The position numbers and the translations under genes are program-made. This document shows, piece after piece, positions 1 to 37,498 of a stretch of 37,498 nucleotides of DNA. How positions within the stretch are numbered: position 1 is the first letter of the stretch; each line of letters begins with the position of its first letter. Origin of the DNA: Fidelibacterota bacterium (GTDB lineage: Bacteria; Fidelibacterota; Marinisomatia; Marinisomatales; TCS55); the NCBI GenBank assembly GCA_046861385.1, contig JBHHTW010000023.1:1-37498 (forward strand), read 5' to 3'. The notes beneath the pieces are model-generated. The model was given only the letters and a program-made list of their open reading frames with translations. It did no database searches and was not told where the DNA came from.

Positions 1-44
1 AGACAGGAATGTCTGTTGCGCCAGACTTTTTCTTACTATAAAAA

Positions 45-73
45 TTGACTTGCCTTTCTCTCAATATTAACTT
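45..73 (+). promoter_or_regulatory. putative sigma70-type promoter of the envelope locus
   Basis: TTGACT (45-50), 17-nt spacer, TAACTT (68-73), 56 nt upstream of the ATG at 130. Confidence 0.55.
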
Positions 74-129
74 GCCAGGCAAATTTTTCAGTATGTTGAT
101 TGAAATGCTGAAAGCATCCAATTCGATCT

Positions 130-2277
130 ATGACAAAAAATTTAAATCACTTCGTTTTGTTTATTCTTTACGCTGGAATTATTACATTTCTCCCAGCCCA
201 ATTTGCTAATGATGTTTATGATAAATATACATCGGTGGGTCAACTGGGTTTAGCCGTTACAAATTTTGGCGTGTTAGGCAACGGATGGAATAAAATCAAC
301 GGTCGCATCCAGCCCTCCTGTCAATACAAACAAAAAACAGAAATTCTCCGGGAACAGGTTGAACATTTTTCTTATGCTGGTCTTTGGATTGGAGGAAAAG
401 TCAATGGTCAGCGGCGCGTTTCTACCGCAATCGTGGATGGTGTGTTTGATTCCGGTCAGGAAGGATTTGAATTTTTCTCTAATTCCGGCGTGGAGATTCG
501 TTCATCCATTTCATCTACATCTTTGGATTCCATGGCTCAATATTTTTCACCATTTGCTGTTTCCCACCAGGATTTAATTATGGATTTCAAGGATTATGGC
601 GTTTCGCCTTCAGATGGTTATGCGATCCCAAATCATAATCCTCTTGGGATTGATGTTCATTTAGAAAGTTATGCCTGGAATTTCACCTTTGCTGACGCGT
701 TTGTTATTTTGAATTACACGATTAAGAATTCCTCTAGTGATACAATAAATAATATTTATGGTGGTTTATGGATGGATGCATCTGTCGCCAATATGAATTA
801 TACAAGTAGATATGAGCCGGGAGGCGGATTTACATGGACGGATAACCTGGATGGGTTTGACCGGTCTGTAGATGATGCAGGTTTTAACCGGGACATTGCC
901 TACCAATACGATGCCGATGGTGATGACGGCTGGGCGGAATCATATATCGGTGTTTCCTTATTGGGTGGAACAGTCCCATTGCCGTATGTTCAATCCCATT
1001 ACAGTCAATGGGCGTGGACCAGTACCAATAATTCTGATTATCCCCAATACGGAATGCCTCTTAGAGATGAAGATCGATACGAAGCAATGAAGTCAAATGT
1101 CCCGAAAGGAACAGGAGTGGATTACACCGAAGAAGGGTATCCAGCTATGCCGGACAGTTGGCTATTTCTACACTCCGCTGGTCCATTTGGTAGTAAACCC
1201 AATAATGCTGATTCAACTAGTTGGATACTACCGCCGGGAGATTCATGTAAAATTGTCATGACCATTGTTTGTGCCCGATGGAATGGTGCGACGGGTGATT
1301 CACCGGAACGTCGGAAAAACCTCCATGTAAATAATGACTGGGCACAAAAAACCTATGATGGTGAAGATATTAACCGGAATAATATTCTGGACGATGGGGA
1401 GGACTTAAATGATGATGGAAAACTCACCCGATATATTTTACCCGAACCACCACCGGTACCCAATATTGCTTTAAAAGTGGATGATCGGGAAGTAACCATT
1501 TACTGGCAAAATAATGCTGAATCATTTGTTGATCCCATCAGTCAGGAACAGGATTTTGAAGGGTATCATATTTATGGGGCTCGTAAAACATTGGGAGATA
1601 GCGATAAAGAATTCACCCTTCTTGGTGAATTCGATTTAGGGCACCCGGATTATTTAAACATTGGGTATAACACCGGATTCGATTTTATTAGAATTGTGAA
1701 TGCATTTGGAGAACAGGATAGTATAGAAATAGATGGTAATTACTATCATTATCAATTTGTCAATAAAGATGTGAAAAATGGATGGCTTAATTATTATGCG
1801 GTAACTGCCTATGACAGGGGAGATCCAAATGCGAATTTGCAAAGCCTTGAAAGTTCTGTTTATGCCAATCGGAAATATGTATACCCCGGGATTAAATCAA
1901 CCAGCGATTGGGCAGGTAAACCAACCGTGTATCCCAATCCCTATCGAGGTCAGGCAAAATGGGACGGTTCTGGCAGCCGGGGACAACAAATTTGGTTTCA
2001 GAATATACCGGAGAAAGCAGAAATCAGGATATTTTCATTAGCAGGAGACTTGGTTGAGGTTCTAAACCATACCAGGGACTATATTGGCGAGGATATACAA
2101 AATATAGATGATCGAAAAAATCCCCAATTCAGTGGAGGAGAACATGCATGGGACCTTATCACTCGTCACGATCAGGCCGCGGCGACAGGATTGTATTTAT
2201 TCACTGTTGAAAATTTAAATATTGAAAGTTCATCATTTGGTGAAATAAAGGAAGGTAAATTTCTAATCATAAAATAA
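130..2277 (+). CDS. secreted protein with Ca-binding-like loops, Fn3-like domain and atypical T9SS/FlgD-like C-terminal sorting domain
   Basis: 715 aa; N-terminal signal peptide; tandem DINRNNILD/DLNDDG loops; Fn3-like PPPVP..VTIYW..NGWLNYYAVTAYD; C-terminus VYPNPY..IRIFSLAGDLV..WDL..GLYLF..GKFLIIK. Confidence 0.75.
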   Translation: MTKNLNHFVLFILYAGIITFLPAQFANDVYDKYTSVGQLGLAVTNFGVLGNGWNKINGRIQPSCQYKQKTEILREQVEHFSYAGLWIGGKVNGQRRVSTAIVDGVFDSGQEGFEFFSNSGVEIRSSISSTSLDSMAQYFSPFAVSHQDLIMDFKDYGVSPSDGYAIPNHNPLGIDVHLESYAWNFTFADAFVILNYTIKNSSSDTINNIYGGLWMDASVANMNYTSRYEPGGGFTWTDNLDGFDRSVDDAGFNRDIAYQYDADGDDGWAESYIGVSLLGGTVPLPYVQSHYSQWAWTSTNNSDYPQYGMPLRDEDRYEAMKSNVPKGTGVDYTEEGYPAMPDSWLFLHSAGPFGSKPNNADSTSWILPPGDSCKIVMTIVCARWNGATGDSPERRKNLHVNNDWAQKTYDGEDINRNNILDDGEDLNDDGKLTRYILPEPPPVPNIALKVDDREVTIYWQNNAESFVDPISQEQDFEGYHIYGARKTLGDSDKEFTLLGEFDLGHPDYLNIGYNTGFDFIRIVNAFGEQDSIEIDGNYYHYQFVNKDVKNGWLNYYAVTAYDRGDPNANLQSLESSVYANRKYVYPGIKSTSDWAGKPTVYPNPYRGQAKWDGSGSRGQQIWFQNIPEKAEIRIFSLAGDLVEVLNHTRDYIGEDIQNIDDRKNPQFSGGEHAWDLITRHDQAAATGLYLFTVENLNIESSSFGEIKEGKFLIIK

Positions 2278-2295
2278 ACAAAAAAGGAGAACAGA

Positions 2296-5200
2296 ATGAA
2301 GAATCTGTTAATAGTGAATATGTTCATGCTGAGCAGTATATTTGCTCAAGTTGATTTTGAAACACAAATCCAACCTATTTTGACTAGCAATTGTACAAGC
2401 TGTCATACATCTACCCACAGTACAGGTTTGGACTTAACATCCGGCAATAGCTATAATGATTTGGTTGATGTGGTATCGCAAAATTATTCTCCAGCATTGC
2501 GTGTTGTTAGCGGGGATCCAGGCAGTTCTGTTATGTATAATAAAATTACGAATACGGGTACCTATGGCGGAGTGATGCCTCCATCAGGGCAAATCTCTAC
2601 GGCCAATCAAACATTGATCCAAACATGGATTACAGAACTTGGTAGTGCGACTTATATCACAATAGCTGAAGCCCGTAACCAGCCCGTTGGGACCAATGTA
2701 ACCGTCAGGGGAATAATTACGACGCCAAATTTTCAATCAAGCAATGCGGAGTTTGGATTGCAAGATCCAACAGCCGGTACTGTCATATTTCATTTTGGTG
2801 CTCCATTTGTAACCTTGAATGTGGGGGATAGTGTAGAGGTCACGGGAGATGTAGATGAGTTTAATGGAAAAATTGAAATTGTACCCAGCGGTGCCAGTGA
2901 TATTACTGTCATTAGCTCGGGCAATAGTTTGCCTGCTTTTCAAGATGTGACGGTTGCCACTTTTGTTGCCAATGGCGAAGATTATGAATCTGAGCTAATA
3001 AAAATTAATAATGCTACAATTACGTCCGGTTCATGGCCGGGGAGTGGTTCATCAGCGAATTTGGACATTTCAGATGATGGCGGTACGTCTACAGTCACCA
3101 TGCGTATCGATTCGGATACAGATATTGATGGACAAACACAGCCGCAGGATCCTTTTAATGTACAGGGGATTGCCGGTCAATATAATGACTATCAGATCTT
3201 CCCGAGATATTACACAGATTTTTCACCTGCCGGCGCTGTTTCACCCACAATAGCTGATATTACTATTGACCCAACAGCTCCAACTGAAGCGGATAATGTT
3301 ACGGTGTCCGCAACTATTACAGATGACGGCACAATTGCCAGTGCAACGCTCACATACAATGGCGGTTCTGAAAATATGACCAATACAACGGGTGATACAT
3401 ATACAGGATCCATATCGGCGCAGACAGCAGGGACAACGGTTACCTTTTCAATAACAGCGGTTGATAATGAAGGTAATAGTACAACATCAGACGAATTTTC
3501 CTATTTAATAATTTCAAGCGGAGGTACAATTACATCTATCTATGATATACAGTACGTCAGCGACCCTGCAGCAAATGACGCCAGTCCTCTTGACGGGCAG
3601 GAAGTAACAATCAGTGGAATTGTAACAGCGGAATTCTGGGGAAGCAGCAGTAACCGCTACCTCCATGTTCAAGATGATGAAGGACCCTGGAATGGAATAG
3701 TCGTATTTGAATATAGCGGCTGGGATAATTTTGATTTTTCAACATCATCTGGAATTGTTAATTCCGTGGCAGAAGGCGATAGTGTTACTTTAACCGGAAC
3801 TGTAGATGAATATTATCACTTAACTGAAATTGTGGATGTGACAGAAGTAATTATTCATGGACAGGCTGTCAATATGATCAGTCCATCTGTCGTTACACCG
3901 GGCCAAGTTATGACAAGCGGAACCGAAGCAGAAGCCTATGAAGGATGTTTAATTATGGTTGAAGATGCATCGGTAGATGATGATAGCCTGGGGCACGGTG
4001 AATGGTCTATCAGTGATGGAACCAATTCTATGAGAGTAGATGATATTTGGGATTATTATTATTTTCCAGTATTGAATCAAAATCTTGCTTCTGTAACGGG
4101 TGTTATGACCTACAATTTCAACGACACAAAACTTGAACCACGTTTAGCTCGCGATGTCGTCGAAGCGGTTGGAGACCCCGTTAGACTTCAACGCATTCAG
4201 CAGGTATTATACAGTGACCTTATTAATACAGCCGAGGATGGCGAGTCGGATATGTCCTATATGCTCGACTCTACTGTTACTGTTGAGGGAATTGTCACAA
4301 TGCCAACCGGTTTGAGTTTTGCCGGTGCAGGAATAAAATTTATTTTCCAGGATGAACATGGGGGTCCGTGGAGTTCAATATTATCCTATGATCCTGACAG
4401 TTCAGCATTCCCAGTGCTGTATGAAGGGGATCGTATTCAGGCAACAGGTTATATTTCTGAATATACAACCAGCACCTCGAATATGACTGAGTTATTCATT
4501 ACTGAACCGGTGAATATTCTTGAAGTAGGTGTTTCTTTACCCACACCGAAACTCGTTGCGACCGGTGATTTGCGCTGGCCAACCGAGGCGGAGCAATGGG
4601 GAAATGTCACCGTTAGGATTGAAGAAGGGATCGTAACAAATAACGATCTTCAATACGAAGTTTTCGAAGTCGATGATGGGTCTGGTGGCGTTTTAGTGGA
4701 TGATGATTCAGATAGTATTTCCACATACTTTGATGCAGTTGGACCGCCTCCAGAAGGATCATTCATTACTTCTATTGAAGGTTGGATTTATCATCATTAT
4801 GGCGCTTATTCAGATTCATCAGCTTATAAACTGGAACCTCTCTATGAATCAGATATTGTATTTGGAGCTGGCCCACCCACTATTTCTGATGTATCAAGAG
4901 ATCCATGTACACCCTCTACATCAGATGCAGTTACTATTAGTGCTGTAATCGAGGATAATTCTGCGATTGCCTCCGCCGACATTATGTACGCGGTCAATGG
5001 TGGTACATATGGATCAGTTTCAATGACATTGGGAACTGACAATACATGGACAGGGACCATCCCGGCCTCAGGTTCTGATGGCGCTCAAATAGATTATTAT
5101 ATTTCAGCTGCCGATGATGGGACTGATCAGGATGCACCTAAAACGAGTACTTATCCCTATGATATTACAGTCCTACAACTCGGCTACGCAACCTATGACG

Positions 5201-6150
5201 ATGGCGGTATTAGTAATATTAGCGATATACAATATACGCAATGGTCTCAGGGAGATTCTCCCTACAATGGGTGTGAAGTCACTGTCACAGGGATTATTAC
5301 TGCGGATACTGCTCAGTATCATTCCGGTTACGGTGCTTATGCACTTCAATTTGAGTCAGCGCCATGGAGTGGAATTGTCTTCGATGGTTGGGATGATTCA
5401 GAATTAACCAGGGGAGATGAAGTGACTATTACAGGTACTGTTGAAGAATATGATCCAACCTGGCATTTTAAATATGATAATAATACCAAACTGATCAATA
5501 TCTCTGGTGTGTCTGTAAATAGCACTGGGAATTCAATTACACCTTTGAGTGTCAGCACAGCTGACTTGGCTGGAGATGCAGATGAAGTTGAATCTTATGA
5601 AGGCTGTCTGGTGACCCTGTCTAATGTGACAGTCTCCACGGCGAACTCGTATGATTGGTCAATCGTCGATGATTCTGGTATAGAATGTCTCATTGATGAT
5701 GATATGGCAACGATGGAAGCCCATAGTGCTATGTCTGGTTTATCTGTAGGTCAAACACTGACAACAGTATCAGGCATTTTCAATTTCAGTTTTGGGACGT
5801 ATAAAATCCAGATTCGGGATGTGACGGACCTGGGCGCTCTTGGGATTGATGATGGTTTTGATGGTGTTGCACGTGAATTTGCACTCTATCCCAACTTCCC
5901 AAATCCATTCAATCCTGAAACGCGCATCCGGTTTCAATTGGCAAAACATTCAGATGTAAAGGTCATGATCTATGATATCCTTGGGAGGAAAGTCAGAACA
6001 TTAGTGTCCGATAAAATGGATGCCGGTTATCATGTAGTTAATTGGGACGGCTTAAATGATGAAGGCTCTGATGTTGCATCCGGTATGTATGTTTACCGGA
6101 TTAAAGCCGGGGATTTCATTGCCCACCGGAAGATGCTGTTGGTGAGATAA
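2296..6150 (+). CDS. secreted multidomain protein: c-type cytochrome domain + 4 double OB-fold repeats + 2 Ig-like domains + T9SS type A/FlgD-Ig CTD
   Basis: 1284 aa; SD AGGAG 2285-2289; signal peptide; CTSCH at aa 33-37 with MPP at aa 94; four repeats I..(I/A)(Q/R)..VT(V/I).GI(I/V)T ... E.YEG.L ... YKL.P; C-terminus FALYPNFPNPFNPET..WDG..VASGMYVYRI..KMLLVR. Confidence 0.85.
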   Translation: MKNLLIVNMFMLSSIFAQVDFETQIQPILTSNCTSCHTSTHSTGLDLTSGNSYNDLVDVVSQNYSPALRVVSGDPGSSVMYNKITNTGTYGGVMPPSGQISTANQTLIQTWITELGSATYITIAEARNQPVGTNVTVRGIITTPNFQSSNAEFGLQDPTAGTVIFHFGAPFVTLNVGDSVEVTGDVDEFNGKIEIVPSGASDITVISSGNSLPAFQDVTVATFVANGEDYESELIKINNATITSGSWPGSGSSANLDISDDGGTSTVTMRIDSDTDIDGQTQPQDPFNVQGIAGQYNDYQIFPRYYTDFSPAGAVSPTIADITIDPTAPTEADNVTVSATITDDGTIASATLTYNGGSENMTNTTGDTYTGSISAQTAGTTVTFSITAVDNEGNSTTSDEFSYLIISSGGTITSIYDIQYVSDPAANDASPLDGQEVTISGIVTAEFWGSSSNRYLHVQDDEGPWNGIVVFEYSGWDNFDFSTSSGIVNSVAEGDSVTLTGTVDEYYHLTEIVDVTEVIIHGQAVNMISPSVVTPGQVMTSGTEAEAYEGCLIMVEDASVDDDSLGHGEWSISDGTNSMRVDDIWDYYYFPVLNQNLASVTGVMTYNFNDTKLEPRLARDVVEAVGDPVRLQRIQQVLYSDLINTAEDGESDMSYMLDSTVTVEGIVTMPTGLSFAGAGIKFIFQDEHGGPWSSILSYDPDSSAFPVLYEGDRIQATGYISEYTTSTSNMTELFITEPVNILEVGVSLPTPKLVATGDLRWPTEAEQWGNVTVRIEEGIVTNNDLQYEVFEVDDGSGGVLVDDDSDSISTYFDAVGPPPEGSFITSIEGWIYHHYGAYSDSSAYKLEPLYESDIVFGAGPPTISDVSRDPCTPSTSDAVTISAVIEDNSAIASADIMYAVNGGTYGSVSMTLGTDNTWTGTIPASGSDGAQIDYYISAADDGTDQDAPKTSTYPYDITVLQLGYATYDDGGISNISDIQYTQWSQGDSPYNGCEVTVTGIITADTAQYHSGYGAYALQFESAPWSGIVFDGWDDSELTRGDEVTITGTVEEYDPTWHFKYDNNTKLINISGVSVNSTGNSITPLSVSTADLAGDADEVESYEGCLVTLSNVTVSTANSYDWSIVDDSGIECLIDDDMATMEAHSAMSGLSVGQTLTTVSGIFNFSFGTYKIQIRDVTDLGALGIDDGFDGVAREFALYPNFPNPFNPETRIRFQLAKHSDVKVMIYDILGRKVRTLVSDKMDAGYHVVNWDGLNDEGSDVASGMYVYRIKAGDFIAHRKMLLVR

Positions 6151-6159
6151 GTTGTAATT

Positions 6160-6196
6160 AACCTTCCGAAGGTTACAAACCTTCGGAAGGTTTTTT
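6160..6196 (+). terminator. perfect 15-bp inverted repeat with U-tract (terminator / REP-like nested palindrome)
   Basis: AACCTTCCGAAGGTT-ACA-AACCTTCGGAAGGTT followed by TTTT, 9 nt after the stop of the 1284-aa gene. Confidence 0.8.
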
Positions 6197-6209
6197 CCAT
6201 AATTCAATT

Positions 6210-7715
6210 ATGCGCTATTTGGGATTTATACTATTGCTATTTTTAGTTTCGTGCTCTCTTTGGGAATACGAGGATCCGTCTATTCCAAATGAAAAAGAAA
6301 TTCCAGAAACCTACTTATCGCTAATTGCCGTTGATACGATCTTTGCAAGTATAGATTCTTTGACCGGCGAGGTTATTTATGCTATTGATGAGGAGCCAAC
6401 ACCGGGAATAATTTGGGATACCCTTGATTATGCCTTTACTACCATTACCACCAGTAAACAACACCTCCACTGGTGGGGAGAGGATAATGACGGAGGTATT
6501 ATCGGATATAAATATAAATGGAATTCGGACACTATTTGGACATTCACAACTGAAGAAGAAGGTTTATTTTTTGTTCCCATCCGAACCGATCTGGACGTAT
6601 TTAGTTTTGAAGTAAAAGCGATTGATACTGATAGTCTTGAAGATGAAACTCCTGCAAAATTGACCGTTCCTATACGTAATTCCCGTCCGGAAATCAGTTT
6701 TCGATATCGCAGCAATCCTTTCGTGGATAATATACAAAGTGACACTAGTTTAACTTTTCCAACTCGAACATTCGTTTGGGATGTAACCGATCAGGACGGC
6801 ATTGAAACAATTACCGATATTTATTGGGCGTTGGATGATACGTGCGATACATGCTGGAACCAATTGGATGCAGCTGCATACTCCAGTAAAACTTTGACAG
6901 AGATTGACCCTGGCTTCCACCGGTTTTATGTGAAAGCGAAAGACATTGCTGGAGCTGAAAGTAATATTATTTTTTTTCCGGATGATACCAATCCAAATGA
7001 GCCCGCTTTCTGGCGAGTGATGCCCGTTCTCGGGGAATTATTACTGGTTGACGATTTTGTACAAGACAGTCAGAACAATGCTCAAAATTGGTATAGGTCT
7101 ATTTTGGATTCAATCGTTGGAGAAAATCAATATTCAGTGTGGGAAATTGGAAATGAGCTCCCATATTCAACCAATGACGTTTCTGCAAATTTACGATATT
7201 TTAAAAAAGTAGTTTGGTATGCTGCTTATACAGGAGGAGAGACATATGATGAGGCAAGCACCAGCTTATTAAACTATGTTCTTGACGGACGCCATTTATT
7301 ACTGAATGCACCTGAGCTGAAAGATTCCACTTTTACATGGTTTCCATTAAATGAAACTTCAGTGATTAATCCTTCAGGCCGTTTATTATCCGGAACAATA
7401 TTGGAATCTCAAATCGATGATAGTTTGAACTTGACGTTGTCGTCATTGGTGGCGATTCGTGTAAAGGAATTTTCACCTGATTCCAGTCAATTCAGTACCA
7501 TTAAAAGCATATATACGATCGAGGAAGGAGAAGGCAATGACGAATGGTCAGGTACACCAAATGTTTGCAGTTTAGGTAGATTTCAAATATCTCCAACAAA
7601 AGAATCCGGAAAAGTAGTTCTTTTTTCAATTCCGATACATAATGGTTCATTACCAGTTTTAAGTAAGAGCAAATCTTTTATTAATTATTTGATACAAAAA
7701 GAGTTTTCTGAGTGA
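6210..7715 (+). CDS. lipoprotein with tandem Fn3/Ig-like domains
   Basis: 501 aa; lipobox LVS-C15; two similar units WWGEDNDG..YKYKW..FEVKAID and WDVTDQDG..IYWAL..FYVKAKD. Confidence 0.75.
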   Translation: MRYLGFILLLFLVSCSLWEYEDPSIPNEKEIPETYLSLIAVDTIFASIDSLTGEVIYAIDEEPTPGIIWDTLDYAFTTITTSKQHLHWWGEDNDGGIIGYKYKWNSDTIWTFTTEEEGLFFVPIRTDLDVFSFEVKAIDTDSLEDETPAKLTVPIRNSRPEISFRYRSNPFVDNIQSDTSLTFPTRTFVWDVTDQDGIETITDIYWALDDTCDTCWNQLDAAAYSSKTLTEIDPGFHRFYVKAKDIAGAESNIIFFPDDTNPNEPAFWRVMPVLGELLLVDDFVQDSQNNAQNWYRSILDSIVGENQYSVWEIGNELPYSTNDVSANLRYFKKVVWYAAYTGGETYDEASTSLLNYVLDGRHLLLNAPELKDSTFTWFPLNETSVINPSGRLLSGTILESQIDDSLNLTLSSLVAIRVKEFSPDSSQFSTIKSIYTIEEGEGNDEWSGTPNVCSLGRFQISPTKESGKVVLFSIPIHNGSLPVLSKSKSFINYLIQKEFSE

Positions 7716-10528
7716 AGCAATTTTTGATAATTGCATTATTTTCTGTTTTTCTTTTTCCCCAAAGCAACGGGGTGATATCTGGTAGAGTCGTTGATTCAAA
7801 AACAAATGAAGGTCTCGCCGGTGTTAATGTCATGATTAAGGGAACATATTATGGTGCAGCGTCAGATTTAGACGGCCGTTTTCGAATCACCGGTGTTTCA
7901 TATGGCACTTACGATATTGAAGCATCTATTATCGGATATAAGATTTTGCTGCAAACGGGTATTACTGTAGAACCCGGTGAACCTACTGTACTGGCTTTTA
8001 TTATGGAAGAGACCGTTTTAACATTGGGAGAAGAAGTGGTTGTTGTTGGTTCCAAACCTCTCTTTGATGTGGATGAAACGTCAAGTGTCACTCGAGTAAC
8101 GAGTGAAGATATTTCTAATAAAGTTGTTTCCAGCGTTGAAGATATATTATCTGAACAAGTCGGAGTAACAACTCAAGACAATGAAATACATATTCGTGGT
8201 GGGCGCATTGATGAAAGCATGTTCGTTGTAGACGGACAATCCATTAAAGACCCTTTATCGGGATATTCCGGGAACCTTTTTATTAATCCAGAGGCCATTG
8301 AGGATTTAGAAATTGTAACGGGAGGATATAATGCCGAATATGGCCAGGCTATGTCCGGGATTATTAACATCAAGCTAAAAGAAGGCCGAGATCATTTTGA
8401 AGGCGCTTTCAAATATTCCAGTGATAATTGGGGAATTGGCCAAGATGCAATCACTCATTATTCTACAGATAGAGTCGAGTTTAATCTGGGTGGACCTGAC
8501 CCGATTTTAGAACAATTTTTACTCAAGTTAGGGCTTGATTTACCTGGTGCGTTTTCCATTTTTGTAAATGGTTATGGAAAAATGTATGATAGTAATCTTC
8601 CTACAGCGAATCAAATTTATCCACATAGATTTTGGTCAATTCCCGGGATAAGCGATAAAACTCAAAATGAATTAATGTCTTCATTAGCACCTCGAGAAAA
8701 TAATGACTGGCATGCTTTATATAAACTAACGTGGGGAATTTCACCGAGAAAAAAATTGAGCATTTCTTACGATATCTCATTGAACATAAATCAGGGCTAT
8801 TTCATGCCCAGGGCATTTTCATCTACATACTATCCTTATACCTACCAGGAAATTTTAAATAATTATAATACAATTACCCGCGAAACACGGTTGGTGAATT
8901 TAAACTGGACTCATACATTGAGTACTCAATCGTTTTATGAAATCACCATAGGCAGGTTTTTGACTCTTGAGCACAGCGCAGTTCAAGATCTTCACTGGAC
9001 CGAGTATAAAGAGCGGCTGGATTTGGACCCCATCAACTACACCGTGATTGATCAGGACGGAAACATTACTATTACTTATGGAGATGAATTTTACGATACC
9101 GGGGTAGCTCCGGAATGGTATGATATTTCCAGTGATAACTATCGTATCGACGCTGATTGGACATATCGTACGCAGAATCGCCACAAACTCAAAACAGGGA
9201 TTGAAAATACGATTACTGAAATTCAAGTTATTGATATTGATGAACCTTGGGCTGGAAAATCGGGTTTTGGGGCTAATTATGATATGTATAATGCTCTCAC
9301 CACTTTTGGAGCAGTCTATGTTCAGGATCGGATCACTTTCGAGGGAATGACTGTTAATATAGGCATGCGTTATGATTATTGGTTCCCAGGGAAATACGTA
9401 GAGGAAGCTATCAATAATCCAAACACGGTCATTATTACCGATGCAGCACGGAAAAGATTCCATGAAGAAACGTTTGAATTATTTGGATACAAAGGAAAGG
9501 GAAGATTCAGCCCTCGATTTGGTATATCCCATCCCGTAACCGATAATGATGTTCTATATTTTTACTATGGCCATTTTTCCCAATTACCCACATTCCAGTA
9601 TGTTTATGCAAAACTTAATTCTCTGTCTCAATCAACCTATCAGGTTTTTGGAAATCCTAACCTGAATCCGAAAACAACAGTCCAATATGAATTAGGAATA
9701 AAACACAGATTCAGTGAGGATCAAGTACTGGAAATGAAAGCATACTGGAAAGATATGTTTGATTATGAAACATCTCAAACCATCACCCCTTCAAACCCAA
9801 AATATGCTCATTTACGTTTTAACATGTATTTTAATGCGGATTACGCCAGAGCCAGGGGGATTGAAATGATCCTGAAAAGCAGGGTTTTAAAACGATGGTA
9901 TGTAGATATGAATTTCAATTATTCCATCATTACTGGAAAGAGCTCATCTCCCTTAGATAATTTACTTGTCCAAGCAGGAGCATTAAGCGAAAAACCGTTG
10001 GGTGAGAATTACATGAGTTGGGATAAACCGTTTCAATTTTTTAGTAACATCTATTATAACCATCCAGCAAACTGGGGAGCTTCACTTCGGTTTGAATTTG
10101 GCTCCGGACGTCGATATACAAAATCCTTTCCAGGGACAAATGATTACGAAGATGGAATAAGATATATAAATGATGTACCATATTATGTTGGTTCAAGGGA
10201 CGGTGATAATCCCAATGCTTACATCAGCGAATATACTCCAGAATTATTCAAATTATTGGGAATGGACAATGTGAATGGTTACAGCACAGTGGATTTAAAA
10301 CTCTATAAATCATTTAAAATAATCGGAATGAAATACAAGATATATTTAGAGATAGAAAACATTTTTAATGAACATATACCCAGACGCATTAATCCATATA
10401 CAGGAAGAGGATATAACCCGGGAGAAATTATTCCTTATAGCATGATTAATAGTCCAAATCCTAACAATGATCCATCCCGGAATAGAAGACCTCGAACAGT
10501 AGAATTAGGAATGCAGGTTATTTTCTAA
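7712..10528 (+). CDS. TonB-dependent receptor with N-terminal carboxypeptidase-regulatory-like domain
   Basis: 938 aa, GTG start overlapping previous TGA; GVISGRVVDSKTNEGLAGVNVMIKGT; plug IHIRGGR..VVDG..IEDLEIVTGGYNAEYGQAMSGIINI; GNPNLNPKTTVQYELG; terminal Phe. Confidence 0.93.
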   Translation: MKQFLIIALFSVFLFPQSNGVISGRVVDSKTNEGLAGVNVMIKGTYYGAASDLDGRFRITGVSYGTYDIEASIIGYKILLQTGITVEPGEPTVLAFIMEETVLTLGEEVVVVGSKPLFDVDETSSVTRVTSEDISNKVVSSVEDILSEQVGVTTQDNEIHIRGGRIDESMFVVDGQSIKDPLSGYSGNLFINPEAIEDLEIVTGGYNAEYGQAMSGIINIKLKEGRDHFEGAFKYSSDNWGIGQDAITHYSTDRVEFNLGGPDPILEQFLLKLGLDLPGAFSIFVNGYGKMYDSNLPTANQIYPHRFWSIPGISDKTQNELMSSLAPRENNDWHALYKLTWGISPRKKLSISYDISLNINQGYFMPRAFSSTYYPYTYQEILNNYNTITRETRLVNLNWTHTLSTQSFYEITIGRFLTLEHSAVQDLHWTEYKERLDLDPINYTVIDQDGNITITYGDEFYDTGVAPEWYDISSDNYRIDADWTYRTQNRHKLKTGIENTITEIQVIDIDEPWAGKSGFGANYDMYNALTTFGAVYVQDRITFEGMTVNIGMRYDYWFPGKYVEEAINNPNTVIITDAARKRFHEETFELFGYKGKGRFSPRFGISHPVTDNDVLYFYYGHFSQLPTFQYVYAKLNSLSQSTYQVFGNPNLNPKTTVQYELGIKHRFSEDQVLEMKAYWKDMFDYETSQTITPSNPKYAHLRFNMYFNADYARARGIEMILKSRVLKRWYVDMNFNYSIITGKSSSPLDNLLVQAGALSEKPLGENYMSWDKPFQFFSNIYYNHPANWGASLRFEFGSGRRYTKSFPGTNDYEDGIRYINDVPYYVGSRDGDNPNAYISEYTPELFKLLGMDNVNGYSTVDLKLYKSFKIIGMKYKIYLEIENIFNEHIPRRINPYTGRGYNPGEIIPYSMINSPNPNNDPSRNRRPRTVELGMQVIF

Positions 10529-10637
10529 TGCAAAATTATACGACTAAAACAATGAACATTCCGTTTTTAGATAACCTCTCTTTTTTGCCTGTCCGACTTG
10601 TGGCACTAATAACCGAAATACAAAGGGATAAAAAACA

Positions 10638-11696
10638 ATGAGAGTAAATTCCTTATTATTTTGGATTATTAATTTGGTGGGAGGCAAATATTTTTTCCCA
10701 TTAACTAAAGCCTGCGTAATAATATCATTTTTCACATTTGCTCAAGGACAAAATTTTTTCCCTATCCTTGGCGGTCAGCGAGTGGGGACATCCGTATTTA
10801 CATTTCTGAAAATCGGCGTCAGCGCCAGGGCTGTCGGAATGGGTGAAGCGGTTGCTGCCCTTCAACAGGACGCTGGGTCTGTTTATTATAATCCTGGGAC
10901 GATAGCTCAATTTAAGCAATCTGAGTTTTCAGCTTCTCGAATCCAATGGCCGGCAGAAATAAATTATGATTATTTTAGTTTAACTCGAAAAATTACAGGA
11001 CGCCATTTTGCCGGAATTTCCTTTGGTATTTTGCATTTGGCTCCCATGCGTGAAACGACAGAATTTTTACCCCACGGTACAGGAAATTATTTTCTATTTC
11101 AAGACCGGTTTATTGCACTCACATATGGTGTGCGCATGACCGATCGGTTTAGTTTTGGCATTACCTTAAAACAGGTCGAAGAAGAATTGGCAGGGCAAAC
11201 AATGAGTACAGGTATGCTGGACATGGGGACCTTTTATTGGACGGGATTTCGTTCATTAAGTTTTTCAGCTTCTCTCTCTCATTTTGGACCACAGGCTAAA
11301 CCGGATGGAACATTTCAGAAACATGTTTTAGATACTGAAACGGGTGAAGAAAAAATAATAAAAGCTGATTTTGAATCTTTTTCACCGCCAACAGTTTTCC
11401 GTGTAGGTGCTGCGATGGATATCTGGAAGACTGAAATGCAATCAATTATTGTTGCCTTGCAGATGAACCATCCGGTGGATAATGCAGAAAATATTTCTAC
11501 AGGGTTCGAATACAATCTTGCCGATTTACTATTTTTAAGAAGTGGATATAAAATCAATAAAGAAGAAGAAAACGTATCTTTTGGCGCAGGTCTCATTATT
11601 CCAATTGGCAAACTCAAACTCAGAGTAGATTATGCCATAGCCAATTTTAATCATTTATCAGATCCGCAACGATTGTCATTAGGAATTGCGTTTTGA
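10638..11696 (+). CDS. PorV/PorQ-family (FadL-like) outer-membrane beta-barrel
   Basis: 352 aa (start uncertain); signature FLKIGVSARAVGMGEA..D..SVYYNPG; amphipathic strands; ends RLSLGIAF. Confidence 0.85.
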   Translation: MRVNSLLFWIINLVGGKYFFPLTKACVIISFFTFAQGQNFFPILGGQRVGTSVFTFLKIGVSARAVGMGEAVAALQQDAGSVYYNPGTIAQFKQSEFSASRIQWPAEINYDYFSLTRKITGRHFAGISFGILHLAPMRETTEFLPHGTGNYFLFQDRFIALTYGVRMTDRFSFGITLKQVEEELAGQTMSTGMLDMGTFYWTGFRSLSFSASLSHFGPQAKPDGTFQKHVLDTETGEEKIIKADFESFSPPTVFRVGAAMDIWKTEMQSIIVALQMNHPVDNAENISTGFEYNLADLLFLRSGYKINKEEENVSFGAGLIIPIGKLKLRVDYAIANFNHLSDPQRLSLGIAF

Positions 11697-13030
11697 AAAA
11701 AATAAAAGCAATTTTTATTGCCCTCATCATTGTTCTCTTTTTTGCTTGTGTTGACAAAATGCAGCTTCCAGACTCTCTGGATACCAATACGGAATTTTCT
11801 GCGGGAGATACAACCTTTATCCTTGTTCAGCCAATTTGGGATGAATCTATGGGGCTTCAATCTCCTCTTGAAATTTCAGTTGCACAAGACGGCCATGTAT
11901 TTGTTGCAGACACAAGTGCAAATTCAATTCTTGTATTTTCGCAAGATGGAGAACCGTTATCGAACTTTACAGATTTACAGCACTTAGAAATAAAACCGAT
12001 TGATGTGGATATTGATCAGAAAATGAATATCTATTTTATTGATGGCAGTGAAAAAATCTATGTTTGGAACCAGTATATCAACGATGTCGGAATAGACGAG
12101 ATGGCTATTTCTGGTTCATTTTATAACGAAGATGCAGGGTCAGTTACAATAGATGCTTTATCAGAAGAGTGGGTGATTTATTTGGAAAATAACGATTGGG
12201 TGCTCGAAGGCGTGACTTGGGGTATGCCTGAAAATGTGATTGATTCACTTCTCGCTCCCCATATCTTTTATGATGGCACTAACCCTACCCATTCATTTAA
12301 TGATATTTATTATGAATCGGGACTGTCATCATTTTCAGGTTTATCCGCAACACGGGACAAAAACAATTACATTTATGCATTAGACTTTACACATGATCGC
12401 ATTGTCCGTATAGATCTTCATAAAACACATTTAATTAAATTGAAAAATGGAGAAAAGATTTGGGTGCATAGAGGTGAATTTGAGTCATCAATATCTGAAT
12501 TTGGAACCGGAGCAGGAACGGTGAACAACCCCTTAGGAATTGATGTTGATTACAATGGAAATATATACTACGCACAGACTGGCGATTACTTTTCAGTTCA
12601 TAAAATACGACCACTGACGTCAGGGACATATACGACTTATCCTTCCGTATTTCAGCAAGGGGTTAACGATATTATGGATCTGTTTCGATTTTCAAATCCG
12701 AACGATATCGCTGTGGATAATAAACAATTTGTTTACGTCTCCAATACTGAAGAGCAAGAAATTCAAGTGTTTAATTCTGACGGACAATTTTTTCTCAAAG
12801 CCGGCGTAGAAACAATGATAATAGATACAACGATTTACATTTTTAACGGTACAGATACGGTATCAGTAGATACATTTATGACCGTGGAAGAAAAAGGATT
12901 ATTAGTAGAACCACAGGGAATCACAGTTGATAGTAGGGGAATAATATATATTTGTGATACACCAACCGGTCGTATTTTACGCTATAGGCTTTCCAATCAA
13001 TTAGATGAAGATCTACAACCGGTTCAATAA
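11693..13030 (+). CDS. NHL-repeat beta-propeller lipoprotein
   Basis: 445 aa, TTG start overlapping TGA; lipobox FFA-C; repeats PLEISVAQDGHVFVADT, PLGIDVDYNGNIYYA, PNDIAVDNKQFVYVSNT, PQGITVDSRGIIYICDT. Confidence 0.85.
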   Translation: MKKIKAIFIALIIVLFFACVDKMQLPDSLDTNTEFSAGDTTFILVQPIWDESMGLQSPLEISVAQDGHVFVADTSANSILVFSQDGEPLSNFTDLQHLEIKPIDVDIDQKMNIYFIDGSEKIYVWNQYINDVGIDEMAISGSFYNEDAGSVTIDALSEEWVIYLENNDWVLEGVTWGMPENVIDSLLAPHIFYDGTNPTHSFNDIYYESGLSSFSGLSATRDKNNYIYALDFTHDRIVRIDLHKTHLIKLKNGEKIWVHRGEFESSISEFGTGAGTVNNPLGIDVDYNGNIYYAQTGDYFSVHKIRPLTSGTYTTYPSVFQQGVNDIMDLFRFSNPNDIAVDNKQFVYVSNTEEQEIQVFNSDGQFFLKAGVETMIIDTTIYIFNGTDTVSVDTFMTVEEKGLLVEPQGITVDSRGIIYICDTPTGRILRYRLSNQLDEDLQPVQ

Positions 13031-13970
13031 ATACATATTATTATTCCCCATATTTGCGCTGTTGTCCGGGCAGGGAACGGAAACAGCATTCATTAAATAT
13101 TATAAAACCAATCGACAGTTCATTGCAGATGTACCCATGCTGGCAACTGAACGCAGAGGGCAATCTCATCTTGAAGTGACTTTTAATGAGAATAAACAAC
13201 CGGTTTTAAAGCGATGGTTGAATGATAATCAAGATTTGGTCAAAGAGGAAATGTTAGTTTATAACAGATCAAATACTTTGCAGAAACGGTTATTTCTTGA
13301 TAAAAATCGCAAGACTGAAAAGATAATTCACTATGGAGAAAAAGAACTTTGGAGTGTTGAATTCAGAAATTATTCAAGCCCCAAAAAGAATGTAAATTAT
13401 TTTATTGGACAGCAGACTGAATTTCTGTTAAACAACAGCAATGAGATTCAAAACATTATTTTTCGTACAATTGATAATCATAAATATGGCGCAATCAACC
13501 TAACGTATGATCATTTAGGCTTCTTGCGTGAAGAAGTTTGGAGAGTTCTTCCGAATGATGAAGTCATACGGAAATTTGTGTATCATTATGACATTATTAA
13601 TAACATTCAACAAATCTGGGAATATGGTATTGGTGGTCGGGAGATAAGTCATGTATCGTTAAGCATGGCTCCGGAGGACAAATTGTATACAACACCACCT
13701 CCAAGAACAGGAAATGTGCTGGATGAAGCTGATGTTATCTTACAGGAATTACTATCAAAGAGAATCGTAACACCAATACCTGCCTTTATTCCTTTTACTG
13801 AACGGGATCAAATAATATTTATCGATGGAGAAACATTGGATATCGTTTTTGTGGCGATTGATGATAACTATCTTTGGTTCTCACTTCCAAATGAGTCAGA
13901 TGTATTAAGTATTCCCTTAGATCGAATTTCTTCAGCAACGAGCAAATTTGGAAAACAGCTTTACCCTTAA
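13005..13970 (+). CDS. hypothetical exported protein
   Basis: 321-aa ORF overlapping the upstream gene by 26 nt; signal-peptide-like N-terminus; beta-hairpin-rich; no family recognised. Confidence 0.7.
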   Translation: MKIYNRFNKYILLFPIFALLSGQGTETAFIKYYKTNRQFIADVPMLATERRGQSHLEVTFNENKQPVLKRWLNDNQDLVKEEMLVYNRSNTLQKRLFLDKNRKTEKIIHYGEKELWSVEFRNYSSPKKNVNYFIGQQTEFLLNNSNEIQNIIFRTIDNHKYGAINLTYDHLGFLREEVWRVLPNDEVIRKFVYHYDIINNIQQIWEYGIGGREISHVSLSMAPEDKLYTTPPPRTGNVLDEADVILQELLSKRIVTPIPAFIPFTERDQIIFIDGETLDIVFVAIDDNYLWFSLPNESDVLSIPLDRISSATSKFGKQLYP

Positions 13971-14059
13971 GACTGAAAAAATTATGAACATGAATTACTG
14001 AAGACGAAGTAATTTTCAAGTCAATGATCATCCTTTCACATTCAACATTCAGCCTAACG

Positions 14060-14089
14060 TTGCAATCTCTTCAAACTTCTGATTAAATT
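14060..14089 (+). promoter_or_regulatory. putative sigma70 promoter, possibly giving a leaderless mRNA
   Basis: TTGCAA (14060-14065), 18 nt, TAAATT (14084-14089); ATG at 14095; no SD. Confidence 0.4.
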
Positions 14090-14094
14090 TAAGC

Positions 14095-14865
14095 ATGAAA
14101 CACATACCGCATGATTTTCTTTTATTACTATTATCTGGAATTCTTTTAGCTCAGGACACATATCCACCGCCAACGAATCTTGTAACAATCCCAACCGCCG
14201 GAACACTGGTTCGTGGAAGCTTTGCAATGAAAATACATGTCCAGAAAAATGGCGGTTTAACTTCAGGATTGAAAGTTGGAATTACAGATCGATTTCAATT
14301 TGGTCTTATGTTCGGCGCAAGCAATCTAATTGGAGATGATAGTCTCCGTTGGTACCCACGGCCGGAAGTGAATTTAAAATACCGTCTCATTGATGAAACC
14401 ACAACCATGCCCGGTATTTCTCTGGGTTTGGATACACAGGGATTTGGTACTTTTAATGAAGCTGATTCATTGAAGCGATATGAAATTAAAGCATACGGTT
14501 TGTTTTTATCTGGGAGTAAAAACTGGACAACACCTTTGGGGAATATGGGAATTCACGGCGGAATGAATTATAATTTTACTGAAATACTTGATGGGGATGA
14601 GGATCCAAGTTTGTTTATGGGATTGGATTTAGAATTTAATCCTGAGCTATCATTGCTCTTTGAATATAATGCAGCGTTAAATGAAAATGATTTAAGAGCA
14701 AGGGATATTTCGCTCAACAGAGGCGGGTATTTAAATGCAGCAGTACGGTGGACATTTGTGGAGCACCTCCATATTGAATTAGATTTTAATAATCTTCTTT
14801 TTGATAAAGACCGGGTAAATTATTTCAACCGCGAACTCAAAATTATTTATATCGAATATTTTTAA
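14095..14865 (+). CDS. YjbH-like outer-membrane beta-barrel protein
   Basis: 256 aa; signal peptide; LVTIPTAGTL, VNLKYRLIDE..PGISLG; terminal YIEYF. Confidence 0.65.
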   Translation: MKHIPHDFLLLLLSGILLAQDTYPPPTNLVTIPTAGTLVRGSFAMKIHVQKNGGLTSGLKVGITDRFQFGLMFGASNLIGDDSLRWYPRPEVNLKYRLIDETTTMPGISLGLDTQGFGTFNEADSLKRYEIKAYGLFLSGSKNWTTPLGNMGIHGGMNYNFTEILDGDEDPSLFMGLDLEFNPELSLLFEYNAALNENDLRARDISLNRGGYLNAAVRWTFVEHLHIELDFNNLLFDKDRVNYFNRELKIIYIEYF

Positions 14866-14917
14866 ACTTATTAGCAACGTAATTTCTTAATCATTAACTA
14901 ATTACGTTTTATCAAAG

Positions 14918-15457
14918 ATGCCCAAACTAAAAGAAATACGGCTTTCTACTACACAAGTTTACCAAGGATCATTTCTTGATGTCAGGCGCGATGATGTCTC
15001 TTTACCGAATGGTCGAATATCCACAAGAGAATGGATCAATCACCCAGGCGCTTCCTGTATTATCCCCATCTTGCCCGGTGGGGAAATTGCTCTCATTAAG
15101 CAATACCGTTATCCCGTTCAAGCAGAAATGATTGAATTGCCGGCAGGAAAATTAGATCCGGATGAAGATCCGGAAATGTGTGCTCGGAGAGAACTAGAGG
15201 AAGAAATTGGGTATTCCCCGGGTAAAATGACTTTCGTTTGCAATATTCACCCTGCGATTGGATTTGCCAATGAAAAAATGTGGATCTATATAGCTGAGGA
15301 TTTAATAAAAACAAAAACCAATAAGGACCATGATGAGTTTTTGGAATTAATACCGACGAGTATTAATGATGCTATTAAAATGGTTTGGGATGGTTTGATT
15401 ACAGATGTAAAAACAATTATTGGTCTTTTGTGGGCGGAAAAATTGCTGAAAATGTAA
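14918..15457 (+). CDS. nudF: Nudix hydrolase, ADP-ribose pyrophosphatase family
   Basis: Nudix box GKLDPDEDPEMCARRELEEEIG; REWINHPGA, KQYRYP, ELPAG. Confidence 0.85.
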   Translation: MPKLKEIRLSTTQVYQGSFLDVRRDDVSLPNGRISTREWINHPGASCIIPILPGGEIALIKQYRYPVQAEMIELPAGKLDPDEDPEMCARRELEEEIGYSPGKMTFVCNIHPAIGFANEKMWIYIAEDLIKTKTNKDHDEFLELIPTSINDAIKMVWDGLITDVKTIIGLLWAEKLLKM

Positions 15458-15537
15458 TTTTCCCAAACCAAGTATTTTTGTTATATATCCATCTTTTGAA
15501 ATATTTATACACTATAATGACGTCGTAATTTATCAAT

Positions 15538-16458
15538 ATGAAATCACATTTATCCACTGCGCTTAAAACCCAAGCGCTCAAACTCGGATTTCAAAAAGTC
15601 GGGATTACTCCCGCTGTTTCAACTCCTAAAGAAGAAACAAATCTCAAAGAATGGATAGATCAAAACCATCATGGGACAATGGGGTGGATTGAAAAACGGA
15701 AGGAAGAAAGGGGGAATATTTTCAAGTATTTCCCGGATGCGAAATCCATTATTTCAGTGGGAATGAATTATTATTCCGGGTATAAACAAAGCGATTTTAA
15801 ATCAGATTATAAAATAAGTAATTGCGCCTGGGGAGATGATTATCACGATGTGTTGAAATCCAGATTATATAAATTGTTGGATTGGTTGGAAAAAGAGGGT
15901 ACTGATGTAAAAGGAATTGTGTGTGGTGATACATCTCCAGTTATGGACAAAGTCTGGGCTCAAAAAGCAGGATTGGGTTGGCAGGGAAAGCATACAAATC
16001 TGATTTCGTCAGATTATGGCAGCTGGCTTTTTCTGGGTGAATTAATATTAGATATTGAACTTGAATATGATGCGCCGTTTCCTGATGATCTTTGTGGGAC
16101 CTGTACCGCTTGCATCGATGCGTGCCCGACCCATGCCCTTGATGAATTTAAAATATTTGCGGAGAAATGTATTTCATACTTATCCATTGAACATCGCGGC
16201 CAACTGTCAGGAAACCAATCAAATCTTTATAATTGGATATATGGCTGCGATATATGCCAAGATGTATGTCCATGGAATCAAAAATTTTCACAAAAAACTG
16301 AGGAAAATTCTTTTCAACCAAAAAAAGAAATTATCGAATGGAATAATGAAAATTGGCATATTTTAAATGAAGATGGATTTCGTAAATTATTTAAAGGTTC
16401 TGCAGTAAAAAGAACGAAATATTCAGGATTATCAAGAAATATTAAAATCAATAAATAA
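15538..16458 (+). CDS. queG: tRNA epoxyqueuosine(34) reductase
   Basis: AWGDDYH, DTSPV, AGLGWQGKH, YGSWLFLGE, CGTCTACIDACPT, CISY, GCDICQDVCPWN. Confidence 0.95.
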   Translation: MKSHLSTALKTQALKLGFQKVGITPAVSTPKEETNLKEWIDQNHHGTMGWIEKRKEERGNIFKYFPDAKSIISVGMNYYSGYKQSDFKSDYKISNCAWGDDYHDVLKSRLYKLLDWLEKEGTDVKGIVCGDTSPVMDKVWAQKAGLGWQGKHTNLISSDYGSWLFLGELILDIELEYDAPFPDDLCGTCTACIDACPTHALDEFKIFAEKCISYLSIEHRGQLSGNQSNLYNWIYGCDICQDVCPWNQKFSQKTEENSFQPKKEIIEWNNENWHILNEDGFRKLFKGSAVKRTKYSGLSRNIKINK

Positions 16459-16467
16459 GGAGGTATT

Positions 16468-17118
16468 ATGCCTAGAATAGGAGTTGTTTTATCAGGCTGC
16501 GGGTTTAACGACGGGGCTGAAATTCATGAATCCGTTATCACAATGCTTGAGCTGGACAAAGCAGGCGCCGATATGGTTCTTATGGCCCCTAATATTGACC
16601 AACTACAAGTGATTAATCATTATACGGGTCAGGAAATGGATGAATATAGAAATGTGCTTGTCGAGTCAGCAAGAATTGCTCGCGGAAATATTAAAGATAT
16701 GGCTGAAGTATCATCCAGCGATGTGGATGCGTTAATTTTCCCGGGAGGTTTCGGCGTTGCAAAAAACTTATGCGACTATGCTATGACAGGCGCCAATTGC
16801 TCAATAAATCCGGACGTGTTAAGGTTAGCTAATGATGTACATAAAGAAAAAAAACCAATTGGAGTTATTTGTATCGCTCCGGCAATGATGGCAAAAATCC
16901 TTGGTGAAAATACTGAGTTAACTATCGGTTTTGATGAACAGACAGCTAATGATATCAATGCAATGGGAGCAAAACATATCAGCTGTCCAGTAGATGAGAT
17001 TATTATTGACTCAAAAAAGAAAGTGGTTTCAACACCGGCTTACATGGAGGCAAAGAGCATCAAAGAAGCGGCTCAGGGAATTTCAAAGCTGGTCGCAGAA
17101 ATTCTCAATATGATTTAA
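16468..17118 (+). CDS. elbB: ElbB/ES1 glyoxalase (DJ-1/PfpI superfamily)
   Basis: VVLSGCGFNDGAEIHE, RNVLVESARIARG, PGGFGVAKNL, CIAP, STPAYM; SD AAGGAGGT. Confidence 0.95.
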   Translation: MPRIGVVLSGCGFNDGAEIHESVITMLELDKAGADMVLMAPNIDQLQVINHYTGQEMDEYRNVLVESARIARGNIKDMAEVSSSDVDALIFPGGFGVAKNLCDYAMTGANCSINPDVLRLANDVHKEKKPIGVICIAPAMMAKILGENTELTIGFDEQTANDINAMGAKHISCPVDEIIIDSKKKVVSTPAYMEAKSIKEAAQGISKLVAEILNMI

Positions 17119-17169
17119 ACAATAGAGAGGTAAATAGGGAATCTGCTTTGACACATAACCACATTAAAA

Positions 17170-17466
17170 ATGATCAAAGTTTGTCATAAAAGCGAATTAT
17201 CAAAGCAAACAGCAAAAGTGATTATGGTTGACGAGACCCCAGTGGCAGTATTTAATGTTAACGGTAAAATTTTTGCTTGGGACAATCGCTGCCCACATCG
17301 AGGCGCGTCTTTGGGAGACGGTTATATTACAGACACAACCGTCCAATGCAAATTTCATTTATGGGAATTTGACATTGAAAAGAAATGTGCAGTGGCAAAT
17401 GAAGCCATAAAAATAAAATCATATGATGTGGAAATAATAGAAGAGGAAATCTTTATAAAAATCTAA
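17170..17466 (+). CDS. Rieske [2Fe-2S] ferredoxin (NirD-like)
   Basis: 98 aa; CPHRGASL..G and CKFH..FD ligand boxes. Confidence 0.9.
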   Translation: MIKVCHKSELSKQTAKVIMVDETPVAVFNVNGKIFAWDNRCPHRGASLGDGYITDTTVQCKFHLWEFDIEKKCAVANEAIKIKSYDVEIIEEEIFIKI

Positions 17467-18347
17467 TGGGATATTTCTAAATCAATGGATCCCAAGCCGA
17501 CCGACATATCCAGAACAATTGTTGGACGGTCTCGATCCCAATTTTTCGACATATATTTATTACCCTTTTTAACTAAATCTTCTACATCAACGGATGAGAG
17601 GAAATTATCATGAACCCGGGCAGAAATATTAACATTATCCGGTAAAACCAGATCAACGGAACCCAATCCAACCTCTACCTCAATATCCATGTCGTGAGTG
17701 ATTGTCCCAGAAAAATCTATGTCGGCAGAACCAAATCCAACTTGGATATTAACAACTTCTGCTCGTAAATAACTAAGACCGTTTCCTTCAAACTCACCCA
17801 TTCCGGCTTCAATATTTATTTCATTACAAACAATAGGATTTAGTGATTCAAAATTGAGGGTTGCTTTTCCCATGCCACATTCAATATCGATACTTTGGAT
17901 TTTTATCCCTGATAAATCCATTTCGGTTTCCCCAAAGCCAAAATCCAATTCCATTTCAATCGGAACGGATAAAGGGAGCTTATATTCGCTTCTATTATGG
18001 AAATGATCACTATCCCAGTTGAATGAGAACTCATGATCCTTATCCAGTGTATTTGTTTTGATTTCTAGAAATCCCTTTTTCCCAAAAACGCTGTATTCTA
18101 CGTCTGGGGAGTCAAAATTATGCGGGCTGTATTCTACAATACCGTCTAGCTCTCCAGGATTATCTTTATTTGATAATAGAATTAATTCACCCATTTGATA
18201 ATCGATTTTTGCTTCAAGTTTATCAATGCCTCTAATGGAATAATGATAATGGTCACGAATGATAATATTTTCATGATCATCCTGATGCAAATCATTACCG
18301 AACAAAGAGATAATAGAAATGAGCAAATATAGTAATGTCTTTTTCAT
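17463..18347 (-). CDS. exported LiaF/'toast-rack'-like beta-solenoid protein
   Basis: start moved to MKKTLLYLL (18347), 294 aa; repeats FGFGETEMDL, CGMGKATL, AGMGEF, VGFGSADI, VGLGSVDL, VGLGSIDL. Confidence 0.7.
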   Translation of the reverse strand: MKKTLLYLLISIISLFGNDLHQDDHENIIIRDHYHYSIRGIDKLEAKIDYQMGELILLSNKDNPGELDGIVEYSPHNFDSPDVEYSVFGKKGFLEIKTNTLDKDHEFSFNWDSDHFHNRSEYKLPLSVPIEMELDFGFGETEMDLSGIKIQSIDIECGMGKATLNFESLNPIVCNEINIEAGMGEFEGNGLSYLRAEVVNIQVGFGSADIDFSGTITHDMDIEVEVGLGSVDLVLPDNVNISARVHDNFLSSVDVEDLVKKGNKYMSKNWDRDRPTIVLDMSVGLGSIDLEISH

Positions 18348-18348
18348 C

Positions 18349-19839
18349 TCAAAAATTGTAGTCAAGTCTTACGGTTGTTTCTATATAATCCCTGCCATCC
18401 AGTGGTTTAGCAATATTTACTGACCAACCCAAATCATCATCCTCATCGCTACCGATACCCACACCCACCGATGAAATTCCGTAATCTAGAATGGTCTGTT
18501 TACTGAAACTAAATGTCTTGTCATTCCAGGCATAACCGCCATCAGCAAATAGCTTCAAAAAGAACCATGAATCTGTAAATTCTTCTGTGAAGACAATTTC
18601 ACCGTTGGTCTGTACCATCTGATCACCGGTCTGATATTTGAATGGAAATGCACTAACAGATCCAAGTCCTCCCACACCGAATTTGCGAAATTCATGAAGT
18701 CGTCCATCTGAAGTTCCAGCCATAAGTTGAGAACGCAAAACGAGTCCATAGGACATTTCCCAATTCATTTTAACAAATCCAAAAATACGTTTGCGTAATT
18801 CCTCTGAACTCATTGTGTAAATATCTGAACCATCGTCTGATTTCTGGTACGCTTCGCCTTCGATGAATAATGCCATGCCGGTAGCAACCGGTGAATAATG
18901 TCTGGTTTGAAATGCAACTGTGGTCTGCAAGTAATCAATTGTTTTCTGTGGTTCAGTGTATGGATTGGATCTCAAAGAGCGTTCTTTTTCAAACAGGCTC
19001 CAGAGGTTTGATGTTACTGTTATAGAATCCTGTTGAACTGACGCCACCAAGAATTTCAGTTTTATCCTGTATAGATCAATACCGATTCCGGCGGACCAAC
19101 CTTCTTCATCCCATCGGTCATAGAAATCCTGACGACCTAAAAGCCCGGCCCAGGTATTTTCAGTTTCGGATAATCGATAATAATCATCTGTTCTACTTTC
19201 TTTAAATACACTACCGAAAAAAACAAGGTTGTTATTGGAAAAAAATGATTTTTCCAGAGTTAACCGTCCGGCAGTCTCATCAGAACCAAACCTGTATCCA
19301 ATTGAAAAACTCAAGCGGAATGAGGATTTTCCATTTCCATCCCATTGAGAATTAAGAGGTGTAAATAATAAACCTTCGTTACGATTATAGATGAAATAAT
19401 CATTTTCTGGATGAATCCAACTTTGAGTGGCGCGCATTGATCTTTCCCAAATTCTGAATTCATTTTCACCATCGATACTTTCAGCAGATTCCATTTCTCG
19501 GTAGACCAAACCTTCCTTCATGTGTGTTTCAACGATTTTACCATGGATCACGGCCTGCTCGTCTTTTTCAACGGATCCGCCGATGGCAACGATTGTTCCA
19601 TTTACAATAGATGTTGATCCCAATATCACGTTTCCACCAACAACCGTAATTTTTCCATCAACGGTTCCATTCACCAATAGATCACCACCTACAATGCGAA
19701 TATTATCGCCATTGGTTTCACCCTCTTCGATTGTATAATCATTAAAAAATTTGGTTTCATCTGTAGTTATTTTTTGTGAAATATTGGTTTGCGGTAAAAA
19801 TAGAGCAGTAGTAAAAACAAAAATAAGCACATATTTCAT
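18349..19839 (-). CDS. outer-membrane protein: bactofilin-like beta-helix + Omp85/TamA-like barrel
   Basis: start moved to MKYVLIFVF (19839; SD AAGGA), 496 aa; VGGDLLVNGTVDGKITVVGG..; YNRNEGL; FGVGGLGSVSAF..GD; LFADGGYAW; terminal YNF. Confidence 0.7.
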   Translation of the reverse strand: MKYVLIFVFTTALFLPQTNISQKITTDETKFFNDYTIEEGETNGDNIRIVGGDLLVNGTVDGKITVVGGNVILGSTSIVNGTIVAIGGSVEKDEQAVIHGKIVETHMKEGLVYREMESAESIDGENEFRIWERSMRATQSWIHPENDYFIYNRNEGLLFTPLNSQWDGNGKSSFRLSFSIGYRFGSDETAGRLTLEKSFFSNNNLVFFGSVFKESRTDDYYRLSETENTWAGLLGRQDFYDRWDEEGWSAGIGIDLYRIKLKFLVASVQQDSITVTSNLWSLFEKERSLRSNPYTEPQKTIDYLQTTVAFQTRHYSPVATGMALFIEGEAYQKSDDGSDIYTMSSEELRKRIFGFVKMNWEMSYGLVLRSQLMAGTSDGRLHEFRKFGVGGLGSVSAFPFKYQTGDQMVQTNGEIVFTEEFTDSWFFLKLFADGGYAWNDKTFSFSKQTILDYGISSVGVGIGSDEDDDLGWSVNIAKPLDGRDYIETTVRLDYNF

Positions 19840-19843
19840 ATTA

Positions 19844-21085
19844 TTATTCCTTTTCAATGTTAATATCACCATGCGTGGTTTGCAATTCAATTGGATATGT
19901 ACTGTCCCCGGTAACGAAATGACCATAAATATTATTAAAATTGGTTGTAATTGAAATAGGGTATTCACTTTCAATTTCATAACGGGAGTTACGTCCATTA
20001 ATTTTCGCATTGAGTGTGACTGGAAAATCTTTGGGAATACTCAAGTCAATGTTTCCATGACTTGTTATTAAGTTTATATCGTGGGAATCAAAATTATGAT
20101 TCCAAATTTTATATATTTCAATATCACCGGCGGATGTTTTAGCCTGAATACCACCTGAAAGATTATACCCTTGGATTGATCCTGCACTTGTAAATATTTC
20201 TATAGGTCCGTTCATGGATTCCAGTTCAATATCACCGGCGGATGTTTTGCCATAAAAATATCCTTCAACATCTTCAATGTGAATATCGCCACCGGATGTG
20301 CGTAAATGAATATTTCCTCGAATATCGTGTGCATCAATGTCTCCGCCTGAAGTTGTTCCTTCAATTATTTTCCCTACAATGTAGGAGAAATCTATATCCC
20401 CACCACTAGTAGAAACATCTACATCCCCTTCCACATGACGGGTAATAATATCTCCGCCACTCGTCTTTCCGGAAATTTGTCCATTTGTATTTATAATTGA
20501 TATATCTCCCCCGGCTGTTGATAAATTGACATTTCCTTCAGAATCTTTAATTCCAACATCTCCACCAGATGTTTTTGCCTCGATTTTACCATTGATTTCA
20601 TCCAGATTTATGTTACCGCCACTGGTGATAACATGTACCGCACCAGAAGTATTTATTATTTTTATTTCCCCACCCGTAATCATAGTTTTAATATTGAAGT
20701 GGGAAGGAAGTGTAATCGTAAATTCGTAACGAACGCCTTTTTTATGCATTGAATCACCCCTGATTTCAATTATATTTCCATCAGCCGATTTTTTTATATT
20801 AGTAGCGTTTTCTTTGTAATATTTTTTTGCATAATGTTTTGAACTGGATATTATTTTTATATCCTCTTGAATTTCTACGGTAAATGTTTCTTTCCCGACA
20901 ATGTTGATATTACCAAAAATATCCTTAATAATCAGGGTTCGATTCTCTTTGCCAATTTCACCCACTGAGAATTCGTATGAATTGGTTCCCACAAAAGAAT
21001 GTTCTGAGTCATAATCAAATGATTCAAATATCTTTTGTGGAAATAGCAATGTTGAAACAAATATGATAGTGAGAAAAATTTTCAT
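19844..21085 (-). CDS. DUF4097-family beta-strand repeat protein
   Basis: 413 aa; signal peptide; about a dozen ~18-aa repeats T(S/A)(G/A)GDI. Confidence 0.9.
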   Translation of the reverse strand: MKIFLTIIFVSTLLFPQKIFESFDYDSEHSFVGTNSYEFSVGEIGKENRTLIIKDIFGNINIVGKETFTVEIQEDIKIISSSKHYAKKYYKENATNIKKSADGNIIEIRGDSMHKKGVRYEFTITLPSHFNIKTMITGGEIKIINTSGAVHVITSGGNINLDEINGKIEAKTSGGDVGIKDSEGNVNLSTAGGDISIINTNGQISGKTSGGDIITRHVEGDVDVSTSGGDIDFSYIVGKIIEGTTSGGDIDAHDIRGNIHLRTSGGDIHIEDVEGYFYGKTSAGDIELESMNGPIEIFTSAGSIQGYNLSGGIQAKTSAGDIEIYKIWNHNFDSHDINLITSHGNIDLSIPKDFPVTLNAKINGRNSRYEIESEYPISITTNFNNIYGHFVTGDSTYPIELQTTHGDINIEKE

Positions 21086-22059
21086 TATTTAACCTCAATT
21101 ACATCCGGTTCCACAGATTCTCTGAATGATTGCAAGGTCATGGCAGCTTGAGCTTTAATATAGTCATTTTCATCCATAACACTTACGATTTGGAGCACAG
21201 GGAGTGATTTTTCAACGGGATGGTCAGAAATAATCTCGAGTGCTTGTTGACGAACAGCTTCATTTTCATCTTCAAGCAGGGTTTTTATGCAGGCATCAAT
21301 AATTAATTCAGTAGGAGAATAATTTTTCAAAATTTTGATTGATCGTAATCTGACACCGGGATTTGTATCCGTCAACAAAGCGGAAACGAGTACAGATTGT
21401 ACATCCGTTTCTGGGGCTGATTTTTGAAGCAACCGGACAGCTTTCAAACGTTTCCCGGCGTTATCATCATTGAGTAAGAGATAAAATAATAATTGTTTAA
21501 TATTTTCATCATTTAATTTTCCGCTAATATCCATATCGCTCTCCGTTTCTAGAGCAAAATGAATACGCCCGTCTCCGTTTTGAGAATTGATAAGTCTGAT
21601 GTTTTTTAAATCTCGAGACTGCAGCAAGTCAGCAACATTGATAGATCTATCGTTCAATAGTGTTGCATCATCGACTATTGGTACGGGAATCATTTTGCTT
21701 ATTACAACAGCAAATATCATATAAGTAATAACTGCCCAAGCAGGTTGAGGTGTCCCTAGAAATTTCTTAATTCCCATAAAAACGACAGATAATGAACGGG
21801 ATTCATTTTTTTGCTTAGTGATCTGATCAATCCTGCCGCGCAATTGCAGGCGTTGGCTCTGAAGCTCCTCATCGCTGGGAATAAAGGAAAATGCCTTACC
21901 TGATACATCCAAAGTGGACTGATATTCTCTAACTAATTTTTTCAGTTCTTTATTCTTAGATACACGTTCTTTGAATATCAACAATTCCGATTCAGATAAC
22001 AAACCGGTAATGTATTCGAACGCCTGCTCTTTTAAATGATTAGGAAGTTCTTTAGACAT
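21085..22059 (-). CDS. anti-sigma factor with one TM helix and C-terminal HEAT repeats
   Basis: overlaps the sigma gene end; N-terminal anti-sigma-like helices; TM WAVITYMIFAVVI; HEAT LLNDDNAGKRLKA, LLTDTNPGVRLRS, LLEDENEAVRQQA. Confidence 0.8.
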   Translation of the reverse strand: MSKELPNHLKEQAFEYITGLLSESELLIFKERVSKNKELKKLVREYQSTLDVSGKAFSFIPSDEELQSQRLQLRGRIDQITKQKNESRSLSVVFMGIKKFLGTPQPAWAVITYMIFAVVISKMIPVPIVDDATLLNDRSINVADLLQSRDLKNIRLINSQNGDGRIHFALETESDMDISGKLNDENIKQLLFYLLLNDDNAGKRLKAVRLLQKSAPETDVQSVLVSALLTDTNPGVRLRSIKILKNYSPTELIIDACIKTLLEDENEAVRQQALEIISDHPVEKSLPVLQIVSVMDENDYIKAQAAMTLQSFRESVEPDVIEVK

Positions 22060-22597
22060 AGCGATAGTCCTTTAATTGTTTTCTCATTTTTTCCATGGCT
22101 CTGAATAAGTATTTTTTAACAGTTCCCTCTCCAATACCCATAATGGCAGAAACGTCTTTTATTTTCATACCTTGTAAATATTTTAAAATAAATGCAGTAC
22201 GTTGTTTTTCTGGAAGCTCGTTCGTGGCTGTCTTAATTGCACGATTTATTTCACCATATGTATTTCGAGAAGAGTCAGGAATATTTTCGATTGGATCATA
22301 TTCTTCTAATGGTTCTTGTGTATACATACGGGACATTTTTCGTTTCATATTCAATCCGGTATTCACAGCAATTCGATACAGCCATGTATAAAATGAACTC
22401 TCAAAACGAAAAGTAGCTATACTTTTATAGGCCTTCACAAAAGTTTCCTGATACAGGTCTTCTGCATCCTGTTTATTTTTCATTAATTGATAAGCTAATA
22501 TCATAATTTTCTCGTCGTGTATTTCAACAAGTTGGTGAAATGAATGGTTGTCACCATTTTGTGCATCAATGATTAATTGTTTAATTTTGTCCGACAC
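22052..22597 (-). CDS. ECF RNA polymerase sigma factor
   Basis: 181 aa, GTG start; DAEDLYQETFVKAY, FYTWLYRIAVN, LPEKQRTAFIL, GTVKKYLFRA. Confidence 0.95.
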   Translation of the reverse strand: MSDKIKQLIIDAQNGDNHSFHQLVEIHDEKIMILAYQLMKNKQDAEDLYQETFVKAYKSIATFRFESSFYTWLYRIAVNTGLNMKRKMSRMYTQEPLEEYDPIENIPDSSRNTYGEINRAIKTATNELPEKQRTAFILKYLQGMKIKDVSAIMGIGEGTVKKYLFRAMEKMRKQLKDYRYV

Positions 22598-22609
22598 CGT
22601 TTTAAAAAC

Positions 22610-22650
22610 TCACATGTGTTATGACATGTGATCGTATGATTTAGTTGTCA
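22610..22650 (-). promoter_or_regulatory. candidate ECF-type autoregulatory promoter with overlapping inverted repeat
   Basis: minus strand TGACAAC (22650-22644), N17, TGTCAT (22626-22621); IR TCACATGT-N6-ACATGTGA at 22610-22631. Confidence 0.45.
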
Positions 22651-22662
22651 TCAAATTACATG

Positions 22663-22693
22663 AAAAAAAGAAACCCTCGAAAACGAGGGTTTC
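22663..22693 (-). terminator. intrinsic terminator of mdh
   Basis: 10-bp stem GAAACCCTCG/CGAGGGTTTC, 4-nt loop, 7 U on the minus strand. Confidence 0.9.
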
Positions 22694-22718
22694 AAGAAAA
22701 GGTCATTGATAGAAAGAA

Positions 22719-23654
22719 TTATAACCCTGTTTCTGACACAGTTTTTTTCACGACTTCCAATGTTTTGTCTAGAGCTTCTTTTTCATCATCCGTCAATTCA
22801 AATTCAAGAATATTTTCAACACCCTTAGATCCAATCACAGTTGGGACACCGATGAAAAAACCGTTAACTCCAAATTCTCCTTCACATAATGAAGCGCATG
22901 GGATTACTCGTTTTTTATCTTTAAGGTAAGACTCTGCCATTTCAATTGCGCATTGAGCCGGAGCGTAGAAAGCGGAACCGTTTCCAAAGAGTTTTACAAT
23001 TTCTCCACCGGCAACGCGTGTTCTGTCTTCAATTGCTTTTAATCGATCAGCAGAAACCAAGTCATTCACCGGTACGCCACCGACCGTTGCCAATCGAGTA
23101 ATCGGGACCATTGAATCACCATGACCACCCAGGACCATGCAAGTGACGTCCTGAACAGAGAATCCAGTTTCCATTGCAATAAAGGTTCTGAATCTTCCAG
23201 AATCAAGGGCACCAGCCATTCCAACAACTTGATTTTTAGGAAACCCGGAAACCTTATGAAATGCATAGACCATTGCATCCAGCGGATTGGATATTACAAT
23301 GACAAAAGCCTTGGGAGCCTGTACCTTAATATTGGTGGCAACATCTTTCATGATTCCAAGGTTTATTTCCAATAGGTCTTCCCGGTCCATTCCGGGCTTT
23401 CTTGGAATCCCAGCGGTGATGACAAAAACATCTGAATTTTTAATATCATTCCAATCAGATGTCCCGATAATATTTGCATCATAACCATCATGGGGTCGAA
23501 GCTGCATTAAATCCAGCGCCTTCCCTTTAACCATTCCTTGAGCTTTAGGGATATCAAAGATTACAATATCACCTAGTTCTTTTTGGGCTGCTAAAAGAGC
23601 GAGGTTTCCACCAATTTGACCGCCGCCGATTAATGAAATTTTAGGTCTGGACAT
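22719..23654 (-). CDS. mdh: malate dehydrogenase (LDH-like type)
   Basis: IGGGQIG, ITAGIPRKPGMDREDLL, SNPLD, MAGALDSGR, LGGHGD, GSAFYAP; SD AGGAG. Confidence 0.96.
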   Translation of the reverse strand: MSRPKISLIGGGQIGGNLALLAAQKELGDIVIFDIPKAQGMVKGKALDLMQLRPHDGYDANIIGTSDWNDIKNSDVFVITAGIPRKPGMDREDLLEINLGIMKDVATNIKVQAPKAFVIVISNPLDAMVYAFHKVSGFPKNQVVGMAGALDSGRFRTFIAMETGFSVQDVTCMVLGGHGDSMVPITRLATVGGVPVNDLVSADRLKAIEDRTRVAGGEIVKLFGNGSAFYAPAQCAIEMAESYLKDKKRVIPCASLCEGEFGVNGFFIGVPTVIGSKGVENILEFELTDDEKEALDKTLEVVKKTVSETGL

Positions 23655-23713
23655 GAATTACTCCTATAATCATTTTATATTGTGATGGAAACTACGAGAA
23701 TTATATTTGAAAT

Positions 23714-23738
23714 AAAAAACCCTCACGTTGCGAGGGTT
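23714..23738 (-). terminator. intrinsic terminator of rplU-rpmA
   Basis: minus strand AACCCUCGC-AAC-GUGAGGGUU followed by U-run. Confidence 0.8.
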
Positions 23739-23745
23739 GAAATAA

Positions 23746-24012
23746 TTAAGTTTGGATACTTGGCGGTACGACATTAACGAATTTTTTATCCCGTCCTTTT
23801 TTACTAAACTTTACAATACCATCAACAGTTGCAAAAAGAGAATCATCTCCGCTCCTTTTAACATTTGTCCCTGGATGGAATTTTGTTCCTCGTTGTTTCA
23901 GAATAATTCCTCCTGAAAGGATAGTTTGTCCATCTGAAACTTTAACTCCAAGCCGTTTAGAATTGGAATCTCGTCCATTTCTTGAACTTCCTACACCTTT
24001 TTTATGTGCCAT
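23746..24012 (-). CDS. rpmA: 50S ribosomal protein L27
   Basis: [33 protein letters not shown]. Confidence 0.99.
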
Positions 24013-24014
24013 AA

Positions 24015-24383
24015 TTATTCTTCCTTACTAGTTTTTTCTGCTGATTTCTTAACAGTTTTTTTCGTTGTTGCGGAAAATTTTATTTTATCAATTTGCAGCA
24101 ATGTATATCCCTGACGATGACCATTTTTTCTCTGGTATCCTTTGCGACGTTTTTTCTTAAAAATCAGAATTTTTCTGTCACGTCCATGCTCAAGAACTTT
24201 AGCCTGTACGACAGCGCCTTTAACGGTGGGGGTACCAACATGATCTTTTTTTCCATCATTTGCAAAAAGAATGTGATCAAAAGTCAACATTGCCCCAACA
24301 TCGGATGACTGACTGGACACCTTAAGACGATCTCCTTCGCGGATGCTATATTGTTTACCTGAAATTTCGACAATTGCGTTCAT
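24015..24383 (-). CDS. rplU: 50S ribosomal protein L21
   Basis: [31 protein letters not shown]; short Lys-rich tail. Confidence 0.99.
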
Positions 24384-24409
24384 TATTTTATCTCCAAAAG
24401 CCGGCGAAG

Positions 24410-25957
24410 TTAAGAGGATTTCGTTTGATTACCAAGCGCAACTTGATCTGTAATATTTTTCTTATCTTTCGTTCGTAAAAACCTAAATTCATCTCGTTGA
24501 ACCTCCTGGCTTCCTTCAATAGATAAATGGACAAAATTTTGCCACATTAAACCCCTTAATATTTTTTTCTTATCATTTTTAATATGCCCGGCCACTTCTG
24601 GATGAAGTATTAAAATGAGTCTTAAATCACGATGTTTGCTTTTATAACGTCTTAACCAATGGTCAATCCGTGTAATAAGCGTTTCTTTTGAAATAATTCT
24701 ACCGGATCCGTGACAGGTTGGACAATCTTCACTCATGGAATCAATCAGGCTTAATCGAATCCGCTGACGAGTCATTTCCAATAATCCAAAATCACTAATA
24801 GGAGAGACGGCCACCTTTGCTCGATCTTTTTTTAATTCTTTCCGTAATTCATAATATACTTTTCGTTGGTTTGATTCCATACGCATATCGATAAAATCAA
24901 TCACAATTAACCCGGATAAGTCTCTCAACCTTAATTGTCTTGCGACTTCTCTGGCAGCTTCAAGATTTATTTTAAGAGAATTTGCCTCATGTTCCTTTTT
25001 CCCGATAAACCGTCCACTGTTTACATCCACAACAACCATGGCTTCCGTCTTTTCAATAATTAAATATGCCCCGCTTTTAAGCCATACTTTTGGTCTTAGA
25101 AGCTTTACCAACTCATCTTCAATTCCCATCGCTTCAAATAAAGGTGTTTTTAAGCGATAAAAATCCAATCTATTTGCCATATTTGAAGAAACATCTTCCA
25201 AATATCGAGACGTTTTACGATACAGTTTTTTAGAATCAATTACGATTTTTTCAACGTCAGATGTTAATAAATCTCGAATGACGCTCGAGGCTGTTTCAAG
25301 ATCTTCGTAGACTAATGTCGGGGAGTCTGTTTTATTCGCTTTTGTTTCTAATCGTTTCCAAGTGGATTTCAACTGATCGAAATCATTTTTTAATGCTTCT
25401 TCGCTTTTGCCTTCAGCGACTGTTCGAACAATGACACCAAATCCATCCTGCTTAAATGAATGAACTATTTTTTTGAGTCGACGGCGTTCATATTTATCCC
25501 AAACCTTTTTAGATATTCCTATATAATTTGCATCGGGGACTAAAACCAATAATCTTCCAGGGATTGCTACTTCTGTTGTGACCCGAGGACCCTTACCTGC
25601 AAACGGTTCTTTGATAACTTGGACATAAATATCTTGTCCAGATTGAAGATCAACTGAAATATTATCATTTCCTTTACGATAATTTTTCTGCGACCCATTT
25701 CTATCGTCTTCCTCCTCAATGAGATATTCACTGTTTTCAATTTCAGAGAATGGTAAGAAAGCATTAATCTCGTAATCAATATCAACGAATGCAGCCTGCA
25801 TCCCGGGCAAAACGTTTTCAACTTTACCTTTATAGATATTGCCAACCATGCGTTGTTTATTGTGTTTTTCTATATACACTTCAACAAGTTGACCATCTTC
25901 AAGAATAGCAATGCGTGTTTCACCCATGCTTTCATTTATATATATTTCTTTTTTCAT
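24410..25957 (-). CDS. Rne/Rng family ribonuclease (RNase G size)
   Basis: 515 aa; GNIYKGKVENVLPGMQAAFVD, VQVIKEP..KGPRVT, DVNSG, RLRDLSGLIVIDFID, Zn-link CPTCHGSG. Confidence 0.96.
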   Translation of the reverse strand: MKKEIYINESMGETRIAILEDGQLVEVYIEKHNKQRMVGNIYKGKVENVLPGMQAAFVDIDYEINAFLPFSEIENSEYLIEEEDDRNGSQKNYRKGNDNISVDLQSGQDIYVQVIKEPFAGKGPRVTTEVAIPGRLLVLVPDANYIGISKKVWDKYERRRLKKIVHSFKQDGFGVIVRTVAEGKSEEALKNDFDQLKSTWKRLETKANKTDSPTLVYEDLETASSVIRDLLTSDVEKIVIDSKKLYRKTSRYLEDVSSNMANRLDFYRLKTPLFEAMGIEDELVKLLRPKVWLKSGAYLIIEKTEAMVVVDVNSGRFIGKKEHEANSLKINLEAAREVARQLRLRDLSGLIVIDFIDMRMESNQRKVYYELRKELKKDRAKVAVSPISDFGLLEMTRQRIRLSLIDSMSEDCPTCHGSGRIISKETLITRIDHWLRRYKSKHRDLRLILILHPEVAGHIKNDKKKILRGLMWQNFVHLSIEGSQEVQRDEFRFLRTKDKKNITDQVALGNQTKSS

Positions 25958-26003
25958 AACCTGTACCTACAAATATTCATCATAATCGTTACTTTAATTA
26001 TAT

Positions 26004-26155
26004 GCAACAGAATTCACCTCGAAAACAAGGTCAATTCTTTGCTATGTCAGGTTGGAAGGAGAGGAGGGGAAAAAGCGGTAAAATCTTATGAATGCATCAA
26101 TAAAAAAACGTACTAAAAAATTCTGATAACTAGCCTACGCTTCTTCCAAACCGAC
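26004..26155 (-). promoter_or_regulatory. candidate structured 5' leader of rne/rng
   Basis: long-range stem 26140-26155 / 26046-26061 and hairpin 26004-26042; G-U pairs favour the minus strand. Confidence 0.45.
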
Positions 26156-26212
26156 ACAAAAATTACTTGATTATATACATTTCAAGCAAGGAATTTCCCG
26201 AAGAGCGAATCC

Positions 26213-26241
26213 TTGATTAATGTTAAAAAATTCCGTAAGAT
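26213..26241 (+). promoter_or_regulatory. sigma70 promoter of the metH operon
   Basis: TTGATT (26213-26218), 17 nt, TAAGAT (26236-26241); predicted +1 near G26247, the first base of the riboswitch. Confidence 0.7.
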
Positions 26242-26246
26242 TGGCG

Positions 26247-26298
26247 GTCGTGATTTGAACCCTATTGCTGCGACGATAAATAATGATGCTAAAAAGGT
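26247..26298 (+). ncRNA. SAM-II (SAM_alpha) riboswitch aptamer
   Basis: GUCGU GAUUUG AACCCU AUUGC U GCGAC GAUAAAUAAUGAU GCUAAAAAGGU has the SAM-II pattern: P1 GUCGU/GCGAC, GAUUU, UUGC, 3' GCUAAA; directly upstream of metH. Confidence 0.88.
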
Positions 26299-26303
26299 GA
26301 TCC

Positions 26304-26330
26304 ACCCCGAATAGCATCGGGGTTTTTTAT
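26304..26330 (+). terminator. riboswitch-linked intrinsic terminator
   Basis: ACCCCGA-ATAGCA-TCGGGGT then TTTTTAT, ending just before the metH ATG (26332). Confidence 0.85.
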
Positions 26331-26331
26331 T

Positions 26332-29300
26332 ATGAAGCAGATTACAGAAATATTAAAACAAAGAATTGTAGTCCTGGATGGCGCCACGGGAACCATGGTT
26401 CAATCTTATCAACTGACTGAATCAGACTTTCGGGGCGATCGATTTGCCGACCACTTAACTGAGTTGAAAGGCAATAATGATATTTTATGCATTACTCAGC
26501 CGAAAGTAATCGGTGAAATACACCGTGCCTATTTCGATTCAGGTGCTGATATTGTAGAAACCAATACATTCAATGGAAACGAAATATCTCAAAGAGATTA
26601 CGGGATGGAATCCCATGTTTATGAAATCAATGTTGAGGCAGCGAAAATCGCCAAACAGGTTGCCGGTGAATATGCTGATAAGCCCCGGTTTGTAGCCGGA
26701 GCTCTTGGCCCCACGAATCGAACGGCTTCTTTGGGCCCCGATGTCAATCGACCGGGATTTAGAAATATCTCTTTTGATGAATTAAAATATGCTTACCAAG
26801 AGCAGGCAAAAGGACTTTTAGACGGTGGGGTTGATTTATTATTAGTAGAGACTGTTTTTGATACCTTGAATTGTAAAGCAGCTCTTTTTGCTATTCGTGA
26901 ATTATTTGAGAAAAGAAAAATGGAAGTGCCTGTTATGGTATCCGGTACCATTACGGATGCCAGTGGGCGGACACTCTCCGGGCAGACAGTGGAAGCATTC
27001 TGGTATTCCATTCGCCATGCCAACCTGACAGCTGTAGGACTCAATTGTGCTTTAGGCGCAAAACAAATCAGGGCATGGCTGGATGAGCTGTCAGCTGTTG
27101 CAGATGTTCCTGTTTTTGTTTATCCAAATGCCGGACTCCCGAATGAGTTTGGAGAATATGACCAGTCTCCCAATCACATGGCAGGCATTATTAAGGAATT
27201 CGCCGGCAGCGGACTGGTGAACATGGTCGGTGGGTGTTGCGGAACAACACCTGAACATATCCATTCTATCGCAGAAGCAGTAAACCATGCGCCTCCCCGG
27301 CAAATTCCTGTCATCAAGCCATTGACAAAATTGTGTGGTCTCGAACCGCTGACCATTCGTCCTGACAGTAATTTTATTAATATCGGAGAACGGACAAACG
27401 TGACCGGTTCAGCACGATTTCAACGTTTGATTAAAGAAGACCATTATGAAGAAGCCTTGTCCGTGGCCCGTCAGCAAATTGAAAATGGCGCTCAAATTAT
27501 TGATGTGAATATGGATGAAGGACTTCTGGATTCTGAATTAGCAATGGAAACATTTTTACGTCTCATCGCTGCCGAACCGGATATTTCTAAAGTACCGGTA
27601 ATGGTCGACTCCTCCAAATGGACTGTTTTGGAGACGGGATTAAAAAATCTCCAAGGAAAAGGAATTGTTAATTCCATTTCATTAAAAGAAGGGGAAAAAG
27701 AATTTATCCGGAAAGCAGAATTAATTCTAAAATATGGTGCCGCCGTGATTGTTATGGCTTTTGATGAAGAAGGGCAGGCGGACACCTGCGACCGGAAAGT
27801 GGCTATCTGCACCAGGGCTTATGATATTTTGACCAGGAAGATCGGATTTCCAGCAGAAGATATTATTTTTGATCCAAATATTTTTGCTGTTGCCACAGGA
27901 ATGGACGAGCATAACAATTATGCCGTTGATTATATCAACGCAGTCCGGAAAATAAAAGAAACACTCCCCGACGTTCACATTAGTGGAGGCGTCAGTAACT
28001 TATCTTTTTCATTCCGTGGTAATAATACAGTCAGGGAAGCCATGCATTCCGTTTTTCTATACCATGCAATTCAGGCCGGGATGGATATGGGAATTGTCAA
28101 TGCAGGGCAACTGGCTATTTTTAGTGAAATTCCCTCTAAACTGAAACAGCGGGTAGAAGATGTACTATTTAACCGGAGAAAGGATGGCACCGAAAGACTG
28201 GTAGAAATTGCCGATGAATACCGGGGAAAAAAGAAATCACAGAAAAAAGACTTATCCTGGAGAAAAACGTCCGCCGAGGACCGCTTAAAACATGCACTGG
28301 TCGAAGGCATTGCAGATTATGTTGACGAGGATACGGAGGAGGCCCGGCAACAATATGCCCACCCCATCGATGTGATTGAAGGTCCACTCATGGATGGAAT
28401 GAATATTGTTGGAGATCTTTTCAGCTCAGGTAAAATGTTTCTTCCGCAGGTGGTTAAATCCGCCAGAGTGATGAAAAAATCGGTGGCATATCTTTTTCCA
28501 TTCATCGAAAAAGAAAAACACGAGTTAGGTTTGTCCGGGCAATCAAATGGACGGATCGTTATGGCAACGGTGAAAGGAGATGTTCATGATATCGGGAAAA
28601 ATATTGTCGGCGTTGTTCTGGGATGTAACGGATATGATATTATTGATCTGGGTGTTATGGTACCATCGGATAAAATTCTCAACGCAGTCATTGAGCATAA
28701 AGCGGATATTATCGGACTATCCGGTTTAATTACACCCAGCCTGGATGAAATGGTCCATGTGGCAGAGGAAATGGAACGCCTTGGTTTGAATATTCCGCTA
28801 TTAATTGGTGGTGCCACAACCAGCCGAAAACATACAGCGGTAAAAATAGAAGAAAAATATTCAGGCCCTTCCATCCATGTGATAGATGCATCTAGGGCTG
28901 TGGGGATCGTCAGTCATCTCCTGAATGATGAAAAAAGAAAACTATTTATTGAAGACCTCCAGACAGATTATGCCGATATCAGAGAGAAAAGAAAACAACG
29001 GTCTCCACTAAAACAATTGTCATTGGAAGAAGCCAGAAAAAGAAAACCTGATATTGAATGGGCGGCCTATACTGTTCCGAAACCCAACAGGACAGGCGTG
29101 TGTGTTTTTGAAAATTACCCATTGGAGAAACTGGAAAGTTATATTGACTGGTCACCTTTTTTCCACGCCTGGGAATTGAAAGGAATATATCCCGAGATAT
29201 TGAATCACAAAAAATTCGGGGATGAAGCACAAAAACTCTTTGCCGATGGAACGCAGCTACTAAAGGAAATAATATCCGGAGAAAAACTCAAGGCAAAAGC

Positions 29301-29868
29301 CGTGGTCGGAATACATCCTGCCTACGCCAAAAATGAAACGGTGTATGCAGAAGAATTGGCATTTCATTTTCCCCGGCAATTATTGGATAAAGGAAATAGA
29401 AGCTTTAATTACAGTCTTGCTGATTTTATCGCTCCTGCCAATGATTATATCGGTACATTTGCTTTAACAACCGGTCATGGATTGGAAGCAATTCTTCAGG
29501 AATTTGACAAGCAACATGATGATTACAATACCATTATGGCTAAAGTCCTCGCCGACCGGCTGGCAGAGGCATTTGCTGAACGGATGCACGAATTGGTTAG
29601 AAAAGAACTTTGGGGATATGCTCCGGAAGAACAGTTAAGCCAAAGGGATTTGATTAAAGAAAAATACAGGGGAATACGCCCGGCTCCCGGTTATCCATCC
29701 TGTCCGGACCACAAGGAAAAAGATGCCATCTGGACATTATTGAATGTAGAAAAACAAACAGGAATTTCTTTAACGGAAACCAGAGCCATGTATCCGGCGG
29801 CTTCTGTCTGTGGTTGGTATTTTTCACACCCTGATGCAGTTTATTTCAGCGTGCGGCATTCAAAATAA
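26332..29868 (+). CDS. metH: cobalamin-dependent methionine synthase
   Basis: 1178 aa; [52 protein letters not shown]. Confidence 0.98.
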
Positions 29869-29913
29869 CGAATCTGGATTTATGAAAAGCATATTATATT
29901 CAATAAAAATAAA

Positions 29914-32307
29914 ATGAAAATACTAAAATTTGGCGGAACATCCCTAAAAACTCCTGAACGGGTAAAACATGCTGTACAGCTAATTTCAACAGAGCATCCC
30001 TGTGCTGTGGTTGTTTCTGCTTTTGGAGGCGTTACAGATCAATTAATCCGGATGGCAGGAGAGGCTGCAGCCGGAGGAGACTGTGAATCGGATATTCGTT
30101 CTTTGATCGATAGACATGATGAAGTGGTATTTGATCTGATTTCCCATAGACATTCAGATGAAATAATGAACAGTATCCAGAAAATTGAATCTGAATTAGT
30201 TAACGACCTTTCAAAGATTCGTCAGGCCGGGAGAGTAACTGCAAAGAAAAAAGATGCTGTATTATCAGTCGGCGAGAGGTTATCTGCCACACTCATTGCA
30301 GCCATCTGTTCTCATCATGACCTTGAAGCAGAATTTCTGGATGCCAGGACTGTGATCCTGACAGATGATCATTTTGGGAATGCTTTTGTTCACTACCAGG
30401 CCTCATATAACCAAATACGCCGGTATTGGAAAAATAATTATACCACCAGAATTATTACCGGATTTATCGGTGCAACCGAAAATGGGGAAACAACAACTTT
30501 TGGCCGGAGTGGTTCCGATTATACTGCTGCCATATTCGGCGCCGCATTGAACGTGGATGAAATCGTAATCTGGACAGATGTGGACGGTATTTTAACGGCA
30601 GATCCCTCTGTGGTTTCTAACCCGAAACCCATTCCGAATATTACCTATGAAGAAGCCATGGAATTGGCCCATGCAGGAGCAAAAGTAATTTTTCCACCCA
30701 CCATGATTCCGGCATTATATAAATCGATCCCCATTCGGATAAAAAACACCTTTTCTCCTGATAATCCGGGAACACTTATCACGCGATCCAGAACACTGGA
30801 TAACCAATCTGCTGTTGGTATTTCGTCCATATATGATATTGCCCTGGTGCGGTTTCAGGGAGCGGGAATTGTCGGCCGGTATGGAATTATCGGTCGTGCA
30901 TTCGATAGGCTGGCGGCGGAAAAAATAAATATAATTCTCGTTTCCCAGGTATTCAGCGAACATTCTATTTGTTTTGCCATTCAGCCGGATAAAGTGGCCC
31001 TGGCAACAGAAAAACTACACGAAGAATTTTCTTTTGAGCTGGAAAATCGATTCATTGATGCCATTAAAATCGAGAAAAAACTATCATTGATAGCGGTGGT
31101 GGGTGAAGGCATGCGCCATACACCGGGTATTGCCGGTAAACTTTTTGGCATTCTGGGAAGGGAAAAAGTAAACATCATTGCCATTACCCAGGGATCATCG
31201 GAAAGAAATATCTCTTTTATAGTGAATGAGCATGATGTGAAACCGGCGATTCGGAGCTTACATGGGTCTCTGTTTGTCGGATCAAATAAGTTGAATATTT
31301 TTTTAGCAGGCCCCGGATTGGTCGGATCGGAACTCATTAATCTGATTTCAAAGAATGAACAGTTGAATCTTTGCGGTATTTCCAACAGCCAGAGAATGAT
31401 TATTCACCCGGAAGGGTTGGATATGGATTCCTGGCGGGAGGAGCTGCCAAAAGGTGATGGAGCTGATATTAATGGATTGATGCGTGTGGCGAAGGCATCT
31501 TTTCCTTCTGTCTTTGTGGATGTAACATCCTCCCGGGAAATTGCTGAAAAAGTTCCAGAATTTATTAAAAATGGCATTTCGGTTGTGACGGCAAATAAAC
31601 TGGCCAATGCCATGAATCAGGAATTTTATGATCAAATCAGAATGACCTGTAATGACGCCGGTGTACGGTTTTTGTATGAAGCCAATGTGGGCGCCGGGCT
31701 TCCCATCATCGATACACTCCAATCCTTGTTGGCTACCGGCGATACCGTTATCAAAATTCAGGGCGTTATGTCCGGGACGTTAAGTTATCTGTTCCATGAG
31801 TTTGATGGAACCGTTCCATTTAGTCAATTGGTAAAAAAAGCCAGAAACCTTGGCTTTACCGAACCGGACCCCAGAGAAGATTTAACTGGTATGGATGTGG
31901 CGAGAAAAATTCTGATTCTAGCGCGGGAAACAGGGGCTAAACTAGAATTGTCGGATGTGTCCGTAGAATCTTTTATTCCGGACCCCCTTTTATTTAATAT
32001 ACCTATTGAAGATTTTTTAAAGAAATTTTCTGCTTATGACAGTAGATTTCTAACCAAATTTAATCATGCAAAAACCAAGGGAAAAGTTCTCCGATACATT
32101 GCCACCTGGGATGGGGAAACAGCATCTGTCTCATTACAATCTGTGGGGAAAGAGAATCCGTTCTATACCCAAAACGGCAGAGAAAATTTTATTGTATTTC
32201 AAACAAAAAGATATAATGATGTTCCCATGGTCATTAAGGGACATGGGGCCGGCGCGGAAGTGACAGCAGCAGCTGTTTTAGGAGATATATTAAAATGCGT
32301 TCATTAG
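29914..32307 (+). CDS. thrA: bifunctional aspartate kinase / homoserine dehydrogenase
   Basis: KFGGTS, GRSGSDY, WTDVDG, two ACT domains, GPGLVG, YEANVGAGLP, EPDPREDL, GAGAEVTA. Confidence 0.95.
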   Translation: MKILKFGGTSLKTPERVKHAVQLISTEHPCAVVVSAFGGVTDQLIRMAGEAAAGGDCESDIRSLIDRHDEVVFDLISHRHSDEIMNSIQKIESELVNDLSKIRQAGRVTAKKKDAVLSVGERLSATLIAAICSHHDLEAEFLDARTVILTDDHFGNAFVHYQASYNQIRRYWKNNYTTRIITGFIGATENGETTTFGRSGSDYTAAIFGAALNVDEIVIWTDVDGILTADPSVVSNPKPIPNITYEEAMELAHAGAKVIFPPTMIPALYKSIPIRIKNTFSPDNPGTLITRSRTLDNQSAVGISSIYDIALVRFQGAGIVGRYGIIGRAFDRLAAEKINIILVSQVFSEHSICFAIQPDKVALATEKLHEEFSFELENRFIDAIKIEKKLSLIAVVGEGMRHTPGIAGKLFGILGREKVNIIAITQGSSERNISFIVNEHDVKPAIRSLHGSLFVGSNKLNIFLAGPGLVGSELINLISKNEQLNLCGISNSQRMIIHPEGLDMDSWREELPKGDGADINGLMRVAKASFPSVFVDVTSSREIAEKVPEFIKNGISVVTANKLANAMNQEFYDQIRMTCNDAGVRFLYEANVGAGLPIIDTLQSLLATGDTVIKIQGVMSGTLSYLFHEFDGTVPFSQLVKKARNLGFTEPDPREDLTGMDVARKILILARETGAKLELSDVSVESFIPDPLLFNIPIEDFLKKFSAYDSRFLTKFNHAKTKGKVLRYIATWDGETASVSLQSVGKENPFYTQNGRENFIVFQTKRYNDVPMVIKGHGAGAEVTAAAVLGDILKCVH

Positions 32308-33398
32308 ATCATAAAATATCTGTCAGTGTCTTAGGGGCGACCGGTATGGTGGGACAGAATTTTTTACGATTACTGGAAGATCATCCTTGGTTTCAGGTGG
32401 TGGACGTGGGGGCCTCCGAAAGTTCTGCCGGTAAAAAATATATAGACAGTGTCCATGATAAATGGATGATGAATACTTCTGTACCGAAGAGTGTTAGAAA
32501 TCTGACTGTCAGAAATGTCCACGACTTTCGTACGATTCCACCGGAAGTAACTTGTGTATTCTCTGCCTTGGATTTACCGGAAAAACAGGCCACCCGGACC
32601 TTTGAATTTCAATATGCATCGAAAGGATACGGCGTCATTTCTACCAGTTCCGCTAACCGTCAAACAGAAGATGTTCCCATGATGATACCGGAAATTAATC
32701 CGGACCATGCAGACATTATTCCGATTCAGCAGCAGAATCGTTCTTTACCTGATACCGGATTTGTGGCGGTGAAACCCAACTGTTCCATCCAGTCATATAT
32801 TGTAGTTCTAGAAGCATTAAGGAAAGCAGGATATCCGGTGAACCGTGTTCAGGTGACTACGCTCCAGGCGTTGTCAGGGGCAGGAATTAAAGGGCTGACA
32901 TCCCCTGACTGGAAAGAAAATATTATTCCCTTCATTTCAGGAGAAGAAGAAAAAACGGAACAGGAACCGCTCAAAATATTTGGGGACATTATTGGGAATC
33001 GAATAGAACCAGCCGATGAATTAGAAATAGGTGCTATTTGCACGAGAGTTCCCGTAGTGGACGGACATACGGCGGTGGTTCACTTAGGATTCGAAGGGGC
33101 CAAACCAACCGTTGACCAAATGAAAACCATATTATCTTCCTTTCAAGGGGAACCCCAGAAATTGAATTTACCCTCTGCTCCGTCCCGTCCAATTATAGTC
33201 TCGGATGACGAGACCAGGCCCCAACCCCGATTGGATAAAGATTCCGGAAATGGAATGGCAATCACTGTCGGGCGTATTGCAATGGATCATTTTTTTGATA
33301 TTCGGATGATCGGTTTATCCCACAACACTCTTAGAGGTGCAGCCGGAGGTGCCGTGTTAACAGCAGAATTATTAGTGGAAAAAGGATATTTATCATGA
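32295..33398 (+). CDS. asd: aspartate-semialdehyde dehydrogenase (archaeal/fungal-like subtype)
   Basis: LGATGMVGQ..DHPWF, KPNCSIQSY, QALSGAG, CTRVPVVDGH, SHNTLRGAAG. Confidence 0.95.
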   Translation: MRSLDHKISVSVLGATGMVGQNFLRLLEDHPWFQVVDVGASESSAGKKYIDSVHDKWMMNTSVPKSVRNLTVRNVHDFRTIPPEVTCVFSALDLPEKQATRTFEFQYASKGYGVISTSSANRQTEDVPMMIPEINPDHADIIPIQQQNRSLPDTGFVAVKPNCSIQSYIVVLEALRKAGYPVNRVQVTTLQALSGAGIKGLTSPDWKENIIPFISGEEEKTEQEPLKIFGDIIGNRIEPADELEIGAICTRVPVVDGHTAVVHLGFEGAKPTVDQMKTILSSFQGEPQKLNLPSAPSRPIIVSDDETRPQPRLDKDSGNGMAITVGRIAMDHFFDIRMIGLSHNTLRGAAGGAVLTAELLVEKGYLS

Positions 33399-34330
33399 GT
33401 CAGGATTCTATTCAAATTAAAGTATCCGCTTCGGTGGCCAATGTTTCCTGCGGGTTTGACTGCATCGGATACTCCGTGTCTGAGCCGGCAGACATATTGA
33501 CTATTTCTCTGAAGGAAAAACCAGGAATTGAAATCATCATGTCCGGTTATGGATCTGAATCCATTTCTATTTTACCCGGACAAAATACGGCGGGAAAAGG
33601 CATATTATCTTTATTGACAGCTCTGGATAAAAAACAGGGCTTTACGGTGCATATTGAAAAAGGAATCCCGCCGGGAAGCGGATTAGGTTCCAGTGCGGCC
33701 AGTGCCGTTGGGGGTGTTTTTGGTGCCAATCAATTATTGGGCGCTCCGTTTTTACTGGATGAATTACTGGTTCACTGTATGGCGGGGGAAGCCGTGGCTT
33801 CCGGTGGATTTCATGCTGATAATGTAGCCCCTGCTCTCTTGGGAGGTATTCAATTAATACGTTCTTACGATCCACTGGATATCATTTCATTACCGGTTCC
33901 CGAAAAATTAATGTCTACTGTGGTTCTTCCTGAGCTGACGATTAATACCAAAGAAGCCAGAGCCATCGTCCCCAAACATGTTCCCATTAAGTCAGCGGTT
34001 GAGCAGGCTGGCAGTCTGGCAGGATTTACCTCCGGTTTATACACCGGTGATTTTGATTTATTGGGACGCTCTATGGTGGACCTTCTGGCTGAGCCCTATC
34101 GCCATGAACTTATTCCCGGATTTCATTTGGTAAGACAGGCGGCATTAGATGCCGGCGCCATCGGATGTGGCATTTCAGGATCAGGCCCAGCCTTATTTGC
34201 ATTTTCCGATTCTCTATCAACGGCTGAAAAGGTAGAAATGGCCATGGTGAATGCTTTCAAAATTGAAGGTCTTCTCAGTCAATCCTTCAGCTCTCCCATC
34301 CAGAAAAATCCGCCCATGATGATGGATTAA
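33395..34330 (+). CDS. thrB: homoserine kinase (GHMP family)
   Basis: ANVSCGFD, IPPGSGLGSSAAS, HADNVAP, ISGSGP. Confidence 0.95.
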   Translation: MSQDSIQIKVSASVANVSCGFDCIGYSVSEPADILTISLKEKPGIEIIMSGYGSESISILPGQNTAGKGILSLLTALDKKQGFTVHIEKGIPPGSGLGSSAASAVGGVFGANQLLGAPFLLDELLVHCMAGEAVASGGFHADNVAPALLGGIQLIRSYDPLDIISLPVPEKLMSTVVLPELTINTKEARAIVPKHVPIKSAVEQAGSLAGFTSGLYTGDFDLLGRSMVDLLAEPYRHELIPGFHLVRQAALDAGAIGCGISGSGPALFAFSDSLSTAEKVEMAMVNAFKIEGLLSQSFSSPIQKNPPMMMD

Positions 34331-34333
34331 CCC

Positions 34334-35626
34334 GTGGATTATTACAGTACCAGGGGAAATAGTAAACCGGTTACTTTTCAAGAATCTCTTTTTCAGGGGC
34401 TGGCTCCTGATGGTGGATTGTATCTCCCGGAAGAAATTCCCAATAATTGGAAACATAATTATCAGCAGCATCTAACCTATCCCGAACTGGCTTTCGAAAC
34501 ACTAAAGCACTTTGTTAAAGGTGAAATTTCTGGTTCTGATTTCCAAAATATAGTTGAAAAGGCCTTTTCTTTTGAAATCAAACTCGTGGAAACACAGCCG
34601 GGAATTTTTGTGCTAGAGCTATTCCACGGCCCGACTTTGGCATTCAAAGATTTCGGCGCCCGGTTTATGGCCAGAACCATGGAATATTTTCTACAGAAAA
34701 GAAGTCAGGAATTGACCATCCTAGTGGCGACCTCTGGAGACACCGGTAGCGCCGTCGCAAGCGGATTCTACGGAATTGAAGGTATTCGTGTCTTCATCCT
34801 GTATCCCAAAGGACGGGTCAGCCCGACCCAGGAAAAACAGCTTACCACCCTGGGAGGCAATATTTCCGCTCTGGAAGTGGCGGGAAGTTTTGATGATTGC
34901 CAGCGGTTAGTAAAATCTGCATTTTTAGACCAGCACCTGCGGAAGAAAATTCAATTAAGTTCTGCCAATTCCATTAATATTGCCAGACTCCTGCCCCAAT
35001 CGGTGTATTATCATTGGGCTTATCGGGAAATGGGAATACAATCACCGGTAGTATTTAGCGTCCCCAGTGGAAATTTTGGGAATCTCACTGGAGGGTTGCT
35101 GGCGAAAAAAATGGGATTGTCTGTGGAAAAGTTTGTTGCATCTACTAACGCAAACGACGTGGTGCCGGCCTATCTGAAAACAGGAGCATTTTCCCCCAAG
35201 CCTTCTGTCCACACGATTTCCAATGCCATGGATGTGGGAAACCCAAGCAATCTGGATAGAATGATTTCCCTGTACCGGAATGATATAAATAAGATGCGTT
35301 CAGATATCGAGGCTTTTTGGTTTTCTGATGAGGATACAGTGAACACCATGAAACATGTCTTTGAAGAAACCCATTATGTGCTGGATCCCCATACTGCGGT
35401 TGGGTACTCAGGATTAAAAAAATACCAGACAATTGTTAATAAACAGACAGCAGGCATTATTCTTTCGACTGCCCATCCTGCAAAATTTTCAGAATGTATT
35501 GAGCCCGCTATTGGCCAACCCATCTCCATCCCGGAAAAGCTGAATGAATGTTTGGATAAAAAAATGTACAAAATGTCTTTGCCGAACGATGAAAATGCAT
35601 TGTCAGAAATATTATTAACCACTTAA
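34334..35626 (+). CDS. thrC: threonine synthase
   Basis: GTG start; GLAPDGGLY, ELFHGPTLAFKDFG, ATSGDTG, SANSINIARL, VPSGNFGN, TAHPAKF. Confidence 0.97.
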   Translation: MDYYSTRGNSKPVTFQESLFQGLAPDGGLYLPEEIPNNWKHNYQQHLTYPELAFETLKHFVKGEISGSDFQNIVEKAFSFEIKLVETQPGIFVLELFHGPTLAFKDFGARFMARTMEYFLQKRSQELTILVATSGDTGSAVASGFYGIEGIRVFILYPKGRVSPTQEKQLTTLGGNISALEVAGSFDDCQRLVKSAFLDQHLRKKIQLSSANSINIARLLPQSVYYHWAYREMGIQSPVVFSVPSGNFGNLTGGLLAKKMGLSVEKFVASTNANDVVPAYLKTGAFSPKPSVHTISNAMDVGNPSNLDRMISLYRNDINKMRSDIEAFWFSDEDTVNTMKHVFEETHYVLDPHTAVGYSGLKKYQTIVNKQTAGIILSTAHPAKFSECIEPAIGQPISIPEKLNECLDKKMYKMSLPNDENALSEILLTT

Positions 35627-35646
35627 CACAAAAGGCAGGTTTATTT

Positions 35647-36789
35647 ATGAAATTTGAAACAAAAATTGTTCGCGGTAAAGTTCAACCCGATCCATCTACA
35701 GGAGCTATTATTCCACCCATTTATCAAACAGCGACTTATGTATTGGAAGAAGTGGGAAAAGATAAAGGGTTTGACTATACCCGTTCTGCTAATCCTACCA
35801 GGCAAATGCTGGAAGAGTATCTGGCGTTGATTGAAGGTGGAGAATATGGTGTAGCATTTTCAAGCGGAATGGCAACGGTCGACAGTTGTTTAAAGCTCCT
35901 GAAAGCAGGTGACCACGTTGTTTGCTCTGATGATGTCTATGGCGGTGTATCCCGGCATTTTGACAAGTTGCTAACTCAATATAATTTATCCTTTACCTAT
36001 GTTGATTCTCAAAATCATGAAAATGTTGAAGCTGCCATCCAACCAAACACAGTAATGATCTGGATTGAAACTCCAACAAATCCATTGTTGAAAATAACGG
36101 ACTTAAAAGCTGTTGGTGATATTGCTAATAAACATGATCTGCTGTATTGTGTCGATTCCACGTTCGCAACTCCGGTTTTCTTAAAACCACTGGATTTTGG
36201 TGCTGATTTAGTAGTCCATAGTACTACCAAGTATTTGAGTGGACACAACCAGCTGATTGGCGGAATTGTCATCACAAACCGGGAAGACCTATTTGATTCA
36301 TTGAAATTTATTCAGAAGACAGTTGGTGCTGTTCCCGGCCCTTTTGATTGCTGGTTAACGGTGCTGGGTTTAAGGACATTGGATTTGCGTATGAAGAAAC
36401 ACCATGAGAATGGAGTAAAAGTGGCCGAATATCTTGAATCCCATCCAAATGTAGAAAAAGTGATTTACCCCGGTTTGGAATCTCATCCGATGCATCACAT
36501 TGTAAAAGAGCAAATGTCCGGTTACAGTGGAATGATATCCTTTGAATTAAAGGGCGGAATGGAATCAGGAATAGCCTTAATGAACCATGTGAAATTATGT
36601 TTATTGGCTGAAAGTCTGGGATCTGTGGAAACCATGATTACACATCCCGCGACTATGACCCATGTGGATGTTCCACGGGAGGAAAGGTTAGCCCGCGGTT
36701 TTTTGGATGGTTTGGTTAGATTATCGGTTGGGATTGAAAATGTAAATGATATTATAAACGATTTAGAACAGGCTCTGAGCTTATCATAA
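35647..36789 (+). CDS. cystathionine gamma-synthase/lyase family PLP enzyme (MetB/MccB-like)
   Basis: PPIYQT, YTRSANPTR, FSSGMA, WIETPTNP, HSTTKYLSGH, AESLG..HPATMTH, RLSVGIE; exact activity cannot be assigned by eye. Confidence 0.9.
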   Translation: MKFETKIVRGKVQPDPSTGAIIPPIYQTATYVLEEVGKDKGFDYTRSANPTRQMLEEYLALIEGGEYGVAFSSGMATVDSCLKLLKAGDHVVCSDDVYGGVSRHFDKLLTQYNLSFTYVDSQNHENVEAAIQPNTVMIWIETPTNPLLKITDLKAVGDIANKHDLLYCVDSTFATPVFLKPLDFGADLVVHSTTKYLSGHNQLIGGIVITNREDLFDSLKFIQKTVGAVPGPFDCWLTVLGLRTLDLRMKKHHENGVKVAEYLESHPNVEKVIYPGLESHPMHHIVKEQMSGYSGMISFELKGGMESGIALMNHVKLCLLAESLGSVETMITHPATMTHVDVPREERLARGFLDGLVRLSVGIENVNDIINDLEQALSLS

Positions 36790-36802
36790 TTTCAACAATT
36801 GT

Positions 36803-36926
36803 AAAGAAAAAAATATCATCTGCCGTTTATTAAATGTAGAAAAAACATTGGAATTTCTTTAACTGAATCCCATGCATAAATCCGGCGGATTCTGTATGCG
36901 GATGGTATTATTCTCGTCCTGAATCG
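36803..36926 (+). pseudogene. metH: frameshifted relic of a metH 3' end
   Basis: aligns to 29713-29838; about 92/123 nt identical by hand count over the first 41 codons; two 1-nt deletions; reads KEKNIICRLLNVEK-IGISLTESHA-NPADSVCGWYYSRPES. Confidence 0.88.
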
Positions 36927-36951
36927 AGAAAAAAGTTTAGATGTAAATAGA

Positions 36952-37236
36952 ATGTATATTTCAAAACTGTTTAAGAATGAAGGTAGTACAACTCCTAATT
37001 AGATATTAAAACAAGAAGATTTTTTTAAAGATATTAAATTAGTATTCTTCGATATGGATTGTGATATGATTGGAACTGTAGGGTATTTATATAATGGTAT
37101 AACTTCAAAACAAATCATGATATTATCGGAAAACACAGGTAATATTAATAATCCTGTTTTTAACGATTATGAAATTATTAATCTCATTGTCCAACCAACA
37201 GAGCCAAATGGCCGAAGAATTAAAGAATATTACTAG
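36952..37236 (+). pseudogene. possible decayed ORF with HAD-like motif I
   Basis: ATG 36952, in-frame TAG 37000-37002, then IKLVFFDMDCDMIGT running into the 60-aa ORF; very AT-rich. Confidence 0.3.
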
Positions 37237-37498
37237 TAAGAAATTTGATGTTGTCTTTCCTGGAATTAGTTAAGTAACCATCTACTATTTCCATTGATTA
37301 TTAGTTCTGATAGCGTCGCGTTAGGGTTGTTTTCTCACTTGATTATAGTTTTAGGGAGGGACAGGTTATACCAAAATATCCCCATGAAACCCTCTTTTAT
37401 AAGGAATTAATATTATCAATTTCCGATTATTATAGTATCCTTATTTTATTGCATAATCAGAATATATTTGTTTACATTCATTTGTTATTTAATCATAT

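Follow-up and report, generated by a model that had tools for sequence, protein, structure and literature searches.

The first third of the window (the whole stretch of DNA analyzed, 37,498 nucleotides from a marine Marinimicrobia, or Fidelibacterota, bacterium) most likely holds the Marinimicrobia copy of an ancient six-gene FCB outer-membrane module that captures extracellular nucleic acid and imports the fragments through a TonB-dependent receptor (TBDR), without a SusD-type lid. We put the probability of this reading at roughly 55%. The conserved unit consists of P1 to P6 (130-13030), namely a CTD protein, an OB-fold CTD protein, an Fn3 lipoprotein, the TBDR, a PorV/PorQ-family barrel, and an NHL lipoprotein. 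The first-pass annotation, made from the DNA alone, had described seven co-directional genes, and its reading as a whole is supported in silico, none of the refuting outcomes it had named having been observed. All seven ORFs are confirmed and run on the + strand, neighbors being 18, 59, or 109 nt apart or sharing 4, 4, or 26 nt. They are P1 (130..2277, 715 aa), P2 (2296..6150, 1284 aa), the lipoprotein P3 (6210..7715, 501 aa), the receptor P4 (7712..10528, 938 aa), the barrel P5 (10638..11696, 352 aa as listed), the β-propeller lipoprotein P6 (11693..13030, 445 aa; NHL repeats, 65.1 bits), which is the last core gene, and the exported protein P7 (13005..13970, 321 aa). Signal peptides and lipoboxes were assigned by eye. 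As had been claimed, no SusD, CAZyme, or peptidase was matched in the seven proteins by Pfam or NCBIfam.

The arrangement is far beyond chance, since the gene order is kept across an order and several phyla. The succession P1-P2-P3-P4-P5-P6 is identical in 18 of 18 same-order loci (18 fetched of 30 returned), and orthologues of P3 occur in 32 of the 61 genomes of the order, our own counted. A P1 alignment found 80 named loci; of the 51 with 6.8 kb or more of downstream sequence, 45 carry P2, P3, and P4 in order after P1. P1-P2-P3-TBDR is present in Marinimicrobia, KSB1, Calditrichota, LCP-89, and Ignavibacteria. Genes resembling P5 and P6 come after the receptor in all five distant genomes examined (Ignavibacteriae, LCP-89, Calditrichia, KSB1, and a MAG labeled 'Cytophagia'). 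The genes are thus syntenic both in same-order relatives and in other phyla.

Six of the seven genes originally grouped together are therefore conserved, but P7 is not a member, and a gene on the adjoining contig had been missed. The window opens with an intergenic leader (1..129, + strand), bases 1-18 of which overlap the 3' end of contig C30; the C30 tail and the C13 head are adjacent in L042, L044, and L040. Just upstream of the window lies a nuclease-like EEP+LTD+CTD gene (C30:30839-32599), recognized by its domain matches, with an EEP score of 23.8 bits that falls just below the cut-off of 24.5. Of the 25 closest named loci, 18 have such a gene upstream as well, and its product is a further member of the locus. 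Terminator-like hairpins are found on the + strand in the leader (11-26) and between P2 and P3 (6160..6192, a 15-bp stem followed by a T run), the latter possibly marking where a P1-P2 unit ends and a P3-P6 unit starts, or acting as an attenuator between the two. Because these hairpins part the nuclease gene, P1-P2, and P3-P6, the genes may not form a single operon.

P2, which we propose to be a surface protein that would capture nucleic acid, bears most directly on the substrate. It comprises a variable, CxxCH cytochrome-c-like N-terminus (1-120), a DUF5689-like OB module (~121-388), further modules akin to the ExeM/NucH N-terminus, Ig-like domains, and a CTD of the ordinary type A (TIGR04183, 35.2 bits, cut-off 23). 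The OB fold is matched by PF01336 (41.1 bits), the cytochrome-c matches are weak (an orthologue matches PF00034 at 23.6 bits, cut-off 21.3), and residues 404-1284 form a conserved core that extends to other phyla. DUF5689 is matched in P2 and nowhere else in the genome, at 29.7 bits for a cut-off of 28.6 and, in a second search, at 27.8 bits with profile positions 19-216 out of 217 covered, so that the assignment is marginal. Experiments link this domain to the uptake of DNA in Bacteroides and in Riemerella (PMC12478041; PMC8459023). The further modules of P2 match positions 1-120 of the ExeM/NucH model (NF033681), as do those of its orthologues in other phyla; P2 itself reaches 83.8 bits where the cut-off is 300, and lacks the catalytic EEP domain. 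The likeness to ExeM/NucH extends to an LTD in the orthologues and to the EEP+LTD neighbor, the difference being that these features are here split over two T9SS cargo proteins.

The neighborhood points the same way. Elsewhere the module is flanked by PLD-like+DUF5689, Metallophos+DUF5689, MBL+CTD, and LTD+DUF5689 proteins, and directly upstream some other loci carry an EEP, two 5'-nucleotidases, or an NPP phosphodiesterase, which make up 4 of the 50 upstream ORFs scanned; the other 46, in distant loci, are unrelated housekeeping genes and count against this reading. The enzymes recurring beside this module are phosphoesterases of five different folds. The initial guess of a nucleic-acid substrate is strengthened by the sole DUF5689 match falling in P2 and by the secreted phosphoesterases that several lineages have beside the locus.

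The substrate might instead be a glycan or some other polymer, with the OB/DUF5689-like modules and the P1 sandwich binding carbohydrate, an alternative to which we would give about one chance in five. OB folds bind oligosaccharides too, the DUF5689 match is borderline, and P2 and its orthologues show weak CBM_56 matches, which however lie below the cut-off. The modeled folds of P1 and P3 could also be read this way. P1 is predicted to consist of a signal peptide, a galactose-mutarotase-like super-sandwich (~25-438), a Ca-loop/Fn3 region (~445-590), and a T9SS-type CTD (~590-715); it has no Pfam or NCBIfam match, and its homologues form 1659 clusters at E<=0.001. In the model (pLDDT 87.7), the sandwich resembles the non-catalytic N-domains of GH116, GH15, and GH94 (Z 16-19; 19.3 for the GH116 N-domain). 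The P3 model (pLDDT 83.1) has two Ig/Fn3 domains and a ThuA/GATase1-like α/β domain (274-501, Z about 14), akin to the ThuA-like domains of glycosidases; the conserved catalytic Cys is absent from its invariant columns. Against a carbohydrate substrate, the core genes of the 18 same-order loci include no CAZyme, and the recurring neighbors are phosphoesterases. P1-like proteins, moreover, accompany every receptor/P1-like/barrel triad whatever the substrate, and are therefore uninformative on it. Both models are β-rich rather than TPR, and neither adopts a SusD fold or that of a catalytic CAZyme, in agreement with the absence of a SusD-type lid noted at first.

The genome holds 11 P1-family genes. 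Nine of the 10 others lie directly downstream of a TBDR gene, which P1-like genes overlap or abut in other triads; seven are then directly followed by a PorV_fam gene and one more is separated from it by a single gene. This gives about eight further receptor/P1-like/PorV-like triads, situated beside starch or peptidoglycan genes, whose accessory genes vary (GH13 with CBM20/48, or GH18 with NamZ and LD-carboxypeptidase). Across nine triads the three components diverge in step, their pairwise distances being correlated (Mantel r 0.76, 0.64, and 0.55; P 0.0004-0.008). SusD is matched only once in the genome, in its sole SusC/SusD pair. The triad is a generic chassis, reused about nine times with substrate-specific accessory genes.

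We propose that, within this chassis, P1 is a SusD-analogous surface partner held by P5, which would serve as the anchor of the P1 CTD. P5 scores 184.4 bits on the PorV/PorQ family model (NF033709, cut-off 90) and has a barrel of the 14-strand type; its start is uncertain (10638, 10674, or 10677), the orthologues measuring 332-339 aa. Assignment as either equivalog was rejected, both cut-offs being missed (PorQ, 71 against 220 bits; PorV, 56.8 against 250). The P1 CTD is long, ends in GKFLIIK, and finds its best structural match in the modeled comparison with the CTD of PorZ (Z 11.9, rmsd 2.4 Å, 92 residues). Judged by their motifs, P1-type CTDs are a separate class: the PNP motif stands 95-115 residues before the C-terminus vs 79-85 in most ordinary CTDs, and the terminus reads GKFxVIK vs KKMxLLK. 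Complex prediction of P5 with the P1 CTD gave 0.93, 0.93, and 0.92, the best of three controls reaching 0.00, with contact agreement of at least 89% and partner pLDDT of at least 77; of 157 solved complexes, 116 attain this mark, as do 2 of 215 mismatched pairs. The predicted interface is built from core elements common to ordinary CTDs, so the predicted complex demonstrates neither that P5 is specific to P1 nor that the tether is permanent, and it may echo the likeness to solved PorV-CTD complexes. It is the genome-wide gene pairing that points to P1, and not P2, as the partner of P5. The idea that a local PorV paralogue holds the CTD protein or proteins gains support from the predicted interface.

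These same generic interface elements would suit a different role, which we consider improbable, on a par with a carbohydrate substrate, in which P5 either acts as a PorV-like shuttle, passing local cargo from SprA on to PorU, or is a FadL-type channel that has nothing to do with CTD binding, P1 is LPS-linked or released, and P3 or P6 is the true partner of the receptor. PorV in its canonical form acts as a shuttle, P5 weakly matches Toluene_X/FadL (24.9 bits), and the stop of P3 overlaps the start of P4, as expected of a stoichiometric partner. However, the genome already has a stronger PorV candidate (on C2; Pfam PorV, 99 bits), about 40 ordinary CTD proteins lack a private barrel while 8 of the 10 other P1-type genes lie within one gene of one, and it is the P1-like genes that overlap or abut the receptor genes of the other triads, in which P3 and P6 have no paralogues. 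As anticipated, core T9SS components are present (SprA and PorU); GldL and GldM gave no match with TIGR03513 and TIGR03517, two profiles that were silent in the controls too.

In the P. gingivalis T9SS attachment complex, the PorQ-PorZ and PorV-PorU pairs are barrels that hold a surface protein by its retained CTD; they serve secretion itself, once per genome. P5 and P1 share the barrel family and the PorZ-like CTD, whereas in this genome the pair occurs about nine times over and is coupled to nutrient receptors. P4 carries the CarboxypepD_reg N-domain and Plug also found in SusC/SusD systems, with a TonB-box-like EEVVVVG seen by eye, and the co-encoded surface binders and enzymes, the many paralogous loci, and their substrate-specific accessories are likewise reminiscent of those utilisomes. 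Yet P4 is rejected by score as a SusC/RagA family member (TIGR04056, 65.1 bits, cut-off 368), there is no SusD, P1 and P3 are β-rich, and the partners are T9SS cargo together with a PorV-family barrel.

Among the closest known systems is ddbABCDEF, the DNA-utilization loci of gut Bacteroidales (Sharan et al. 2025, bioRxiv 10.1101/2025.03.18.642099; PNAS PMC12478041). These are PUL-like and combine a TonB-dependent transporter, a DUF5689-type OB module proposed to bind DNA, secreted nucleases, and a partner that is not SusD. DdbD, however, is described there as a lipoprotein encoded beside the transporter, whereas here the DUF5689-like module is part of P2, a T9SS cargo protein of 1284 aa encoded two genes from the receptor; the Bacteroides locus, so far as the accessible text goes, has no CTD proteins, PorV-family barrel, or counterparts of P1, P3, or P6. 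The terms 'type IX', 'T9SS', and 'PorV' are absent from the PNAS text, and our literature search found no paper on a T9SS-linked form of this DNA-uptake module. In Riemerella anatipestifer, the accessible part of PMC8459023 describes a transformation pair, RA0C_RS04915 (a barrel with CarboxypepD_reg) and RA0C_RS04920 (DUF5689 + DUF5017), which resembles our locus in joining an outer-membrane barrel with a carboxypeptidase-regulatory N-domain to a DUF5689 surface protein for passing DNA across the outer membrane, but it is a two-gene competence unit for which that part reports no T9SS-type tails or PorV-like barrel.

Uptake of DNA for natural transformation rather than food, as by this Riemerella pair, is the least probable of the alternatives: the pair is essential for transformation (PMC8459023), the ddb authors relate the two systems (10.1101/2025.03.18.642099; PMC12478041), a ComEC-type Competence protein is encoded on C39 (PF03772, 194 bits), and the locus contains no catabolic genes for nucleotides, but ComEC is near-universal (the PF03772 control was positive in 10 of 14 genomes), the flanking nucleases, nucleotidases, and phosphodiesterases would destroy transforming DNA, and the sister triads are plainly nutritional.

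We favor nutritional capture of nucleic acid and propose the following sequence of events. The T9SS would export the EEP+LTD nuclease-like enzyme, P2, and P1, as their CTDs suggest, and the enzyme, judging from its domains, would cut DNA or RNA. P2 would use its OB modules, of the DUF5689 and ExeM/NucH types, to keep the polymer at the cell surface, a role based on homology to the DNA-associated DdbD and to the Riemerella partner domain. P1, with its distinct, longer CTD, would be kept by P5 rather than released, as PorQ holds PorZ, and its β-sandwich would sit beside or over the receptor as a functional stand-in for SusD; this retention is suggested by the complex prediction, the P1-like/PorV-like pairing in the paralogous triads, and the co-divergence of their components. 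The lipoproteins P3 and P6 may be accessory surface components, and P4 would import the oligonucleotides. Counting against this scheme, genes for handling nucleotides in the periplasm or inner membrane are absent from the locus.

Homologues of P3 are named only 'hypothetical protein' and come from Marinimicrobia/Fidelibacterota. P7, which has no family match, is confined to Fidelibacterota; in the same-order loci it directly follows P6 in 12 of 18, is absent there in 4, and lies on the other side in 2. It is outside the conserved unit and moves separately, together with P8, a Nudix gene, and QueG.

Seven plus-strand ORFs, abutting or overlapping, lie where the first-pass annotation had placed a single uptake locus. 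They encode P1 (130-2277), with no Pfam or NCBIfam match; P2 (2296-6150), with a CxxCH N-terminus, an OB-fold domain (PF01336, 41.1 bits), stretches resembling the nuclease family ExeM/NucH and a type-A C-terminal sorting domain (CTD) for type IX secretion (T9SS); P3 (6210-7715), a lipoprotein of no family; P4 (7712-10528), a TonB-dependent receptor (TBDR) with CarboxypepD_reg and Plug domains; P5 (10638-11696), a member of the PorV/PorQ family; P6 (11693-13030), an NHL-repeat lipoprotein; and P7 (13005-13970), whose function is unassigned. The window is contig C13 of a genome of 2.43 Mb (104 contigs, 97.9% complete), and the named P3 homologues are labeled Candidatus Marinimicrobia, Neomarinimicrobiota or Fidelibacterota. 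Family searches with the seven proteins matched no SusD, carbohydrate-active enzyme or peptidase, in agreement with the earlier description.

The seven-gene locus holds for P1-P6 but not for P7. The order P1-P2-P3-P4-P5-P6 is kept in all 18 loci fetched from the same order (18 of the 30 returned). P7, which is mobile relative to P6, directly follows it in 12 of these 18, is absent there in four and lies on the opposite side of the locus in two; when relocated, it is accompanied by the next ORF (P8), a Nudix gene and QueG, and therefore belongs to a neighboring block outside the module. Synteny thus rules out both P7 and P8 as locus members. The block itself (window 13005-16458: P7, P8 of 256 aa with weak outer-membrane-barrel matches, a NudE-like Nudix hydrolase and QueG) is kept across the order, where it travels independently of the uptake module. 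Kinship of P7 with QueA, or any connection to queuosine by way of the nearby QueG, was rejected: the scores are below the cut-offs (22.9 vs 25 bits; 16 vs 267), P7 has a signal peptide, and its look-alikes are unnamed Fidelibacterota proteins.

In relatives, a protein of about 580 aa combining Exo_endo_phos (EEP), lamin-tail (LTD) and CTD domains is encoded upstream of P1. Its counterpart here is a nuclease-like gene on another contig (C30:30839-32599). The last 18 bases of C30 are the first 18 bases of the window and the two contig ends map adjacent in three relatives, so that the contigs adjoin; the overlap falls in a hairpin-forming repeat just 3' of the nuclease-like gene (window 1-26). 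The assembly break had hidden the location of the module about 9 kb downstream of the SprA gene (C30:17302-23520), which clusters with an M28 peptidase, a CTD protein and two weak PorV-like barrels. Terminator-like hairpins occur at window 11-26, after the nuclease-like gene, and at 6160-6192, after P2 (15-bp stem), so transcription of the module may fall into two or three units; a promoter scan of the sequence found 59 candidates against a shuffle mean of 53.5, which is not above the shuffles. In G004, a genome of the same genus, an IS200-like (Y1_Tnp) ORF separates P1 from the nuclease-like gene (L039:1884-2378), and the coding regions of the TBDR and P5 share 4 nt. The window instead carries some 170 inserted nt after the TBDR stop and ahead of the P5 signal peptide (10529-10700, compared with L039:13200-13260), and the start and N-terminal region of P5 consequently differ from those of G004.

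Of the T9SS core (SprA, PorU, PorV and PorK-N), SprA (588.6 bits) and PorU (584.7 bits vs a cut-off of 420) were found in the genome, together with 14 matches to the PorV family model, 11 of them above cut-off, and about 40 further CTD matches. The GldM and GldL TIGRFAMs gave no match in this genome, and the control genomes were equally silent. P4 is a TBDR, a class whose hallmarks are a Plug domain, a TonB box and a 22-strand barrel: its Plug domain scores 48.7 bits (cut-off 23.9), a TonB-box-like EEVVVVG can be identified by eye, and residues 108-743 give partial matches to several TBDR models. PF00593 is listed for six paralogues and unlisted for P4. Against the SusC/RagA family (TIGR04056) P4 reaches 65.1 bits vs a cut-off of 368.25, with the match confined to its N-terminal 205 residues.

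The structural model of P1, built with 51 aligned homologues (pLDDT 87.7, pTM 0.85), predicts a galactose-mutarotase-like super-sandwich at residues 25-438 that resembles the non-catalytic N-domains of GH116, GH15 and GH94 enzymes (VIA Z 19.3 for GH116, rmsd 3.8 Å, 279 aligned). A predicted Fn3 domain follows, and residues 590-715 are modeled as a CTD that most closely resembles that of PorZ (Z 11.9, rmsd 2.4 Å, 92 aligned, 20% identity). P1 itself has no HMM match, and an iterated search connects its CTD to ordinary CTDs. P3 (pLDDT 83.1) is modeled as two Ig/Fn3 domains and a ThuA/GATase1-like domain at 274-501 (Z ~14); this last region contains no invariant or near-invariant Cys, which rules out a catalytic GATase. 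The models of P1 and P3, composed of beta-sandwich, Fn3 and alpha-beta elements rather than TPRs, likewise rule out a SusD-like fold for either protein, and neither PF07980 nor PF14322 matched any of the seven proteins; the claim that the locus lacks SusD is thereby borne out.

P5 matches the PorV/PorQ family (NF033709) over the full-length profile (1-326) at 184.4 bits vs a cut-off of 90, and is below the equivalog cut-offs for PorV (NF033710, 56.8 vs 250) and PorQ (NF033711, 71 vs 220); a stronger PorV candidate is encoded elsewhere in the genome (C2:21063-22442). By their sequences, the CTDs of the P1 family form a distinct, longer class: the PNP motif lies 95-115 residues from the C-terminus, as opposed to 79-85 in most ordinary CTDs, and most tails end in G(K/R)(F/L)xV(I)K, as opposed to (K/Q)K(M/L)xLLK. 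P2 (35.2 bits on TIGR04183, cut-off 23) and the nuclease-like protein (51 bits) carry the ordinary class. The earlier proposal of a CTD-barrel interface gains support from complex prediction with P5 (37-352) and the P1 CTD (592-715), run on alignments made for this analysis: the pair scored 0.93, 0.93 and 0.92, as compared with 0.00 for the best of three controls. Of 157 solved complexes 116 attain that mark, as do 2 of 215 mismatched pairs. At least 89% of contacts are shared between runs, partner pLDDT is at least 77, and the P1 residues predicted to contact P5 are 599-608, 633-642, 678-694 and 706-715. The prediction thus supports binding of the P1 CTD by P5. PorV-CTD complexes of a similar kind have already been solved, and the high score may reflect that likeness. 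Since the interface lies in elements common to ordinary CTDs, any specificity of P5 for P1 is suggested by the gene pairing and not by the model.

This pairing recurs in the genome. Iterated searching found 11 P1-family proteins; nine of the ten other genes come immediately after a TBDR gene, the stop codon of one frequently overlapping the start codon of the next, and seven of the ten are then directly followed by a PorV-family gene, with one more having a single gene between. The window locus belongs with these triads in rearranged form, P1 standing first and the barrel coming straight after the receptor. Pairwise distances among receptors, P1-like proteins and barrels correlate over nine triads (Mantel r 0.76, 0.64 and 0.55; P 0.0004, 0.0048 and 0.0079), a small sample of identity-based distances. 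Triads at C56:48000-62200, C89:122000-135800 and C9:5400-38900 have starch-like and peptidoglycan-like accessory genes. One triad, beside GH13 and a CBM20/CBM48 CTD protein, looks like a starch locus; two look like peptidoglycan loci, one beside GH18, NamZ, LD-carboxypeptidase and D-Ala-D-Ala dipeptidase, the other beside an amidase (amidase_3) and GHL10. Upstream of the receptor, several sister triads also encode a lipoprotein with a PPIase domain. The single SusD_RagB match in the genome is a 416-aa ORF (39.5 bits, C60:9000-13200) adjoining a 968-aa TBDR, giving one classical SusC/SusD-like pair vs about nine PorV-type triads.

The module extends well beyond this genome. Within the order, 32 of 61 genomes, the present one included, carry a P3 orthologue (27 of 47 high-quality genomes), and P1 finds matches in 1659 representative clusters (E<=0.001). 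Scanning named genomes with a 19-row P1 alignment gave 80 loci; where at least 6.8 kb is available downstream of P1, P2, P3 and a TBDR follow in order in 45 of 51. Synteny, expected under the earlier proposal, was thus found in relatives and in other phyla. The six exceptions comprise two with the TBDR beyond the flank, one circular permutation (P3-P4-P5-P6-P1-P2), two in which P2 is too divergent to score and one with only P2. In five of five distant FCB genomes the receptor is followed by a PorV-family gene and a gene for a P6-like lipoprotein, and these genomes have 15-54 PorV-family matches each. Record titles of the loci include Marinimicrobia, KSB1, Calditrichota, LCP-89 and Ignavibacteria/Melioribacteraceae. 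Winogradskyella, Bacillota, Lentisphaeria and Deferribacteres also appear as doubtful labels; these oddly titled loci (L069, L129, L085/L089 and L086/L087/L091/L115) are 42-66% identical to a Marinimicrobia protein and are probably mis-binned or carry old taxonomic labels.

The first indication of substrate comes from P2. A complete ExeM/NucH nuclease is ruled out: the match to NF033681 reaches 83.8 bits vs a cut-off of 300, in three stretches that cover profile positions 1-120 alone. The conserved core of P2 spans residues 404-1284 (671-1284 in Ignavibacteria). Residues 121-388 match DUF5689 in a segment scan (27.8 bits, profile positions 19-216 of 217) and can be aligned to the DUF5689 portions of proteins that flank the module in other phyla; in a six-frame search P2 is the sole DUF5689 match of the genome (29.7 bits vs a cut-off of 28.6). 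In Bacteroides thetaiotaomicron, the locus ddbABCDEF is needed for DNA depletion; it encodes nucleases, a TonB-dependent transporter (DdbC) and a DUF5689 protein (DdbD), the last of which is modeled as the DNA-binding partner of DdbC (bioRxiv 10.1101/2025.03.18.642099). Natural transformation in Riemerella anatipestifer requires both a CarboxypepD_reg barrel and the DUF5689 protein next to it (PMC8459023).

Genes flanking the module point the same way. The EEP domain of the C30 protein scores 23.8 bits vs a cut-off of 24.5, two orthologues reach 31.3 and 39.1 bits, and in 18 of the 25 closest named loci the module has an EEP plus LTD gene upstream. Downstream of P6 stand a PLD-like plus DUF5689 gene in Ignavibacteriae, a Metallophos plus DUF5689 gene in Calditrichia, and MBL plus CTD and LTD plus DUF5689 genes in LCP-89. 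The nearest same-strand ORFs upstream of distant loci, 50 in all, include one EEP protein, two 5'-nucleotidases and one type I phosphodiesterase; the other 46 are unrelated. Because DUF5689 is tied to DNA in the papers above and flanking phosphoesterases of different folds, secreted or exported, recur, nucleic acid is, on these sequence comparisons, the most likely substrate (probability roughly 0.6). Carbohydrate is a live alternative, given the marginal DUF5689 score of P2, weak CBM_56 matches and the resemblance of the P1 sandwich to sugar enzymes. That DNA would be taken up for natural transformation and not as food is unlikely; a ComEC-type gene is present, although this family is near-universal.

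The N-terminus of P2 is variable, with weak cytochrome-c matches around the CxxCH in the window and an LTD in two genomes of the same family, one of the same genus. Among close relatives the domain is swapped (window 2296-2655; L039:4773-8828; L037:10475-14872): the window and L033 have the CxxCH cytochrome-c-like form, G004 and G018 a lamin-tail domain instead. P2 of the window would be a T9SS cargo protein with a haem domain. Searched against solved structures, the P2 sequence found only FlgD Ig-like matches, to its CTD. The P2 orthologue of one locus (L040, G008:C4) is broken up into ORFs of 550, 668 and 272 aa, which could be due to frameshifts, a pseudogene or assembly errors.

For nucleic acid as the substrate, we propose a mechanism in which the T9SS would export the nuclease-like enzyme, P2 and P1 as its cargo. 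The nuclease-like enzyme and P2, through their ordinary CTDs, would cut and hold the polymer at the surface, while P1 would remain tethered by its long CTD to the private barrel P5 and act as the receptor partner instead of SusD. PorQ, which holds PorZ, provides the model for P5 holding P1. P3 and P6 would be accessory surface lipoproteins, and P4 would transport oligonucleotides inward.

To our knowledge, TonB-dependent uptake in Bacteroidota-related phyla is understood almost wholly through SusC/SusD. In those loci a SusD/RagB-family TPR lipoprotein stands beside the receptor, whereas the module has none and P4 is below the SusC/RagA cut-off. The closest known systems are ddb and the Riemerella pair. 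The module shares with them a TonB-type barrel and may share a DUF5689-type domain, for which its match is marginal, and nucleases, which are putative here; it differs from them in the predicted T9SS-delivered partners, the PorV-family barrel and the conserved P1, P3 and P6. The DUF5689 partner in ddb is an adjacent lipoprotein, whereas here the DUF5689 match falls on the T9SS cargo-type P2. Our literature search found no account of a module of TBDR, CTD protein and PorV-like barrel, and the main text of the PNAS paper on ddb contains no mention of T9SS, PorV or the names of the other phyla.

The locus and roughly eight sister triads in a 2.4-Mb genome point to another receptor outfit, built of T9SS-delivered partners and a private PorV-like barrel, and suggest a possible role for many annotated 'PorV/PorQ family proteins' in such genomes. 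In the ocean, as in sediments, dissolved DNA is a major organic pool of P and N. If the DNA assignment is true, the module offers a testable dissolved-DNA route for Marinimicrobia/SAR406, Ignavibacteria, Calditrichota, KSB1 and relatives, and would add a much older, T9SS-linked form to the DNA-uptake systems newly described as ddb in Bacteroides and in Riemerella. A wider and tentative reading, about which we are more doubtful than confident, would be that PorV/PorQ-family barrels have multiplied in the non-Bacteroidota FCB phyla as private anchors, each holding the uncleaved CTD of a large beta-sandwich protein over a TBDR. Such a T9SS-assembled utilisome of receptor, lid and anchor would be the counterpart of SusC/SusD in these lineages, and the six-gene module its most ancient and most widely conserved version, a DNA import machine older than the split of the phyla that would make the abundant deep-ocean SAR406 cells dissolved-DNA consumers or naturally transformable.

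Elsewhere in the window, an ECF sigma factor gene on the minus strand, followed by ORFs with weak LiaF and LiaG matches (17463-22597), suggests an envelope-stress-type cluster. The remainder is housekeeping: mdh, L21, RNase G, metH and a thrA-asd-thrB-thrC-metB-like operon.
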